From the IMG/VR virus record IMGVR_UViG_2875722834_000004: a DNA stretch of 26,521 nucleotides. One strand, 5' to 3'. This stretch comes from a virus. Lineage: Duplodnaviria; Heunggongvirae; Uroviricota; Caudoviricetes. A program made the translations under genes and the position numbers. Shown one piece after another: positions 1 through 26,521 of this stretch. How positions within the stretch are numbered: the first letter of the stretch is position 1; the number at the start of each line of letters is the position of its first letter. The notes below the pieces were generated by a model. The model searched no databases. It was given only the letters and a program-made list of their open reading frames with translations, and had not been told where the DNA came from.

Positions 1-19
1 CTATTTGATAAATATTAAA

Positions 20-1315
20 TTAATTTTTCATTGCTTCGTTATGGGGCATGGTTGGGGCAAACTCGCTTAACTGTGTATTTAACAAAGCTACCTGTGCATT
101 ATTGTTTTCAGACATCCATTTTCCGTATACCTGAAATACCATTTGCGCATCTGCATGGCCCATCTGGTTTGCTATAAATGCCGGGTTAGCACCAGCTGTC
201 AGCGACCAGCAGGCATAAGTATGTCTCGACTGATATGATTTTCGATGGCGGAGTCCGGCACGTTTTATCGCTGCGTCCCACATCTGCCTTATTGAGTCAA
301 CGGTAAAATGGTCACCATAATTTTTTACTCTCGCTGACACTTCAGGTTGAAAAACAAAGGTGCATTTTTGTTTTTCTGTTCTGCCATACTCTCTGAGGTG
401 AACATCAATGATATGCTCTTTGCTCAGTCTCGTTAATGTCATCTGACTCCGGAGAGCGTCGATTGCTGGCTTAATAAGATGAATGACCCGATTGGTTCCC
501 GCCTGTGTTTTTGGTACCGTGAAACGGTCTTTTGCTAAATTTCTCCTGATCATCATTGTTCCATTTTTCAGATCTATGTCCTCCCATCCAAGTGCACACA
601 GCTCACCAGGGCGAACTCCAGTATAAACAGAAACACACCATAAATTTTTTGCTTGCTGATTTCTGCACGCATCGATAAGACGGATAAATTCTTCCCGCGA
701 AAGAGGATCCGGAATGGTTCTTGATTCCTTTAATGGCGAGATCCCCTTAAACGGATTATCTGCCAGGTAACCGTTATCAACACCAAACTGGAACACGGCG
801 TTAAGATTTGTCATGTAATTATTTACAGTTACAGCCGATCTCCCTGGTTGTGTAACAATATAGTTACTTTTGGGGATCTGGTATCCAGTCAGTAACTCTT
901 TACGAACCTCCAGTAATTTTTCTTTATTAATCGATGAGGCAAGATTTTTTTCACCGATTATGCTCAGGATATTTTTGATGACGGCACGGTATGTGTTGAG
1001 TGATGTTTTGGCGACTTCAGTTTCTTTCAGTGCCAGAAATTTTTCAGCCAGTTCTTTTATGGTTAAATCTTGTCGGGCCTCACCAAATTTTTCCAGATTG
1101 CGTGAGGAGGGAAACTGTTTTGCATAGTCGAAAACACCAGTTTTTATTGCGTAACAAACAGAGGAGCGTAGTTCACCTGCAACGCGCCTGTTTTTTGCTG
1201 TGTCAGGAACCCCCAGATTTTCCCTGACTCTTACGTCTTTATAAACAAACCAGATACGTAATTTCCCTCCATGGTTTTCCACGCCTGTCGGATATTTCAT
1301 TTCAACTTCTCTCAT
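20..1315 (-). CDS. Tyrosine site-specific integrase (P4-like phage integrase), apparently intact
   Basis: 431-aa ORF at the prophage left edge; C-terminal region has integrase-like R...HxxR...Y catalytic spacing (SRHTYACW ... GHADAQMVFQVYGKW); sits next to an excisionase-like gene. Position corresponds to intQ of the Qin prophage. Confidence 0.85.
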   Translation of the reverse strand: MREVEMKYPTGVENHGGKLRIWFVYKDVRVRENLGVPDTAKNRRVAGELRSSVCYAIKTGVFDYAKQFPSSRNLEKFGEARQDLTIKELAEKFLALKETEVAKTSLNTYRAVIKNILSIIGEKNLASSINKEKLLEVRKELLTGYQIPKSNYIVTQPGRSAVTVNNYMTNLNAVFQFGVDNGYLADNPFKGISPLKESRTIPDPLSREEFIRLIDACRNQQAKNLWCVSVYTGVRPGELCALGWEDIDLKNGTMMIRRNLAKDRFTVPKTQAGTNRVIHLIKPAIDALRSQMTLTRLSKEHIIDVHLREYGRTEKQKCTFVFQPEVSARVKNYGDHFTVDSIRQMWDAAIKRAGLRHRKSYQSRHTYACWSLTAGANPAFIANQMGHADAQMVFQVYGKWMSENNNAQVALLNTQLSEFAPTMPHNEAMKN

Positions 1316-1334
1316 TAGTTAGTGTGGCTTTTAG

Positions 1335-1586
1335 TCAAGTAAGATGACGTCTTGGTCTCGCTGATGCCTGGCGCTCAATCCAGCGATCAATTTCTTCCAG
1401 GTTGTAAAAGCATGGACTGTTATCCCATGGCATACCGTCATGAGCGACATGCTTATATTCCCTTCCTTCCATAAACGATTTTTCCCGGGCCTTTTTTAAC
1501 GTACCTTTTTTTATTCCTTTCAGCGCAATTAACTGCTCTTCGGATACCCATTTGCCGGGAGAGACAATCATGATTACTTCGCTCAT
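1335..1586 (-). CDS. Excisionase-like small DNA-binding protein (Xis family)
   Basis: 83-aa ORF immediately upstream of int on the same strand; contains a GREY motif as in lambda Xis (KDGREY). Start could instead be the internal Met 5 codons in. Confidence 0.6.
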   Translation of the reverse strand: MSEVIMIVSPGKWVSEEQLIALKGIKKGTLKKAREKSFMEGREYKHVAHDGMPWDNSPCFYNLEEIDRWIERQASARPRRHLT

Positions 1587-1658
1587 CGATTTCTTTATCT
1601 CTTACATCAGACGAGCGCCGGTTGCAGAATACCAGTCACAACCGGCGACAGTTGAACA

Positions 1659-4130
1659 TTAAGAATCAGCCTGACTCGGGATCAGTTTTTGCCAGATAAC
1701 TGAAACGTATTTTGCCTGGTAACGGGCGTCATCAAGTGCATTATGGCGCTCACCTTCGAATGGAATAGCCGTTCTGGCATCGAAGTCTATGGCTTTCCCC
1801 AGCTCAACGATTGTGCGTACATCGCGATCGTTGTAGTAACGCCACGGGCAGGGGATCCCCTGCCGTTCGTATGAACGGCGCAAAATCGTGTTGTCGAAGT
1901 TGGCTCCATTTCCCCAAACCTGAACAAAAAATTCACCGGAGTTTTCGTCGATAAATTCTCGCAATTGTAACAGTGCATCATCTAACGGGATTTCATCGGT
2001 CATAATGGCAGATTGCGCTTCGCGTGATTGCTTAAGCCACCATTTAATGGTGTCCCGATCAATGACTCCGCCAGCAGTTTCCAGATCGATAGTCTTACTA
2101 AATTCCGGTCCCATATCTCCGGTTTGCGGATCGAAAAATATTGCACCTATTGAGATGATCGGGGCATCAGGATTTTTTCCCATGGTTTCAAGGTCGATCA
2201 TTAGATGGTCACACGTCCTGCTGGTGGATGTGATTTCGTGATGACCGTTCACCTTAATTGGGTGATCTGCCGTCTCGCCAGTTTCATTATCGCTATTGTG
2301 ATGCTGATTGCCGCCAGTGATCTCCTTGTGTGGATGTTCAGCGCCTTCCATTTCCTCCGGATCATCTTCCTGAACTTCAACCTGATACTCTTCATCGAAT
2401 GTTTCTTGGTATGTTGCGTCGCCCATCACCGCGCCACAATCAGGGCAGTTGCCGCCGCCGGTCTGACCGCAGGCGGTGCAGACTTTTTCCACTTCCTGTT
2501 GCGCTACTGGTTCAGGCTGTTTCGTTTCTGGCTCGTTTTGTAACGCATTTGGACTGTTTTGTTCCGCTTTTTGGTAGTTCCGTTCCGATTCATGCTGGTT
2601 CTGGTTCACAGAATCGCGGGTCTGGAGCCCCTTAACCCATTTCGGATCATTCGGGTCACTAATCCCTTCAACAAATTCACCACGTGATGCAGCAAGCAAC
2701 TTATCGGCGTCAGGCTGGCTGATATTGGCTGCCTGCATAATTTTGTTTACTTCGTCAGCGGTAACTTTTATCGGCTCTGGTTGTTCTGAATCTTCAGCGG
2801 TATCTACATTTTGCGGTAAGCCCGTGTATGTGCCATTTTTTCGGGCAAAATATTCTTCTTTTGTGATTTCAGTGGCGCCAGCAGCCAGTGCCTTATCCAG
2901 ACCAGAGAGTTTGTTTGCGCGACCGTATTTTTCTCCGTCCTTATCTGCGAAGAGGAAATAGAACGGCCCCTCACGCTCTACAGATGGTTCAGCTTCCGGC
3001 GCGGTTTCATTTTTTGGGATATCAGATACCTCAGTTTCCACTGCATCAGTTTGTGTTTCTGATGACTGGAGAACATCAACAGTGCCCAGGTCTGTTTCTT
3101 CATTCTCAAACACGCCCTTTGTCGTCAGGTATTCGCAGATATATTTGTTCAGTGCTACGGGATCTTTGTGAATGTCGATCGGACGCTCACGGACAAGGCC
3201 AAAAATAGTTTGGCGGTCGTAGCGAAGGGCATCAGGCTGTTTGCGCATTGATGCCGAGATACGCTTCCAGTCTTCGCGGTCGTTGTCGATAACTTCTTTT
3301 TTTGCCCAGCGATGGATGCTGCCGTCAATGTTTCCGGCATCCACATCACTAGGCCAGAGAGCGTAGGCCAGTTCGTCATCCAGTGTTTTCCATGTCTGCT
3401 TGTATTCGCGATGAATGGCAGCAATGACCGGGCTGATTTTTCCTGTTGAATTTTCAGTGTACTGTTGATTGGCTCTGGCGCGGGCGAGATCAACAACAGA
3501 CGTGTATTTTCCGGTTTCCTTGCGTTCACCTTCGCGACGTTTTTTCCAGATGCGCATCTCTGCCTGAATTTCGGGCCATTTAGCACCAGGAATACATTTA
3601 TGCTTAACCCACCCAATGGCGTGCAACTTAAGCTCCGGATACATGGCGTTAACTTCTGGCATTTTCATCAACGCTTCAACGATATGTCCGTCGAATGTTG
3701 CCATGTCTTCCTGCAACAATTCCTGTGCGCTAATAACCATATCAACGGTGATGTTTTCACATGTGTCGAACTTAACCATGACAGCGTTCTGTACTTCAGG
3801 GGCCAGCTTGTCAAAAGTGACGTTCATCGGATCGGATTCAGTCTCAACCGGGACAAAAGAAGCAGACTCCTCATCCCAGCGGTTTTCCTGCATATATTCA
3901 GCATCCCATGAATCGAGGGCAGGGCGGGGTATGCCAGGTTTATCCTCGCAGACAATAAATTTATAAGCGCAGTCCTGAGCAGCCGGATAATGTTCCAGGA
4001 ATTGCCAGTGAAATTTTGCTCGAGCACGGCGTTCGTCGCCAGCTTCAATGGCTGTGGCTACAGCCACAGCGCCTTCTTCCCTTGTTGCCAGTTCGTCAGG
4101 AATAGCGGCGCAAATAAAGACTTTACTCAT
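1659..4130 (-). CDS. Large early-left protein with C-terminal DEDDh (DnaQ-like) 3'-5' exonuclease domain; full-length counterpart of the ydfE position in Qin
   Basis: ORF open to 4166; likely start at MSKVF (4130). C-terminal ~180 aa carry Exo I/II/III-like motifs (MIDLETMG; WGNGANFDNTIL; HNALDDARYQAKY). A CxxC...CPDC zinc-ribbon-like motif and acidic low-complexity stretches lie upstream. Located between ydfD and xis/int. Confidence 0.75.
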   Translation of the reverse strand: MSKVFICAAIPDELATREEGAVAVATAIEAGDERRARAKFHWQFLEHYPAAQDCAYKFIVCEDKPGIPRPALDSWDAEYMQENRWDEESASFVPVETESDPMNVTFDKLAPEVQNAVMVKFDTCENITVDMVISAQELLQEDMATFDGHIVEALMKMPEVNAMYPELKLHAIGWVKHKCIPGAKWPEIQAEMRIWKKRREGERKETGKYTSVVDLARARANQQYTENSTGKISPVIAAIHREYKQTWKTLDDELAYALWPSDVDAGNIDGSIHRWAKKEVIDNDREDWKRISASMRKQPDALRYDRQTIFGLVRERPIDIHKDPVALNKYICEYLTTKGVFENEETDLGTVDVLQSSETQTDAVETEVSDIPKNETAPEAEPSVEREGPFYFLFADKDGEKYGRANKLSGLDKALAAGATEITKEEYFARKNGTYTGLPQNVDTAEDSEQPEPIKVTADEVNKIMQAANISQPDADKLLAASRGEFVEGISDPNDPKWVKGLQTRDSVNQNQHESERNYQKAEQNSPNALQNEPETKQPEPVAQQEVEKVCTACGQTGGGNCPDCGAVMGDATYQETFDEEYQVEVQEDDPEEMEGAEHPHKEITGGNQHHNSDNETGETADHPIKVNGHHEITSTSRTCDHLMIDLETMGKNPDAPIISIGAIFFDPQTGDMGPEFSKTIDLETAGGVIDRDTIKWWLKQSREAQSAIMTDEIPLDDALLQLREFIDENSGEFFVQVWGNGANFDNTILRRSYERQGIPCPWRYYNDRDVRTIVELGKAIDFDARTAIPFEGERHNALDDARYQAKYVSVIWQKLIPSQADS

Positions 4131-4222
4131 TTGTTTTAACCTCATGACAGATTTAAGGATGAACAAATCCCTGCCATTGCTGGCATATAAGAATGAAACC
4201 GGATATTTATTACGGAACTGTT

Positions 4223-4414
4223 TTAAAGACCTGCCGGGATTTCGATATTATCCTGGTGAATAACTTTATCGACCGGGTAACAGTTACCGGGAATTTTCTG
4301 TTCGGTTGCTGCAGTCATACACTCCTGCATTGTCCTGTGAACACTGACTGCAATATCAACTGGCTCTCCGGAAACAAGAAAAACTGTCAGAACAAGCACA
4401 AATGCTGAATTCAT
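4223..4414 (-). CDS. ydfD: YdfD-like small lysis-associated protein (63 aa, N-terminal hydrophobic segment)
   Basis: Recalled match to K-12 YdfD starting MNSAFVLVLTVFLVSGEPVD; start overlaps the dicB stop (ATGA-type overlap). The six-frame ORF extends upstream to 4468 but that part overlaps dicB. Confidence 0.75.
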   Translation of the reverse strand: MNSAFVLVLTVFLVSGEPVDIAVSVHRTMQECMTAATEQKIPGNCYPVDKVIHQDNIEIPAGL

Positions 4415-4599
4415 TGTGCACATCCTTTTGGCATCAGACGTAAACGAGCCAGCATTGAAACAATGCATATTTTATTTAATAGCTCCCGTTCTTGTTTTCT
4501 CTTGTTAATGGCATCTTCAGTAAATACTGGGTTACTGATAGTGACACCAATTTCAAAACAACCTTCAGACGTATTAACGTTTGGTAATAACGTTTTCAT
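4411..4599 (-). CDS. dicB: Cell-division inhibitor DicB (62 aa)
   Basis: Protein MKTLLPNVNTSEGCFEIGVTISNPVFTEDAINKRKQERELLNKICIVSMLARLRLMPKGCAQ matches my recollection of E. coli DicB; followed by ydfD as in Qin. Confidence 0.85.
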   Translation of the reverse strand: MKTLLPNVNTSEGCFEIGVTISNPVFTEDAINKRKQERELLNKICIVSMLARLRLMPKGCAQ

Positions 4600-4694
4600 T
4601 ATCGCGTCCTCAACAATGAATTTTGTGATGCAGTGCCTGGTGCCTCCAGGTGACGTTAACCAGTTAACAATTAACGCCGGATAGCAGGGAGGAT

Positions 4695-5036
4695 TTGGCG
4701 TGTGCGCAGTGGATCTGGGGGCGGATCGTGGGTCTCTACGAACAGGCAGCCAGTGATGATGGCGAGATCATGCGACCAAAAGAGCCTAACTGGACTGCCT
4801 GGGCCAATGACGTGCGCACAATGCGGATGCTGGATGGCAGAAGCCACAGACAAATTTGCGAAATGTTTGGTCGGGTTCAGCGAGATCCATTCTGGGTAAA
4901 AAACATCATGAGCCCGTCAAAGCTCCGCGAAAAATGGGACGAACTGGTCATCCGCCTGGGACGTTCACCTGTACAGCGTTGTGTTAATCATATTTCTGAA
5001 CCGGATACAGAAATTCCGCCTGGTTTCAGAGGATAA
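4695..5036 (+). CDS. Hypothetical protein, possibly an N-terminally truncated remnant
   Basis: 113-codon open frame, but the only start near the AGGGAGG Shine-Dalgarno (4686-4692) is a TTG 2 nt away; in-frame GTG at 4728 and ATG at 4770 are alternatives. No family recognised. Confidence 0.35.
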   Translation: MACAQWIWGRIVGLYEQAASDDGEIMRPKEPNWTAWANDVRTMRMLDGRSHRQICEMFGRVQRDPFWVKNIMSPSKLREKWDELVIRLGRSPVQRCVNHISEPDTEIPPGFRG

Positions 5037-5076
5037 GTGTTGATTTCAGGTCATGAGGTAATTTTAAGGGGGACTT

Positions 5077-5499
5077 GTGGCAAAAGTTTTTACACAAGAG
5101 GAGCGGGAAAAAATTAAATGGCAGGTGGTGGAACTCGTGCGCCAGAGCGGCCGTGAGACGTTACGGCAACTGGAAGCTAAAACAGGTGCGACTAGATATC
5201 TGATGAGCGTTCTTGCCAGAGAGCTGGTAGCCAGTGGCGATGTATACAACTCCGGCTACGGGTTATTCCCCTCTGAACAGGCGCGTAAGGACTGGCAAAA
5301 CGCCCGCAAAAAACTCTCGAGGGCAAAGGTGAAGAAACCTGCTGTGGTTGATCCGGACCTTATCTGGTCATCACCTGACGGAGAAATACGTCGCTACGAC
5401 AGTCGCCTAAACATAATCTGTCGCGAGTGCCGGAAGAGCGAAGTTATGCAGCGCATACTGGCTTTCTATCAGGGTAATTTTCAGGACGTGGCGCAGTGA
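5077..5499 (+). CDS. Hypothetical protein (140 aa)
   Basis: GTG start preceded by a strong SD (AAGGGGGA, 5066-5072); stop overlaps the start of the next gene (GTGAGTG). Protein is basic with a central helix-rich region; no family recognised. Confidence 0.6.
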   Translation: MAKVFTQEEREKIKWQVVELVRQSGRETLRQLEAKTGATRYLMSVLARELVASGDVYNSGYGLFPSEQARKDWQNARKKLSRAKVKKPAVVDPDLIWSSPDGEIRRYDSRLNIICRECRKSEVMQRILAFYQGNFQDVAQ

Positions 5500-5942
5500 G
5501 TGCACCGGCAACCATTCTTGATATGTGCTGTGGCAGCCGCATGTTCTGGTTCGATAAGTCTGACGAACGGGCGATATTCAGCGATATCAGAAAAGAAGGA
5601 TACACATTACGCAATGGGAGACGCTTGATTATCAGCCCTGACATTATCGCAGATTTTCGTGCATTATCATTTGCAGACGCATCTTTTTCGATGGTTGTAT
5701 TAGACCCTCCGCATCTTGAGAGTGTTGGTGATAACGCCTGGATGGGAAAGAAATATGGACGGCTGAATAAAGATGCCTGGCGTGATGATTCGCGACAGAG
5801 ATTTAAAGAAGCCTTTCGGGTGTTGAGGCCGCACGGCGTTCTGATTTTTTAATGGAATGAAACGCAAATACCGGTAAGCCAGATTCTGGCACTGACAGAC
5901 AGAAAACCTGTTATCTGTCAACGAACAGGGAAAAAACGATAA
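5496..5942 (+). pseudogene. Phage Dam-like N6-adenine DNA methyltransferase interrupted by an in-frame TAA at 5850-5852
   Basis: 118-aa ORF contains a DPPH motif (variant of the DPPY/F motif IV of N6-adenine methyltransferases). The same frame stays open for 30 more codons after the TAA (…HGVLIF*WNETQIPVSQILALTDRKPVICQRTGKKR*). A single substitution (AAA to TAA) would explain the stop. Confidence 0.55.
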
Positions 5943-6114
5943 AACCCACTGGATTATTTTTATGAAAGAGGCATCCAGTGAGTAGATTCGTAAGGCTACA
6001 GATACGTATATCTGAATAATTAAATTCAGTTCTGTAAATAAAATTTAATCCTTAACCGGATGGATTTCTGCACCCTCAGAACATCAGGAGGCCGCCCGAA
6101 AGGGCGGTAGTGAA

Positions 6115-6225
6115 ATGCGAAAGTTCAAAATTATTATTGAAACGGGAATAGCTGGTGGAGATTTTGAGGATGTATTCGAAGTGGACGATGACGCAACACC
6201 TGAGGAAATTCATGACGGAGCATAA
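6115..6225 (+). CDS. Short acidic ORF (36 codons), possibly the 5' part of a decayed gene
   Basis: ATG at 6115; ends at TAA 6223-6225; frame reopens for 23 more codons to TGA 6295-6297. Preceded by a CCGCCC-GAAA-GGGCGG hairpin (6092-6107). Confidence 0.2.
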   Translation: MRKFKIIIETGIAGGDFEDVFEVDDDATPEEIHDGA

Positions 6226-6274
6226 GAAATTTTCTTTAACTACTGCAATTACTCATACCACGAAATAAAAGACG

Positions 6275-6466
6275 ATGAGGAAGAACAAAGTGGCTGATTT
6301 TTGTTCAGCTAAATATAACATCAGTTTTGAAGAGCGGGATGAACTATTAATGGACTATGGTGAGTTACGCGGTGGAAGTGCTGCTGATGTCGAATCCTAG
6401 CGTGATGACTATGAAGCGGGAAAAACTCCGGTCGAAGCATATTGTGATGAGTGGGGCGATGAATGA
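6275..6466 (+). pseudogene. Short ORF with internal in-frame TAG (6398-6400); possible decayed phage gene
   Basis: ATG 6275; 41 codons, TAG, then 21 codons ending …YCDEWGDE with the stop overlapping the next ATG (ATGA). Confidence 0.25.
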
Positions 6467-6750
6467 GCGAGATTAATTATCAGGAAGGGCATGAAACGGC
6501 GGGGCAAGCAAAACCAGTGGCATGGCGATATCGCTACGTGAAAAAAGGCGTTACGGACTTTCAGGGGAAGTAGTGGTCTGGTGACTGGAAATATGTACCG
6601 AAAAAAGAGGATTGTAACGACAGGCCGAACTATCAAATTCAGGCCTTATTCACTGCCTCACCAGTCCCAGTTACATCAGAAGAACTGGTTAAAGCTGTGC
6701 ACTTTTATGAACAACTAAAACGCGAAAATCCACCAACATCCGGCAACTAG
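6463..6750 (+). pseudogene. ORF with internal in-frame TAG (6571-6573); possible decayed phage gene (~95 codons)
   Basis: MSEINYQEGHETAGQAKPVAWRYRYVKKGVTDFQGK*WSGDWKYVPKKEDCNDRPNYQIQALFTASPVPVTSEELVKAVHFYEQLKRENPPTSGN*; 59 codons stay open after the TAG, which is unlikely by chance. Confidence 0.3.
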
Positions 6751-7004
6751 ATTAATGGATTAACTATGTCGGTTAAACGACCAGCCAACTGAAAAAGCGG
6801 AAACCTGATTACAGGTTGCCAGATAAGGCAATGAGCTACCTGGCGCGGAACGGACTGATAAGTATGGGGAATGTTTTACGATGAACCTTTAGACTAAAGA
6901 GTTTGTAACGCTATGTAAGTGATTTTTTCTGGTTTAGATATTTATATGTCCGGCCAAATTGAGGTGTGTTTAAATGTAATTGCACATTGATTGTAGGAGG
7001 AATA

Positions 7005-7184
7005 ATGAAAAACGCATTGCAGTTTTTGTTTGTTGCGTTCTGGTTGTTCGCATCATGTATGCCCATCATCTTCACAGCAAGGTATATGGAAAAAGTTGAT
7101 GTTTTGATATTAATATTTGGATATATAAATGCCCTTTTTTTAGGGGTGTTCATGGCGGTCATGTGCATTGAATACTGGCGGTAA
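7005..7184 (+). CDS. Small hydrophobic protein (59 aa, two predicted transmembrane segments)
   Basis: ATG 7 nt downstream of a consensus AGGAGG (6995-7000); protein MKNALQFLFVAFWLFASCMPIIFTARYMEKVDVLILIFGYINALFLGVFMAVMCIEYWR; lies in an AT-rich islet. Confidence 0.5.
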   Translation: MKNALQFLFVAFWLFASCMPIIFTARYMEKVDVLILIFGYINALFLGVFMAVMCIEYWR

Positions 7185-7439
7185 ATACAGCGAACTCCAT
7201 TGGTTTAGTTGGATATTTACTGTGCTGGACAAAAACGGTTTGCGGGGAAATCTTAGTTAAGTAGAATGACTGCGGGTGCTTGAGGCTATCTGCCTCGGGC
7301 ATGGACACCAACGGCAGATAGAGAAAAGCCCCAGTTAACATTACGCGTCCTGCAAGACGCTTAACATTAATCTGAGGCCAATTTCATGCTAGACACATGT
7401 AGGTTAGCCTCTTACGTGCCGAAAGGCACGGAGAAGCAG

Positions 7440-8900
7440 GCTATTGTTAACACCAAGCTGTAATGTCCCCTTTGAACCATTCTAAAATGTCCCCAGACAA
7501 TTCTCTGGGGGATTTTTCATGATCAAAGAGACTGTTACGATGAGTCATAAGGAACTCCACCGACTTCAGATTATTCAGGAACAAGCTGCGGCACGCATTG
7601 GCATTTCTATTCGGCAGGTTAAACGTCTGGTGCAACGGTATAGAAATGAAGGGCCTTCTGGTCTGGTTTCCCACCGACGTGGAAAGCGTCCTAATAATTC
7701 CTTTTCTACTGAATTCAGAGCAACAGTAATTTCACTCCTCAAAGGCCGTTACGCTGATTTTGGACCTACGTTTGCGTGCGAAAAATTGCGCGAGATACAC
7801 GGTTTATCTTTATCCGTTGAAACTCTCAGAAAGTGGATGATAGAAGAGGGGTTATGGCGTGAACGCCGTCGTAAAATTGCCCGTATATATCAACGCCGCA
7901 TGCGACGACCATCTTACGGTGAACTGATCCAGATTGATGGCTCACCTCATGACTGGTTTGAAAATCGAGGCCCCAGATGTACACTGATCGTTTTCATTGA
8001 TGATGCCACCAGTGCGTTGATGGCGTTGCGTTTTGTGCCTGCTGAAACAACCCGGGCTTACATGGAAACCCTCCGGGGTTACCTTAATGATCATGGCGTA
8101 CCGCTCGCTCTCTACTCTGATAGACACAGTATATTCAGGGTAAATAACCCAGAGCGGGAAGGTGAGCTGACCCAGTTCACTCGTGCGATAAAGACACTGG
8201 GCATCGAGCCAATCCATGCCAACAGCCCGCAGGCAAAAGGGCGGGTAGAGCGCGCCAATCAGACACTACAGGACAGGCTGGTCAAAGAAATGCGGCTTCA
8301 GAATATCAGTGATATTGAAACAGCAAATGCATGGTTGCCGACCTTTATTGAAGCCTATAACAACCGGTTCGCTACGTCGCCTCGTACTACTGATAATGCT
8401 CATCTTGATGTGCACCATTCTGAAGAGGAACTGGGTTATATCTTCAGCCTACAGGCGAAGCGCGTTCTGTCTAAAAATCTCACTTTCCAGTACAAAAGCA
8501 GTGCGTTTCAGGTACGCAGTGAGGGCCGGGGATATCGACTTAGGCATTCGGTTGTTACTGTATGCGAGAACTTTGACGGTGAAATTAACGTTCTGTATGA
8601 CGGGAAAGCGCTGGGCTGGGAAAAGTATGTTGATGGCCCGGAGCCTATACCACTGGATGATGAAAAGAGTGTCCATGAACGAGTGGATAATGCCCGTATT
8701 GATTTACGCTCAAAATACTATGTTAAACCTAAAGCTGACCATCCCTGGCTTACGCGCCGAACGCAAAGTCATCAGCAAGTTAAGCCCCCGAAGTTACCTA
8801 AAAAGAAGCCTGATCCCGATAAAAAAGATTGAAACCAAGATCGATTCGGTTGAGTGCATATCCATTCATAGGGTAGATTCTTAAGTCGCGTTTCTGGTGT
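7440..8900 (+). mobile_element. Putative insertion sequence carrying the 437-aa transposase (ends not defined)
   Basis: Single transposase ORF replacing the segment where Qin carries dicA/dicC/ydfABC; a hairpin (CCCCAGA...TCTGGGG, 7489-7507) sequesters the GGGGGA SD-like sequence before the ATG. I could not identify terminal inverted repeats or a target duplication by eye. Confidence 0.3.
7519..8832 (+). CDS. DDE transposase/integrase (rve core), IS481/ISNCY-like, 437 aa
   Basis: N-terminal HTH-like region, then DDE triad candidates (IQIDGSPHDW, YSDRHS, SPQAKGRVERANQTLQ). Confidence 0.8.
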   Translation: MIKETVTMSHKELHRLQIIQEQAAARIGISIRQVKRLVQRYRNEGPSGLVSHRRGKRPNNSFSTEFRATVISLLKGRYADFGPTFACEKLREIHGLSLSVETLRKWMIEEGLWRERRRKIARIYQRRMRRPSYGELIQIDGSPHDWFENRGPRCTLIVFIDDATSALMALRFVPAETTRAYMETLRGYLNDHGVPLALYSDRHSIFRVNNPEREGELTQFTRAIKTLGIEPIHANSPQAKGRVERANQTLQDRLVKEMRLQNISDIETANAWLPTFIEAYNNRFATSPRTTDNAHLDVHHSEEELGYIFSLQAKRVLSKNLTFQYKSSAFQVRSEGRGYRLRHSVVTVCENFDGEINVLYDGKALGWEKYVDGPEPIPLDDEKSVHERVDNARIDLRSKYYVKPKADHPWLTRRTQSHQQVKPPKLPKKKPDPDKKD

Positions 8901-9268
8901 TCATTTTCGGGTGGTTTGTTACTTGTTTTACCGGGGATATGCCAGAAACGCGCTGAGTCAGTCTGGGCGGTGCGCGTAATGAGGCGTTATGGTAAATAGC
9001 CTATGCTAATGTCCGCTAAGAGCAAGAAGCGGAAGTTGGCAGTTTTGTGGACTGTCCCCACAAAAGTGACTACAGAAATAGTTGCAATTCATAATTGATC
9101 ATGGGTTGTCAGTTAAACTCGTGGCGATTTAAATAGACTAATTGGGAGTGCGTCCATTACTTATATCTTGTAATGTTAACTATCAGAAATGATACAAAGA
9201 TAATATGTCTTTAAAGAAAAGGCTGATGGCGAAAAGTGGCCCGATGAGGGCCACAATACGGCTGTCAC

Positions 9269-9601
9269 TTAGACGTAAATATCAATGGTGCCAGCGGTAT
9301 TTGTATCGTCTTTTTTCTCTTCTTTTTTATCAGGCTGAACTGTCGCGTCTTCATTCTTTTTCTCTGCCTGCTGCCTTAACAACTGCTCCAGTTGAGCCCA
9401 GAGGCTTTCAATTTGCTTCTGTACCAATGCAGCCATTTCTTTTTTCTGCTGTGTCGTCATCCCCTCTTCCGATGAGATTTTCCCAAGCTTTTCAGTCAGC
9501 ACCTGAATTTGTCTTGTGATTTTGGCTATTTCTGATGTTCCTTCCGGGGCGGAGTTGTTTGAAATAACGGTTGAGGTATTTCCCTGAATTGTGACAGACA
9601 T
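9269..9601 (-). CDS. flxA: FlxA (FliA-regulated protein of the Qin prophage), 110 aa
   Basis: Recalled match to E. coli FlxA; GGAGA SD before the ATG; consensus sigma-28 promoter immediately upstream. Confidence 0.8.
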   Translation of the reverse strand: MSVTIQGNTSTVISNNSAPEGTSEIAKITRQIQVLTEKLGKISSEEGMTTQQKKEMAALVQKQIESLWAQLEQLLRQQAEKKNEDATVQPDKKEEKKDDTNTAGTIDIYV

Positions 9602-9624
9602 AGATTTCTCCTTTTAAAAAAGCA

Positions 9625-9651
9625 CTATCGGCATGCACAAAAAAATCTTTA
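9625..9651 (-). promoter_or_regulatory. Sigma-28 (FliA) class 3 promoter for flxA
   Basis: Minus strand reads TAAAGATT-N11-GCCGATAG, matching the FliA consensus TAAAGTTT-N11-GCCGATAA, about 25 nt upstream of the flxA start. Confidence 0.6.
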
Positions 9652-9803
9652 ATCGTATTTCTTGTGTCATTAATTGTTTGATGTTCAGATTGTTTTCCTC
9701 GCGGGCTGGCGCGCCTCAGAAAGTAAAGCTTGTTGACAGGGGTAAACGTTCGGCAATAATTTTCTGCCGCATGCGGGTGTTGCATAAAACGTGTTACGTT
9801 CCT

Positions 9804-10109
9804 TTATCGACAGGTCAGGTCACCGCTCACCCGCCGACGAGAAAGCAACACTGACATGCTAAAGCAAAAAATAGATGAATAAGTTGAGTTGTGCATATGT
9901 AGCCTGACCGTCACAAAGTATATGGTGTCTGTACCAGTAAGATGATGGCCGGACTCTTTAAAAACGAGCTGACCTGCACAATACAGGATGGACTTAGCAA
10001 TGGCTGCTCCTGGCACAAAGCGGACAGTGATCACCGTTCTTACGACTACTTTCTGACTTCCTTCGTGACTTGCCCTAAGCATGTTGTAGTGCGATACTTG
10101 TAATGACAT
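9804..10109 (-). CDS. ydfV: Hypothetical protein in the ydfV position (101 aa)
   Basis: 101-aa ORF between flxA and relB, same length and position as ydfV in Qin; sequence identity not verified. Confidence 0.4.
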   Translation of the reverse strand: MSLQVSHYNMLRASHEGSQKVVVRTVITVRFVPGAAIAKSILYCAGQLVFKESGHHLTGTDTIYFVTVRLHMHNSTYSSIFCFSMSVLLSRRRVSGDLTCR

Positions 10110-10122
10110 TTGTAATTACAAG
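10097..10122 (+). promoter_or_regulatory. relBE operator/promoter region (relO-like inverted TTGTAAT repeats)
   Basis: CTTGTAATGACATTTGTAATTACAAG palindrome directly upstream of the relB SD and ATG. Confidence 0.55.
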
Positions 10123-10133
10123 AGGTGTAAGAC

Positions 10134-10373
10134 ATGGGTAGCATTAACCTGCGTATTGACGATGAACTTAAAGCGCGTTCTTACGCCGCGCTTGAAAAAA
10201 TGGGTGTAACTCCTTCTGAAGCGCTTCGTCTCATGCTCGAGTATATCGCTGACAATGAACGCTTGCCGTTCAAACAGACACTCCTGAGTGATGAAGATGC
10301 TGAACTTGTGGAGATAGTGAAAGAACGGCTTCGTAATCCTAAGCCAGTACGTGTGACGCTGGATGAACTCTGA
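10134..10373 (+). CDS. relB: RelB antitoxin (79 aa)
   Basis: MGSINLRIDDELKARSYA...PKPVRVTLDEL matches E. coli RelB; stop overlaps the relE start (TGATG). Confidence 0.9.
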   Translation: MGSINLRIDDELKARSYAALEKMGVTPSEALRLMLEYIADNERLPFKQTLLSDEDAELVEIVKERLRNPKPVRVTLDEL

Positions 10374-10498
10374 TGGCGTATTTTCTGGATTTTGACGAGC
10401 GGGCACTAAAGGAATGGCGAAAGCTGGGCTCGACGGTACGTGAACAGTTGAAAAAGAAGCTGGTTGAAGTACTTGAGTCACCCCGGATTCGAGGTTAA
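10373..10498 (+). pseudogene. relE: Truncated relE toxin gene (first ~39 codons, then unrelated sequence and a stop)
   Basis: MAYFLDFDERALKEWRKLGSTVREQLKKKLVEVLESPRI matches the RelE N-terminus; the frame then reads RG and stops, lacking the RelE C-terminal catalytic half. Confidence 0.8.
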
Positions 10499-10608
10499 GA
10501 AAGCTCTCAGTCTCGACTATCGGCACTGGATAATCTCTGTCAGGCTGCCTTATTCCGAACGCCCACCACGTGCGTCCCGCACTTTCCAGCAACGGATCTG
10601 GAGGTAAC

Positions 10609-11658
10609 GTGCGGGTATTACTTAGACCTGTTCTGGTGCCTGAGCTTGGGCTGGTGGTCCTTAAGCCGGGCCGTGAATCCATACAGATATTTCATAATCC
10701 TCGAGTGCTGGTGGAACCGGAACCAAAAAGCATGCGTAATCTGCCATCCGGAGTCGTTCCTGCCGTTCGCCAGCCGCTGGCGGAAGACAAAACATTGCTG
10801 CCGTTTTTTAGTAACGAACGGGTGATTCGTGCTGCTGGCGGCGTTGGCGCATTGTCCGACTGGCTATTACGTCATGTTACATCCTGCCAGTGGCCTAATG
10901 GCGATTACCATCACACTGAAACAGTCATTCACCGTTATGGTACCGGCGCAATGGTGTTGTGCTGGCACTGCGACAACCAACTGCGTGACCAGACATCGGA
11001 ATCACTGGAGCTGCTTGCTCAACAAAATCTGACAGCATGGGTGATTGACGTCATCCGTCACGCAATAAGCGGTACGCAGGAGCGGGAATTATCTTTGGCT
11101 GAATTATCCTGGTGGGCGGTCTGCAATCAGGTGGTGGATGCACTACCTGAGGCTGTATCGCGTCGTTCGCTGGGATTACCAGCGGAAAAAATCTGCTCGG
11201 TGTACCGCGAAAGCGACATCGTACCGGGAGAGCAGACCGCCACCAGCATATTGAAACAACGCACAAAAAATCTTGCACCGTTGCCTTACGCCCACCAGCA
11301 ACAAAAATCACCACAGGAAAAGACGGTGGTAAGCATCACCGTTGATCCAGAGTCTCCGGAATCTTTCATGAAGCTGCCTAAACGTCGCCGCTGGGTTAAG
11401 GAGAAATACACACGTTGGGTTAAGACACAGCCGTGTGCTTGCTGCAGTATGCCAGCCGACGATCCGCATCATCTGATTGGTCACGGGCAGGGCGGAATGG
11501 GAACAAAAGCACATGATCTCTTTGTGTTGCCTTTGTGCAGAAAGCATCACAACGAGCTGCATACGGATACAGTGGCATTTGAAGATAAGTATGGCTCCCA
11601 ACTGGAGCTGATATTTCGTTTTATCGATCGCGCGCTGGCAATTGGCGTACTGGTGTAA
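10609..11658 (+). CDS. ydfU: YdfU-like protein (DUF968-type) with a C-terminal HNH/zinc-finger-like motif
   Basis: GTG start 4 nt after a GGAGG SD; 349 aa, the length I recall for K-12 YdfU; C-terminus has CACCSMPADDPHHLIGHG...CRKHHNELH. The six-frame ORF extends upstream to 10570. Confidence 0.7.
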   Translation: MRVLLRPVLVPELGLVVLKPGRESIQIFHNPRVLVEPEPKSMRNLPSGVVPAVRQPLAEDKTLLPFFSNERVIRAAGGVGALSDWLLRHVTSCQWPNGDYHHTETVIHRYGTGAMVLCWHCDNQLRDQTSESLELLAQQNLTAWVIDVIRHAISGTQERELSLAELSWWAVCNQVVDALPEAVSRRSLGLPAEKICSVYRESDIVPGEQTATSILKQRTKNLAPLPYAHQQQKSPQEKTVVSITVDPESPESFMKLPKRRRWVKEKYTRWVKTQPCACCSMPADDPHHLIGHGQGGMGTKAHDLFVLPLCRKHHNELHTDTVAFEDKYGSQLELIFRFIDRALAIGVLV

Positions 11659-11671
11659 GTGGAGAACGAGC

Positions 11672-12424
11672 ATGAACCTTGAAGCCTTACCAAAATATTA
11701 CTCCCCAAAATCTCCAAAATTGAGCGATGACGCTCCAGCGACAGGCACCGGTTGTTTAACAATTACGGATGTAATGGCAGCGCAGGGGATGGTGCAGTCG
11801 AAAGCACCACTTGGGTTGGCCTTATTTCTGGCAAAAGTTGGTGTTCAGGACCCTCAGTTTGCGATTGAAGGCCTGCTAAATTACGCGATGGCACTGGATA
11901 ACCCGACATTGAACAAATTGAGTGAAGAAATCCGGTTACAGATTATTCCTTACCTCGTGAGTTTTGCCTTTGCTGATTACTCCAGGTCTGCGGCAAGTAA
12001 GGCTCGCTGTGAGCATTGTTCAGGTACGGGATTTTATAATGTATTGCGCGAAGTGGTGAAACACTACAGACGCGGGGAATCTGTAATCAAGGAAGAATGG
12101 GTGAAGGAACTATGTCAGCATTGCCATGGTAAGGGCGAAGCCAGCACAGCGTGCAGAGGGTGTAAGGGTAAAGGGATTGTTCTGGATGAAAAAAGAACCC
12201 GGTTTCATGGCGTACCGGTATATAAGATTTGTGGGCGTTGTAATGGAAACCGGTTTAGTCGTTTACCGACCACGCTGGCACGACGTCATGTCCAGAAGCT
12301 GGTACCAGACCTGACCGATTATCAGTGGTATAAGGGGTATGCGGACGTCATTGGTAAACTGGTAACAAAGTGCTGGCAGGAAGAAGCATACGCGGAAGCG
12401 CAATTGAGGAAGGTGATGAGATAA
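11672..12424 (+). CDS. quuQ: Late-gene antiterminator Q homolog (QuuQ-like), 250 aa
   Basis: Cys/His-rich zinc-binding region (CEHCSGTG...CQHCHGKG...CRGCKGKG...CGRCNG) typical of Q-family antiterminators; sits upstream of the lysis cassette. Confidence 0.75.
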   Translation: MNLEALPKYYSPKSPKLSDDAPATGTGCLTITDVMAAQGMVQSKAPLGLALFLAKVGVQDPQFAIEGLLNYAMALDNPTLNKLSEEIRLQIIPYLVSFAFADYSRSAASKARCEHCSGTGFYNVLREVVKHYRRGESVIKEEWVKELCQHCHGKGEASTACRGCKGKGIVLDEKRTRFHGVPVYKICGRCNGNRFSRLPTTLARRHVQKLVPDLTDYQWYKGYADVIGKLVTKCWQEEAYAEAQLRKVMR

Positions 12425-12845
12425 ATGATTTTTGCTGAAGATGGCGACATGATGTTTGCATTTTTCAAAAAATATGGATAAAATTTTTTCAACGATGGGC
12501 TTTGTATACCCGACGTTAAGAAAAAGTAGAAAACCTGCTGATGAGCGGGTTTTGTGCTTTAAATGGGGCAATGGTAATGTTGAATATCATCCCGGGACTC
12601 ATGTCTGTTAACTTATTATTTAGCTGGTGACTTGGTTATTTGCCTGATGTTTAAAATGTTTTCTTCCAGTACAATGTCCCTAAACACAATGAGTCTGCTT
12701 ATTATATTATTAGCAGAGCTATTACGGCCAAAGTACAGCATAAGCTTTTAAAGCCAATCAACCAGTCATCAAGACAGACGGGGTTATTCATAAAAACTCT
12801 CCATGTGTGATCCGATGGGGCCTGAAATTAAAGCTTTAATATAGC

Positions 12846-13058
12846 TCATGAAAGGTAAACATTGGCAGCTGAAGGGCCACGCAGACCATTTATCCGGCAA
12901 AATTCCACGCGTAATCCGGTGGTAATTTCTTCTGCATCGCGGAGATTGAGCGCTGAAACATGAAGCTGGACATCGATACGACCATCGGATGGGGTGATAA
13001 GACCCTTGCCGCTTTTGCCGTCAAAGGTTTTGACAATTCCTGTCATTTTACGGGACAA
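12846..13058 (-). CDS. cspF: Cold-shock-domain protein CspF-like (70 aa)
   Basis: [37 protein letters not shown]...; cold-shock domain, divergent from cspB as in Qin. Confidence 0.8.
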
Positions 13059-13358
13059 AAAAATTCCTTAATACTGATAACTTGGCGCACTATACACACG
13101 TTCCTGAAGAAAGCTATAGTTTTTTGATGGGGTTGAAGATGGCTGGATGTCTAAAATAAACATTGCTTCATATGTTCAACTATGCGTTAATGATTGCGTC
13201 GGTTTGAAGAACAGACGATATACGAAGTAGTTTACTAAAGCAGTTCTCATTTCAGGTGTTATTCACTTATTCCTTCTTTGAGTCTCTCCAATTAAGTACG
13301 AAGTCGTTTCTGTTATGCAAACCATTTATGCCGAAAGGCTCAAGTTAAGGAATGTAGA

Positions 13359-13574
13359 ATGTCAAATAAAATGACTGGTTTAGTAAAATGGTTTAACGCT
13401 GATAAAGGTTTCGGCTTTATTTCTCCTGTTGATGGTAGTAAAGATGTGTTTGTGCATTTTTCTGCGATTCAGAATGATAATTATCGAACCTTATTTGAAG
13501 GTCAAAAGGTTACCTTCTCTATAGAGAGTGGTGCTAAAGGTCCTGCAGCAGCAAATGTCATCATTACTGATTAA
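13359..13574 (+). CDS. cspB: Cold-shock protein CspB-like (71 aa)
   Basis: [38 protein letters not shown]... with RNP1/RNP2 motifs; AGGAAT SD; long upstream leader. Confidence 0.85.
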
Positions 13575-13855
13575 AATTCATCGCTCGTCTGTATACGATA
13601 ACGAAGAAGGCTGATGCCTGAGTAGAGATACGGACAGAGTAGTGAATATTGGATCTCTTTAATAAAAAGTAAGGAGGTCCAATACATGAAACAATGGCTA
13701 GCATATTTGGCAAAATCTTAATCAGGAAAAGTATGCTAACCATTGTGGTGAAGTGCAGGTTTGCTGCATGAATAGTTTTACAGCAGAAGCTAACTGCTGG
13801 CATGGCAAAACAAAGTGCGTAAGTGGATGACTCCCACAAAAAGCACCACAATCTC

Positions 13856-13880
13856 AAACCCGCTCAGGCGGGTTTTTTAT
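13856..13880 (+). terminator. Rho-independent terminator downstream of cspB
   Basis: AAACCCGC-TCAG-GCGGGTTT stem-loop followed by a T-run. Confidence 0.6.
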
Positions 13881-13937
13881 TATCTGCTTTAAATATATTA
13901 TTAAAATATAAAAAATACTTGTTACTAATAAAATCAA

Positions 13938-14108
13938 TCAGGCTACAGCTTTAAGATTTGTCTGGAATACTTTGTTGCAATGAGGGCAGATCAAAAGGGC
14001 ACCTTTTTGTACTCTTGAAAAACTGTGTTCTGACTCTTGGGGGCAGTTTGGGCAGGAACATTTAACGAGATAATTACGGCGTGATTTTGAGTTTTTACGT
14101 TCTGACAT
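13938..14108 (-). CDS. Small zinc-ribbon protein (56 aa), hypothetical
   Basis: AGGAAA SD 6 nt before ATG (MSERKNSK...); CxCxxC...CxxC arrangement (CSCPNCP...CPHC). The longer six-frame ORF (73 aa) lacks an RBS. Confidence 0.35.
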   Translation of the reverse strand: MSERKNSKSRRNYLVKCSCPNCPQESEHSFSRVQKGALLICPHCNKVFQTNLKAVA

Positions 14109-14327
14109 AGGCTTTTCCTGTATAAATGGCCGTATACAGTACACTAAATATGAAAACATTTCTCGTATTATTATTTTATATATGACTTTCTTTCAAAATA
14201 ATTACCCACATTTTTAATGTGTATGTTTTTTTAGCGCCGTTGAGAACAACGTGTGCTGTCAAAACTACCCCGTAGACTCCGATCTTTTCAAACATATTGC
14301 ACCATCCGTGTACATCGGGGTGAGGAT

Positions 14328-14543
14328 ATGAAATCAATGGATAAGTTAACAACAGGTGTTGCCTATGGCACATCGGCGGGTAATGCTGGTTTCTGGGCAT
14401 TGCAGTTACTCGATAAAGTAACTCCGTCACAGTGGGCTGCAATCGGTGTGCTGGGTAGCCTGGTTTTTGGCCTGCTGACGTATCTGACAAATCTTTATTT
14501 CAAGATTAAAGAAGACAGGCGTAAGGCTGCGAGAGGAGAGTAA
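14328..14543 (+). CDS. essQ: Phage holin (EssQ/EssD-like), 71 aa
   Basis: [71 protein letters not shown]; GAGGA SD; followed by ydfR and the endolysin as in Qin. Confidence 0.85.
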
Positions 14544-14547
14544 TCCA

Positions 14548-14859
14548 ATGACTCAAGACTATGAACTGGTTGTGAAAGGAGTCCGTAATTTTGAGAATAA
14601 AGTTACGGTAACTGTAGCCTTACAGGACAAAGAACGCTTTGACGGTGAAATTTTTGACCTGGATGTCGCCATGGACCGTGTTGAAGGAGCTGCGCTGGAG
14701 TTTTATGAGGCAGCAGCCAGAAGGAGCGTCCGGCAAGTCTTCCTGGAAGTAGCAGAAAAATTGTCAGAAAAAGTTGAGTCTTATCTGCAGCATCAATACT
14801 CCTTTAAGATTGAAAATCCTGCCAATAAGCACGAGCGTCCTCATCATAAATATCTATGA
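14548..14859 (+). CDS. ydfR: YdfR-like protein (DUF1327), 103 aa
   Basis: Position between holin and endolysin; stop overlaps the endolysin ATG (ATGA). Confidence 0.75.
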   Translation: MTQDYELVVKGVRNFENKVTVTVALQDKERFDGEIFDLDVAMDRVEGAALEFYEAAARRSVRQVFLEVAEKLSEKVESYLQHQYSFKIENPANKHERPHHKYL

Positions 14860-15048
14860 ACACAAAAATCAGATACGGCCTGTCGGCTGCCGTTCTGGCG
14901 CTGATTGGTGCTGGCGCATCTGCTCCTCAGATACTTGACCAGTTTCTGGACGAAAAAGAAGGTAACCACACAATGGCATACCGCGATGGTTCTGTGAACC
15001 GCCCCGGGAATCCTGGAGACTAAACTTCCTGAGAAAGAGGTAAACAGG

Positions 15049-15375
15049 ATGACTAAAAATACTCGTTTTTCCCCCGAAGTCCGTCAACGGGCAGTCCGTA
15101 TGGTTCTGGAAAGTCAGAGCGAATATGACTCACAATGGGCGACAATTTGTTCCATTGCTCCAAAGATTGGCTGTACGCCGGAGACTCTGCGTGTCTGGGT
15201 TCGCCAGCATGAGCGGGATACCGGGGGCGGTGATGGAGGGCTCACCACCGCTGAACGTCAGCGTCTGAAAGAGCTGGAACGTGAAAATCGTGAACTGCGC
15301 CGCAGTAACGATATCCTTCGCCAGGCTTCCGCTTATTTTGCGAAGGCGGAGTTCGACCGCCTCTGGAAAAAATGA
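15049..15375 (+). CDS. IS629 OrfA (transposase N-terminal/HTH protein), 108 aa
   Basis: [23 protein letters not shown]...; leucine-zipper-like C-terminus; overlaps orfB in the -1 frame. Confidence 0.9.
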
Positions 15376-16262
15376 TGCCACTGCTGGATAAGCTGCGTGA
15401 GCAGTACGGGGTCGGACCGCTATGCAGCGAACTGCATATTGCCCCGTCAACGTATTACCACTGTCAGCAACAGCGACATCATCCGGATAAACGCAGTGCC
15501 CGTGCGCAGCGCGATGACTGGCTGAAGAAAGAGATACAGCGCGTATACGATGAAAATCACAAGGTATACGGTGTGCGTAAAGTCTGGCGTCAGTTGTTAC
15601 GGGAAGGTATCAGAGTGGCCAGATGCACTGTGGCACGTCTCATGGCGGTTATGGGACTTGCCGGTGTTCTCCGGGGTAAAAAGGTCCGTACGACCATCAG
15701 CCGGAAAGCCGTTGCCGCAGGCGACCGCGTAAACCGTCAGTTCGTGGCAGAACGACCTGACCAGCTGTGGGTGGCTGATTTTACTTACGTCAGCACATGG
15801 CGGGGCTTCGTCTATGTGGCGTTCATCATTGATGTGTTTGCCGGATACATCGTGGGGTGGCGGGTCTCATCGTCCATGGAAACGACATTCGTGCTGGATG
15901 CACTGGAGCAGGCGTTATGGGCCCGTCGACCGTCCGGCACGGTCCATCACAGTGATAAAGGTTCTCAGTATGTATCGCTGGCCTACACACAGCGGCTTAA
16001 GGAAGCCGGATTACTGGCATCAACAGGAAGTACAGGCGACTCGTATGACAACGCGATGGCGGAGAGCATCAATGGTCTTTACAAAGCGGAGGTAATACAC
16101 CGTAAGAGCTGGAAAAACCGTGCAGAAGTGGAACTGGCCACACTCACGTGGGTGGACTGGTATAACAATCGACGATTGCTGGAAAGGCTGGGCCATACTC
16201 CTCCGGCAGAAGCAGAAAAAGCTTATTATGCTTCCATCGGAAACGATGATCTGGCAGCCTGA
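15372..16262 (+). CDS. IS629 OrfB (DDE transposase catalytic domain), 296 aa
   Basis: rve-type DDE domain (WVADFTYV...[10 protein letters not shown]...[13 protein letters not shown]); -1 frame relative to orfA, consistent with IS3-family OrfAB frameshifting. Confidence 0.9.
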
Positions 16263-16662
16263 GTTCACAGATAAAACACTCTCCAGGAAACCCGGGGCGG
16301 TTCACTGGCATATGGACCATCTGTCGGGGTGCCACAGTGGTGGATGGAAAAACCGTTTTTCCCAATATGAAACTGTCGAAGGAAAAATGCGACCAGGTCA
16401 ACGCCATTGAGCGTGATAAGGCGCTGGCATGGGTGGAGCGCAATATTAAAGTACCACTGACCGAACCACAAAAAGCGGGTATCGCGTCATTTTGTCCCTA
16501 TAACATTGGCCCCGGTAAGTGTTTCCCGTCGACGTTTTATAAGCGGCTGAATGCTGGTGATCGTAAAGGTGCATGCGAAGCGATTCGCTGGTGGATTAAG
16601 GATGGCGGACGCGATTGCCGCATTCGTTCAAATAACTGTTACGGTCAGGTTATTCGTCGTGA

Positions 16663-17196
<534 letters not shown>

Positions 17197-17558
17197 GGTA
17201 ATATTAAATCGGAACATTTACATCGCGGAATGTAAAATTTAAATAAAAAGGACTCTTCCATGAGCCAAAATTCCTGAAATCTTAAGGGTAAGATAAAAGG
17301 TCTTAATCAGAATGACACGTTTTATTAATAAATAAAGCTATTCTTTCATTGCTGTGTTTTTCTTTACAAAAGTAATCCTTGCTATGGGTGGTTAATCATG
17401 CGTTAATGGTGTTCTGGTTTGTTACAAATTTATCTGAAGCAGTCATTGTTATAATTTTATTATTTGTACCTCTTGAGATTTCCTTGTTGGTTTTTCTCTC
17501 TGATATTTTTTTTCGGACCATTCTGCCCAAGGGCTAATTTCTTCAAAAGGTAATAATT

Positions 17559-17771
17559 ATGTCTAACAAAATGACTGGTTTAGTGAAATGGTTTAACCCT
17601 GAAAAAGGTTTTGGTTTCATCACGCCGAAAGATGGCAGCAAAGATGTGTTTGTCCATTTCTCAGCAATTCAGAGCAACGATTTCAAAACATTAACTGAGA
17701 ATCAGGAAGTTGAATTTGGTATTGAGAACGGACCTAAAGGTCCTGCCGCTGTTCATGTAGTGGCGCTTTGA
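17559..17771 (+). CDS. cspI: Cold-shock protein CspI-like (70 aa)
   Basis: [70 protein letters not shown]. Confidence 0.9.
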
Positions 17772-17781
17772 GGTAGACAAT

Positions 17782-17970
17782 ATTACAAACCATATTCACT
17801 TTAGATGCCCGTGTTGTCATGGTTCCCAGTATAGAACATCATCTTTTGATGTTTCTGACATGAATCCTTTCGGGGCAAAATGTATCTTTTGTAAATCAAT
17901 GATGATTACATTTGATAATATTTCACAATACTTAAATGCCAGCCGTCTGTCGTTGGATTTAAAAAAGTGA
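17782..17970 (+). CDS. ynfN: YnfN-like zinc-ribbon ORF (CPCCHG...CIFCK) with no canonical start codon in frame
   Basis: Open frame ...HFRCPCCHGSQYRTSSFDVSDMNPFGAKCIFCKSMMITFDNISQYLNASRLSLDLKK*; the only in-frame ATG (17860) lies after the first CxxC pair. Possible ATT start at 17782 seven nt after a GAGGT; followed by a terminator. Gene-symbol assignment is by position and motif only. Confidence 0.3.
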   Translation: MTNHIHFRCPCCHGSQYRTSSFDVSDMNPFGAKCIFCKSMMITFDNISQYLNASRLSLDLKK

Positions 17971-17975
17971 AAATG

Positions 17976-17999
17976 AAGGCTCCTTCGGGAGCTTTTTTG
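17976..17999 (+). terminator. Rho-independent terminator
   Basis: GGCTCC-TTCG-GGAGC hairpin followed by TTTTTTG, just after the ynfN-like stop. Confidence 0.55.
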
Positions 18000-18042
18000 C
18001 TTGGTGTCTATTCGATGGATACTCACATACTACGGTAACATC

Positions 18043-18273
18043 ATGAAAAAAATCATAGTTTTTTTTAACTCTGAACCAGCAGTGGTAGTGCCAGCGATGA
18101 CTGGAGTTAACACCATCATGCGTGAATATCCAAATGGCGAAAAAACACACCTTACTGTAATGGCCGCAGGGTTTCCATCTCTGACCGGAGATCATAAAGT
18201 CATTTATGTAGCCGCGGATCGACATGTTACTTCAGAAGAAATTCTGGAAGCAGCAATAAGGCTCTTGAGTTGA
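18043..18273 (+). CDS. Hypothetical small protein (76 aa)
   Basis: ATG-initiated ORF (MKKIIVFFNSEPAVVVPAMTGVNTIMREYPNGEK...) between the ynfN-like ORF and gnsB; weak RBS; no recognised family. Confidence 0.3.
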   Translation: MKKIIVFFNSEPAVVVPAMTGVNTIMREYPNGEKTHLTVMAAGFPSLTGDHKVIYVAADRHVTSEEILEAAIRLLS

Positions 18274-18444
18274 TTTGATGCTATTGCATTGATAATTCAG
18301 GAAAATTCTCTTTGTCTGTTTGTGTAAAATTTAGACTATCGTATGTTGATTATTGCGATGTTTCATCTTATCTTTTACACGTTTGCACCATATAATCGAC
18401 TTACTGTGTAACTGGAAAGTCATAACAGACTAAAAGAGGAAATG

Positions 18445-18618
18445 ATGAATATTGAAAACTTAAAAACAAAAGCAGAAGCAGATATTTCTGAATATATAAC
18501 AAAAAAAATTATTGAACTTAAGAAAAAGACCGGGAAAGAAGTTACCAGTATTCAGTTTACCGCACGGGAAAAAATGACGGGTCTTGAAAGCTATGATGTC
18601 AAGATTAATTTAATCTGA
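18445..18618 (+). CDS. gnsB: GnsB-like protein (57 aa)
   Basis: MNIENLKTKAEADISEYITKKIIELKKKTGKEVTSIQFTAREKMTGLESYDVKINLI resembles GnsA/GnsB; AAGAGGA SD at 18434-18440. Not in the six-frame track because it is under 60 aa. Confidence 0.7.
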   Translation: MNIENLKTKAEADISEYITKKIIELKKKTGKEVTSIQFTAREKMTGLESYDVKINLI

Positions 18619-18769
18619 TGTATTCAATAATAAAATTTATCCATAAACCTCGTTTTTACGGGGTTTTGTTATATTTGAATGGTTCCGAATATCTAAATCA
18701 CAATTGTTGATGGTTTTTATTAAACCAATGCAGTCCGGCTCAGGAGTGAGAGAAGCCGGACGTTATGGT

Positions 18770-19180
18770 TTAGCGTGGTAAGATCTGTGTAGTTTTCTGG
18801 ATGCTTTCAGTAAATAGTAATGAATTATCAAAGGTATAGTAATATCTTTTTTGTTCGTGGATATTTGTAACCCACCGAAAAACTCCTGCTTTAGCAAGGT
18901 TTCTTCTGTATTCCTGAAATGTGATCTCTCTGGATTTCAGCTTATTAGAGGTCGTTTCTATAAGATGCCTATCCTTTGAAAATTTGACAGACACAATGTT
19001 TTTTAGGCCCTTTAATAACACTGTATTATCATTTTTTAATACAATATGAACATTCTCTGTGGCTAAATAGTAAATGTAATGTGAGACATTGTGACGTTTT
19101 AGCTCAGAATAAAACCATTGATAGTTTAAATCGTTTCGAACTTTATCAAATATTTGTTTAAAAATGACTACCTGATCCAT
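18770..19180 (-). CDS. ydfO: YdfO-like protein (DUF1398), 136 aa
   Basis: ORF in the ydfO position of Qin; start chosen at MDQVVIF to give 136 aa (six-frame ORF extends to 19195). Confidence 0.7.
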
Positions 19181-19237
19181 AGATAAACCTTCCATGTGAT
19201 ATGAGGGGGCGTAGTCTGCACGATTATCTAAATTGCT

Positions 19238-19471
19238 TCAATCTGGTCTGACCTGTTTTCTGAGCAATTCAGTAATGTCACTCTTTTCTTTGTTTGCTTC
19301 AGAAGAAACTCTTTTTTCTGAGCACAGTCTCCGGCGGCAGGCTTCAATGACCCAGGCTGAGAAATTCCCGGACCCTTTTTGCTCAAGAGCGATGTTAATT
19401 TGTTCAATCATTTGGTTAGGAAAGCGGATGTTGCGGGTTGTTGTTCTGCGGGTTCTGTTCTTCGTTGACAT
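19238..19471 (-). CDS. ynfO: Small basic protein in the ynfO position (77 aa)
   Basis: 77-aa ORF adjacent to the phage right-end/cos sequence; basic N-terminus; assignment by position and length only. Confidence 0.45.
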   Translation of the reverse strand: MSTKNRTRRTTTRNIRFPNQMIEQINIALEQKGSGNFSAWVIEACRRRLCSEKRVSSEANKEKSDITELLRKQVRPD

Positions 19472-19657
19472 GAGGTTGCCCCGTATTCAGTGTCGCTGAT
19501 TTGTATTGTCTGAAGTTGTTTTTACGTTAAGTTGATGCAGATCAATTAATACGATACCTGCGTCATAATTGATTATTTGACGTGGTTTGATGGCCTCCAC
19601 GCACGTTGTGATATGTAGATGATAATCATTATCACTTTACGGGTCCTTTCCGGTGAT

Positions 19658-19681
19658 CCGACAGGTTACGGGGCGGCGACC
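19658..19681 (+). other. Lambda-type cos site: right-end terminus CGACAGGTTACG followed by the 12-nt cohesive end GGGCGGCGACCT
   Basis: 19500-19860 is nearly identical to the joined right and left ends of phage lambda (…CCGACAGGTTACG|GGGCGGCGACCTCGCGGGTTTTCGCTATTTATGAAAATTTTCCGG…), continuing into Nu1. Confidence 0.85.
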
Positions 19682-19859
19682 TCGCGGGTTTTCGCTATTT
19701 ATGAAAATTTTCCGGTTTAAGGCATTTCCGTTCTTCTTCGTCGTAACTTAATGTTTTTATTTAAAATACCCCCTGAAAAGAAAGGAAACGACAGGTGCTG
19801 AAAACGAGCTTTTGGGCCTCTGTCGTTTCCTTTCTCTGTTTTTGGCCGTGGAATGAACA

Positions 19860-20108
19860 ATGGAAGTCAACAAAAAGCAGCTGGCTGACATTTTCGGTGC
19901 GAGTATCCGTACCATTCAGAACTGGCAGGAACAGGGAATGCCCGTTCTGCGAGGCGGTGGCAAGGGTAATGAGGTGCTTTATGACTCTGCCGCCGTTATA
20001 AGATGGTATGCCGAAAGGGATGCTGAAATTGAGAACGAAAAGCTGCGCCGGGAAGTTGAAGAACTGCGGCAGGCCAGCGAGACAGATCTCCAGCCATCCG
20101 TGAGGTGA
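19860..20108 (+). pseudogene. Terminase small subunit Nu1, truncated after ~80 codons (NohQ/NohA-like remnant)
   Basis: First 80 aa near-identical to lambda Nu1 (MEVNKKQLADIFGASIRTIQNWQEQGMPVLRGGGKGNEVLYDSAAV...RQASE); the frame then reads PSVR and stops at a deletion junction with gene A sequence. Confidence 0.85.
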
Positions 20109-21790
20109 ATGTGGTGAAGTCTGCCCGTGTCGGTTATTCCAAAATGCTGCTGGGTGTTTATGCCTACTTTATAGAGCATAAGCAGCGCAACACACTTATC
20201 TGGTTGCCGACGGATGGTGATGCCGAGAACTTTATGAAAACCCACGTTGAGCCGACCATCCGCGATATTCCGTCGCTGCTGGCGCTGGCTCCGTGGTATG
20301 GCAAAAAGCACCGGGATAACACGCTCACTATGAAGCGTTTTTCCAATGGTCGTGGCTTCTGGTGCCTGGGCGGTAAAGCGGCAAAAAACTACCGTGAAAA
20401 GTCGGTGGATGTGGCGGGTTATGATGAACTTGCTGCCTTTGATGAGGATATTGAACAGGAAGGCTCTCCGACGTTCCTTGGCGACAAACGTATTGAAGGC
20501 TCGGTCTGGCCAAAGTCCATCCGTGGCTCCACGCCCAAAGTGAGAGGCACCTGCCAGATTGAGCGTGCAGCCAGTGAATCCCCGCATTTTATGCGTTTTC
20601 ATGTTGCCTGCCCGCACTGCGGGGAGGAGCAGTATCTTAAATTTGGCGACAAAGAGACGCCGTTTGGCCTCAAATGGACGCCGGATGACCCCTCCAGCGT
20701 GTTTTATCTCTGCGAGCATAATGCCTGCGTCATCCGCCAGCAGGAGCTGGACTTCACTGATGCCCGTTATATCTGCGAAAAGACCGGGATCTGGACCCGT
20801 GATGGCATTCTCTGGTTTTCGTCATCCGGTGAAGAGATTGAGCCGCCGGACAGCGTGACCTTTCACATCTGGACGGCGTACAGCCCGTTCACCACCTGGG
20901 TGCAGATTGTCAAAGACTGGATGAAAACGAAAGGGGATACGGGAAAACGTAAAACCTTCGTAAACACCACGCTCGGTGAGACGTGGGAGGCGAAAATTGG
21001 CGAACGTCCGGATGCTGAAGTGATGGCAGAGCGGAAAGAGCATTATTCAGCGCCCGTTCCTGACCGTGTGGCTTACCTGACCGCCGGTATCGACTCCCAG
21101 CTGGACCGCTACGAAATGTGTGTATGGGGATGGGGGCCGGGTGAGGAAAGCTGGCTGATTGACCGGCAGATTATTATGGGTCGCCACGACGATGAACAGA
21201 CGCTGCTGCGTGTGGATGAGGCCATCAATAAAACCTATACCCGCCGGAATGGTGCAGAAATGTCGGTATCCCGTATCTGCTGGGATACTGGCGGGATTGA
21301 CCCGACCATTGTGTATGAACGCTCGAAAAAACATGGGCTGTTCCGGGTGATCCCCATTAAAGGGGCATCCGTCTACGGAAAGCCGGTGGCCAGCATGCCA
21401 CGTAAGCGAAACAAAAACGGGGTTTACCTTACCGAAATCGGTACGGATATCAATATCAAACCGGGCCATGATTATTACTTTTATATCCGCAGTGTGAACA
21501 CCGTTGGCAAATCGGCATTCGTGGAGGCTGTCGGTCAGGCGAGCGATGATGCGGAAGGTTACCTGGATTTTTTCAAAGGCCAGATAACCGAATCCCATCT
21601 CGGCAAGGAGCTGCTGGAAAAAGTCGAGCTGACGGAGGATAACGCCAGCAGACTGGAGGAGTTTTCGAAAGAGTGGCAGGACGCTAACGATAAGTGGAAT
21701 GCCATGTGGGGCGTCAAAATTGAGCAGACCAAAGACGGCAAACATTATGTCGCGGGTATCCAACAGCGTATGGAAATATCATTCACCTGA
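20105..21790 (+). pseudogene. Chimeric remnant: terminase large subunit A (internal ~448 aa, lacking the N-terminus) fused in frame to a C-proximal segment of tail protein J
   Basis: Residues from [14 protein letters not shown]... to ...VYLTEIGTD match lambda gpA; from about 21449 the ORF reads [22 protein letters not shown]...[24 protein letters not shown], matching lambda J, then ends. Confidence 0.8.
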
Positions 21791-21795
21791 AAGGG

Positions 21796-22641
21796 ATGAC
21801 AGCCGTTGGCGAAGGTGAGTTACTCATCGGCTGGAGTGGTACAAGCGGTGCTCATGCTCCGGCATTTATTCGTTCACGACGGGATACGACCGACGCAAAC
21901 TGGTCGCCGTGGGCGCAGCTTTACACCTCGGCTCATCCTCCTGCAGAGTTTTATCCAGTCGGTGCACCAATCCCGTGGCCATCAGATACCGTTCCGTCTG
22001 GCTATGCCCTGATGCAGGGGCAGACTTTTGACAAATCTGCATACCCGAAACTTGCAGCGGCTTATCCGTCAGGCGTGATCCCTGATATGCGTGGCTGGAC
22101 GATTAAGGGCAAACCTGCCAGTGGTCGGGCCGTATTGTCTCAGGAACAGGACGGCATTAAATCGCATACCCACAGCGCCAGCGCATCCAGTACGGATTTG
22201 GGGACGAAAACCACATCGTCGTTTGATTACGGCACTAAATCCACGAATAACACTGGTGCGCATACCCATAGTTTAAGTGGCAGCACGAATGCAGCTGGTA
22301 ATCACAGCCATAGAGATGGCCGTCGATTTAACCCCAGTGTTTTTAAAGATACTTATCAATATGGTTATACAAGCTCAGGTCAAAATACCTGGGGTGTACA
22401 AGGCTCAGTAGGTATGTCTACGGGGTGGTTAGCTAATACCAGTACAGATGGTAATCATAGCCACTCACTGTCCGGCACAGCAGCATCTGCAGGTGCACAC
22501 GCGCATACTGTCGGTATTGGTGCTCATACGCACTCCGTTGCGATTGGTTCACATGGACACACCATCACCGTTAACGCTGCTGGTAACGCGGAAAACACCG
22601 TCAAAAACATCGCATTTAACTATATTGTGAGGCTTGCATAA
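21796..22641 (+). CDS. Side tail fibre protein fragment (Stf C-terminal region) with His-rich repeats
   Basis: ATG with AAGGGA SD; repeated G-x-H-x-H motifs (GAHTHS, GNHSHR, GNHSHS, GAHAHT, GAHTHS, GSHGHT) typical of lambda/Rac/Qin Stf C-termini; followed by tfa. Confidence 0.7.
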
Positions 22642-23216
22642 TGGCATTCAGAATGAGTGAACAACCACGGACCATAAAAATTTATAATCTGCTGGCCGGA
22701 ACTAATGAATTTATTGGTGAAGGTGATGCATATATTCCGCCTCATACAGGTCTGCCAGCAAACAGTACCGATATTGCACCGCCAGATATTCCGGCTGGCT
22801 TCGTGGCTGTTTTCAACAGTGATGAGTCATCGTGGCATCTCGTTGAAGATCATCGGGGTAAAACGGTTTATGACGTGGCTTCCGGCGACGCGTTATTTAT
22901 TTCTGAACTCGGTCCGTTACCGGAAAATGTTACCTGGTTATCGCCGGAAGGGGAGTTTCAGAAGTGGAACGGCACAGCCTGGGTGAAGGATACGGAAGCA
23001 GAAAAACTGTTCCGGATCCGGGAGGCGGAAGAAACAAAAAACAACCTGATGCAGGTAGCCAGTGAGCATATTGCGCCGCTTCAGGATGCTGCAGATCTGG
23101 AAATTGCAACGGAGGAAGAAATCTCGTTGCTGGAAGCATGGAAAAAGTATCGGGTATTGCTGAACCGTGTTGATACGTCAACTGCACAGGATATTGAATG
23201 GCCAGCACTGCCGTAG
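22641..23216 (+). CDS. Tail fibre assembly protein (Tfa), 191 aa
   Basis: Size and position directly downstream of stf (TAATG overlap); resembles lambda Tfa. Confidence 0.8.
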
Positions 23217-23313
23217 GGTAAAACATATAAATTCTATAATTAGATGTATCTTTCCATTTACGGCAAGGAAGGGGGCTTGGAAGACGTAAAGCATCTCACA
23301 CCGAGATTATTTT

Positions 23314-23904
23314 TTATATGTCAGGTGTCTGAAGTTTTGCTTTGGCTCTTAAAATGGTTTGCCGCGAGGTTTTGAATTCCCGGGCAATGGCACTTATACT
23401 TACACCTGACTTAATTCGTTCGAATACCACCTGTTTCTGTTCTTCATTTAACACAGGTGGTCGACCAAAACGTTTCCCTGCGCCGCGGGCTCTTACTATC
23501 CCGGAATGAGTGCGTTCAAGTAAAAGGTCTCGTTCAAATTCAGCGACTGCTGAAATTACGTGCATCATCATTTTTCCTGTTGGACTGGTCAGGTCAATGC
23601 CCCCCAATGCTAAGCAATGCACTCTGATACCTGTTTCGGTCAGTTGTTCCACTGTTTTCCTGATATCCATTGCATTACAACCAAGGCGATCCAGTTTTGT
23701 CACAATCAATTGATCACCACATTTCAGGCGAGCAAGCAACCGGTTAAAACCAGGACGCTCACTGGTTGCTGCTGAGCCGCTAATGTGTTCTTCGATTATT
23801 TGCTGAGGTTTGATTTTAAAACCTGCACTTTCGATTTCCCGGCGTTGATTTTCGGTGGTCTGATCCAGCGTTGATATCCGACAGTAAGCAAAAATTCGAG
23901 ACAT
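23314..23904 (-). CDS. Serine recombinase / DNA invertase of the Pin/Gin/Hin family (PinQ/PinR-like), 196 aa
   Basis: [20 protein letters not shown]... with the catalytic Ser in the CRISTLDQ motif and a C-terminal HTH; convergent with tfa. Confidence 0.9.
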
Positions 23905-24220
23905 AGTGAGACTCTATACGAAATTGGTGTTCATATCATAATGCATCTCAGAAAATAATTTTGATTATTTTTGTGCATATTTGTATGTACACGTTCGAAA
24001 ATAAACGAATGCGTATGCAACCCCGTAACTTTGGTGAGACCCAAAATCGATTTTGTGAAAAATGGCTTTAACTCGGTTTGTTTTTCGAGTTCCGGGCGGA
24101 CTCAAGGAAGAAGAATAGTGTTGCGTGTTATTTTAACCAAATTTCAAGTTGTTTGGTCGTGGAAAAGTGGAGCAAAATGTTGTTAAAGTGGAAAAATGAT
24201 AAAAAAGTAAGTTTATTATA

Positions 24221-24454
24221 TTACATTTTACCATTTAAATTTTGGTTGTCTTTAAGAACTGATATCGCTGTTTGTAATAATTCTTTGTTATCCAGCCATG
24301 ATTTTTTCTTTATGTTTCCTTCAATGTAATCAAGCAATGTTCTGGTATTGATAGGTCTTCCCTGTTTTGCTACTTCCACTACAGCATCCCCTAGGATAAT
24401 TCTTACTTCAGGAAGCTGCGCAGGGAACCACTTTAGGGTGTCTTTTGATTTCAT
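24221..24454 (-). CDS. ydfK: YdfK/YnaE-like small protein (77 aa)
   Basis: MKSKDTLKWFPAQLPEVRIILGDAVVEVAKQGRPINTRTLLDYIEGNIKK... matches my recollection of YdfK; AAGGA SD; AT-rich flanks. Confidence 0.7.
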   Translation of the reverse strand: MKSKDTLKWFPAQLPEVRIILGDAVVEVAKQGRPINTRTLLDYIEGNIKKKSWLDNKELLQTAISVLKDNQNLNGKM

Positions 24455-25237
24455 GAAGATATTCCTTAAAATATTATTGATTTTCATTGCGATATTGTAT
24501 GTCTGATTCAGGATATGTTGACTTATACATCGGTTTTGTCTGGGTTATTGGATATGCCAATCCCTAATTTTATTAGGGCATGACTAAAAATGCTGAATAT
24601 GATAAGGAGAGAAGTGATTATCAGTATGCTGTTCATATAGCCTCGAATTAGTAATGTGTTATATATGATATAGTTGACAATTTTATCTTGGGTGTTCTTA
24701 AAGTTCGTAGATAAACATTGTCGTTTCAGGTATACAGGAATGCTAACAGGTGGCGGCAAAAATCAGGCGGTTTATGGCGCAATCTGAAGTGGCAACTGCA
24801 AACTATCTTATGCAGAGACTCTACACGGATTGGGTTTAAAAGTATACATAGATAACAGTTTTTATCTGAAGAAGAAAAATATCAAGGTGATATAGCCTAT
24901 ATGCCTTTGATGTGGAGGAATGAATGTGATGGGAGTGATGTATCTGAATAGTTGAAAAACCGCAGACACACCTTATGCAAGAACGTGCTGCGGTTGGCTG
25001 GTAAATTTTTCGATAGTGCGAGTATTGAATGATTTCCAGCCGTTATTGATTTTACGCGTAAATCCATGAAAAAACTACTTATCTGTTGGGGAGTTTTTTG
25101 GGGCATATATGGGACAGAAATAGGCCCCAGATAGACACTGAGATCGAACTTAGGATGCTTTTAAAAAAATGCAACTATCTGAAAAAACCTAGAAAACGCC
25201 AAGGAAACCACAGGATGGGAAAAAACACCTGTGAATT

Positions 25238-26521
25238 ATGGATTTCCAGTTATATTCGCTCGGCGCAGCGTTAGTGTTTCATGAAATATTTTTTCCTGAA
25301 TCATCAACGGCAATGGCGTTAATTCTGGCAATGGGAACCTACGGTGCAGGTTATGTGGCGCGTATTGTCGGAGCATTTATTTTCGGCAAAATGGGCGACA
25401 GAATAGGGCGTAAAAAAGTGCTCTTTATTACCATCACCATGATGGGGATCTGTACCACCTTAATTGGTGTGTTACCGACCTATGCACAGATTGGTGTTTT
25501 TGCCCCCATCTTGCTGGTGACGCTGCGTATTATTCAGGGATTGGGTGCAGGTGCGGAAATTTCCGGTGCCGGTACGATGCTGGCGGAATATGCGCCAAAA
25601 GGTAAGCGCGGAATTATCTCCTCATTTGTGGCTATGGGAACTAACTGCGGAACCTTAAGCGCAACGGCAATCTGGGCCTTTATGTTCTTCATTCTCAGTA
25701 AAGAGGAACTGCTGGCGTGGGGATGGCGTATACCGTTCCTGGCGAGCGTTGTCGTGATGGTCTTTGCTATCTGGTTACGTATGAATCTGAAAGAAAGCCC
25801 GGTCTTTGAGAAGGTTAATGACAGCAACCAACCGACAGCAAAACCTGCACCTGCTGGTAGCATGTTCCAGAGCAAATCCTTCTGGCTGGCAACAGGGCTG
25901 CGTTTTGGTCAGGCGGGTAACTCCGGGTTAATTCAGACTTTCCTTGCAGGCTATTTAGTGCAGACGTTATTGTTTAACAAAGCAATTCCAACAGATGCAT
26001 TGATGATCAGTTCGATTCTCGGCTTTATGACCATTCCGTTCCTTGGTTGGTTATCCGATAAAATTGGTCGCCGGATCCCGTATATTATTATGAATACCTC
26101 TGCGATTGTGCTGGCGTGGCCAATGCTTTCTATCATCGTAGATAAAAGCTATGCCCCGAGCACCATTATGGTTGCACTGATTGTGATTCATAACTGTGCG
26201 GTGCTGGGATTATTTGCTCTGGAAAACATTACCATGGCAGAAATGTTCGGCTGTAAAAACCGCTTTACCCGGATGGCTATTTCAAAAGAAATTGGTGGTC
26301 TTATCGCTTCCGGTTTTGGTCCTATCCTGGCGGGTATTTTCTGCACCATGACGGAATCCTGGTATCCGATCGCCATTATGATCATGGCATATTCAGTGAT
26401 TGGTTTAATCTCTGCGCTGAAAATGCCAGAAGTGAAAGACCGTGATTTAAGTGCGCTGGAAGACGCTGCGGAAGATCAACCGCGTGTTGTAAGAGCTGCG
26501 CAACCTTCCAGAAGTCTGTAA
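25238..26521 (+). CDS. ydfJ: MFS-family transporter YdfJ (host gene at the prophage junction; N-terminus removed by the prophage insertion)
   Basis: 427-aa ORF with multiple transmembrane helices and MFS signature (GRIGRKK, RIPF); an in-frame TGA lies 2 codons upstream of the first ATG; GC content rises here. Confidence 0.8.
   Translation: MDFQLYSLGAALVFHEIFFPESSTAMALILAMGTYGAGYVARIVGAFIFGKMGDRIGRKKVLFITITMMGICTTLIGVLPTYAQIGVFAPILLVTLRIIQGLGAGAEISGAGTMLAEYAPKGKRGIISSFVAMGTNCGTLSATAIWAFMFFILSKEELLAWGWRIPFLASVVVMVFAIWLRMNLKESPVFEKVNDSNQPTAKPAPAGSMFQSKSFWLATGLRFGQAGNSGLIQTFLAGYLVQTLLFNKAIPTDALMISSILGFMTIPFLGWLSDKIGRRIPYIIMNTSAIVLAWPMLSIIVDKSYAPSTIMVALIVIHNCAVLGLFALENITMAEMFGCKNRFTRMAISKEIGGLIASGFGPILAGIFCTMTESWYPIAIMIMAYSVIGLISALKMPEVKDRDLSALEDAAEDQPRVVRAAQPSRSL

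Follow-up and report, generated by a model that had tools for sequence, protein, structure and literature searches.

The gene at positions 1659 to 4130 (minus strand) of the window, by which we mean the whole 26,521-nucleotide stretch of Caudoviricetes DNA that was analysed, is a complete copy of the exonuclease gene carried by lambdoid phages of the Qin/mEp460 type, and ydfE of Escherichia coli K-12 is its truncated form. By its sequence relationships, the product is most aptly viewed as a scaffold of the RecE family on which the nuclease has been exchanged and the N-terminal module differs. We consider it moderately probable that this protein acts as a 3'-to-5' DNA exonuclease, encoded in the phage recombination slot without an adjacent RecT. 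We infer the polarity, DNA instead of RNA as the substrate, and a part in recombination or the processing of DNA ends, the last of which is favoured by the domain architecture. A search of the literature on ydfE, on Rv2179c, and on DEDDh nucleases together with RecE returned nothing on the function of such a protein.

The earlier note had described one unbroken open reading frame of about 823 amino acids at positions 1659-4166, and this was confirmed on the minus strand. The maximal frame (1659..4166) has 835 amino acids when counted from the first TTG; counted from the ATG at 4130, where RefSeq places the start and where a GAGG lies 9 nt ahead, it has 823 amino acids plus the stop. The protein shows 100% identity with WP_102596040.1, which RefSeq lists as an 'exonuclease' in strain HH107, and matches PHROG 2082 along its whole length. 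It was noted that the viable phages mEp460, HannyBb, and Tritos encode the same gene, labelled "exonuclease" or "3'-5' exonuclease", and that it is carried by 4,223 to about 4,800 of 5,426 complete E. coli genomes, with only partial copies in about one quarter of the gene-carrying genomes. The gene had been presented as something unusual, and this did not hold; a novel rare gene was likewise rejected, as the gene is annotated already and common to most E. coli genomes. It is ordinary as a genome feature, and the copy here lies in a decayed, promoter-less prophage.

Homologue searches with a word index, by single sequence and by profile, were swamped by hundreds of partial E. coli fragments, and homologue diversity was taken from a representative library instead. 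A divergent copy from an Stx2a phage (L008) is frameshifted and cut by an IS element. Measured against the mEp460 copy, the gene has an overall dN/dS of 0.27, with values of 0.06-0.15 for its folded domains (0.10 in the YdfE_C-type domain and 0.15 in the nuclease) and of 0.33 for the acidic linker, and all folded parts of the exonuclease family are under purifying selection. The placement of the gene in the Qin prophage was right, as was the statement that K-12 Qin holds a truncated gene, an IS, and a disrupted integrase at this position. In K-12-type strains, IS2 interrupts the gene after 768 nt. HB101 matches the query without a difference over its first 803 nt, after which come IS2 and an integrase without its N-terminus. 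The window gene is the intact form of the gene truncated in K-12.

Residues 642-813 (1692..2207, minus strand) make up the DEDDh 3'-5' exonuclease domain. They match Pfam PF16473 (Rv2179c-like) over model positions 2-177 of 177 with E=2.4e-67 and 226.5 bits, the gathering cut-off being 27 bits, and because of the domain scores of this 2.5-kb open reading frame a chance feature is excluded. When the PDB was searched by sequence at E<=1, the sole solved relative returned was T4 DexA (8KEL; E=1.6e-6), which is 32% identical across the domain. None of the five catalytic residues is missing from the window protein, with D646, E648, D746, H796, and D801 corresponding to DexA D7, E9, D119, H190, and D195. 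The PD-(D/E)XK family PF12684 is absent from the window protein, and so the prediction of a C-terminal DEDDh exonuclease that is not a PD-(D/E)XK nuclease was borne out on both counts. By the two-metal DEDDh mechanism, D646, E648, D746, and D801 would hold Mg2+ and H796 would serve as the general base, and the tethered DexA/Rv2179c-type domain would remove nucleotides from DNA 3' ends.

The same family raises the question of an RNA substrate. Rv2179c of Mycobacterium tuberculosis, the founder of PF16473, is a small stand-alone protein that the family description gives as an exoribonuclease, and the window exonuclease has a weak Pfam match to RNase_T. A 3'-5' exoribonuclease could trim or degrade host or phage RNA, with the long dicB-operon transcript as a candidate target. 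We consider this very unlikely, since the PDB search at E<=1 gave the DNA exonuclease DexA alone, the scaffold is elsewhere fused to DNA nucleases and to a DNA annealase, and the gene occupies a recombination-gene slot. Rv2179c is the more distant relative of the two, as it was absent from that search.

T4 DexA is a 3'-5' DNA exonuclease, and the name HREX denotes 5hmC-recognising exonucleases, in which W152 and D169 recognise 5hmC (PMC12153337). Protection against T4 is reported for a DexA homologue from E. coli, and K-12 is noted to be without DexA homologues (PMC12153337). The window protein could accordingly be read as an HREX-type anti-phage (superinfection-exclusion) nuclease, degrading the 5hmC DNA of T-even phages and sparing host DNA. 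Its C-terminal domain is homologous to DexA (8KEL/8KEN), the two belonging to the same DEDDh fold family, and the state of K-12 fits its truncated ydfE. In addition, most Escherichia 'bacterial DexA homologues' are probably the prophage exonuclease gene, because that gene is present in 4,223 of the 5,426 genomes. The HREX report of 2025 should be read with the same reservation, in that most Escherichia DexA homologues are probably C-terminal domains of a large early prophage protein and probably not stand-alone defence genes.

We nevertheless judge an HREX-type function distinctly unlikely for the window protein. DexA and EcD each stand alone, with about 180-230 amino acids, whereas the window domain makes up the last fifth of 823 residues, and the DexA-specific loops are missing from it. 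The W152 needed for 5hmC DNA is replaced by Y766, while a stand-alone E. coli DexA homologue retains W at this position, and D169 falls in a stretch of the window protein that aligns ambiguously or is absent (it is gapped out in the MAFFT alignment, with D782 or D784 as possible equivalents). EcD itself is a different protein, whose sequence, according to the cloning primers, starts MIDTET where the window protein has the internal M644. The 20-mer of the EcD cloning primer was found in one unrelated IMG/VR contig, and a distant blastn search gave another stand-alone homologue. Furthermore, the gene lies in an early lytic operon that is repressed by the lysogen rather than in a moron-like place, and the window holds no promoter region for it. 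At the tetramer-forming position D90 of DexA, the window protein keeps the aspartate as D718, unlike EcD (A78), and S87 corresponds to P715.

RecE, the exodeoxyribonuclease VIII of Rac, resembles the window protein in size and layout (N-terminal region, acidic linker, C-terminal nuclease), and its gene likewise takes the last place among the large early-left genes, ahead of xis and int. Positions 271-600 of the NCBIfam RecE model NF007259 match residues 246-623 with E=1.5e-82. Within this match, a RecE-like segment at residues 474-622 (2265..2711, minus strand), which contains the DADKLLAASRGEFVEGISDPNDPKWVKG block, is 68% identical to RecE 454-588, and its DNA is 85-91% identical to recE of some E. 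coli genomes. A RecE orthologue was rejected, as the NF007259 score of 278 bits falls below the cut-off of 1269 and the match covers only positions 271-600 of 877. The RecE nuclease is a PD-(D/E)XK 5'-3' enzyme (PF12684, residues 615-850), whereas the window protein ends in a DEDDh 3'-5' domain. RecE residues 2-178 are PF06630 (Exonuc_VIII), in contrast to the first ~240 residues of the window protein, which are YdfE_N/YdfE_C and without PF06630; this family is present in other DEDDh-ended relatives (L006, P0132).

The architecture had been described as unlike that of RecE or lambda Exo. With respect to RecE, this stood for the nuclease and the first ~240 residues but not for residues ~245-622, which are homologous to the RecE non-catalytic region. 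With respect to lambda Exo, it stood: lambda Exo/YqaJ holds an equivalent place in the lambdoid early-left operon but differs in fold family and polarity, and a lambda Exo relative was rejected, as there was no sequence match in Pfam, NCBIfam, PHROGs, or the PDB.

The region ahead of the nuclease had been read as long and acidic. AlphaFold2 predicted three confident folded domains at residues 1-95, 100-206, and 245-340 (mean pLDDT 85), and the description fails for the folded residues 1-340 and holds for the acidic stretch of about residues 346-640, which is probably disordered. The first domain (residues 1-95; 3846..4130, minus strand) is alpha/beta and of the Pfam YdfE_N type (PF27430), and the second (residues 100-206; 3513..3833, minus strand; pLDDT >90) is helical and of the YdfE_C type (PF27432). 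Both assignments were made by proxy, from precomputed hits on the near-identical proteins P0001, P0121, and P0002, which are 97-100% identical to the window protein over residues 1-350. The N-terminal domains gave no match among solved or viral predicted structures. The third, a helical 'mid' domain (residues 245-345; 3096..3398, minus strand; pLDDT ~90), lies inside the NF007259 match, is common to RecE-family proteins, aligns to RecE 278-351, and was found in nearly all scaffold relatives.

An acidic linker follows at residues 346-470 (2721..3095, minus strand; net charge -14), with a conserved GPFY...RANK motif at residue 388 that is present in 14 long scaffold representatives. The Cys-rich, zinc-ribbon-like motif reported upstream of the nuclease was found as CxxC-x7-CxxC at residues 551-565 (CTACGQTGGGNCPDC; 2436..2480, minus strand). 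It lies inside the 68%-identical stretch and is therefore a RecE feature as well, occurring in E. coli RecE as CNACGQTGGDNCPDC, and it is missing from all other scaffold representatives examined.

A further group of siblings (PHROG 2489/7838, e.g. P0129 and P0174) shares YdfE_N/YdfE_C, the mid domain, the linker motifs, and the pre-integrase slot with the window protein and carries a Rad52-family annealase in place of the nuclease. The P0174-type C-terminal module gave no match in PDB sequence or profile searches or in a relaxed Pfam scan, and structure comparison alone revealed it to be Rad52-like. One scaffold, under purifying selection, bears nucleases of opposite polarity or an annealase. 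To our knowledge, the function of the N-terminal two-thirds of RecE has been unknown for decades, and full-length RecE is in use for direct cloning. For the central region that the window protein shares with RecE, the function in RecE is likewise unknown (PMC11611040). In the window protein, the scaffold would bring the nuclease to the same site or partner as the RecE N-terminal region does.

A broader proposal, which we regard as rather unlikely, is that the N-terminal ~600 residues of RecE and the YdfE-type N-terminus are interchangeable delivery platforms for at least four DNA-end activities, namely a PD-(D/E)XK 5'-3' exonuclease, a DEDDh 3'-5' exonuclease, a Rad52-type annealase, and one more module. 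The DEDDh version would be RecT-independent, and its end processing might yield 5' overhangs that evade RecBCD or that feed host recombination. The linker motifs DADKLLAASRGEFVEGISDPNDPKWVKG and GPFY...RANK would then be docking sites for host partners. It was noted that the DEDDh version is the commonest in E. coli and never occurs with RecT in the cases examined.

The genes around the exonuclease are ordered dicB-ydfD-exo-xis-int, with the exonuclease as the last large early-left gene, and its position and the gene order match the viable phages HannyBb, mEp460, and vB_EcoS-640R1. Directly upstream in the same operon lies ydfD (DUF1482; 4223..4414, minus strand), and beyond it the cell-division inhibitor gene dicB (4411..4599, minus strand; PF05358, E=1.9e-40; NF049927). 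Downstream are an excisionase of 83 amino acids (1335..1586, minus strand; PF06806, E=1.6e-31; RefSeq 'excisionase family protein', not a pseudogene) and a tyrosine integrase with Arm-DNA-bind_2 and Phage_integrase domains (20..1315, minus strand; RefSeq 'site-specific integrase'), whose open reading frame has 431 amino acids, or 426 from the RefSeq start at 1300. Both had been called intact, in agreement with their uninterrupted frames and the lack of a pseudogene flag in the near-identical RefSeq record.

In lambda the equivalent slot is occupied by exo/bet, and in Rac by recE/recT. At the recE locus L003, recT follows recE, whereas xis comes directly after the DEDDh gene, with no RecT, in the window, HannyBb, mEp460, and vB_EcoS-640R1, so that four DEDDh loci without RecT are set against one recE locus with it. 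In a phage, induction would switch on synthesis of the exonuclease from the early-left promoter, and the enzyme would then work on the DNA ends of phage or host with no annealase dedicated to it. The 5' overhangs that a 3'-5' exonuclease leaves do not have the polarity that classical RecET/Red single-strand annealing requires. Because of this unsuited polarity and the lack of an adjacent annealase, 'recombination' may be the wrong label.

The same setting bears on whether the nuclease serves counter-defence or end protection. Trimmed 3' tails or 5' overhangs could hide phage DNA ends from RecBCD, or the enzyme could destroy DNA or RNA products of defence systems or 3'-OH signalling nucleotides. 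The early-left operon is where lambda has gam and other host-modulating genes, and the Pfam families found in the early region of HannyBb include neither a Gam nor an annealase. Behind the Rad52 variant lies a gene for Mu-Gam-like end protection, and since this sibling module pairs with such a gene, end protection belongs to this slot. These arguments rest on position and absences, however; no known anti-defence family was matched, and PADLOC returned only a generic CRISPR-associated DEDDh match for the window exonuclease. We judge a counter-defence function to be decidedly improbable, and DNA-end processing by a 3'-to-5' exonuclease is the reading that we retain.

The condition of the prophage around the gene was assessed by comparison with HannyBb (L002) and a K-12-type locus (L005), which places a deletion junction at positions 4682..4690. 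Window positions 1-4690 correspond to L002 13130-8441, after which the alignment jumps to L002 5310, and L005 positions 1317-3478 are missing from the window. Upstream of the junction, the immunity region, the early-left promoter, and ydfABC/dicF-type genes are missing, and DicF gave no Rfam hit in the window. Elsewhere in the prophage, the lysozyme gene is broken by an IS3-family element, an ISNCY element is also present, and there are fusions or truncations among the terminase and tail genes. A search for att sites between the prophage ends in L001 gave only an 11-bp repeat, which was not convincing. With the operon's promoter and the immunity region gone and the rest of the prophage in decay, the window gene is probably silent cargo.

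Whether the gene in this genome is an inert remnant of a decaying prophage, spared by mutation so far, appears evenly balanced. The deletion upstream of dicB, the IS elements and damaged structural genes, and the genomes with partial copies only all agree with such a remnant. This reading concerns expression in the strain rather than the activity of the protein, and it is compatible with a 3'-to-5' DNA exonuclease as the preferred explanation. Against decay of the gene itself stand the purifying selection on the family and the near-identity of the window protein to the copies in viable phages, with which it shares 99.6-99.9% of its residues.

An open reading frame was found to run uninterrupted on the minus strand from 4166 to 1659, encoding 835 residues from the first TTG or 823 residues from the ATG at 4130, the start chosen by RefSeq, which a GAGG precedes by 9 nt. 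The ydfD (DUF1482) and dicB genes lie upstream, and an 83-aa excisionase (1335-1586; PF06806) and a 431-aa tyrosine integrase (20-1315; Arm-DNA-bind_2 and Phage_integrase) lie downstream. At 99.97-100% identity, the window corresponds to the Qin cryptic prophage of E. coli HH107, located between ydfJ and rspB, where the reading frame and the two downstream genes are labelled 'exonuclease', 'excisionase family protein' and 'site-specific integrase', with no pseudogene flag on any of them. HB101, a strain of the K-12 type, has a copy that matches the query's first 803 nt exactly and is annotated as a partial CDS of 768 nt; IS2 and an integrase without its N-terminus come next. Because the reading frame, the HH107 annotation, and the HB101 comparison agree, the earlier note was correct in describing a full-length gene after dicB-ydfD beside an intact int/xis pair, and in contrasting it with a disrupted K-12 copy.

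A C-terminal DEDDh exonuclease had likewise been proposed, and the domain search bore this out. Residues 642-813 matched PF16473 (Rv2179c-like 3'-5' exoribonuclease domain) across the entire model (E=2.4e-67); the Pfam match to RNase_T was weak, and no PD-(D/E)XK domain was found in the protein with Pfam. The sole solved structures reached by sequence were 8KEL and 8KEN (E=1.6e-6), both of the 3'-5' DNA exonuclease DexA of phage T4. Pairwise alignment with DexA (32% identity) showed that all five DEDDh residues, D646, E648, D746, H796, and D801, were kept. DexA W152 corresponds to Y766, and the counterpart of D169 is uncertain in the alignment. The stand-alone nature of EcD, a different protein, and the location of the present gene in a repressed lytic operon argue against a defence nuclease like EcD/HREX (PMC12153337), the E. 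coli DexA homologue that recognises 5hmC, and these two positions may do so as well. It was noted that a stand-alone 190-aa copy of the DEDDh domain (WP_001061348.1) is carried by the 205-kb plasmid pEND_Eco 18005 (2991-3563 of locus L011), adjoining a PrtN-like gene in a lambdoid ea-type region, and that this copy keeps the tryptophan equivalent to W152 where the 823-aa protein has tyrosine.

We found that the suggestion of an architecture unlike that of RecE held for the nuclease but not for the scaffold, which is common to both proteins. Residues 246-623 matched positions 271-600 of the NCBIfam RecE equivalog model (E=1.5e-82), with a score of 278 bits that falls far under the 1269-bit cut-off because both model ends are missing from the match. 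By BLASTP against a RecE of an E. coli Rac prophage, residues 262-627 aligned with RecE 278-592, and residues 474-622 were 68% identical to RecE 454-588, with some blocks above 90%; this segment holds the Cys motif, CTACGQTGGGNCPDC in the exonuclease protein and CNACGQTGGDNCPDC in RecE. The homology ends approximately 25 residues ahead of the PD-(D/E)XK domain of RecE (PF12684, residues 615-850), and the N-terminal PF06630 domain of RecE is absent. With the centre shared and both ends differing, the protein is, on sequence grounds, a RecE-family scaffold in which the first module and the nuclease are not those of RecE. The zinc-ribbon-like motif was confined to the E. coli DEDDh family and E. 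coli RecE, being absent from other scaffold representatives, and in some genomes the DNA of the segment bearing it shares 85-91% identity with recE; the motif is lineage-specific and was probably exchanged by recombination.

The N-terminal region is spanned by the newer Pfam models YdfE_N (PF27430) and YdfE_C (PF27432), and a search of 1.84 billion representative proteins gave just 171 relatives of residues 1-350 at E<=0.001. AlphaFold2, run on a diverse alignment of 15 sequences, predicted three confident domains (mean pLDDT 85), an alpha/beta domain at residues 1-95 and two helical ones at 100-206 and 245-340; the stretch 346-640 is strongly acidic. According to a 2023 review, the N-terminal region of RecE is without known function, although linear-linear recombination works better with the full-length protein (PMC11611040).

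Representatives of at least 500 aa were then sorted by N-terminus and C-terminal module. The YdfE-type N-terminus was joined to DEDDh (n = 4), PD-(D/E)XK (n = 3), a 'P0174-type' module that is Rad52-like by structure comparison (n = 20), or a 'P0211-type' module (n = 5), and the RecE-type PF06630 N-terminus to PD-(D/E)XK (n = 7), DEDDh (n = 6), or the 'P0174-type' module (n = 1). One gene with the Rad52-type module occupies the same pre-integrase slot, with a Sipho_Gp157 / 'Mu Gam-like end protection' gene coming after it. The scaffold has thus been joined repeatedly to DNA-end and recombination activities, and these other modules are the chief reason to assign the DEDDh version to DNA rather than RNA metabolism; an exoribonuclease was considered, its one basis being the family name. 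The main interest lies in the family rather than the locus: nucleases whose polarities are expected to be opposite, or else an annealase, are swapped onto the C-terminus of the uncharacterised RecE scaffold. The fourth C-terminal module, seen in the relatives P0211, P0124, P0236, P0256, and P0222, corresponds to PHROG 26058, is approximately 200 aa and probably helical, and had no Pfam match. Shorter variants from E. coli, 209-527 aa long (P0001, P0087, P0103, and P0121), fuse N-terminal YdfE pieces straight to DEDDh and look like internal deletions spanning the linker.

The feature is real and rightly located, yet it is a common and already annotated prophage gene. Its DNA was present in 4,800 of 5,426 complete E. 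coli genomes (median two copies, maximum ten), with a match covering at least 80% in 3,489, the DEDDh part by itself in 4,223, and the complete int-xis-exo-ydfD-dicB block in 2,257. PHROG 2082 ('exonuclease') matches the protein end to end, and the viable phages PhiR42_1, HannyBb, and Tritos encode a 99-100% identical protein. Relative to the 89% identical mEp460 copy, dN/dS was 0.27 overall, 0.06-0.15 in folded domains, and 0.33-0.49 in linkers; selection acts on the entire protein and not on the nuclease alone. The order dicB-ydfD-exonuclease-xis-int is kept in HannyBb, mEp460, and vB_EcoS-640R1, the last of which pairs a PF06630 N-terminus with the DEDDh end. In contrast to the RecE system, where recT comes after recE, the dicB-to-int block of these three phages held no annealase gene, and neither a Gam nor an annealase family was seen in the HannyBb early region. 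The gene position and the absence of Gam form the whole basis for a counter-defence or end-protection factor, which was also considered. The analysis shows the composition, conservation, and context of the protein. As to its substrate, polarity, and role, which are inferred, the best-supported reading, towards which we lean slightly, is a Mg2+-dependent 3'-5' DNA exonuclease; the DEDDh domain, tethered to its RecE-type scaffold, would act on DNA ends early in lytic growth, and this processing would proceed without a dedicated annealase. Our literature search found no paper on the function of the protein.

The prophage itself was found to be decayed. At the junction 4682-4690, comparison with HannyBb shows the loss of approximately 3.1 kb directly upstream of dicB, which takes in the repressor gene, genes resembling cro and cII, the early-left promoter region, and genes of the ydfABC type; in the comparison with K-12, the lost genes are dicC-dicA-ydfABC-dicF. 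Because this region is missing and no DicF RNA was detected in the window, the dicB-ydfD-exo-xis-int operon is probably without its native promoter. In place of the lost immunity region, DUF977 and methyltransferase genes of opposite orientation (4690-8648) abut dicB. A single fusion ORF (20105-21790) joins the ATPase and nuclease domains of terminase gpA to tail-tip J domains and marks a large deletion by which the head and tail genes were lost. An IS3-family element (14995-16304; HTH_Tnp_1 and rve ORFs, ALIL frameshift pseudoknot at 15330-15446) interrupts the lysozyme gene rrrQ; HH107, otherwise nearly identical, does not have it, and the flanks of the element overlap there by 3 bp, consistent with target duplication. 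Given the upstream deletion and the decay, intact int and xis genes are no sign that the prophage is active. A 437-aa ISNCY-type transposase ORF (7519-8832; HTH and rve_3), marked incomplete by RefSeq in HH107, lies next to a sok antitoxin RNA (7274-7445; RF01794, 104 bits). HannyBb encodes a homologue of the epoxyqueuosine reductase QueH in its nin region (3544-4230 of L002; E=1.9e-65), and the matching stretch of the window consists of frameshifted pseudogenes according to the HH107 annotation. Two cspA-type thermoregulator leaders (13198-13590 and 17413-17798; RF01766) belong to the Qin cold-shock gene paralogues of the cspB and cspI region.

Follow-up and report, generated by a model that had tools for sequence, protein, structure and literature searches.

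A single 3.0-kb deletion joins the dicB leader to a remnant of replication gene O in a Qin-type prophage

Results

The dicB–ydfD locus and its rightward neighbours

The window, by which we mean the whole stretch of 26,521 nucleotides analysed here (IMGVR_UViG_2875722834_000004), is a Qin-type cryptic lambdoid prophage adjoining rspB. If an additional 1310-bp IS in the window is set aside, its identity to E. coli HH107 is 99.97%. On the minus strand, dicB (4599–4411) encodes the cell-division inhibitor in 62 intact codons and gives a full-length Pfam DicB match (E 1.9e-40), and ydfD (4414–4223; 63 codons plus stop) matches Pfam DUF1482 and is labelled ydfD in the near-identical HH107. Both proteins are identical to those of K-12 (62/62 and 63/63 residues, respectively), ydfD shares 4 nt with the end of dicB as it does in K-12, and neither gene carries a disabling mutation, which bears out the original prediction that an intact dicB–ydfD pair lies on the leftward strand. 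An 81-aa ORF called here is only an in-frame upstream extension. A scan of species-representative genomes yielded further copies in Escherichia only, all of them canonical. Contig L326, labelled as a Veillonella parvula MAG, also bears the leader and dicB in an exact copy, which is probably E. coli prophage DNA placed there by misbinning or contamination.

The plus strand to the right of dicB opens with a pseudogene of the phage replication initiator, the 3' remnant of gene O (4683–5036; codons 205–321 plus stop). The translation of 4683–5033 is identical at 117/117 positions to residues 205–321 of the 321-aa O protein of the intact phage PhiR42_1, and the remnant matches phrog_391 ('replication initiation O-like') at positions 187–298 of 298 only. 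The N-terminal origin-binding part of O is not encoded, so that O here falls short of full length, and PGAP annotated the remnant in HH107 as 'incomplete, missing N-terminus'. A TTG at 4695, considered as a gene start, is just the first start-like codon in the O-remnant frame. Next come lygF (5077–5499, plus strand), which encodes a DUF977 protein of the Ren-like exclusion family (Pfam E 5e-29; phrog_142 E 1.6e-47), and a short ORF of 118 aa (5496–5852, plus strand) for a class I SAM-dependent methyltransferase, with weak Pfam methyltransferase matches and the same annotation in HH107 and PhiR42_1. The gene order O–lygF–methyltransferase is found in PhiR42_1 too. The region upstream of dicB had been described as a 96-bp divergent region; it is not intergenic DNA between divergent promoters, as the O remnant begins at 4683.

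The dicF–ydfABC–dicA–dicC control module is absent

Searches with Rfam RF00039 revealed no DicF match in 4100–5600 even at E<=10, and none at the gathering score across the whole window; as a positive control, the same search scored K-12 dicF at 76.7 bits. The K-12 dicC..dicF segment gave no blastn match in the window. Likewise, tblastn with K-12 DicA, DicC, YdfA/B/C and YdfX found nothing significant in all 26.5 kb, and with DicA/DicC of K-12 and PhiR42_1 and CI/Cro of Tritos it returned chance-level matches only (E>0.05) over the whole window. For dicBp and the promoter-proximal ydfABC, neither blastn nor tblastn gave a match in the window, and the PGAP annotation of the near-identical HH107 prophage contains no repressor. 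We further searched for the DicA operator Oc, a 20-bp inverted repeat of the pattern TTGTTAG-N6-CTAACAA (PMC3441716). Allowing up to 3 mismatches, there were 0 matches in the window with 1.3 expected by chance, and the control search on K-12 recovered Oc exactly together with one site in the dicBp region.

The absence of the dicF/ydfABC/dicA/dicC module, as well as that of a repressor gene nearby, was thus confirmed by the negative Rfam, blastn and tblastn results. Two findings named beforehand as contrary to this view, a dicF homolog upstream of dicB and a DicA/Cro-type repressor at ORF 4695 or 5077, were not encountered: the ORF at 4695 is the O C-terminus, as its 117/117 identity and the phrog_391 match attest, and the ORF at 5077 encodes a DUF977/Ren-like protein, the usual downstream neighbour of O.

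The regulatory circuit is also depleted elsewhere in the prophage. Rem, the DicA antirepressor, and HokD are missing from the window and relE is shortened: relB is intact, relE is cut after codon 39 (10134–10489), and hokD and rem, which follow relE in PhiR42_1, are absent, which indicates a second internal deletion of the prophage. These losses fit a general decay of the regulatory circuit.

A collinear deletion of about 3.0 kb accounts for the arrangement

A similarity search against E. coli genomes and phages divided the region into two blocks, of which 4200–4687 matches ydfD–dicB regions and 4679–5900 matches 'replication protein O - LygF - methyltransferase' regions. The junction was located at 4682–4683 by comparing the window with K-12, PhiR42_1 and Tritos. 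On the left, 4560–4683 is 100% identical to the sequence upstream of dicB in K-12 and PhiR42_1; on the right, 4679/4682–4800 is 99–100% identical to the interior of PhiR42_1 gene O. At the junction the two parents overlap in TA only, a microhomology at 4682/4683 that stands in GGATA in the spacer and in GGGTA in gene O. In intact relatives the order is ydfD–dicB–DicF–ydfC–ydfB–ydfA–cI/dicA–cro/dicC–cII–O–lygF–methyltransferase. The flanks of the window junction are collinear with intact PhiR42_1, with about 3.0 kb missing and nothing inserted. The missing segment comprises the distal 90 nt of the dicF–dicB spacer, dicF, ydfCBA, dicBp with the DicA operators, dicA and dicC, as well as cII/ydfX and O codons 1–204. 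These comparisons show that the dicB-proximal 84 nt of the spacer came to adjoin O codon 205 through a single simple deletion, about 3.0 kb long. The exact junction occurs in 4/5426 complete E. coli genomes; HH107, KL53 and CFSAN051542 are among the strains that carry the allele.

Conserved leader blocks do adjoin differing upstream or downstream sequences in different prophages, as would be expected if the arrangement were a native mosaic module junction created by recombination between phages rather than by deletion within one prophage. Here, however, the right partner is an internal, N-terminally truncated piece of O whose orientation and position relative to lygF and the methyltransferase gene are the normal ones, and both flanks follow one intact phage, PhiR42_1, across a 3.0-kb gap with no insertion, which makes a mosaic origin extremely improbable.

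The TTAAC repeats and the palindrome are ordinary parts of the dicB leader

The stretch left of the junction (4600–4683, minus strand) is the retained dicB-proximal 84 nt of the 174-nt dicF–dicB spacer, that is, the dicB leader, and carries the Shine–Dalgarno sequence GAGGA of dicB at 4607–4611. It contains two sequence motifs. The predicted palindrome CCTGG-TGCCT-CCAGG was confirmed by direct reading at 4636–4650 (minus strand) and would form, as RNA, a 5-bp hairpin with a 5-nt loop. Three TTAAC motifs are also present as predicted, at 4656, 4664 and 4671, with a spacing of 8 and then 7 bp and not of 8 bp throughout; they lie in a quasi-palindrome (4652–4678, minus strand) whose RNA would form a 10-bp hairpin (GGCGUUAAUU / GGUUAACGUC) with a 7-nt loop. 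The triple TTAAC pattern occurs once in the window and in 0/100 shuffles. However, 4600–4683 is identical to K-12 at 84/84 positions (L005 3026–3109), and the same 84 bp stand upstream of dicB in intact phages that have dicA and dicBp. Since K-12 and these intact phages have this sequence at an unchanged distance from dicB, the motifs replace nothing, contrary to the idea of a substitute for the K-12 module. Palindrome and repeats alike belong to the ordinary dicB leader and recur unaltered in K-12.

The original prediction regarded the motifs as an operator-like element and proposed that control of dicB must differ from the DicA paradigm, for instance through a repressor acting in trans from another prophage. 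A statistically unusual motif, and one TTGTTAAC stretch similar to one half-site, TTGTTAG, of the DicA operator (PMC3441716), would suit a DNA operator of this kind. Yet the element is shared with K-12 and with intact phages that retain dicA and dicBp, no full operator matches at <=3 mismatches, and no promoter is present for an operator to act upon; where the operon is intact, the promoter is about 1.1 kb upstream of the element, which belongs to the transcribed spacer and folds as RNA hairpins. The supposed operator is the 84/84 K-12 leader, contains no DicA operator and ends at the deletion junction with the O fragment. A DicA supplied in trans by another prophage would find no operator left to bind. 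An alternative-control operator, with or without a repressor in trans, is therefore highly improbable, and this part of the prediction is largely refuted; the locus is read most simply as a joint loss of promoter and repressor.

The dicF–dicB spacer is predicted to form a structured RNA domain

The intact K-12 dicF–dicB spacer folded better than its shuffles (z = -4.87). In the predicted fold, a multi-branch domain is closed by a long-range helix of about 21 bp, which pairs sequence just after the dicF terminator with sequence just before the dicB ribosome-binding site and encloses the 10-bp TTAAC hairpin and the 5-bp CCTGG/CCAGG hairpin. A 14-nt inverted match between the helix strand at 4615–4635 and the distal spacer was also seen by blastn. 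A consensus fold of 20 natural variants kept the architecture with 45 pairs. Among these variants there were several one-sided G-U/G-C/A-U changes compatible with pairing and no two-sided ones, and both hairpins were invariant in pairing; a natural G-to-A variant turns a G-U pair of the TTAAC hairpin into A-U. Since the palindrome hairpin is invariant in the 20 variants, its covariation is uninformative either way. The palindrome hairpin was predicted in single-sequence and consensus folds, and the TTAAC hairpin in all folds. It is plausible from these models that intact prophages form a spacer RNA domain with the two hairpins. By the K-12 fold and the 20-variant consensus, 4615–4635 (minus strand) would be the orphaned 3' strand of the ~21-bp helix, its 5' partner having been deleted, and the two motifs of the window would be the hairpins of a truncated structured domain.

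The K-12 spacer (L005 2933–3142) aligned over its full length with Rfam STnc100 (RF02076; 34.4 bits, E 1e-5), and the window copy (4636–4686) aligned with model positions 91–140 only (17.4 bits). Membership in STnc100 was rejected, both scores lying below the gathering score of 47. Like the STnc100/PasD prophage sRNAs, the K-12 spacer has an outer helix and inner hairpins. Unlike it, STnc100 copies as described lie in late regions, for example downstream of stx2, and not between dicF and dicB, and the window has the 3' half only. The dicF–dicB spacer and STnc100 may be distantly related structured RNA modules. At six further loci (L093, L089, L102, L219, L295 and L304) the same spacer block follows a DicF-like sRNA of different sequence and precedes genes other than dicB; as it stands there next to an sRNA and without dicB, the block travels with the sRNA terminator and not with dicB.

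dicB is most likely a silent, promoterless relic

In the intact operon, the DicA-repressed dicBp is the major promoter, deletion of dicA derepresses it 22-fold, and no evidence for an internal promoter was found (bioRxiv 10.1101/2023.04.14.536235). As cited in the same preprint, Cam et al. (1988) suggested a second promoter upstream of dicB; should it fall within the 84 nt kept here, transcription of dicB would still be possible. In our sigma-70 consensus scan, a crude one that reaches sigma-70 promoters only, promoter-like sites in 4100–7600 were no commoner than in shuffles, and the minus strand had none over roughly the first 1 kb upstream of dicB. Two terminator-like hairpins on the minus strand (4956–4938 and 4925–4910) lie inside the O remnant. 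Read-through from the right arm, as suggested in the original prediction, might still feed dicB but found no positive support.

Because repressor and repressed promoter were lost together, the loss of the otherwise indispensable DicA would be tolerated. Different deletions in GF31, AHB21 and MB06234 also remove dicA along with dicBp. With dicBp and the repressor gone, dicB–ydfD, followed by exonuclease–xis–int, would be left without a native promoter and would be silent or expressed only from spurious antisense transcription. Ordinary prophage decay, leaving a deletion scar, a leftover dicB leader and a silent dicB without promoter, is very probably the explanation of the locus, and dicB is most likely a promoterless, largely silent relic.

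The 100% conservation of DicB and YdfD without a disabling mutation would also fit continued use. On that basis the deletion might be adaptive: with the dicF terminator and the 5' strand of the helix gone, weak constitutive dicB expression from read-through or antisense transcription could confer phage resistance via MinC/ManYZ without lethal filamentation. DicB expression does protect against lambda-like phages (PMC6832061), dicB and ydfD are perfectly intact, and many independent deletions keep exactly the leader plus dicB. Against this, no promoter candidate was found, terminator-like hairpins stand upstream on the minus strand, and some lineages destroy dicB by IS3 insertion or IS-adjacent deletion; moreover, selection for expression alone cannot explain an endpoint fixed to one nucleotide, and the perfect identity may just reflect a recent deletion, the window being 99.97% identical to HH107. 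We consider an adaptive deletion unlikely and retain decay as the preferred reading.

As to the lineages with a damaged dicB, Res13 strains carry an IS3 element inside dicB (L320, Res13-Lact-ER02-39). In PSJ-12 (L321), a shorter O remnant directly adjoins what is left of dicB, its 3' part from the point of IS3 insertion through the stop codon; an IS-adjacent deletion would be expected to leave such a fusion.

The deletion endpoint in the dicB leader is reused

In IMG/VR prophage contigs and E. coli genomes, at least 13 distinct junctions share the breakpoint of the window to the nucleotide (L008, L009, L012, L014, L019, L038, L070, L074, L080, L110, L183, L189 and L199). Their partners are the ydfA leader, dicC, three cII sites, O (the window), lygF, the methyltransferase gene, two ydfU-like sites, the tail-fibre region and a DnaC-like gene, with one complex junction (L110). 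In the sense strand, with a slash at the break, the shared endpoint reads ...TA/TCCG(G/A)CGTTAATTGTTAAC (window 4680–4684); the window allele reads ...TA/TCCGGCGTTAATTGTTAAC (4682–4683), also given as ...TA/TCCGRCGTTAATTG. The deletions sharing this endpoint range from 1.0 to about 16.5 kb; all are collinear, run in one direction and keep dicB. A collinearity scan of 87 distinct upstream regions identified 12 deletion alleles, 7 of which end at -84/-85 from the dicB ATG, a proportion that is biased because the loci were partly picked with patterns anchored at the endpoint. The same endpoint clustering was seen in a DicB-selected set. No deletions of the reciprocal kind, with dicB lost and the distal spacer retained, were found.

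TA is present at every junction sharing the endpoint, and 7/8 mappable partners match the hotspot at 4/5 positions of GGNTA (plus strand; P about 1.6e-5). The base of the TTAAC quasi-palindrome stops 3 nt short of this endpoint, which also marks the limit of a block kept invariant in prophages that are mosaic elsewhere and adjoins a hypervariable, indel-rich stretch. Several candidate causes were rejected. A deletion via the longest direct repeat (10-bp CTGTATCCGG, window 5002–5011, reverse complement, versus the hotspot) was not found in IMG/VR. DNA hairpin stability is weak at about -8 to -9.7 kcal/mol (z -1 to -2.2). Judged by eye against the consensus, the hotspot partially resembles a Pin/Hin-type half-site (TTCTCTGTATCC); the crossover position does not fit a Pin/Hin-type recombination site.

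The recurrent endpoint looks like a one-sided deletion hotspot. Tentatively, and with doubts that outweigh our confidence, we propose that 4682–4683 is a self-preserving, one-directional deletion hotspot of Qin-type prophages that works by template switching past the quasi-palindrome. Once the TTAAC quasi-palindrome has been copied, a rightward-growing plus-strand 3' end (...CCGGATA-3') would form, either by a replication stall with a nascent-strand hairpin or by a site-specific nick, and would repeatedly switch template forward to GGNTA-like sites 1–16.5 kb away. Each event would strip dicF and the immunity region and spare the hairpin, the leader and dicB, so that the site could fire again. 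A site-specific nick, or added selection for keeping dicB, is also possible as the source of the recurrence.

A second reused breakpoint, CCGGATA/GCC in cII/ydfX, recurs in four distinct deletions, namely those of AHB21 and of the L014 type plus a pair of larger ones. This breakpoint lies at about 5166–5175 of PhiR42_1 (L002), equal to 8048–8057 in dicB sense, is represented by loci L004, L009 and L014, and has the CCGGATA heptamer in common with the dicB-leader hotspot in inverted orientation. The O site GGGGTAGCAGG (window 4684–4700; L003 4519–4540 in GF31) is likewise the right end of two deletions, that of the window and that of GF31, in which the ydfA leader is its partner. That leader (TACCCCAGCGTTAA) is similar to the one of dicB (TATCCGGCGTTAA); given this likeness and the common O site, the window allele may have arisen in two steps.

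Other features of the window

The extra IS in the window is a 1310-bp IS3-family element (14995–16304) with terminal inverted repeats TGAACCGCCCCGGG, absent from the HH107 locus. It contains an Rfam ALIL frameshift pseudoknot at 15330–15446 and presumably resembles IS629/IS1203. A sok antitoxin RNA match (7274–7445, 104 bits) implies a hok/sok-type module and adjoins a 437-aa ORF for an ISNCY (IS1202/ISEsa1-like) transposase (7519–8832), both sitting between the methyltransferase remnant and ydfW/flxA. Two cspA-type thermoregulator leaders stand upstream of the prophage cold-shock genes cspB and cspI, and an IS009 RNA-family match falls in the terminase/tail remnant region (13198–13590, 17413–17798 and 22984–23182 for the leaders and the IS009 match together).

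Discussion

The feature is an already known element, the Qin-type dicB leader with dicB–ydfD, cut short by a microhomology deletion of the ordinary kind. The locus illustrates how an otherwise indispensable repressor can be shed by a lysogen, the repressed promoter going in the same event. Two readings of the locus are corrected: the ORF at 4695 is an O remnant and not a regulator, and the TTAAC repeats and the palindrome are hairpins of an RNA leader and not an operator. The only part that deserves follow-up is the recurrent single-nucleotide endpoint. If a defined mechanism does underlie it, the locus would offer a natural, sequence-defined case of directional deletion formation, and the hotspot would drive the domestication of a widespread E. 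coli prophage and conserve the host-active dicB.

The dicBF/dicA–dicC region of K-12 Qin belongs to the same prophage family at the rspB side, with identical DicB, YdfD and 84-nt leader, and with flxA, ydfV, relB, ydfU, ydfT and cspB/F/I in the same order in the right arm. The two prophages differ in what they have lost: K-12 Qin keeps dicC, dicA, dicBp, ydfABC, dicF and the full spacer and lost O, lygF, int and xis, whereas the window prophage keeps int, xis, the exonuclease gene, the O remnant and lygF and lost the whole control module and dicF. The intact Qin-like temperate phages PhiR42_1, Tritos and mEp460_ev081 are collinear on both sides of the junction at 99–100% identity and carry the missing 3.0 kb, with DicF, ydfCBA, cI/dicA, cro/dicC, cII and the 5' part of O. 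Compared with the early-left region of lambda (PL/OL, cI, kil), these intact relatives have dicB at the position of host-killing genes such as kil and, as in lambda, transcribe it from a PL-like promoter repressed by a cI-like protein. In the window both the PL analogue and the repressor are deleted, and this logic is void at the locus. The deletion itself resembles short-homology illegitimate recombination and palindrome hotspots in its 2–5 nt of microhomology and in an endpoint 3 nt outside a quasi-palindrome. Classical microhomology deletions, however, vary at both ends, whereas here one end is fixed in at least 13 independent events, all in one direction, with the longest direct repeat (10 bp) left unused.

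Follow-up and report, generated by a model that had tools for sequence, protein, structure and literature searches.

The run of in-frame stop codons studied here very probably reflects the ordinary pseudogene decay of four accessory early lambdoid genes, which would be drifting neutrally in the Qin prophage lineage of E. coli. The window, by which we mean the whole 26,521-nucleotide stretch that was analysed (IMG/VR record IMGVR_UViG_2875722834_000004), carries between positions 5496 and 6750 a series of rightward reading frames (ORF1 to ORF4) that a preliminary description had taken for four consecutive ORFs, each interrupted by exactly one stop codon and without frameshifts. It had considered this pattern unusual for random decay and had proposed either the point-mutational silencing of a toxic early-gene block or genuine micro-ORFs. 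Comparison with homologues gives a different picture. All four genes have intact full-length homologues, and in the window all four carry disabling lesions, which add up to five nonsense mutations, a +1 insertion in a homopolymer, a 4-nt deletion, a 90-nt deletion and one lost ATG. The impression of single stops without frameshifts arose because the ORF boundaries had been drawn without homologues.

The prophage and the setting of the gene block

Its gene content and integration site identify the window as Qin, a cryptic and defective lambdoid prophage that E. coli carries between rspB and ydfJ. Besides that site we found dicB, ydfD, relBE, ydfU, ydfT, csp genes and pinQ; the Qin/Kim prophage of K-12 MG1655 (1632277-1652745) has all of these as well, its cold-shock genes being cspB/F/I, and also has rrrQ and tfaQ in common with the window. 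Over the shared parts, the identity between the window and the annotated Qin of MG1655 is 99.7-100% (BLAST). In the literature Qin is described as a ‘grounded’ prophage, ridden with mutations and very variable in size (PMC6379469).

Identical copies are found in the RefSeq records of KL53 and HH107, with rspB on one side and a truncated ydfJ on the other. In these records the order of the genes begins with int, xis, an exonuclease gene (exo), ydfD, dicB, the 3' remnant of a replication gene, a DUF977 gene and the decayed block; it continues with the ISNCY transposase, flxA, ydfV, relB, ydfU, ydfT (Q), the cold-shock genes (cspBFI) and lysis genes, and ends with truncated terminase and tail genes, tfaQ and pinQ. 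Of relE, KL53 has the complete gene and HH107 only a part, and annotations of hokD and rem are confined to KL53. The block under study has the replication genes on one side and the Q antiterminator on the other; the coordinates of its genes and of the features on either side are collected in Table 1.

Table 1. Coordinates of the decayed genes and of neighbouring features in the window
Feature	Position	Strand	Basis or remark
Replication (O-like) gene, 3' remnant	4683..5036	+	Flagged ‘incomplete; missing N-terminus’ by RefSeq in KL53 and HH107 (identical copies)
Class I SAM-dependent (DNA) methyltransferase pseudogene, small, phrog_954 (ORF1)	5496..5985	+	Translation and DNA alignment with homologues
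DUF7167 / phrog_1997 pseudogene, 60 aa (ORF2)	6115..6297	+	Alignment, PF23768 and phrog_1997
phrog_519 pseudogene, 58 aa (ORF3)	6290..6466	+	Alignment and phrog_519 profile
phrog_660 pseudogene, remnant of a 171-codon gene (ORF4)	6463..6884	+	Homologue translations and tail alignment
ISNCY-family transposase ORF, 437 aa	7519..8832	+	Insertion immediately 3' of the decayed block

Compared with the fuller copy in ATCC 8739, the deletion that left the replication-gene remnant took dicA, dicC, dicF, ydfABC and a YdaT-like gene from the window; dicA, dicC, dicF and ydfABC are kept by both ATCC 8739 and K-12, and the BLAST match of the window to K-12 stops at window position 4687. With this upstream deletion, the early rightward promoter of the decayed block is lost as well. 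The K-12 prophage, which has retained dicA, dicC and dicF, differs from the window in the opposite sense further downstream: everything is deleted from ydfX to window position ~8648, including the whole studied interval, and ydfX is joined almost directly to ‘ydfW’, which corresponds to the last 49 codons of the ISNCY transposase ORF. Set against K-12 in this way, the window is at an earlier stage of decay in the accessory block and at a later stage in the immunity region.

Intact homologues of the four genes

Homologues were collected from megablast and tblastn searches of deposited phages, from the annotated regions of several of those phages, and from two exact-pattern scans of IMG/VR (~200 loci). 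The codon counts over 125 copies given below were taken from an alignment of trimmed sequences.

Translation of the window bears out one in-frame stop in each of the four frames as they had been drawn: TAA at 5850-5852 in the frame from the GTG at 5496, TAA at 6223-6225 in the frame from the ATG at 6115, TAG at 6398-6400 in the frame from the ATG at 6275, and TAG at 6571-6573 in the frame from the ATG at 6463. The earlier counts of 23 and 21 open codons after the second and third stops are also correct, but those after the first and fourth (30 and 59) are off by one, the actual numbers being 29 and 58. In ~100 intact homologues from other prophages, the codons at the four positions encode Lys, Lys, Trp and Gln/Pro, respectively. 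Since homologues have sense codons at all four positions, the four stops are nonsense mutations in longer genes, and the proposal of genuine micro-ORFs fails on the same evidence, as the intact homologues read straight through.

An intact lambdoid cassette of E. coli, represented by vB_EcoS-640R1, vB_EcoM-606R7 and pPE4 and, for the methyltransferase, by Stx2c_EH0430, has the same gene order and the same overlaps as the window. The nucleotide identity between the two is ~87-92%, and they have phrog_954, phrog_1997/DUF7167, phrog_519 and phrog_660 in common; unlike the window, however, most copies of the cassette are open across the stop codons. Some of them have lesions of their own, namely 606R7, with a TAG in ORF3 at the same Trp codon as in the window, albeit in a different background, and 640R1, with a TAG and an A8 frameshift in ORF4.

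Lesions in the individual genes

In the methyltransferase gene, the codon at 5850 is AAA (Lys) in all 78 outgroup copies and TAA in Qin-type copies, and tblastn alignments cross the stop (residues 1-146). Contrary to the claim that frameshifts are absent, DNA alignment with an Stx2c phage and a Klebsiella phage revealed a +1 insertion of an A in the A-run at 5931-5936: homologues read GGN AAA AAC GAT at this point, whereas the window reads GGG AAA AAA CGA TAA, which changes GKND to GKKR*. The insertion point is 27 codons beyond the first TAA; the frameshift yields an in-frame TAA at 5940-5942, while in the shifted frame positions 5938-5985 still spell out the original C-terminus (DKTHWIIFMKEASSE*). 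Intact homologues are ~160-175 aa long (one has 175 aa) and contain ...VLIFKWNETQIPV...RTGK(N/G)DKTHWIIFMKE, and those of the 78 outgroup copies that are long enough show GK(N/G)DKTHW. Where a TAA copy includes the A-run, it has the shift, with the exception of a single locus (L218).

As to the family of this protein, an intact relative with 84% identity matches the phrog_954 ‘DNA methyltransferase’ profile over its full length (E=3e-88). The label ‘Dam-like’, used in the preliminary description, was dropped: no match to the Dam family (MethyltransfD12, GATC N6-adenine) emerged from sequence searches of Pfam, NCBIfam and the PDB, with only a sub-threshold hit to Methyltransf_11 in Pfam, nothing significant in NCBIfam and no relative in the PDB, and the PHROGs annotation is DNA methyltransferase. 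RefSeq covers only 5496-5852, as a normal 118-aa CDS (WP_001310834.1, ‘class I SAM-dependent methyltransferase’). According to the alignments, WP_001310834.1 is a truncated and frameshifted pseudogene fragment, which is new with respect to RefSeq.

ORF2 has a sole lesion, AAA>TAA at 6223-6225; among the 125 aligned copies this codon is AAA (Lys) in 101 and TAA in 21. When the stop is reverted to Lys, the protein matches PF23768 at residues 2-53 (E=1e-13; 51.6 bits, with a gathering cut-off of 24.4). The RefSeq note on this gene, over the span given in Table 1, reads ‘DUF7167 family protein, internal stop’. A conserved hairpin was also seen ahead of 6115, at the ribosome-binding site.

The start assigned to ORF3 by the preliminary description, the ATG at 6275, turned out not to be that of the gene. 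Homologues start at the equivalent of 6290, with an ATG where the window has GTG (6290-6292), i.e. the start codon has been lost, and the ATG at 6275, which is in the same frame, arose through a GAA>GAT change (6274) specific to this lineage. The nonsense mutation at 6398-6400 is TGG>TAG, and the alignment of 125 copies has TGG (Trp) in 101 and TAG in 21 at this codon; one copy has TAA in place of the window's TAG. The overlap with the next gene that had been described is real, the TGA of ORF3 (6464-6466) forming an ATGA with the following start (6463-6466). An intact relative matches phrog_519 with E=4.5e-23. Positions 6290-6466 are without annotation in the RefSeq records checked, and the phrog_519 pseudogene recognised there by alignment and profile is new with respect to RefSeq/PGAP.

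The largest number of lesions was found in ORF4, intact homologues of which have 119 or 171 aa and match phrog_660 (E=2e-74). At 6571 the 125 aligned copies have TAG (45), CCG (32), CAG (25) or, in the rest, other sense codons. The TAG that ended this ORF in the preliminary description is itself a nonsense mutation (CAG>TAG at 6748-6750, with CAG in homologues); the count of exactly one stop per gene therefore does not hold, and the gene once ran to 6884. In addition, there is a 90-nt in-frame deletion at ~6732/6733, between two AATCC(A/G)CCA repeats, and a 4-nt deletion at ~6781/6782, which puts the conserved C-terminus (..LPDKAMSYLARNGLISMGNVLR; ..YLARNGLISMGNVLR) in a shifted frame up to 6884. 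RefSeq describes the gene, over the span in Table 1, as ‘frameshifted; internal stop’.

Spread of the allele and stepwise decay

Among the matches listed at the top, complete E. coli genomes are 100% identical to the window over 5400-6850. At least 80% of this interval is covered in 374 E. coli genomes, the matching places number 7185 in the 5426 complete E. coli genomes, and the full set of lesions recurs in ~30 IMG/VR contigs. Wherever Qin-type copies span the whole block, the TAA of the methyltransferase occurs together with the stops in ORF2 and ORF3. The same lesions are present in PhiR42_1, a Qin-type genome of 48.7 kb whose lambda-like head and tail module is complete; a literature search for PhiR42_1 / ECOR13 returned no paper on that phage. 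Because of the complete identity in the top-listed strains and the presence in PhiR42_1, the lesions are, on the sequences compared, old in comparison with the allele's spread, and a phage that otherwise looks intact can carry them.

Other copies carry different parts of the lesion set or have added to it. The TAG and the 90-nt deletion in ORF4 are common to the window and the 640R1-type lineage, in which the methyltransferase gene is absent, ORF2 and ORF3 are intact and ORF4 is further frameshifted at A7/A8. Within Qin, a sub-lineage of five loci (L024, L070, L075, L082 and L086) has an added 1-nt deletion in ORF4, another locus (L103) has an A8 run in the ORF4 region, and further 1-2-nt indels occur in related copies of the block. 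Extra frameshifts and rearrangements, which the preliminary description had itself named as the sign of ordinary decay, are therefore seen both in the genes of the window and in sister copies.

Substitution pattern

The window was polarised against intact copies, a base being called derived when it was shared by <5% of the outgroup copies; as lambdoid phages are mosaic, polarisation against the majority outgroup is approximate. On this basis, there are 58 lineage-specific nucleotide changes in ~355 codons, with 16 synonymous, 31 non-synonymous and 4 nonsense codon changes. The share of single-base changes that create a stop is 5.1% if all changes are weighted uniformly and 4.2% if transitions are given more weight, and the number of nonsense changes expected among 58 substitutions is 2.4-3.0, compared with the 4 observed (probability of at least four, 0.22-0.35). 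An excess of nonsense mutations was thus rejected, and, contrary to what had been suggested, the pattern is not unusual for random decay: the nonsense count agrees with the expectation under neutral drift. Nor is the block unusually conserved within the Qin clade, since its mismatch density (3.5-7.0 per kb) is similar to, and no lower than, that of the flanks. Within the limits of the approximate polarisation, the substitution pattern looks neutral and would fit relaxed constraint.

A promoter scan of 5400-7600 found promoter-like sites to be no more numerous than in shuffled sequences. Terminator-like sites in the same interval number five, compared with 1.3 expected.

Discussion

Our results are best explained if the Qin lineage tolerates the loss of the four accessory genes, i.e. 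of the small DNA methyltransferase and of the three small proteins that belong to DUF7167/phrog_1997, phrog_519 and phrog_660, in keeping with the identical lesions in a Qin copy whose head and tail genes look intact. This tolerance may stem from repression of the genes in the lysogen. Because their loss is tolerated, lesions of every ordinary kind would have built up step by step, probably with point mutations and small indels coming first and outright deletion following later, as in K-12. The suggestion of point-mutational silencing was correct in so far as these are longer genes with point mutations, but not in taking the pattern as non-random and hence as a sign of selected silencing. Readthrough, recoding or selected silencing are not needed as a mechanism, and we infer that the fragments are neither expressed nor functional.

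It is conceivable that one or more of the intact genes, e.g. the methyltransferase, harm the lysogen, and that a selective sweep of knock-out alleles in E. coli followed. The decayed allele is indeed widespread and nearly invariant and occurs in the structurally complete PhiR42_1, and a favoured truncation would look alike; moreover, another lineage of the methyltransferase has a nonsense codon of its own (T*RDD, 5 loci), and the TAG at the ORF3 Trp codon of phage 606R7 is either independent or recombined. We nevertheless consider such selection improbable. Across other prophages, the four codons are preserved in the majority of sampled copies (78 for the methyltransferase, 101 of 125 for ORF2 and likewise for ORF3), so strong toxicity is unlikely; the number of nonsense mutations agrees with the prediction for neutral drift; any lesion gained by a gene that was already dead (the second stop, the frameshifts, the deletion) must be neutral; and the window has lost the early promoter region too. 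There is a similarly slim chance that the knock-out state or a truncated product, be it the 118-aa fragment or a 36-41-aa peptide, benefits the lysogen. If true, such a benefit would explain the near-invariance of the decayed allele and its persistence in PhiR42_1.

Even less probable in our view is that the pieces between the stops are real small proteins (peptides of 36-41 aa and the 118-aa N-terminal part of the methyltransferase), or that the stops are read through or recoded. RefSeq does retain WP_001310834.1 as a named protein, and the gene overlaps and the hairpin upstream of ORF2 persist, but the homologues continue past these positions, further frameshifts are gained by relatives that share the stops, and the truncated methyltransferase is without the conserved C-terminal third (FKWNE...DKTHW). 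With TAG- or TGA-recoded gut phages the window shares the presence of in-frame stops (here TAG and TAA) in several consecutive phage genes; it differs from them in that the stops are found in one lineage only, frameshifts occur alongside, the host is E. coli with its standard code, and an ARAGORN scan found no suppressor tRNA in the window. The amino acids aligned with the stops also differ, being Trp (ORF3) or Gln/Pro (ORF4) for TAG and Lys for TAA, which gives no consistent reassignment, and recoding or suppression was rejected on these grounds. Nor does an intact conserved frame continue past the stops, given the +1 shift in the methyltransferase and the broken ORF4, so readthrough would not restore the proteins. 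The chance of a sequencing or assembly artefact is negligible, that reading being refuted by the identical sequence in independently sequenced complete genomes and in the IMG/VR contigs.

Ordinary decay of this block was already largely known, in that Qin is recognised as mutation-ridden and NCBI PGAP flags two of the four genes as pseudogenes in RefSeq records of identical sequence. Where the present comparison departs from PGAP, which has the methyltransferase fragment as a normal CDS and leaves the phrog_519 pseudogene without annotation, it leads to two small corrections: WP_001310834.1 would be better described as a pseudogene fragment, and a phrog_519 pseudogene would be added to the annotation. 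A more general lesson is that a run of ORFs with single stops can stem from boundaries set without homologues. For the biology of Qin the finding otherwise carries little weight; it shows the stepwise decay of this prophage at one of its stages.

Distribution of the decayed block

The decayed block recurs in Escherichia phage PhiR42_1 (PV340562.1; loci L002/L230 in our collection), a 48.7 kb sequence from source ECOR13 deposited as 'phage', where it differs from the window by a single mismatch, at position 6069. The PhiR42_1 sequence also includes lambda-like head and tail genes as a complete module; a literature search for PhiR42_1 found no paper on the phage. The block was also matched at 100% in NZ_CP026085.1, a 4.83 Mb genome labelled E. 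coli DH5alpha, whereas K-12 MG1655 lacks it entirely, and the label may be wrong or the strain may not be derived from K-12.

The Qin copy in the window has also lost DNA upstream of the block. At a junction near 4687 (region ~4600-5036), dicB-upstream DNA is fused to the 3' remnant of the O-like replication gene, whose 5' part is missing together with dicA, dicC, dicF, ydfA-C and a YdaT-like gene. The Qin copies of E. coli KL53 and HH107 show the same loss, whereas that of ATCC 8739 retains all of these genes.

Stop codons and neighbouring elements

In the methyltransferase gene (within 5845-5852) and in the DUF7167 gene (within 6220-6225), the ochre codon results in each case from an AAA>TAA transversion. 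At 5850 the change falls on the boundary of a T5/A3 run (TTTTTAAA > TTTTTTAA), and we speculate that it arose from misalignment at the homopolymer junction. Among the IMG/VR loci, a separate methyltransferase lineage (L148, L151, L163 and relatives) has its own in-frame stop at a Trp codon (..NKDT*RDD..); furthermore, many methyltransferase copies terminate at ..IIFMK*, 5-7 codons short of the others.

Features flanking the DUF7167 gene and the decayed block
Feature	Position	Location
AGGAGG	6087-6092	upstream of the DUF7167 gene ATG (6115)
Hairpin, 7-bp G+C stem, GAAA loop	6091-6108	between AGGAGG and the ATG at 6115
ISNCY-family transposase, 437-codon open frame	7519-8832	just 3' of the decayed block

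A near-identical transposase sequence is annotated in ATCC 8739 (RefSeq) as two features, a 'partial transposase' pseudogene and the gene 'ydfW'. The ydfW gene of K-12 is the final 49 codons of the transposase frame.

The hairpin is predicted to be stable (-16.9 kcal/mol, z = -3.1). An alignment with three homologous phages, which covered its 3' half but not the 5' arm, shows that half to be conserved. The hairpin could place a distant Shine-Dalgarno sequence beside the start codon of the DUF7167 gene or, alternatively, could serve as a processing or stability element.

Follow-up and report, generated by a model that had tools for sequence, protein, structure and literature searches.

The window analysed here, a 26,521-nucleotide stretch of a Caudoviricetes genome (IMG/VR record IMGVR_UViG_2875722834_000004), encodes a 437-aa DDE transposase, and the question that this locus raises is what kind of element the gene belongs to and where that element ends. 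The sequence-only reading of 7185-9100 suggested a partial IS without obvious terminal repeats or a domesticated recombinase, preceded by a start-sequestering hairpin and a structured leader and replacing the prophage immunity region. Our analysis indicates that the segment 7445-10489 is very probably a right-truncated transposon of the IS1202 family (ISEsa1 type), which carries relBE and is inserted in the hokD hok/sok locus of a Qin-type prophage. The left part of the element and the adjoining target sequence comprise the following features:

7430-7444, forward strand: left copy of the 15-bp target-site duplication, GGAGAAGCAGGCTAT (comparison with complete copies and the empty site)
7445-7470, forward strand: left terminal inverted repeat (IRL), TGTTAACACCAAGCTGTAATGTCCCC, including the first putative transposase-binding site (copy comparison)
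7476-7494, forward strand: ACCATTCTAAAATGTCCCC, a subterminal copy of the inner IRL segment and second putative transposase-binding site (direct repeat search)
7490-7518, forward strand: hairpin CCCCAGA/TCTGGGG with ATTTTTC over the GGGGGA ribosome-binding sequence (RNA fold, terminator-like score)
7519-8832, forward strand: transposase gene (437 aa; IS1202 family, ISEsa1 type; NF033594 profile match and identity to ISEsa1 transposases)

The assignment of the gene to an insertion element was confirmed. Its product matches NCBIfam NF033594 (ISNCY family transposase) with 456 bits against a cutoff of 250, and the DDE residues, D (QIDGS), D (YSDRHS) and E (GRVERAN), are intact and invariant in the alignment. 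The Pfam profiles HTH_32, HTH_29 and HTH_28 score above their own cutoffs, and rve_3 is just under its own (24.4 bits; cutoff 26.5). A large DDE transposase with N-terminal HTH domains and an RNase H-fold core, as in the IS1202 family, is therefore present. The alignment shows identity to plasmid-borne ISEsa1 transposases of the WP_004196353 type except for an in-frame deletion of 9 aa: a 27-bp deletion at approximately 7567-7580 removes ESINRHITQ from the N-terminus, in a segment that is ungapped in all relatives aligned. The proteins identical to it, this deletion aside, are named "IS1202-like element ISEsa1 family transposase" in the NCBI annotation, and the ISEsa1 assignment is made here via this name; the ISfinder criterion is at least 95% DNA and at least 98% protein identity to the reference, with stated ends. 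Both M1 and M8 are possible as the start, and the length of 439 aa given by ISfinder implies M8.

Retention of the recombinase by the prophage or the host for a new function would account for the presence of an intact ORF at the same chromosomal position in hundreds of strains. The ORF has stayed open despite the loss of the right end of the element, the 27-bp deletion keeps the frame, and in 802 of 5,426 E. coli genomes the gene occurs once, at its fixed place in the Qin prophage (median number of copies per genome, 1). However, near-identity to the plasmid-borne transposase leaves no time for either decay or adaptation, and the nine missing residues fall in a segment that no aligned relative has lost. 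Approximately 87% of E. coli genomes match the wider query interval 6900-9400, whereas the 5' part of the gene is kept in only 15%; K-12 represents a truncated state, with only the last ~62 transposase codons left, and in many strains other IS have inserted into the gene. Domestication thus finds no support, and we regard it as highly improbable.

If the gene belongs to a transposon, the ends have to be located. A repeat search within 7150-9350 revealed no convincing inverted or direct terminal repeats, in agreement with the earlier failure to define inverted repeats or a target duplication inside 7185-9100. The best outer pair found (7183-7202 and 9283-9302, 75%) is unsupported by other copies. 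No terminal-repeat pair exists in 7185-9100 because the right end of the element lies outside this interval and is absent from the window. The ends were instead determined by comparing copies. Independent copies all become identical from exactly base 7445, the first base of IRL, which matches the right terminal inverted repeat (IRR) at 19 of 26 positions and is conserved in relatives down to ~45% protein identity. According to Harmer and Hall (2023, PMC10132070), members of the IS1202 family encode transposases of 394-507 aa, have TGT...ACA ends and doubled binding sites, and generate target duplications of 3-5, 16-17 or 27-28 bp depending on the subgroup. The ends found here are of this type, with IRL starting as TGTTAACACC... 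at 7445 and IRR ending as ...GCGTTGACA in K-12 and in four other loci, including E. coli W5-6; of the two terminal repeats, the window keeps only IRL. Each end appears to have an internal binding repeat, as is usual in the family. The putative left sites are at 7452-7470 and 7476-7494, the second being found at equal spacing across the family, and the right end of complete copies contains two matching putative sites, CATGACATCTCTG... and GGTGACACTTCTG..., ~25 nt apart.

Complete copies are found elsewhere. The Qin prophage of E. coli W5-6 (locus L001) contains a 3,274-bp copy with the duplication GGAGAAGCAGGCTAT; Enterobacter IncF plasmids contain copies of 3,301-3,307 bp with the duplication GGAGAAGAAGGCCAT, and a Salmonella IncI plasmid contains a 3,301-bp copy with the duplication TGGAGGGGCTATGAT. 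Eight more copies, 2.6-12.8 kb in length, are fully flanked, and copies flanked by 15-bp duplications were also confirmed in Qin of other E. coli and Shigella. A duplication of subgroup-specific length, a family trait, is seen in these flanked copies, the right end being deleted in the window: it measures 15-16 bp (or 13-14 bp in cases of an ambiguous terminal base) in 12 enterobacterial copies with both flanks present and in ~13 Hahella/Chromatiales copies. The Hahella/Chromatiales relatives, with 60-63% protein identity in the best aligned segment, are plain IS of 1.37-1.45 kb with duplications of 15-16 bp.

The sequence-only reading had advised comparison with the empty site in related prophages, and an empty hokD site was found in Qin of E. 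coli CP53 (locus L086). It is contiguous, its homology to the window stops exactly at 7444, and it has a single copy of the 15-mer, GGAGAAGCAGGCTAT (5186-5200 of that locus), which holds the hokD Shine-Dalgarno sequence and the AT of the hokD ATG; this 15-mer follows IRR in W5-6, K-12 and one more locus (L016). The empty IncI pnd site is 420/420 nt identical in ColIb-P9 and others. Judged by sequence comparison of the copies, the unit transposes as a whole, making 15-16-bp target duplications. With only one end in the window, the probable status of this copy as a transposon rests on identical or near-identical copies elsewhere.

These boundaries differ from the catalogued ones. ISEsa1 in ISfinder, as quoted in PMC10132070 (Table 7), has 1,609 bp, inverted repeats of 15/22 and no target duplication. 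The locus could accordingly be an ordinary catalogued 1.6-kb ISEsa1 beside resident prophage genes, with flxA, ydfV and relBE no part of the element, and the module common to all cargo variants (~1,606-1,631 bp) fits the catalogued length. Nevertheless, the catalogued 15/22 right repeat was not found near element position 1609, the best match to IRL there being 11/22, and among the copies examined none ends near 1609 with a duplication; every fully flanked copy contradicts such an end. The Phytobacter copy that seems short is in reality 12,843 bp long, reaches the same IRR and is flanked by a perfect 15-bp duplication, and the 3.3-kb unit including flxA-ydfV-relBE has these same ends at three unrelated hok loci for which empty sites are known. 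A 1.6-kb unit is thus hardly credible. The idea of a partial IS was right in that the copy is partial; it does not hold for a ~1.6-kb repeatless IS, since the full unit has 3.3 kb, 26-bp inverted repeats and a 15-bp duplication. The same applies to the expectation that a known IS with clear inverted repeats would make this a routine insertion: the family is known, but the published 1609 bp without a duplication does not fit.

Upstream of the transposon, one feature explains the structured region:

7274-7444, forward strand: orphaned 5' half of the hokD hok/sok locus, consisting of the hok mRNA leader, the sok region and the mok start (Rfam sok RF01794)

The hairpins and repeats that were read as a leader of the transposase are real, including the GNRA-loop hairpin CGTGCC-GAAA-GGCACG at 7415-7430 and the direct repeats TTAACATTA at 7335-7343 and 7361-7369. 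They are far above chance, as a known RNA family; however, they are not the transposase's own leader but the 5' half of an interrupted hok/sok locus. The Rfam sok model RF01794 matches 7274-7445 over its full length (1-157) with 104.1 bits (gathering score 59, E = 1e-23), and the hok mRNA leader and sok region have the conserved secondary structure of the family. The mok start is the ATG at 7386, and the mok' frame ends at a TAA within IRL. At the empty CP53 site, the stretch 7274-7444 is contiguous with the hokD ORF; in W5-6, L016 and K-12 hokD sits after IRR, and in the window the Hok toxin ORF is absent downstream of the leader, hokD being deleted. The sok model ends at IRL in the window and in 10 other loci. 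The proposed replacement of the prophage immunity region was not supported: the element occupies the hokD locus in the region between the replication genes and the Q antiterminator, and by comparison with Shigella Qin, dicF, dicA and dicC are missing at ~4683, 2.7 kb to the left of the element.

Downstream of the transposase gene, the following features belong to the cargo and to the truncated right part:

9023-9066, no strand: boundary between the transposase module (~1.61 kb) and the variable cargo (cargo variants diverge at reference positions 1606-1631, window 9023-9048)
9269-9601, reverse strand: cargo gene flxA (Pfam FlxA 2e-14; annotation of the identical W5-6 sequence)
9804-10109, reverse strand: cargo gene ydfV (annotation of the identical W5-6 sequence)
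10134-10373, forward strand: relB, intact (Pfam RelB 1e-32)
10373-10489, forward strand: relE, first ~38 codons, cut by a 1,088-bp deletion
10484-10489, no strand: junction of the 1,088-bp deletion with a 6-bp microhomology (alignment of the window with the W5-6 locus)

The palindrome TTTTGTGG...CCACAAAA, which the sequence-only reading had correctly placed downstream of the gene, is at 9044-9066 and is the first feature of the flxA-type cargo. It is not terminator-like, and with >9 mismatches to IRL it was rejected as a relic of a left end. The unit bounded by the inverted repeats on IncF and IncI plasmids includes flxA and ydfV. The cargo slot contains flxA-ydfV, or a CDF transporter and cytochrome b561, or nickel and chromate resistance genes; the ISEsa1-type variants, up to 12.8 kb in length with nickel and chromate resistance, retain relBE beside the right end, and in one lineage a TacAT-like pair is located at the right end in place of relBE. 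The module consisting of relBE and IRR has a length of 713 bp and is 96-99% identical among the sequenced ISEsa1-type cargo variants, and 93% in a decayed copy (L077).

The window and the W5-6 locus align as two blocks: window 6322-10489 is 100% identical to 7423-11590 of that locus, and window 10484-14994 corresponds to 12678-17188. The deletion between them took the 3' end of relE, IRR, the right duplication copy, hokD, rem and the 5' end of the next gene. An intact relBE type II toxin-antitoxin operon is therefore not found in the window, where relB is whole and relE is cut after about codon 38. The copy is one-ended because this deletion removed the right end, which agrees with the earlier suspicion that it is partial, and with the loss of the 3' end of relE, IRR and hokD it cannot move as a unit.

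In E. coli K-12, relB-relE-hokD (relBEF) form an operon that serves as a model for toxin-antitoxin loci. K-12 hokD is reportedly inactivated by a "major rearrangement", and IS150 and IS186 are reportedly present at hokA, hokC and hokE. K-12 has a 100% identical copy of window 8648-10489, and behind it lie IRR, the duplication and the hokD ATG; according to the W5-6 and K-12 annotation, the K-12 gene ydfW is the C-terminus of the transposase (the last 49 codons, 8683-8832). Apparently, the K-12 relBE-hokD junction represents the element's right end, and the K-12 relB-relE-hokD operon goes back to the same insertion. Ramisetty and Santhosh (2016), as cited in PMC6379469, noted that relBE is integrated into hokD, the account given there naming no transposon.

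The hairpin in front of the transposase start was found as described earlier. A 7-bp stem, CCCCAGA (7491-7497) and TCTGGGG (7504-7510), with a 6-nt loop covers GGGGGA (7507-7512), located 6 nt upstream of the ATG. The RNA fold of 7445-7545 has -26.6 kcal/mol, its minimum-energy structure contains this stem (z = -2.4; 2 of 200 shuffles are as stable), and the hairpin with the following ATTTTTC scores as terminator-like. It is kept with a compensatory change (CCCCG/CGGGG) in two other loci (L034 and L038). Family-wide complementarity between binding site 2 and the ribosome-binding region is weak (Fisher p ~0.007, with 5 of 21 individually <0.05, from crude windows and uncertain starts), which may be a weak sign of covariation or selection across the wider family. 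The hairpin is a candidate for an attenuator that limits transcription reading in from the hok promoter.

Among 21 independent insertion sites, the ribosome-binding and start region of a hok gene was hit in 12, and the nine others are not hok loci. The insertion point is at a constant distance from the leader hairpin, the distance to the ATG varies by 0-8 nt, and a GGCAA motif always abuts the duplication. One hok site (L021) has two different family members side by side, and another (L020) has the element reversed. Insertion 3-6 bp from the XerC side of dif/pdif, as in the ISAjo2 subgroup, was not observed: no dif-like site abuts IRL, and what precedes IRL is a hok leader at 12 of 21 sites and unrelated sequence at the others. 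The distribution suggests that hok targeting is a strong preference and not an absolute rule.

The association with hok might also be inherited, one ancient insertion having spread by recombination between hok paralogues, or selected, with the survivors being those that disarm hok. Such loci share enough homology to recombine, a separation of hok from sok and mok could be an advantage or at least be tolerated, and the 9 sites outside hok are consistent with it. However, the duplicated 15-mers vary by site and match the local empty site exactly (as in the 420 nt of the IncI site), unlike carried-over donor flanks. Neither the fixed spacing from the leader hairpin with a variable ATG nor the double and reversed insertions are explained in this way, and under selection alone, many positions in a hok locus would be acceptable. 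We therefore consider inheritance or selection improbable. Targeting is part of a broader model, to which we give about an even chance: ISEsa1-type elements may be site-directed transposons that home to hok translation-initiation regions, with the last leader hairpin (GGCAA) as a beacon, carry their own toxin-antitoxin module at the right end and make hok the last gene of a relBE operon. The K-12 relBEF together with flxA/ydfV/ydfW would be a remnant of such an element, and the same vehicle would spread relBE and metal resistance among enterobacterial plasmids.

The history of the locus is very probably as follows. The complete unit starts with a 26-bp IRL beginning with TGT, followed by the second subterminal putative binding repeat, the hairpin-preceded transposase gene and the cargo slot (flxA and ydfV here), and then by the conserved relB-relE module and two putative binding repeats with an IRR ending in ACA. 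Flank comparison suggests that the transposase would select hok start regions via the leader hairpin and the GGCAA motif. Insertion took place 15 bp downstream of the last hok-leader hairpin, duplicating the hokD segment from the Shine-Dalgarno sequence to the ATG. The hok promoter, sok and the mok start were thereby left upstream (7274-7444), and the hokD ORF, its Shine-Dalgarno sequence and ATG regenerated, came to stand directly behind relE, giving relB-relE-hokD. The hairpin and T-run ahead of the ATG would damp transposase expression from the incoming hok promoter, and relBE would serve as the element's own addiction module. Later, a 27-bp slippage deletion shortened the N-terminus of the transposase, and the 1,088-bp deletion removed the 3' end of relE, IRR and hokD.

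The copy in the window is itself a dead, one-ended relic; the significance lies in what the comparison of copies indicates. With the corrected ends, the duplication of 15-16 bp and the cargo, the "no target duplication" anomaly of ISEsa1 in the paper that defines the IS1202 family is resolved, and hok start regions would be a second kind of target specificity for a family known for dif homing. A concrete vehicle and mechanism are proposed for the origin of the K-12 relBE-hokD operon, the hokD "rearrangement" is identified, and orphan K-12 genes are explained, ydfW as a transposase fragment and flxA and ydfV as transposon cargo. Carriage of nickel/chromate resistance and other cargo on conjugative plasmids by the same vehicle is relevant to plasmid annotation. 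In the literature searched, nothing relevant was found joining IS1202 with hok, hok duplication with relBE, or ncrY with relE and a transposase. The family itself has been described before, but that literature apparently contains no report of the real ends of the element, of the length of its duplication or of its hok targeting.

When comparing the element with known systems, IS150 and IS186 at K-12 hok loci are similar in that a mobile element parts a hok/sok locus from its regulatory elements; the element described here is of another family, is apparently hok-directed, regenerates the hok start and puts hok behind relBE. ISEsa1 (IS1202 family, formerly the ISNCY/IS1202 group) has the same transposase, the 9 aa aside, and its catalogued length is that of the transposase module, whereas the units with matching ends found here have 2.6-12.8 kb, an end adjacent to relBE and 15-16-bp duplications. 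The transporter IS tISKpn21, tISKpn65 and tISRel10 are likewise IS1202-family elements in which passenger ORFs separate the transposase gene from one end (PMC10132070); they have one ORF of unknown function, whereas ISEsa1-type variants keep a right-end toxin-antitoxin operon and a variable middle slot. The dif/pdif-targeting ISAjo2/ISAba71 group shares the TnsB-like DDE transposase of ~440 aa, the TGT...ACA ends, the extra internal binding repeat per end and insertion in a preferred orientation, a short and constant distance away from a particular sequence (PMC10132070). Elements of that group insert 5 bp away from XerC/XerD sites, have 5-bp duplications and lack cargo, whereas the element described here, with relBE and variable cargo, inserts ~15 bp away from a hok-leader hairpin and has duplications of 15-16 bp.

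The 437-aa ORF recognized as a transposase in the sequence-only reading matches the NCBIfam model NF033594 'ISNCY family transposase' with 456 bits (cutoff 250), and the alignment with relatives shows all three catalytic residues (D, D and E) preserved, which bears out the assignment.

7519-8832, + strand: transposase ORF, 437 aa

Pfam places helix-turn-helix domains at the N-terminus of the protein, and the integrase-core domain rve_3 lies near the threshold (24.4 bits against a cutoff of 26.5). The plasmid form of the same protein has 446 aa and is named 'IS1202-like element ISEsa1 family transposase'. The sole difference between them is an in-frame 27-bp deletion between TCAGGA repeats in the window allele, which takes out the residues ESINRHITQ; none of the aligned relatives has a gap in this segment. 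Translation could start at M1 (7519) or M8 (7540); the length of 439 aa given by ISfinder for the ISEsa1 transposase implies M8. In the identical sequence of the Qin prophage of E. coli W5-6 (L001), the NCBI pipeline annotates 7540-8562 as a truncated 'ISNCY family transposase' and the last 49 codons, in the same frame (8683-8832), as 'YdfW'; thus, the K-12 name ydfW covers the transposase C-terminus. Among complete E. coli genomes (5,426), 802 keep the 5' part of the gene (median one copy), and the 27-bp-deleted allele occurs in roughly half of the bearers, as estimated from 40 rows sampled across their ranking. The wider query 6900-9400 is matched at least in part by about 87% of E. coli genomes. 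In many other strains, IS1, IS3, IS903B, ISKpn26 or ISSen4 is located within or beside the transposase gene.

The region upstream, taken earlier for a structured leader of the transposase, is by sequence comparison half of a hok/sok locus. The stretch 7274-7445 is a full-length match to the Rfam sok model RF01794 (104.1 bits, gathering score 59, E = 1e-23), a model of the 5' part of hok mRNA that extends to the hok AUG. The CGTGCC-GAAA-GGCACG hairpin with a GNRA loop (7415-7430) and the two direct repeats TTAACATTA (7335-7343 and 7361-7369) are indeed present, and they are parts of the hok leader. When the window is aligned with four plasmid copies, all are identical rightwards from 7443-7445, and to the left of this point each plasmid copy has its own diverged hok leader. 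A truncated mok frame (ATG at 7386) enters the element and ends at a TAA inside it. Additionally, a 72-aa hydrophobic ORF without a Pfam match is located just 5' of the hok leader (6966-7184); it is unannotated in the identical W5-6 sequence.

No inverted terminal repeats were found within 7150-9350 of the window, as had been reported; however, the right terminal inverted repeat (IRR) follows relE in complete relatives. The reverse complement of the TGT end at 7445, where the left repeat (IRL) starts, is matched only there, as GGTGACACTTCTGCTTTGCGTTGACA, after relE and immediately 5' of the hok start codon. Between the two ends, the gene order is the transposase gene, flxA(-), ydfV(-), relB and relE. 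IRL and IRR match at 19 of 26 positions, and at each end the inner repeat recurs once in a subterminal position. Perfect direct repeats of 15 bp enclose every copy, with a sequence that depends on the site:

Qin hokD, E. coli W5-6 (L001): 3,274 bp, duplication GGAGAAGCAGGCTAT
Qin hokD, Shigella (L016): 3,301 bp, duplication GGAGAAGCAGGCTAT
Enterobacter IncF hok (L002 and L005): 3,301 and 3,307 bp, duplication GGAGAAGAAGGCCAT
Salmonella IncI pnd (L004): 3,301 bp, duplication TGGAGGGGCTATGAT

Empty-site queries were built by joining both flanks through a single copy of the 15-mer. The IncI query matched 420/420 nt in one piece in ColIb-P9 and many other IncI plasmids, and the Qin query gave a one-piece match at about 99% in many E. 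coli chromosomes. The comparison with empty sites of related prophages, proposed with the sequence-only reading, was made with E. coli CP53, which has the same prophage neighbourhood and an uninterrupted hokD locus. Its homology with the window ends exactly at 7444, and homology with the right flank of the W5-6 copy begins at the same single 15-mer; this shows a clean insertion. In complete copies (e.g. L001 11814-11819) and in K-12, the last bases of IRR form a perfect -35 hexamer (TTGACA) facing outwards, which directly precedes the regenerated hok Shine-Dalgarno sequence.

The window belongs to a Qin-type cryptic prophage of E. coli, and many E. coli chromosomes match its 6900-9400 region with 100% identity; there, the flanking genes are annotated as ydfW and flxA. 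Window 6322-10489 corresponds to L001 7423-11590, and the window from 10484 corresponds to L001 from 12678, which indicates a 1,088-bp deletion with a 6-bp microhomology in the window. Lost with it were the 3' end of relE, IRR, the right copy of the duplication, hokD, rem and the 5' end of the next gene. The earlier suggestion of a partial IS therefore holds in that one end is retained, and the window copy is a one-ended, immobile relic. At 10373-10609, only about the first 38 codons of relE remain, joined to the sequence just 5' of ydfU; with hokD and rem absent, RelB is left without its cognate toxin gene in the Qin prophage of this strain. The K-12 truncation is the opposite: it retains window 8648-10489 (100% identical), followed by IRR, the duplication and the hokD ATG, and lacks IRL together with the hok leader and 1.13 kb from the start of the transposase gene, with ydfX spanning the junction. 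Two other insertions distinguish the window from the otherwise identical W5-6 prophage: a 1.3-kb IS3-family element in the lysis-gene region (14995-16304; OrfA 108 aa, OrfB 296 aa) is missing from W5-6, and ISEc22 (IS66-family; L001 5338-7422) is not in the window (6322-6330).

The transposase had also been said to replace the immunity region. The Shigella Qin prophage (L016 195-3149) has dicF and dicA/dicC homologues, which the window lacks at about 4683; in the CP53 prophage with the empty site, the immunity genes coexist with an intact hokD. These comparisons show that the transposon did not replace the immunity region; the loss of these genes and the insertion, 2.7 kb apart, are separate events.

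A family scan with one genome per species yielded 79 loci. The enterobacterial elements are modular: all share a left module of about 1,606-1,631 bp (IRL and the transposase gene), and ISEsa1-type elements share a 713-bp right module (relBE and IRR) that is 96-99% identical, or 93% in the decayed L077 copy. The slot between them is variable:

3.3-kb element: flxA-ydfV
4.6-kb element: cytochrome b561-like protein and CDF cation-efflux protein
6.09-kb element: cytochrome b561-like and CDF cargo with a nested IS110-type IS
4.5, 5.8 and 7.3 kb: further element sizes
2.6 kb: copy with the transposase gene deleted
12,843 bp: ncrABCY, chrBA and relBE, Phytobacter plasmid pMRY16-398_1 (L087 1016-13858), duplication GGAGAAGTCAGCTAT

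With genes for resistance to nickel (ncrABCY) and chromate (chrBA), the Phytobacter element sits in a plasmid hok locus within a perfect 15-bp duplication. It had been the only apparent support for a 1.6-kb unit, as a short element ending at window 9037, a reading rejected given its full length and flanking duplication. The K. michiganensis element (L006) has the same cargo start. In Scandinavium hiltneri (L037 5927-10201), a 71% identical element has a TacAT-like pair (DUF1778 antitoxin, GNAT toxin) beside IRR and no relBE; carriage of a toxin-antitoxin module there may be typical of the family in general. This element also carries a GrpB-like protein and a Vat-like acetyltransferase. The downstream palindrome TTTTGTGG...CCACAAAA was located at 9044-9066. 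Its region (9034-9066) contains ACTGTCCCC, which resembles the putative transposase-binding core AATGTCCCC in the left-end orientation and is the exact point where cargo variants diverge; the resemblance may be fortuitous or left over from cargo capture.

Twelve of the 21 independent insertion sites are the Shine-Dalgarno/start region of hok-family genes, including hokD, IncF hok, IncI pnd and a hokE-like gene. The element has the same orientation as hok in 11 of these 12 and is inverted in L020. In ten further loci, the Rfam sok model ends at IRL. The start of the duplication is always 0-1 nt past the last hairpin of the leader (3' arm …GGCAA or …GGCAC); the spacing to the ATG varies by 0-8 nt, and several non-hok sites have GGCAA or TGCAA just before the duplication. 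In Leclercia sp. EMC7 (L021 2627-7527 and the next ~1.4 kb), two family members, 72% identical, stand head-to-tail in one hok site, the second occupying the target copy regenerated by the first. An origin of the hok pattern by inheritance or recombination is rejected, since the sequences duplicated are those of the local targets, in agreement with the empty sites; the pattern reflects repeated transposition into hok start regions. The transposase may select these regions by recognising the leader hairpin and the GGCAA motif. At a non-hok site in Kluyvera sp. (L017 5837-5950), a match to Rfam isrO, an Hfq-binding sRNA, spans the left end of the element on the opposite strand.

The hairpin described at the transposase start was found in place:

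7491-7497 / 7504-7510: stem CCCCAGA/TCTGGGG, 7 bp, over GGGGGA

The minimum-energy structure predicted for 7445-7545 contains this stem (-26.6 kcal/mol, z = -2.4), which scores terminator-like together with the following ATTTTTC and overlaps with its 5' arm the putative second binding repeat (site 2). The close relatives L034 and L038 keep it with a compensatory change, CCCCG/CGGGG. In many distant relatives, the end of site 2 is complementary to the G-rich region before the start, which is weakly significant in a shuffle test (Fisher p about 0.007). Because the hok promoter, with its leader +1 at 7274, is directed towards the element, the most plausible role of the hairpin would be to damp read-through expression, via termination or a hidden ribosome-binding site.

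In ISfinder, ISEsa1 has 1,609 bp; no target duplication is reported, and it forms its own subgroup within the IS1202 family (PMC10132070). This length matches the left module, and no right repeat was found near element position 1609; we infer that the entry comprises the left module only. A 2019 review (PMC6379469) cites Ramisetty and Santhosh 2016 for the integration of relBE into hokD from plasmids, with the vehicle unnamed there. A preprint of 2026 about the diversity of Hok is silent on the link of the element to hok/relBE, and our limited search found no literature linking IS1202 or ISEsa1 to hok or relBE. Within that search, the true boundaries, duplication length, relBE cargo and hok targeting appear to be unreported. 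The sequence-only reading was correct in its observation and partly right in its interpretation, the copy being a partial IS. ISEsa1, catalogued as an IS, would really be a cargo-carrying, hok-homing transposon, which would explain the origin of the K-12 relBE-hokD operon. Relatives in Hahella (10 copies) and Chromatiales, with 60-63% protein identity over the best aligned segment, are plain 1.37-1.45-kb ISs; their ends are built in the same way, and they make duplications of 15-16 bp in targets that are unrelated. The same architecture, with a doubled repeat at each end, is described for the IS1202 family (PMC10132070).

Follow-up and report, generated by a model that had tools for sequence, protein, structure and literature searches.

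The relBE locus studied here is very probably a degraded copy of the K-12-type relBEF operon that arose through one spontaneous deletion, i.e. a case of neutral decay in which a toxin-antitoxin module lost its toxin first. The whole stretch of DNA that was analysed (26.5 kb, referred to as the window) represents a cryptic lambdoid prophage of the Qin type from Escherichia coli and is nearly identical to that of strain HH107 (NZ_CP116405.1), the complete genome of an isolate from treated biosolids in Canada. The two differ by four substitutions and by one insertion sequence of 1,310 bp, which is present in the window and absent from HH107. The relBE genes of K-12 are a textbook system, and the gene order at the locus, ydfW, flxA (minus strand), ydfV (minus strand), relB, relE′, an ORF remnant, ydfU, ydfT, cspF and cspB, matches that of Qin in K-12. 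When aligned with the K-12 reference locus (L003 from NZ_CP032667.1), the window shows 100% identity at positions 8648-10489 and 99.76% identity at positions 10484-13396. The features of the region are as follows:

9804-10109, minus strand: ydfV, divergent neighbour whose 5′ end overlaps the relB promoter/operator; 100% identical to K-12; both HH107 and K-12 have it annotated here as WP_001326990.1
10098-10121, plus strand: predicted relO operator inside the relB promoter, with half-sites TTGTAATGACAT (10098-10109) and TTGTAATTACAA (10110-10121); region identical to K-12
10134-10373, plus strand: relB, intact gene of 79 codons plus stop for the antitoxin and autorepressor; protein as in K-12, WP_000534858.1 in HH107
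10373-10498, plus strand: relE pseudogene; K-12 codons 1-39 (10373-10489), followed by Arg-Gly and a stop codon that are read out of frame from downstream DNA
10488-10490, no strand: deletion junction 10489/10490, placed by base-by-base comparison with the K-12 locus
10485-10607, plus strand: 3′ remnant of a 92-codon ORF (codons 53-92 plus stop); by tblastn 40/40 residues identical to WP_012304870.1 residues 53-92
10609-11658, plus strand: ydfU (DUF968/HNH-like), intact; PF06147, E = 7e-76, and HH107 annotation
11672-12424, plus strand: ydfT (quuQ), Q-type antiterminator gene and next gene on the same strand; PF03589 (Antiterm), E = 4e-54, and annotation

A first-pass annotation of the sequence had proposed an alignment with the K-12 relE-hokD-rem-ydfU interval, and this alignment locates the breakpoints to the base. 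Relative to K-12, there is one deletion of 1,093 bp (positions 4591-5683 of the reference locus). The left-hand match ends at window position 10489 (reference 4590) and the right-hand match starts at 10488-10490 (reference 5682-5684). The exact microhomology at the junction consists of TT (10488-10489), 2 bp that are common to both parental sides. The hexamer at the window junction, CGGATT (10484-10489), equals the left-hand K-12 sequence CGGATT and agrees with the right-hand sequence CGGGTT in five of six positions. A true 6-bp direct repeat was therefore upheld in part only, as the right copy reads CGGGTT both in K-12 and in IGC_RcoliRes_1.1. Strain RM9088 has CGGATT on the right side, but relBE is apparently absent there, which leaves the ancestral right-hand sequence uncertain. 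Given how little sequence is shared at the junction, the deletion most likely originated at a repeat of only a few bases, through illegitimate recombination or slippage during replication, and not through an IS-mediated or site-specific event.

The missing segment comprises relE codons 40-95, including those for Arg81 and Tyr87, the entire hokD gene, a predicted terminator hairpin downstream of hokD (G+C-rich, AACCCGCTTCGGCGGGTT followed by a T-run, reference 5057-5074), rem, and the first 52 codons of the unnamed 92-codon ORF (WP_012304870.1), which in K-12 lies between rem and ydfU and ends one base before the ydfU start. According to pattern scans, the hairpin is the only plus-strand terminator-like site of the K-12 interval, and two weak promoter-like sites of K-12, one before rem and one before the 92-codon ORF, were lost as well. 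When K-12 RelE, HokD, Rem, the 92-residue ORF and the whole deleted segment were compared with the 26.5-kb window by tblastn and blastn, the two remnants alone were recovered; a full-length relE, which the first-pass annotation had suggested looking for, is absent from the window, as are hokD, rem and the relE 3′ half. For hokD, blastn yielded no match in the window, and the best tblastn hit covers 31 residues of a short hydrophobic stretch at 42% identity (E = 0.016). The K-12 gene belongs to PF01848 (Hok/Gef, E = 1e-23), and no ORF of the Hok type follows relE in the window. A megablast query with relB/relE′/ydfU found a single place in HH107. An Rfam scan of the deleted K-12 interval for Sok-like RNA returned only a sub-threshold isrK-like match over the terminator hairpin (25 bits, with the gathering score at 50); the loss of an antisense regulator along with hokD thus finds no support. 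The first-pass annotation had described the hokD/rem interval as missing and had proposed that the deletion removed two toxins, RelE and Hok, and kept the antitoxin and autorepressor. This structural reading stands, as a single 1,093-bp deletion left relB, its promoter and relO untouched; the comparison extends it by the loss of the hairpin and of two thirds of the 92-codon ORF, and by the finding that both remnants are already annotated as pseudogenes in HH107.

Each breakpoint interrupts an ORF that K-12 has in full, and 1,110 of 5,426 complete E. coli genomes (about a fifth) contain no less than 80% of the relB-to-ydfU interval of K-12. Therefore, it is reasonable to regard the short form as the derived one, which resulted from a loss and not from an insertion elsewhere. 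The reverse scenario, in which hokD and rem were ancestrally absent from this position, is ruled out by these interrupted ORFs, which K-12 has intact, and by flanks made up of K-12 DNA.

On the upstream side, the 79-residue relB product is identical to K-12 RelB, matches PF04221 over residues 1-79 (E = 1e-32) and is unchanged in five other carriers of the deletion. The relO operator consists of two adjacent 12-bp half-sites with four hexad repeats, and the half-sites have been defined via mutagenesis (PMC2812701). In the window, the predicted operator is recognised by one exact match each to TTGTAATGACAT at 10098 and TTGTAATTACAA at 10110, which adjoin with zero spacing. The earlier statement that relB and a relO-like operator are intact is thus borne out, with the protein, the promoter and both half-sites matching K-12 exactly. 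With respect to the make-up of a functional type II RelBE module, the window encodes first an antitoxin of the RelB family, which combines a ribbon-helix-helix N-terminus with a toxin-binding C-terminus, and has, by sequence, an autoregulated relO promoter. The third component, a full-length RelE of the RelE/ParE fold with Arg81 and Tyr87 among its catalytic residues, directly downstream of relB, is replaced by residues 1-39 and RG-stop.

The ORF at 10373-10498 translates as MAYFLDFDERALKEWRKLGSTVREQLKKKLVEVLESPRI followed by RG and a stop codon (10496-10498), which gives a product of 41 residues. Its residues 1-39 (ending in ESPRI) are identical to those of K-12 RelE (39/39; tblastn E = 3e-22), and the divergence sets in at base 10490. 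This confirms the previous view that the match with RelE extends to ESPRI, diverges at about 10489 and stops, so that the C-terminal catalytic half is absent. As in K-12, the TGA of relB (10371-10373) overlaps the ATG of relE (10373-10375) in the sequence TGATG, the arrangement expected of translationally coupled genes. Given this stop/start overlap, the relE stump is probably still translated. Its product would hardly act as a toxin. The PF05016 toxin domain occupies residues 6-83 of full-length RelE, and a Pfam search of the stump gave no match. Moreover, the R81A variant of RelE is non-toxic (PMC2812701), and catalysis depends critically on Tyr87 of the C-terminal helix (PMC3507626). The stump retains Glu14, the residue that contacts Arg65 of RelB in the complex (PMC3507626). 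As the beta-sheet core is gone, the peptide will probably fail to fold, and it is probably non-toxic and unstable. The automatic NCBI annotation of HH107 lists relE as a pseudogene (‘incomplete, missing C-terminus’). Judged from its coding sequence, the module can no longer work as a toxin-antitoxin system.

Downstream of the junction, the remnant of the 92-codon ORF lacks its own start codon, lies in a frame different from that of relE and belongs to no Pfam family; it is annotated by NCBI as a pseudogene in HH107 (‘missing N-terminus’). The tail of this ORF accounts for the approximately 110 bp that had been noted between the relE remnant and ydfU, which amount to exactly 110 bases (10499-10608). 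The ydfU gene itself has a GTG start at 10609 preceded by GGAGG at 10600-10604, and encodes 349 residues with three substitutions relative to K-12.

To trace the distribution of the allele, a 120-base junction probe was searched against 5,426 complete E. coli genomes, and HH107 was the only one with a contiguous match. An exact 30-mer scan for the junction in JGI metagenome contigs returned no match. By exact protein identity, the 41-residue product is listed in 48 blocks of an assembly index. At least 24 further contigs encode it, and all 24 that were read share the same neighbouring genes. Carriers come, among others, from two sequencing-run assemblies, the GenBank assembly GCA_050028015.1 and a human gut metagenome (ERZ919766). 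Four of the carrier loci are 99.9% identical to the window, and these four together with HH107 show zero changes in relO, relB and relE′. The deletion is thus a genuine allele, inherited within a single E. coli lineage and seldom encountered in complete genomes. Because the carriers are near-identical and the allele is young, the unchanged relB is uninformative on selection either way.

The course of events was very probably as follows. A deletion of 1,093 bp joined codon 39 of relE to codon 53 of the 92-codon ORF in front of ydfU. This destroyed RelE, whose beta-sheet core, C-terminal helix, Arg81 and Tyr87 are all gone, and carried off hokD, the predicted terminator hairpin and rem as well. 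The lineage was left with an intact, self-repressing relB and the 41-codon relE stump. To our knowledge, loss of the toxin and retention of the antitoxin is the only harmless order in which such modules can decay. RelB would still be made from its own promoter. The relBE promoter is strong, and RelB alone represses it, whereas efficient repression requires RelE as co-repressor; in addition, RelE inhibits the degradation of RelB by Lon in vitro (PMC2812701). Since RelE both co-represses and protects RelB, RelB without its partner is presumably a weaker repressor and shorter-lived, with looser repression at relO and faster degradation by Lon. The outcome may be a somewhat more active relB promoter and a shorter-lived RelB. 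Nothing points to a new role of the remnant, and the young allele appears to be simply inherited.

The interval has also decayed elsewhere. In strain 17MR471 (NZ_CP051158.1), about 1 kb of the relE-ydfU interval was deleted independently at 3-4 bp of microhomology, which indicates that the interval has been lost repeatedly. Insertion sequences break it in other strains, and the annotation of K99S shows relE split in two. In a large number of strains, BL21(DE3) among them, hokD, rem, the ORF and ydfU are present without relBE; here, the match with K-12 starts just upstream of hokD.

The first-pass annotation had also raised the possibility that free RelB cross-regulates other relBE-like loci. 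This proposal is speculative and finds no support here. Cross-talk between non-cognate pairs has been described as rare (PMC12301738), and the only realistic targets of free RelB are identical relBE copies that arrive on plasmids or phages. Such copies are widespread: 732 plasmids carry the K-12 relBE cassette with an identity of at least 99%, and any match at all is found on 784, of which 617 are predicted to be conjugative. The matching plasmids span Klebsiella, Enterobacter, Escherichia, Citrobacter, Salmonella and others, and K-12-type relBE is also present on one sequenced phage. One may thus imagine that the orphan RelB serves as an anti-addiction or immunity factor, which neutralises RelE and represses relO of incoming plasmids or phages, so that a plasmid can be lost without killing. 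Apart from the abundance of these identical cassettes, the intact relB, promoter and relO of the window fit this idea, and anti-addiction by chromosomal antitoxins is an established concept that is often proposed for orphan antitoxins (PMC7354431, PMC10790755). Nevertheless, we consider it an unlikely account of the allele. An intact chromosomal relBE, as in the fifth or so of E. coli genomes that hold at least 80% of the interval, would protect equally well, and therefore the deletion creates no new capability. Furthermore, with one carrier among 5,426 complete genomes the allele is rare, and it is too young to show selection; the free pool of RelB may also be small, as RelB loses part of its protection from Lon when RelE is missing (PMC2812701).

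Quite unlikely, too, is that the deletion acted as a promoter fusion, through which transcripts from the relB promoter extend through ydfU to ydfT, the gene for a Q-type antiterminator, and place genes of the cryptic prophage under stress control. In K-12, probes for relB, relE and relF (hokD) each revealed a single transcript of equal size, which is the full-length relBEF mRNA (PMC3598666), and the single plus-strand terminator-like hairpin of the K-12 interval, located after hokD, sits in the segment that was deleted. A pattern scan detected no plus-strand terminator-like site between relB and position 11592 of the window. Both ydfU and ydfT lie on the relB strand, with the ydfU start 110 bp past the stop of relE′, and the weak promoter-like sites before rem and the 92-codon ORF went with the deletion. 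Release from repression would be in keeping with a strong relBE promoter that depends on RelE for efficient repression (PMC2812701). On the other hand, the sites on which this argument is built are all predictions by simple pattern scans, and RelB alone still represses. In addition, the 110 untranslated nucleotides that follow the premature stop contain more C than G (36 versus 25, with a ratio of up to 1.8) and could load Rho, which would result in polarity. The relB promoter is induced by starvation. A broader scenario drawn from the arrangement of the sequence would combine the two ideas: the starvation-inducible promoter would drive ydfU and ydfT, stress that degrades RelB would switch on the late region, and in parallel RelB would blunt post-segregational killing by relBE plasmids. 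We regard this combination as improbable. If read-through into the Q antiterminator gene did take place, it would provide a small example of a deletion that rewires the regulation of a cryptic prophage.

The notion that the truncation is an artefact of assembly or sequencing, and that the real genome has a complete relE-hokD-rem, is effectively refuted by independent assemblies: collapsed assemblies can in principle yield deletions, but nothing specific was found in favour of such a collapse, the junction has no repeat able to collapse (just 2-6 bp are shared), the window shares its junction with the complete HH107 genome, from which it differs by an insertion sequence and four substitutions, and at least 24 contigs from unrelated projects, including a gut metagenome, encode the same 41-residue product.

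Toxin-first decay thus remains the reading that we favour, and the allele is an ordinary lineage-specific pseudogene of a well-known locus, in which RefSeq already flags relE as such. Its significance beyond correct annotation is small, since surveys count such cases by the tens of thousands. Still, the lineage is a natural relE/hokD-null that has kept relB, and it might serve as a ready-made control for RelB without RelE, be it for repression strength or for turnover by Lon. It could also be used to ask whether a chromosomal RelB weakens the maintenance of conjugative plasmids that bear relBE. The junction GAGTCACCCCGGATT/CGAGGTTAAGAAAGC is unique and makes a clean marker for the HH107 lineage.

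The closest relative of the module is the relBEF (relB-relE-hokD) operon of Qin in K-12, which occupies the same locus at the same prophage position. The sequences of ydfV, the promoter, relO, relB and relE codons 1-39 are all 100% identical between the two, and ydfU-ydfT are 99.8% identical. The window differs from K-12 in that it is without relE codons 40-95, hokD, the predicted post-hokD terminator hairpin, rem and 52 codons of the ORF that precedes ydfU, and neither toxin can still be produced from its module. The 17MR471 allele likewise lacks hokD, rem and the 92-codon ORF, but there relE is complete and codon 8 of hokD is fused in frame to the ydfU start; accordingly, the type II module survives in that strain and the hok part alone is lost.

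In a wider context, the locus falls into line with the orphan antitoxins of degraded type II modules. Orphan antitoxins are abundant in E. coli, with 73,201 occurrences across 950 genomes (PMC10790755). In a Klebsiella survey, a high percentage of orphan antitoxins looked like remnants of degraded modules, and an adjacent toxin fragment is given there as the signature that classes an orphan as a degraded module and not as a genuine solo gene (PMC7354431). The window conforms to this pattern, as its intact relB adjoins a recognisable toxin fragment, the 39 codons of relE; an intact parent exists elsewhere, and the breakpoints are located at the base level. Unlike the surveyed cases, the event, the breakpoints and the parent sequence can all be named here, and the allele is confined to one lineage. 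A further parallel is offered by Erwinia chrysanthemi, whose chromosomal CcdA neutralises CcdB of the F plasmid. Similarly, the chromosomal RelB could neutralise a matching plasmid-borne toxin, given that identical relBE copies are common on conjugative plasmids. The difference is that neutralisation in Erwinia was demonstrated by experiment (reviewed in PMC7354431), whereas RelB of this lineage is known from its sequence.

When the relBE cassette of K-12 (positions 4235-4761 of a locus taken from NZ_CP032667.1) was used as a query against a plasmid collection, 784 plasmids matched, 732 of them at an identity of at least 99%, and 617 of the 784 are predicted to be conjugative. They come from Klebsiella (254), Enterobacter (249) and Escherichia (76), with others from Citrobacter, Salmonella, Edwardsiella and further sources. 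Therefore, the 'chromosomal' relBE of E. coli also travels widely as a module on plasmids. A comparison across genomes revealed that many E. coli strains, BL21(DE3) included, carry hokD, rem, the 92-codon ORF (WP_012304870.1) and ydfU without relBE; in these strains the stretch that resembles K-12 sets in roughly 14 bp 5' of the hokD start (position 4819 of the K-12 locus onward). This arrangement fits an origin of relBE as a separate insertion beside a truncated hok locus.

Strain 17MR471 (NZ_CP051158.1, locus positions 3333-3360) has lost about 1 kb of the relE-ydfU interval independently of the deletion in the window. Here, an in-frame fusion at a GTT(G) microhomology links codon 8 of hokD with ydfU, at about codon 10 of the latter; rem and the 92-codon ORF are lost while relBE is intact.

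Three substitutions (positions 11446, 12417 and 12586) are private to the window, as K-12, the near-identical strain HH107 (NZ_CP116405.1) and four other deletion carriers show the alternative base wherever their sequence covers the position. The first, G>A, changes YdfU by G280S within the Cys-rich CACC(G/S)MPADDPHH motif of an HNH-like domain; the second, C>T, results in YdfT T249M, and the third, C>A, is intergenic. HH107 also lacks an IS3-family element, presumably akin to IS629/IS1203, which splits the prophage lysozyme gene rrrQ, ends in terminal inverted repeats (TGAACCGCCCCGGG…) and is associated with a 3-bp target duplication, CTG:

14995-16304, IS3-family insertion sequence of 1,310 bp
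15049-15375, its orfA
15372-16262, its orfB
15330-15446, its ALIL frameshift pseudoknot (Rfam)

Four further features lie elsewhere in the window:

10116-10682, minus strand, 188-codon ORF antisense to relB, the relE stump and the deletion junction
13198-13590, cspA-type thermoregulator leader ahead of cspB (Rfam)
17413-17798, cspA-type thermoregulator leader ahead of cspI (Rfam)
22984-23182, IS009 RNA near the tail-fibre/pinQ end (Rfam)

The antisense ORF, annotated in none of the records examined, is probably a chance open frame. The two leaders and the IS009 RNA are expected features of Qin.

The early region contains a strong Rfam match (104 bits versus a gathering score of 59), followed closely on its 3' side by a transposase ORF:

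7274-7445, plus strand, RF01794, 'sok antitoxin (CssrC)'
7519-8832, plus strand, 437-codon ORF with helix-turn-helix and integrase-core matches

No Hok-like ORF was seen near the RF01794 match, only a hydrophobic ORF of 72 codons (6966-7184), and the NCBI annotation of HH107 has no feature at this place. The match may represent a hok/sok remnant or an RNA without relation to hok. RefSeq labels the equivalent of the 437-codon ORF as an ISNCY / IS1202-like (ISEsa1 family) transposase 'missing C-terminus'. The early region (about 4688-8647) differs from its K-12 counterpart, and in K-12 Qin it is ydfX/dicC that occupy the position held here by the transposase ORF.

Follow-up and report, generated by a model that had tools for sequence, protein, structure and literature searches.

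The ydfU gene of a Qin-type Escherichia coli prophage encodes a probable two-part HNH nuclease of the phage recombination and replication block

Proteins of the DUF968 family have been assigned to group 7 of the His-Me finger superfamily, with YdfU of Escherichia coli K-12 named as a member (Jablonska 2017, PMC5714182), and the zinc-finger HNH motif of the family was noted by Curtis et al. in 2014 (PMC4118853). The recombination context of DUF968 is likewise already published (PMC5714182, PMC4118853), RusA, Q, and an antirepressor being given as neighbors by Jablonska et al. (PMC5714182), and Kaur and Subramanian predicted a nuclease function for the sister family DUF1364/YbcO in 2016. Biochemical results are available for Gp16 of Staphylococcus phage ΦNM1, which nicks plasmid DNA with an activity enhanced by RecA and which inhibits host growth and replication (PMC12817073). 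In the same study, C181 was needed for cleavage in vitro. Growth inhibition disappeared when the zinc positions were mutated, was partly relieved by H185A and H189A, and was unaffected by H157A. YdfU itself is still found among the E. coli y-ome entries (PMC11551758), and the papers that mention ydfU in a genome-wide association study of HUS or among point mutations of transconjugants hold no functional information on it.

The window analyzed here, that is, the whole 26,521-nucleotide stretch of DNA that carries ydfU, is a Qin-type defective lambdoid prophage of E. coli. Positions 9800-12500 are colinear with strain HH107 at 99.9% identity, and with K-12 derivatives the match is split in two by a gap of ∼1.1 kb. 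The features around ydfU are as follows.

10134-10373: relB, intact (RefSeq annotation of HH107)
10373..10498, plus strand: relE remnant of 41 codons, out of frame past the deletion junction and ending at a TAA stop (truncated, 10373-10489, in RefSeq HH107)
10485..10607, plus strand: C-terminal remnant (41 codons) of a small ORF that precedes ydfU, its N terminus removed by the deletion
10600..10604, plus strand: Shine-Dalgarno sequence GGAGG of ydfU, within the final codons of the ORF upstream, read from the sequence
10609..11658, plus strand: ydfU coding sequence, 349 aa, GTG start, stop codon included
11672..12424, plus strand: Q antiterminator (ydfT/quuQ), a late-gene regulator (Pfam Antiterm PF03589, 3.6e-54; RefSeq)

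The plus-strand frame at 10609-11658 translates to an intact protein of 349 aa with the terminus ...KTQPCACCSMPADDPHHLIGHGQGGMGTKAHDLFVLPLCRKHHNELHTDTVAFEDKYGSQLELIFRFIDRALAIGVLV*. The GTG at 10609 is well supported as the start and is translationally coupled, because GGAGG lies at 10600-10604 and the TAA of the upstream ORF at 10605-10607, with one base between this stop and the GTG. The product, labeled a DUF968 domain-containing protein in RefSeq, is identical to K-12 YdfU at 347/348 positions, the sole difference being G280S. Computed over 69 distinct prophage copies from E. coli, the pairwise dN/dS is ∼0.11 for the whole gene and 0.06 for the HNH domain; hence selection maintains the YdfU family in prophages. 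In the defective Qin prophage, ydfU is intact, yet probably silent. A very strong Rho-dependent terminator, among the strongest of K-12, lies upstream of the gene in that strain (PMC9160355). A terminator-like hairpin at 11592-11610, inside the 3′ end of ydfU, was attributed to chance, as the region has no more sites of this kind than expected from shuffling.

A preliminary description of this DNA had placed ydfU directly after a toxin-depleted relBE remnant. The toxin-depleted relBE is indeed upstream: relative to K-12, a deletion of ∼1.1 kb with its junction at ∼10484-10490, in a short CGG(A/G)TT microhomology, has taken the part of relE after codon ∼39, hokD, rem, and the small ORF's N-terminal half, leaving the relB antitoxin intact without its toxin. 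The direct adjacency does not hold, since the 41-codon ORF remnant (10485-10607) lies between the two. Of 5426 complete E. coli genomes, a single one, that of strain HH107, has the deletion junction. In K-12 the full small ORF encodes 92 aa and belongs to PHROG 1212 (unknown function). We compared 79 E. coli prophage loci from IMG/VR that had enough upstream flank and carried relatives of 84-99% identity; in every one (79/79), the small ORF is translationally coupled to ydfU, stopping one or two bases short of it, encodes 92-135 aa of PHROG 1212, and is without a Pfam match. A partner ORF conserved across lineages was considered and rejected: K-12 orf92, P1 PdcA, and the ORFs upstream of the homologs P0133 and P0181 show no convincing similarity and belong to different PHROGs, and it is within E. 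coli alone that the partnership stands firm.

Two side observations concern the upstream regions. The 114-aa ORF upstream of the P0133 homolog (L002:4623-4901) weakly matches PHROG 6486, which also matches the C-terminal part of a 265-aa regulator encoded upstream of the SfII homolog. Within the window, an intact 437-aa ORF at 7519-8832, whose HH107 counterpart is annotated as a partial ISNCY-family transposase, sits between the dicB-side genes and ydfW/flxA.

The end of YdfU had been read as HNH-like, and this reading is borne out computationally by the DUF968 match, by cross-matches to HNHc_6 and Ref, and by profile links to YbcO, Ref, and Gp16. The Pfam DUF968 model (PF06147) matches with an E value of 7.2e-76 (254.4 bits; cut-off, 27.8) over residues 160-346 and model positions 1-171, and PHROG 96, “HNH endonuclease,” matches the protein end to end (E = 2.6e-170). 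HNHc_6 (PF16784, the family of ΦNM1 Gp16 and of Orf-HNH proteins from Listeria and Staphylococcus; gathering threshold, 26.6 bits) scores 25.9 bits with full-length YdfU and 28.6 bits with the C-terminal 79 residues, while RecA_dep_nuc (PF16786, P1 Ref) scores 18.8 bits with the full length and 20.7 bits with the C-terminal fragment, both under its cut-off of 26.9. In the Pfam scan of YdfU, the generic HNH model PF01844 gave no match and NinG (PF05766) was absent at E values up to 10; an NCBIfam search with the protein also gave no match. Sequence searches of the PDB with phmmer and hmmsearch, by the single protein or by a 39-sequence profile, were empty, and Ref and YbcO were reached solely through profile-profile and fold comparison. 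In hhalign, the family alignment (39 sequences, 25-89% identity to YdfU) matched YbcO (PDB 3g27) with an E value of 2.2e-5, P1 Ref with 1.5e-5, and ΦNM1 Gp16 with 5.7e-8 (95% probability over 127 columns). An AlphaFold2 model built on the family alignment has a mean pLDDT of 86.3, the relative placement of the two halves of YdfU being uncertain because the pTM is only 0.54. The closest solved structure by fold is P1 Ref (PDB 3plw), and YdfU is predicted to have the beta-beta-alpha-metal fold of the His-Me finger/HNH superfamily. The HNH assignment is thus correct. It is not new, because papers of 2014 and 2017 contain it and phage annotation already uses it, both in PHROGs and in the RefSeq records of phages SfII, SfIV, mEp390, ST64B, and D6, which label the YdfU homolog an HNH endonuclease.

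Within the protein, the following parts were distinguished.

10609..11088, plus strand: N-terminal domain (residues 1-160), an orphan fold built from short beta-strands and helices with a beta-hairpin and a long helix
10885..10977, plus strand: second Cys/His cluster (C93-Q94 ... H101 ... C118-W119-H120-C121-D122-N123), a putative structural metal site
11089..11373, plus strand: central helical/linker region (residues 161-255), matching the first half of the Pfam DUF968 model
11374..11655, plus strand: C-terminal HNH/His-Me finger domain (residues 256-349), with predicted beta1 at 285-288, beta2 at 306-309, and a helix at 311-319
11434..11562, plus strand: Cys/His motif C276-H318, from family covariation and the alignment to Gp16
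11446..11448, plus strand: codon of S280 in the CxxCG zinc knuckle, Gly in K-12 (CACCG) and in most relatives

The Cys/His string quoted in the preliminary description is exact in the translation (terminus KTQPCACCSMPADDPHHLIGHGQGGMGTKAHDLFVLPLCRKHHNELHTDTVAFEDKYGSQLELIFRFIDRALAIGVLV) and corresponds to residues 276-318 (CACCS…DDPHH…HD…PLCRKHHNELH; window 11434-11562); two further helices are predicted after helix 311-319. Its spacing had been likened to that of HNH/His-Me finger nucleases, and the family alignment divides the string: one part is predicted to be catalytic, and the other is predicted to bind zinc structurally. C276 is invariant, and most of the 39 sequences have C279, C310, and Cys or His at position 313, which are replaced in a subset; since these ligands are replaced mostly together, they point to one structural zinc site of the type CCC[C/H], and C276, C279, C310, and H313 of YdfU look like that site. 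H288 (conserved in at least 90% of the alignment), H314, and H318 are retained even in sequences without the zinc cysteines, and the three are lost together in the clade that includes P1 PdcB, whereas D303 and P308 are invariant throughout. By this pattern of conservation and covariation, the active site appears to consist of H288, D303, H314, and H318, with H288, at the end of beta1, the predicted general base and H314 and H318, on the helix, the predicted ligands of the catalytic metal. H288 aligns with H113 of Ref, H32 of YbcO, and H157 of Gp16; Gp16 residues C145, C148, H157, C181, H184, H185, and H189 map one-to-one onto YdfU positions, H185 and H189 being the counterparts of H314 and H318. 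The objection that the conserved Cys/His residues might belong to nothing but a non-catalytic zinc ribbon fails, because the zinc knuckle that is present is the normal treble-clef HNH scaffold and the catalytic set (H288, H314, and H318) is intact and conserved. One correction to the earlier reading concerns the allele, which has G280S within the CxxCG zinc knuckle. Among relatives with the same local pattern, position 280 is G in 88, D in 2, and S, Q, or R in 1 each, and we count the substitution among the points against a nuclease reading.

The clade of P1 PdcB bears on whether the domain cuts DNA at all. PdcB (L003:3905-4948) is a full-length YdfU homolog with 26% identity over 91% of YdfU, and its clade also includes P0199, P0212, and P0269. 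It has no equivalents of H287/H288, H314, and H318, while the four zinc cysteines and D303 are kept. Because PdcB is non-essential in P1 (PMC10695390) and its clade is without the catalytic histidines, the conserved core of the family may act without cleavage. YdfU as a whole could accordingly be imagined as a non-catalytic zinc-finger binder of DNA or protein, a scaffold kept to mark or protect DNA or to recruit the resolvase or RecA, and the preserved architecture of the PdcB clade agrees with this, as do the Gp16 mutants, in which changes at the zinc positions abolish the phenotype, H185A and H189A have partial effects, and H157A has none (PMC12817073). We nevertheless regard a binder of this kind as unlikely for YdfU: outside the PdcB clade, H288, H314, and H318 occur in nearly all members, one clade has dropped the zinc cysteines with the histidines retained, the HNH domain has the lowest dN/dS (0.06), and the allele in the window has every catalytic residue.

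Upstream of the HNH domain, the second Cys/His cluster surrounds a predicted beta-hairpin (residues 105-110 and 113-118) and helix (119-125). Every aligned sequence has C93 and C118, 38/39 have Cys or His at positions 101 and 121, and W119 and D122 are conserved in at least 90% of the same alignment; the cluster C93/H101/C118/C121, absent from the preliminary description, is covered by no family model and, on this conservation, would constitute a metal site. The N-terminal Cys/His domain could conceivably be a degenerate second HNH-like treble clef. An internal duplication was examined by hhalign of residues 60-160 against 255-349, which orders the Cys ligands alike with a score of 14.3; it is not established, because 6/120 column shuffles reached that score. 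In the central region, residues 226-239 (11284-11325) are of low confidence and vary in length. An Orf/NinB-like N terminus has been stated for DUF968 proteins (PMC4118853). YdfU is without the Orf/NinB-like N-terminal domain of HNHc_6 proteins, and the statement fits Gram-positive proteins that are now in HNHc_6 and does not apply to YdfU. Apparent fusions of the YdfU N terminus to tail-fibre, capsid, portal, and tip-attachment proteins, seen among 50%-identity representatives, were rejected as chimeric assemblies or products of prophage deletion; the database proteins concerned (P0144, P0188, P0189, P0255, P0173, and P0125) are most likely chimeras or deletion fusions.

The position of ydfU directly upstream of Q, as first described, is confirmed by the PF03589 gene at 11672-12424, which starts 13 nt downstream. 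In the 79 E. coli prophage loci, the gene after ydfU is RusA, followed by Q, in 62, and Q follows directly, as in the window, in the other 17; no resolvase adjoins ydfU in Qin. The computed synteny of more distant homologs is as follows.

SfII, mEp390, and ST64B: RusA one or two genes upstream of the homolog, with a Q-like gene immediately downstream
P0140 and P0184: RusA downstream of the homolog
P0181: a VRR_NUC gene downstream, overlapping the 3′ end of the homolog
P0203: a PHROG 190 Holliday-junction resolvase downstream
P0174: a DUF1064 protein downstream
P0133: RusA ∼2 kb upstream
P1 clade (PdcB and P0199): late activator Lpa next, no adjacent resolvase

As three unrelated resolvase families occupy the same position, a shared pathway is favored over chance linkage. 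At all loci examined, the YdfU homolog precedes Q or Lpa in the early region, and in both loci that reach the packaging genes, a lysis cassette separates it from terminase. This placement bears on the commonest roles of phage HNH proteins (PMC12817073), by which YdfU would be either a terminase-associated packaging factor like HK97 gp74 or a free-standing homing endonuclease. Either role is highly improbable here: the gene lies before Q/Lpa and away from terminase, terminase adjacency of the HK97 gp74 type was found at none of the loci examined, ST64B has a separate small HNH protein (sb56) at the right-hand end of its map, far from the YdfU homolog, and the generic PF01844 model does not match. 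YdfU is also unlike a mobile homing gene because its synteny is stable across phages at 25-99% identity and purifying selection extends over a two-domain protein of 349 aa.

A different alternative is a host-directed toxic or conflict nuclease, acting in host DNA degradation, superinfection exclusion, or anti-defense. A toxin-antitoxin module lies upstream of the homolog in Qin (relBE) as in P1 (phd-doc), host growth and replication are inhibited by the related Gp16 (PMC12817073), and the authors who described the strong K-12 terminator consider that such terminators suppress toxic prophage genes (PMC9160355). Against this, PADLOC defense models returned for YdfU only a chance-level match to PglZ (E = 0.078), it has no dedicated immunity gene that is conserved from one lineage to the next, the small ORFs upstream being not demonstrably homologous, and the conserved neighbors are junction resolvases and a late regulator. 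Because of these neighbors, a role in the core lytic program fits better than that of a moron, and we consider a toxic function improbable.

We therefore favor, with a probability of roughly 60%, the reading of YdfU as a two-part phage DNA enzyme, in which an HNH nuclease domain is joined to a recognition region and which belongs to the recombination/replication block. The proposal that YdfU is an HNH/His-Me finger nuclease of replication or recombination, its activity being predicted from sequence, finds support in the profiles, the catalytic positions, and the resolvase neighbors. The metal use, nicking, substrate, and RecA or resolvase dependence that we infer for the enzyme would take the following form. 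A structural zinc held by C276, C279, C310, and H313 would brace the beta-beta-alpha unit; water would be activated by H288 at the first strand's end; and H314 and H318, probably aided by the invariant D303, would hold a catalytic divalent metal. The enzyme would cut one DNA strand at a time, with substrate or partner recognition most likely supplied by the N-terminal region (residues ∼1-222). The gene would belong to the delayed-early “nin-like” recombination/replication block of lambdoid phages, and its likely job would be the nicking or trimming of branched recombination or replication intermediates during lytic growth, presumably in the pathway of the adjoining resolvase. By analogy with P1 Ref and ΦNM1 Gp16, RecA may stimulate it.

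A more specific version is possible, if doubtful: YdfU-type proteins might form a distinct two-module class of nucleases in which an orphan N-terminal metal domain targets a C-terminal HNH nickase to recombination intermediates, paired with the resolvase of the phage (RusA, VRR-NUC, or DUF1064 type), P1 PdcB being a nuclease-dead member that has kept targeting or binding.

The fold assignment itself is no addition to the literature, and the advance is incremental and not surprising. What we add are leads, namely, the second Cys/His site, the nuclease-dead PdcB clade, the pairing with resolvases of three families, the alignment to Gp16, the G280S substitution, and the strain-specific deletion. 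The family is widespread: it gave 2,597 representative hits, most E. coli genomes carry YdfU relatives, frequently in several prophages of one genome and with Stx-converting phages among the carriers, and the homologs are encoded in the block governing the transition to late gene expression. The analysis names the residues predicted to act in catalysis and in zinc binding, along with RecA and the adjacent resolvase as likely partners. Should the pairing with resolvases and the nuclease-dead state of the PdcB clade be borne out, the handling of recombination intermediates by temperate phages would become clearer.

Among characterized proteins, YdfU has its best profile match in Gp16, an HNHc_6 protein; Gp16 in turn exceeds the DUF968 threshold (29.1 bits). 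The two have in common the motif CxxC-x8-H ... LCR(E/K)HHNE(Q/L)H, and the gene for Gp16, like ydfU, is an early gene with RusA in the same operon region. The DUF968/DUF1364 group is represented structurally by YbcO of prophage DLP12/82 (PDB 3g27), a stand-alone domain of 96 aa whose zinc site is CCCC, compared with CCCH in YdfU; YdfU has ∼255 extra N-terminal residues, which include the second Cys/His cluster. P1 Ref, an HNH endonuclease that depends on RecA, has a basic, disordered N terminus of 76 residues, required for function (PMC4330346), in place of which YdfU has a folded region of 220 residues. Within P1, pdcB is preceded by phd-doc/pdcA and immediately followed by the late activator lpa, an order like that of relBE ... 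ydfU-Q in Qin, and no resolvase adjoins pdcB. Lambda Rap (NinG), an HNH-type endonuclease of branched DNA encoded in the nin region, also belongs to the His-Me finger superfamily and acts in recombination, but it falls in His-Me group 24, whereas YdfU falls in group 7. Since YdfU co-occurs with RusA, it is not a substitute for a resolvase.

Follow-up and report, generated by a model that had tools for sequence, protein, structure and literature searches.

The 26,521-nucleotide stretch of DNA analysed here (the window) was found to carry the packaging (late-gene) end of Qin, a cryptic lambdoid prophage integrated in ydfJ of Escherichia coli, as identified from its sequence. With a probability of roughly 0.88, the best explanation as a whole is that this late-gene end, in an HH107-like lineage, has been reduced by at least four deletions to pseudogene debris, and that the cos beside it is a passive substrate. 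The element is not novel: Qin, its Nu1 homologue nohA, the lambda-like cos and the variation in size between strains have already been documented, with a described size range of 11-97 kb (PMC6379469). As a discovery it matters little, since a complete lambda-type cos accompanied by fragments of terminase, tail-tip and tail-fibre genes is ordinary for E. coli; a lambda-type cos was present in 3,969 of 5,426 complete genomes, about three quarters. The decay state of this Qin allele is rare and strain-specific.

The assignment to Qin is based on gene content, integration site and sequence identity. HH107 and KL53 show 100% identity to the window across a 7.5-kb cos-containing query, and the features annotated under this match include pinQ, tfaQ and ydfO, with nohA and the terminase remnants annotated as pseudogenes. 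The window differs from the HH107 locus only by five substitutions and one IS insertion, which places it in a lineage very close to that strain, and segments of K-12 Qin are 99.8-100% identical to it. The HH107 annotation comprises the Qin gene set: dicB, ydfD, relB, cspB/F/I, ydfT, lysis genes, ydfO, ynfO, nohA, stfQ, tfaQ, pinQ and ydfK. The element, of about 25.3 kb and with a single cos, interrupts ydfJ, rspB and ydfI lying on either side, and has a core repeat of 11 bp. As in a defective prophage, the head and tail morphogenesis genes are reduced to fragments of Nu1, A, J and Stf. The end of the element is marked by two features.

25236-25246: 11-bp att core TTATGGATTTC; the left core copy in the HH107 context lies just outside the window
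from 25238: truncated ydfJ (ydfJ')

BLASTN against phage lambda (NC_001416), which the earlier note had proposed as a check, mapped three junctions, and the E-values of the lambda matches are all effectively zero, which excludes chance. The lambda right end, the cohesive end and the Nu1 leader are reproduced as that note had described, at 97-98% identity over 19309-20096. Positions 19671-20096 correspond to lambda 1-427 (97.4%, one 1-bp gap), 20095-21449 to lambda 914-2268 (98.0%, no gaps) and 21448-21759 to lambda 17832-18143 (96.8%), and positions 21961-22239 and 22492-23206 match lambda orf-314/tfa at 87% and 94%, respectively. The resulting features are as follows.

19309-19670, plus strand: lambda right-end homologue, lambda 48141-48502 (98.3%), ending at the position of the cosN top-strand nick
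19860-20108, plus strand: nohA', truncated Nu1 (TerS), residues 1-79 followed by SVR and a stop (82 aa); Pfam Phage_Nu1 over 1-80
20095-20096: junction 1, lambda 427 to 914, 2-bp overlap CA, Nu1 codon 79 joined out of frame to A codon 68 with a loss of 486 bp
20095-21449, plus strand: A', terminase large subunit codons 68-520, with 67 aa missing at the N-terminus and 121 aa at the C-terminus
20105-21790, plus strand: A'-J' open frame, 561 aa including 10 out-of-frame codons; a pseudogene in HH107 and KL53
21448-21449: junction 2, lambda 2268 to 17833, A codon 520 joined in frame to J codon 777 over a TA overlap
21448-21759, plus strand: J', tail-tip protein J codons 777-880; Pfam Ig_J_second (J Ig2) and Phage_Tail_Tip
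21757-21760: junction 3, lambda J 18143 to Stf nt 2191, TAT overlap, out of frame
21760-22641, plus strand: stfQ', C-terminal 294 codons of the side tail fibre, with an open frame from internal Met743 at 21796
22641-23216, plus strand: tfaQ, intact tail-fibre assembly chaperone (BLASTN, annotation and Pfam Caudo_TAP)
23314-23904, minus strand: pinQ, intact serine recombinase (Pfam Resolvase and HTH_7)

With regard to the terminase genes, Nu1 had been described as truncated near codon 80 and joined out of frame to A at about codon 60; the truncation (codon 79, at 20095/20096) and the loss of frame were borne out, but A resumes at codon 68. The nohA' product retains the DNA-binding domain (a winged HTH) but has lost the parts for oligomerisation and gpA binding. 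It differs from lambda Nu1 only by K48R and A75T, with an identical recognition helix and wing, and it is a pseudogene in HH107 (PGAP). Its stop codon is overlapped by the GTG start of A'-J' (GTGA). A' contains a partial GpA ATPase and a partial nuclease (Pfam) and shows 27 nucleotide but only 4 amino acid differences from lambda A, with no stop codons. This mostly synonymous divergence is in keeping with a gene whose function was lost only fairly recently. The R410C change of A' is absent from three comparators.

The in-frame fusion of A to J at about 21448, also proposed previously, agrees with both BLASTN and the reading frame, in which ...EIGTD is followed by INIKPG. At junction 3, the J side ends at codon 880 (21759), the Stf side begins at codon 731 of a 1024-aa Qin Stf, and the stop lies at 21788-21790; stfQ' and tfaQ follow downstream, as expected from the earlier reading. 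The stfQ' product is 84% identical to residues 743-1024 of the MLI105 Stf, with one divergent patch, and contains Pfam Collar and a fibre repeat. The remnants nohA', A'-J' and stfQ' probably have no function of their own.

The locus had been interpreted as the outcome of three deletions from the lambda gene order, with a loss of more than 15 kb. Collapse by deletion, rather than descent from a source phage with a different gene order, is supported by less-decayed Qin alleles at the same locus, which keep nohA-A-W-B or lom'-stf-tfa in lambda order. The number of events was nevertheless too low: in KL53, which is an intermediate, A up to about 2618 is joined to J 17824, and this raises the count to at least four. 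On this comparison, the A-J junction of the window is a secondary 360-bp deletion across an older junction of the KL53 type (A ~2618/J 17824). The KL53 state thus precedes that of HH107 and the window, which makes the locus a clean, datable example of stepwise prophage decay. The lambda-ordered packaging, head and tail region would have been cut at least four times, by deletions that are independent of RecA and whose ends share short homology or none: one of 486 bp within Nu1/A, one of about 15.2 kb between the end of A and J codon ~774, one of an inferred 3-4 kb or so between J codon 880 and Stf codon 731, and a later, in-frame one of 360 bp across the A-J junction. These events would have left pseudogene debris (nohA', A'-J' and stfQ') together with intact tfaQ and pinQ.

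The distribution of the junctions illustrates how restricted this decay state is. Among the 5,426 genomes, junction 2 was found in one uninterrupted piece only in HH107, whereas KL53 and OZ510750 yielded two pieces, 360 bp apart; junction 3 reached full coverage in three genomes. Junction 1 was also found in KL53; in its census, the search joined pieces no more than 550 bp apart, and undeleted genomes also scored full coverage. Other strains show different Qin deletion states, some alleles having a full-length nohA and others none.

Like the window, Qin of K-12 (Kim) occupies the ydfJ site, has the flanking genes ydfO, ynfO, tfaQ, pinQ and ydfK, and shows an identical cos region, including the G54A allele of the cosB site R3. 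In contrast, its full-length nohA is fused at lambda 719 straight to Stf nt 2122, whereas in the window Nu1 is cut at codon 79, A codons 68-520 and J codons 777-880 are kept, and the Stf join lies 69 nt further downstream. These differing joins indicate that the two alleles are independent decay products. Unlike K-12 Qin, the window has kept int, xis and a RecE-like exonuclease, is without dicA/dicC/dicF, hokD and rem, and has its rrrQ interrupted by an IS629-like insertion. Where the dicA/dicC region would lie, its lineage has a DUF977 gene along with a methyltransferase and an IS remnant.

Upstream of the remnants, the lambda-type cos is, as judged by alignment, complete and predicted to be of lambda packaging specificity. 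The earlier note had allowed that cosB or cosQ elements might prove to be missing; on closer alignment to lambda, cosQ, cosN and the cosB R sites are all present. The subsites were defined according to PMC9026076, PMC4669245 and PMC4856287, the last of which gives the extent of I2 and a 238-bp fragment (lambda 48446-182) that contains cosQ, cosN and cosB. No base differs from lambda between the position 100 bp to the left of the nick and bp 53.

19641-19647, plus strand: cosQ heptamer GGGTCCT, at the same offset as in lambda (48473-48479); invariant in all ten aligned cos sequences
19671-19682, plus strand: 12-nt cohesive end GGGCGGCGACCT, core of cosN, identical to lambda 1-12, with flanks that are symmetric and identical to those of lambda
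19688-19720, plus strand: I2 (lambda 18-50), between cosN and cosB, identical to lambda
19720-19735, plus strand: cosB R3 (lambda 50-65), 15 of 16 positions matching, G54A at 19724
19736-19778, plus strand: R3-R2 interval with the IHF site I1, A73G and T102C relative to lambda, the same bases occurring in several deposited phages
19779-19794, minus strand: cosB R2 (lambda 109-124), inverted 16-mer identical to lambda
19820-19835, plus strand: cosB R1 (lambda 151-166), 16-mer identical to lambda

The order and orientation of the subsites (R3-I1-R2-R1, with R2 inverted) are those of lambda. The spacing between cosN and R3 is unchanged since I2 is identical, there is no indel before bp 138, and Nu1 starts, as in lambda, 190 bp from the end. 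Unlike lambda, the window has G54A in R3 and five other substitutions, with one base missing in the spacers; the absence of base 138 makes the R1-R2 distance 1 bp shorter, a length shared by other aligned phages. The G54A change lies outside the TerS contact segment (bp 55-63) and away from the functional bp 56, 58 and 59 (PMC9026076), and this allele also occurs in the deposited phage PhiR42_1 and in four other aligned Qin alleles. As a counterweight to a functional cos, G54A changes a base that the three R sites of lambda have in common, and R1 stands nearer to R2 by 1 bp. The viability of PhiR42_1, which has the same left-end allele, is taken from its database record only. As the terminase genes of the window are truncated, its cos would be usable in trans only. 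Most of the Qin alleles examined have kept cos. The retention of cos, tfaQ and pinQ in most examined alleles could hint at selection rather than neutrality. However, the allele of WG5::TT12A has lost both cos and nohA, and selection on cos was rejected because its retention is not universal.

We infer that the realistic activity of the Qin cos is that of a passive substrate, for which cleavage by, and recombination with, infecting lambdoid phages are plausible. During growth of a lambdoid phage of lambda specificity, its terminase and IHF could bind the chromosomal cosB and nick cosN. Such a break, together with the flanking 97-98% homology, would promote recombination and move Qin alleles into the phage. 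Recombination between lambda and K-12 cryptic prophages has been shown experimentally, and the authors propose that cos breaks stimulate recombination at DLP12, recombinants with the DLP12 nu1 being viable (PMC3945230). The cos-nohD-A' region of DLP12 resembles the window in having a lambda-like cos, Nu1 and part of A within a defective prophage, but lies at another chromosomal locus and has a different right-end allele (95% versus 100% identity to lambda over the last ~280 bp). Packaging begun at the Qin cos would run rightwards into ydfK/ydfJ and host DNA, with no proper termination in the absence of a second cos. In cryptic prophages such as this one, packaging sites that act in cis persist alongside gene fragments of 97-98% identity, with which infecting lambdoid phages can recombine.

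The earlier suggestion that a helper phage could package the whole element appears unlikely, given a packaging direction away from most of the prophage, the lack of a second cos match, the size of about 25 kb and the lack of annotated replication genes. We regard as very improbable a reading in which the element depends on a helper as a satellite packaged through cos (PICI-like or cosmid-like) that is excised, packaged by a superinfecting lambdoid phage and moved as a unit. Its cos is complete, neither its integrase nor its excisionase carries a pseudogene flag in the HH107 lineage, unlike intQ of K-12, and a dimer of the ~25.3-kb element, at about 50.5 kb, would be near the upper lambda packaging limit; the monomer, however, is far below the packaging minimum. 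No second match to the 7.5-kb cos-containing query was found in HH107 or KL53, nor does the size fit between two cos sites. The HH107 annotation includes no replication initiator, no repressor or derepression module that could provide helper-responsive regulation, and no packaging-redirection gene, and the gene next to cos is the Nu1 pseudogene, with a truncated TerS and neither Rpp nor an own TerS. In lambda, packaging proceeds from the cosB end into Nu1/A (PMC4669245). From the integrated state, it would lead away from 19.7 of the 25.3 kb, with only about 5.6 kb of the element downstream of cos and host DNA as the remainder of a headful. In addition, no excision of K-12 Qin occurred when lambda infected its host (PMC3945230), and a decay state that varies by strain, with one allele devoid of cos, is expected of debris and not of a maintained satellite. 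The cos-type E. coli PICIs (Rpp) share with the window a chromosomal location, an own integrase and a lambda-like cosN. They also have their own cosB-like site, modules for replication and derepression, the rpp gene in the position of TerS, and a head-sized or capsid-redirecting design (PMC9026076), none of which appears in the annotated HH107 equivalent of the window.

We give very little credence to the idea that the cos and the truncated Nu1 DNA-binding domain were retained by selection as an anti-phage decoy cos or as a dominant-negative TerS fragment against lambda-type terminase. The winged HTH of nohA' is complete, with the recognition helix and wing of lambda and no gpA-binding end, and cos is present in most Qin alleles examined. 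However, the truncation is not conserved, nohA being full-length or missing in other Qin alleles, and junction 3, found alongside the truncation in both KL53 and the window, is as rare as noted above (3 of 5,426 genomes). Moreover, lambda grows on K-12. That strain has the same cos allele, and this growth, which is consistent with PMC3945230, argues against protection. Scarcely credible is the notion that the junctions are assembly artefacts, or that the source phage had a different gene order and no deletions occurred: the junctions recur in the independent complete genomes HH107, KL53 and OZ510750, the KL53 intermediate exists, lambda order is found on both sides in other Qin alleles, and the fragments break inside conserved domains. 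The independent genomes and the intermediate already refute this notion.

Returning to the decay of Qin by deletion, the endpoints are reused across strains and most crossovers fall on TA. Five different partners occur joined to lambda A 2268, three to Stf nt 2122, and two each to A ~2618 and Stf nt 2191; the breakpoint at A 2268 is also common to the nohD-annotated (DLP12-like) prophage remnant in E24377A. One conceivable, although rather doubtful, explanation is that deletions of the Qin/DLP12 type are made not by random slippage but by a site-preferring enzyme that exchanges DNA at TA within a loosely palindromic CGGR-TA-YCCG. This would explain why the same endpoints have different partners in unrelated strains, and a serine recombinase such as PinQ/PinR (2-bp stagger) or a TA-specific transposase would be a candidate. 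Pin-type crossover sites at the breakpoints find no support in the sequences: none of the breakpoints is centred in a sequence similar to the 26-bp site of invertases, the core of e14 pix is AA and not TA, and GGRTAYCC occurs in the window at junction 3 itself and once in xis, with none near pinQ. A hairpin at the A 2268 breakpoint was rejected as the cause of a hot spot, since shuffled sequences fold as well as the DNA of lambda 2239-2298 (z = -0.05). Literature searches returned nothing relevant on TA-dinucleotide deletions in prophages, or on lambda qin111 and the provenance of PhiR42/ECOR13. If confirmed systematically, the reuse of endpoints and the TA bias would reveal something new about how prophages are dismantled.

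As in invertible switches of the Pin/Gin/Cin/Hin type, an invertase gene adjoins the tail-fibre and chaperone genes. We nevertheless rejected an invertible segment around stf/tfa/pinQ, where no convincing inverted crossover sites were found: the best pair, of 27 nt, shows 70% complementarity, and those few that exceed 75% measure only 15-18 nt. There is also no second stf/tfa copy in the window locus. In contrast, e14 has an inverted pair of 21 nt with 95% complementarity, and PinQ is 38% identical to its PinE.

This study identified the window, by sequence comparison with K-12 MG1655, as the Qin cryptic prophage; it sits in ydfJ, and its 11-bp core is TTATGGATTTC. Qin is a textbook cryptic prophage, and the locus was already known; its rarity is limited to its particular decay state. 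The 7.5 kb surrounding the remnants match the E. coli HH107 and KL53 chromosomes at 100% identity, and there the annotation beneath the match names pinQ, tfaQ and ydfO and treats the packaging-gene remnants as pseudogenes. Relative to HH107, the window carries 5 substitutions and one 1310-bp IS629-like insertion. The element measures about 25.3 kb here and is split by cos into a left part of 19.7 kb (int to ynfO) and a right part of 5.6 kb (nohA' to ydfK). Lambda-type cos sites like this one occur in 3,969 of 5,426 complete E. coli genomes (median, two copies), and Qin itself is reported from 48% of 638 genomes of Escherichia and Shigella at sizes of 11 to 97 kb (PMC6379469).

Local BLASTN of the window against lambda (NC_001416) reproduced the near-lambda right end and cos and the Nu1-A-J-Stf remnants that the earlier note had recognized. 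The fragments and their joins are as follows.

19309-19670: lambda right end (lambda 48141-48502, 98.3%)
19671-20096: cos and Nu1 (lambda 1-427, 97.4%, one gap)
20095/20096: junction 1, lambda 427 to 914, CA overlap
20095-21449: A part (lambda 914-2268, 98.0%)
21448/21449: junction 2, TA overlap, A codon 520 to J codon 777, in frame (...EIGTD/INIKPG)
21448-21759: J part (lambda 17832-18143, within gene J, 96.8%)
21757-21760: junction 3, TAT overlap, J codon 880 to Stf, out of frame
21760-21960: Stf sequence shared with K-12 stfQ, with no match to NC_001416 at the DNA level in BLASTN
21961-22239 and 22492-23206: orf-314 (87%) and tfa (94%)

Pfam scans were consistent with every fragment. The proposed coordinates were correct overall, including the in-frame A-J fusion and the cut in Nu1 near codon 80 with an out-of-frame join to A: Nu1 residues 1-79 are followed by SVR and a stop, and A continues in a different frame. 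However, A begins at codon 68 rather than at about codon 60. The A fragment shows 27 nucleotide differences from lambda, only 4 amino-acid differences and no stop codons, so most of the divergence is older than the inactivation. The TGA stop of nohA' overlaps the GTG that opens the 561-aa A'-J' frame (GTGA, 20105-20108), and the next in-frame GTG codons are preceded by a GAGG at a distance of 5-8 nt. The fusion could therefore conceivably be translated, despite its pseudogene status in the PGAP annotation.

Three deletions from lambda order had been proposed as a minimum. Deletion was borne out, but at least four events are needed, given the intermediate in KL53 and the record OZ510750. These share junctions 1 and 3 with the window but keep 360 bp more at junction 2, where A reaches about lambda 2618 before meeting J 17824. 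On this alignment, junction 2 of the window arose later, when an in-frame deletion of 360 bp took out the older A-J junction. An uninterrupted match to junction 2 was found only in HH107 among the 5,426 genomes, and junction 3 in 3 of the 5,426. The deletions are:

Junction 1: 486 bp
A to J: about 15.2 kb
Across the A-J junction: 360 bp
J to codon 731 of a 1024-aa Stf: about 3-4 kb (inferred size)

A source phage with a different gene order would be an alternative to deletion. Other Qin alleles carry the lambda order on both sides, and the fragments are therefore remnants of a lambda-ordered region. Retention of cos is not universal in Qin, since the deletion in WG5::TT12A (L019, 700-720) runs from inside ynfO to Stf nt 2122 and takes cos and nohA entirely.

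Packaging-region states of other Qin alleles (slash, deletion junction)
K-12: nohA/stf
LZYWN_4: nohA-A-W-B/stf
2018-10-1CC: nohA-A-W-B'/stf
MLI105: nohA-A/lom'-stf, full-length Stf
WP2, TOK-001 and K_EC180: nohA-A'/stf, at three different positions
WG5::TT12A: ynfO/stf, without cos or nohA

With regard to cos, alignment of lambda 48403-200 with the window confirmed that cosB and cosQ are retained. Identity to lambda is complete over the 100 bp left of the nick and over bp 1-53 of the left end; the differences in the region are G54A, A73G, T102C, G134A, loss of base 138, T145G and T176G. Published work of the Feiss laboratory supplied the limits of the subsites: I2 occupies bp 18-50, and all three subsites are contained in a 238-bp fragment (lambda 48446-182; PMC4856287), while R3 spans bp 50-65 with TerS contacts at bp 55-63 and functional bp 56, 58 and 59 (PMC9026076). 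Under these definitions cosQ, cosN, I2, R2 and R1 are unchanged, and R3 bears a single change immediately outside the contact core. An exact copy of the left-end allele is found in the deposited complete genome of phage PhiR42_1 as well as in K-12 Qin and three further Qin alleles, each remaining substitution occurs in several deposited lambdoid phages, and the recognition helix and wing of Nu1 are identical to lambda. The site thus appears, from its sequence, to have every feature of a lambda-specificity cos.

The nohA' and A'-J' remnants are best read as debris. Both frames are annotated as pseudogenes; missing from them are the ends for TerS-TerL interaction, the portal-binding end and part of the nuclease domain. 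Only a tiny lineage shows this truncation pattern. Plausible activity is left to the cis-acting cos alone, and this would be in trans only. After binding cosB and nicking cosN, lambda terminase remains attached to the cosB end, which is translocated; the cosQ end is exposed to nucleases, and termination requires a downstream cosQ-cosN (PMC4669245, PMC4856287). Packaging from the window cos would take in nohA', tfaQ, pinQ and ydfK, then ydfJ and host genes, leaving 19.7 kb of Qin unpackaged. It would also lack proper termination, because no second match to the cos-containing query was found in HH107 or KL53 (one place per genome). Packaging from a single cos yields defective particles, and the 25-kb monomer is too short for a lambda head, which takes about 38-51 kb of DNA bounded by two cos sites. 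The annotation lists no replication or derepression genes. The element tested negative for membership of both the cos-type satellites and the invertible fibre switches. In K-12, infecting lambda was shown experimentally to recombine with Qin, Rac and DLP12; about half of the DLP12 exchanges adjoin cos, hybrids with prophage nu1 are viable, and Qin did not excise during lambda infection (PMC3945230). Given the packaging limits and this recombination, the region most likely acts as a partner in recombination and a store of alleles for lambdoid phages rather than as an element that can be mobilised.

Mapping of junctions across strains revealed that deletion endpoints in prophages of the Qin/DLP12 type recur with different partners.

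Lambda A 2268 (...ACGGATA): J 17833 (window), Stf nt 2167 (WP2), Stf nt 2191 (E24377A), Stf nt 2519 (TOK-001), tfa (MSHS 472)
Stf nt 2122: Nu1 719 (K-12), B 3267 (LZYWN_4), ynfO (WG5::TT12A)
A ~2618: J (KL53), lom (MLI105)
Stf nt 2191: J 18143 (window, KL53), A 2268 (E24377A)

The A 2268 cases were found through a query ending at that position. Some junctions can be serial derivatives, such as WP2 to E24377A through an 8-bp repeat 24 bp apart, but A 2268 must have been used independently in the window-type and the WP2-type junctions. The crossover falls on TA in 10 of 13 junctions, a count that includes two junctions viewed once the pattern was already apparent; the frequency of TA among dinucleotides in this part of lambda is 3.0%. 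Of the first eleven junctions that could be assessed, 8 were on TA (binomial P ~1e-10), and a conservative count gave 5 of 8 (P ~1e-6). Native sites show a weak palindromic context, CGGR-TA-YCCG, whose inner four positions exceed random TA sites in information content (P = 0.002-0.04, sites linked by longer microhomology removed), in a post hoc analysis of 13 sites. Neither a hairpin nor a Pin-type site explains the pattern, and endpoint reuse with TA bias is an unexplained lead. The loci concerned are window 21448 and 21757, L003 (K-12 Qin), L004, L005, L012-L017 and L019.

Near the fibre tip, a patch of about 55 residues (22270-22440, Stf fragment residues ~160-215) is strongly unlike K-12 and MLI105 Stf between identical flanks, which suggests that the receptor-binding part was exchanged by recombination within a defective prophage. 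An IS009 RNA family match above the Rfam gathering score lies within tfaQ (22984-23182). PinQ (23314-23904) shares only 38% identity with the e14 invertase PinE (L018, 4686-5240), no inverted crossover sites were found around stfQ'/tfaQ, and PinQ is an orphan serine recombinase.

Compared with K-12, the packaging end of this Qin allele looks older, but its int end is less decayed. An integrase (431-aa frame), an excisionase and an 835-aa RecE-like exonuclease frame (20-4166, minus strand) are open and unflagged in this lineage, whereas K-12 intQ and ydfE are pseudogenes with IS2 remnants. At 4691-8647, the K-12 immunity block (dicF, ydfC, ydfB, ydfA, dicA, dicC, ydfX) is replaced by a DUF977 gene, a methyltransferase, pseudogenes, a sok-like antisense RNA (7274-7445) and a 437-aa ISNCY-family transposase frame (7519-8832); DicF RNA was not detected within the window. 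At 10484-10489, K-12 L003 15430-16518 is missing, with the 3' part of relE, hokD and rem deleted, and relB remains beside the truncated toxin gene (a relE pseudogene in the HH107 annotation). The IS3-family insertion absent from HH107 (14995-16304) has a 3-bp target duplication, interrupts the lysozyme gene rrrQ and contains an Rfam ALIL frameshift pseudoknot (15330-15446). Thermoregulator leaders of the cspA type, above the Rfam gathering score at 13198-13590 and 17413-17798, probably belong to the cold-shock genes cspB and cspI.

Follow-up and report, generated by a model that had tools for sequence, protein, structure and literature searches.

The PinQ recombinase of the Qin prophage as a probable remnant of a Tn3-family transposon resolvase

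Small serine recombinases that invert DNA are best known from the Hin/Gin/Cin/Pin group, the members of which share roughly 60% or more mutual identity, are functionally interchangeable, and are served by a Fis-bound recombinational enhancer that usually lies within the 5′ end of the invertase gene. An active serine recombinase carries, in Tn3 numbering, the catalytic set Y6, R8, S10, D36, R68 and R71. Within the Tn3 family, Tn5403 has been described as a cryptic element made up of tnpA and tnpR only, and the 'Tn5403-pinR' that appears in AMR papers is the Tn5403 resolvase auto-annotated as PinR. Most E. coli genomes have the genes pinQ and pinR themselves, under the routine label 'DNA invertase from lambdoid prophage', and automatic annotation carries the invertase name onto the Tn5403 resolvases of resistance plasmids.

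The window, by which we mean the whole stretch of 26,521 nt that was analysed, covers the Qin cryptic prophage of E. coli in full, with the integrase at one end and the interrupted ydfJ gene at the other, and it is identical (100%) to the corresponding DNA of E. coli strain HH107. The open reading frames of the stfQ remnant, tfaQ and pinQ were confirmed at the positions collected in Table 1, with pinQ on the minus strand and convergent with tfaQ and the stfQ remnant, both on the plus strand; intact relatives of stfQ are 1023-1130 aa long. Ahead of them lies an open reading frame, annotated as a pseudogene in HH107, that joins the terminase large subunit (ATPase and nuclease) in frame to the Ig/tail-tip part of J, and this fusion is the scar of the deletion that took out the Qin head and tail genes. 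In KL53 and OZ510750 the match to positions 21000-24600 of the window falls into two pieces with about 360 additional bases somewhere in that span; going by the annotation of KL53, their place may be the terminase pseudogene. At some distance from this region (about 11447-11802 of the window; HH107 locus L025, 11528-11883) relB is intact and relE is annotated as truncated, its C-terminus gone, which makes relB an orphan antitoxin left from a relB/relE toxin-antitoxin pair in this Qin copy.

Table 1. Position and basis of assignment of genes and of putative transposon remnants around pinQ in the window
Feature	Position	Strand	Basis or detail
Terminase gpA::J C-terminal fusion	20105..21790	+	Pfam GpA_ATPase, GpA_nuclease, Ig_J_second and Phage_Tail_Tip within a single ORF
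stfQ remnant, C-terminal part of side tail fibre	21796..22641	+	Pfam Collar and Phage_fiber
tfaQ, tail-fibre assembly gene, sole copy	22641..23216	+	Pfam Caudo_TAP, E=3.6e-43; annotated tfaQ
Diverged terminal IR of Tn3-family (Tn5403-like) transposon	23271..23308	+	Outer tip 23271 (GGGGGCTTGGAAGACGTAAAGCATCTCACACCGAGATT)
pinQ, 196-aa small serine recombinase	23314..23904	-	Pfam Resolvase and HTH_7, E=3.6e-36
res site III-like remnant	23912..23936	-	One good half-site, TATACGAAA; alignment with transposon res and half-site scan
res site II-like 34-bp dyad	23945..23978	-	ATGCACAAAAAT-N10-ATTTTCTGAGAT; column-by-column homologous to transposon dyad
res site I (crossover site), right half	23990..24001	-	Alignment with transposon res
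ydfK (YnaE family)	24221..24454	-	Annotation in HH107 and K-12

The first-pass annotation had named PinQ a Pin-family invertase, an assignment that the identities do not support. Membership of the Hin/Gin/Cin/Pin group was rejected on mutual identity, PinQ having 39.1% identity to PinE of e14 and 36-39% to Gin, Cin, Pin-type and P2/Mu-like invertases, as against 78-84% to the TnpR proteins of Tn5403-like elements of the Tn3 family, a name that rests on literature usage and not on the reference Tn5403 sequence. Within the phage collection a gap separates the PinQ group (at least 98.5%) from all others. Outside the phages, 1,653 plasmids carry PinQ relatives at 60-90% identity, and the TnpR of pMOO-32 is 83% identical to PinQ. 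In pMOO-32, tnpR is divergent from the gene of a 994-aa Tn3-family transposase across a gap of 160 bp, and perfect inverted repeats of 38 bp, 3,815 bp apart, enclose the unit. The same order of tnpA, gap and recombinase gene accompanies the 78% relatives in Klebsiella, Hafnia and Shewanella baltica, and indeed a divergent DDE_Tnp_Tn3 transposase stands beside the recombinase gene in all non-phage relatives examined. A search of PinQ against NCBIfam gave nothing above any curated cut-off and was uninformative. Three copies of the 3.8-kb transposon are present in a single S. baltica genome (CP002811, CP002813; loci L020-L022); they are identical, two being chromosomal and one on a plasmid, with unrelated flanks, and their presence in different contexts speaks for current mobility of the intact element. 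Erwinia phage LS-2018a, which is unrelated, has a recombinase of the PinQ clade, 61% identical, between its terminase and portal genes (locus L024, 5001-5606), and a second match elsewhere in its record; a tail fibre, tnpA and convincing repeats were all absent nearby, and this relative, though uninformative, may be another independent capture. The PinQ homologues of more than 90% identity that PMC12529663 lists in the trematode Clonorchis sinensis are almost certainly bacterial contamination of the assembly and not a true eukaryotic gene.

The relationship to the transposon extends beyond the coding sequence on both sides of pinQ. Downstream, 36 of the 49 positions from the pinQ stop codon to the tip of the inverted repeat (IR) match the transposon, and the stretch at 23271-23308 is in register with the 38-bp IR, GGGGTCCGCTTGGAAAACGGAAAATATCCCACGCTAAG, found at the end of the transposon in pMOO-32 and others. 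Exactly past this tip the similarity drops to background, in every plasmid and in the phage. Taken alone, with its position ignored, the IR match is no better than that of the best shuffle, and the argument for an IR remnant is therefore one of position and register and not of match score. A local-alignment scan found no second transposon IR. As the phage has an IR that is specific to the transposon, the direction of transfer is from transposon to phage. Upstream, about 100 bp (about 23912-24001) are homologous to the transposon res and are degenerate. The res of four transposon lineages has three conserved dyads, namely site I (TGACCGAAA-N8-TTTCGKACA), site II (TGTCCGAAAG...ATTTCGTACA) and site III. 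Of these, the site II-like dyad of the window keeps its 34-bp geometry with the CG core gone from both half-sites, and at site I, where the transposon homology fades, the left half is either lacking or shifted by about 20 bp; the two alignments disagree on this left half, neither yields an intact dyad, and the breakpoint in res is not sharply defined. The same state, a partial site III, a site II mutated at its cores and the right half only of site I, is found in all phage lineages. A search of the whole window for dyads of the transposon type turned up no intact one, its single match, at 3 mismatches, being what chance would give. The gene tnpA is absent from the window, and the spot expected for it is occupied by phage DNA, ydfK, which is also the neighbour in the phage-borne relatives. 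A promoter and terminator scan around pinQ gave weak consensus matches only and did not confirm a TATGAT element deduced from homology.

The enzyme had been described at first pass as intact, and this holds for its open reading frame, for the catalytic Ser11 (codon 23872-23874) and for the C-terminal HTH, but not for the catalytic arginine. At the position of Arg71 of Tn3/gamma-delta resolvase PinQ has Cys76 (codon 23677-23679), which HMMER aligned to the arginine of Gin and to R71 of gamma-delta resolvase. The motif reads KLDRLGR, with the arginine, in 112 of 120 homologues and KLDRLGC, as in PinQ, in 5, and the same cysteine is found in PinQ of K-12, in PinQ of phages Turner and Kati and in a sister phage lineage at 84% identity. 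The other key residues of PinQ are Y7, R9, S11, E39 and R73, so that the full serine-recombinase catalytic set is broken at the R71 equivalent. Resolution in vivo was lost when any of six residues of Tn3 resolvase was mutated, R71 among them, and cleavage fell about 1000-fold; both R71A and R71K had this effect (PMC2794168). The R71 mutants were also described as 'not inert' (PMC2794168), which makes residual activity of PinQ under overexpression possible. PinQ probably has weak or no recombinase activity and survives as a protein that binds DNA; it possibly represses its own promoter at the remnants of sites II and III.

The first-pass annotation had also reported one stf-tfa set without an adjacent invertible segment and no recognisable paired gix- or pix-like sites, and on both points it was borne out. 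There is a single stfQ remnant and a single tfaQ. The gix/hix consensus, with up to three mismatches allowed, had 0 matches in the 26.5 kb of the window; in a lenient scan of the window for the pix dyad the best site was wrong at 6 of 20 specified positions, which is the level of shuffled sequence; and a generic inverted-repeat search of 19.5-25.3 kb returned chance-level pairs only. Inversion was sought with a synthetic junction made by flipping the pinQ module relative to tfa. This flipped junction was contiguous in none of 5,426 complete E. coli genomes, the native junction being contiguous in 2,037 of them, and inversions of Qin and Rac were likewise not found by Kirigo et al. (PMC12529663). 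An apparent second tfa in strain UC4224 proved to be a single tfa interrupted by IS3, and not a flip cassette.

One reading of these results is that PinQ is an invertase orphaned by the decay of Qin, the ancestral flip cassette, a second inverted tfa′-stf′ set with its crossover sites, having been deleted. Mu, P1 and e14 would be the precedent, and heavy deletion of Qin is visible in the terminase::J fusion and the truncated stf. The phages that carry the gene today speak otherwise. PinQ at 98.5-99.5% identity is found in 11 phage records, and the complete, plaque-forming lambdoid phages with such a PinQ are Turner, Kati, 2H10, mEp460 and Tritos. In Turner and Kati, the two phages inspected for neighbourhood, the order is J-lom-stf (full length)-tfa, convergent pinQ, ydfK-like genes and the b region, with one stf, one tfa and no second cassette. 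An intact prophage (locus L001) has the same layout, its apparent second tfa being the IS3-split gene described above. As viable phages share the layout of a single stf-tfa set and pinQ, the gene was not orphaned through the decay of Qin; furthermore, it is convergent with tfa, the transposon IR lies between the two, and the flipped junction is missing from all of the genomes searched, which together leave the loss of a flip cassette scarcely credible. The analogy drawn earlier with Mu, P1 and e14 thus fails in its geometry, Turner and Kati being natively single-cassette, and the suggestion that the enzyme is orphaned stands in so far as there is no local substrate and falls in so far as it implies a lost cassette. 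PinQ is without a cognate recombination site in cis in this genome, and pinQ never had an adjoining invertible segment.

The further suggestion at first pass, that the enzyme may act on distant sites, agrees with the proposal of Kirigo et al. (2025, NAR; PMC12529663) that PinQ is an active invertase whose substrate in trans is the P segment of e14 with its pix sites, the product being a chimeric StfE2 that blocks T2 adsorption. In their work survivors of T2 had a 1797-bp inversion of the P segment, overproduction of PinQ from a plasmid took the inverted share from 30% to 88%, a rise that would imply a catalytically active PinQ, and the effect was abolished on deletion of stfP, stfE or e14 (PMC12529663); the PinQ of the window is about 98% identical to that of K-12 (4 differences in 196 residues). 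The same paper, however, reports a delta-pinE strain that was locked in one orientation despite the presence of pinQ and pinR, and it presents neither a catalytic mutant nor an in vitro assay (PMC12529663). K-12 PinQ itself has the Arg-to-Cys change, its recognition helix is unlike the VSTLYKRFPA of PinE/Gin, and PinQ and PinE share 39% identity. The target is also missing from the DNA covered: the P segment is not in the window, no pix-like site was found there, and in HH107, for which the icd locus was covered, e14 is absent from its attachment site at icd, the gene order there being iraM-icd-rluE. With Cys76, the locked delta-pinE strain and the empty icd site all opposed to it, we consider action of PinQ as an invertase in trans unlikely. 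Something of a long shot, in our estimate, is that PinQ/PinR is a naturally disabled (Arg-to-Cys) resolvase, kept by purifying selection in lambdoid phages as a DNA-binding factor, that biases or regulates the PinE-catalysed inversion of the P segment indirectly and does not catalyse it; such an effect on the PinE switch would come about by mixed complexes, site occupancy or expression, and PinQ would then be a 'pseudo-recombinase' regulator of another prophage's switch.

Thousands of genomes carry an intact pinQ open reading frame. For pinQ compared with the tnpR of the transposon dN/dS is 0.15, between the two Cys-bearing phage lineages it is 0.38 (26 synonymous and 35 non-synonymous differences), and the alleles of the window, Turner and Kati differ by 0 synonymous and 1-4 non-synonymous changes, which suggests that the constraint on pinQ is relaxed and not absent. 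The value of 0.38 points to continued purifying selection and hence to some function, and a constraint that is relaxed but present makes a non-catalytic or weak function of PinQ plausible. IS903B, IS1B and IS481 lie inside or beside pinQ, and IS3 inside tfa (L001, 3889-5725), in several strains; the pinQ locus is one that tolerates disruption. Mosaic pinQ alleles also occur in prophage context (L009, 6001-6591; L011, 38-628; proteins P0003 and P0005-P0008), in which the N-terminal 90-140 residues are identical to plasmid TnpR, with the arginine kept, and the C-terminus is of the PinQ type. Their make-up implies that prophage pinQ has recombined with the Tn5403-like tnpR of plasmids, and recombination of this kind could restore the arginine.

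These mosaics, taken as repeated exchange between plasmid tnpR and prophage pinQ, could also be brought forward for a PinQ that is still an active resolvase of distant cognate sites, be it the res of plasmid Tn5403-like elements or sites in the Rac and Qin copies between which it would act. The HTH of PinQ is nearly identical to that of transposon TnpR, and relatives of PinQ are common on enterobacterial plasmids. Homologous recombination, however, accounts for the mosaics equally well, and with the catalytic arginine replaced by cysteine and its own res degenerate, site I not being intact, we regard a resolvase that is still at work on distant sites as very improbable.

We propose a model for the origin of pinQ that most reasonably fits these observations, in which the gene is probably the stranded tnpR fossil of a Tn3-family transposon in a lambdoid phage, without a substrate in cis. 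A compact Tn5403-like transposon would have entered an ancestral lambdoid phage at a point immediately 3′ of tfa, and tnpA and the left half of the crossover site in res would have been lost later. The remaining res subsites would have decayed, and the catalytic arginine, the equivalent of R71 in Tn3/gamma-delta resolvase, would have been replaced by cysteine. The natural substrate of such a family would be a directly repeated pair of res sites in a cointegrate and not an invertible cassette, in which case no gix- or pix-like sites are to be expected beside the gene. Observed directly are the homology, the cysteine, the remnants of IR and res, the layout with a single native cassette and the absence of inversion polymorphism; we infer that catalysis was lost and that a role in binding remains. 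Counted against the fossil origin are the intact open reading frame, the dN/dS of 0.38, the result that Kirigo et al. obtained by overproduction of PinQ, the unsharp breakpoint in res and the score of the IR match. The model explains the lack of an invertible segment beside pinQ and corrects its annotation, and it casts testable doubt on an anti-phage defence in which, as claimed in 2025, e14 inversion is catalysed by PinQ itself. Furthermore, the mosaic alleles show that sequence passes between transposons on plasmids and the late regions of phages. The gene pinQ is already known; its reinterpretation, the IR and res remnants and the change in the active site appear to be new to the searchable literature.

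The PinQ/PinR of the 'recombinase-activated phage inhibition' of Kirigo et al. is the same gene at the same Qin locus, with an approximately 98% identical protein, and the difference lies in the P-segment target, which is absent from the window and from the icd site of HH107. With Hin (Salmonella), Gin (Mu), Cin (P1) and PinE (e14) PinQ has in common the small serine recombinase fold and the place beside tail-fibre genes, and by sequence its closest solved structure is that of Gin (E=2e-30, vs 3e-22 for gamma-delta resolvase). Unlike these invertase genes, pinQ is convergent with tfa and does not abut a crossover site; it is without 26-bp inverted crossover sites, a second cassette or orientation polymorphism, and its product has a different recognition helix and lacks the active-site arginine. 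With the TnpR of Tn5403-like elements (IR-tnpA-res-tnpR-IR, about 3.8 kb) PinQ shares its length, within the approximately 185-200 aa of such resolvases, the identity of 78-84% and the Resolvase and HTH_7 domains (PF00239, PF02796), and the locus has the homologous 3′ flank up to the 38-bp IR and equivalents of sites II and III upstream; the 38-bp IR typical of the Tn3 family (GGGG...TAAG) is found once in the window, in diverged form. Unlike the functioning element, pinQ is embedded in the late or b region of a lambdoid phage, with one IR only, site I disrupted, the site II cores mutated and a cysteine at the R71 equivalent. As tnpA is absent and ydfK stands upstream in its stead, PinQ is best placed as a descendant, and not a functioning member, of the TnpR resolvases of the Tn3 family.
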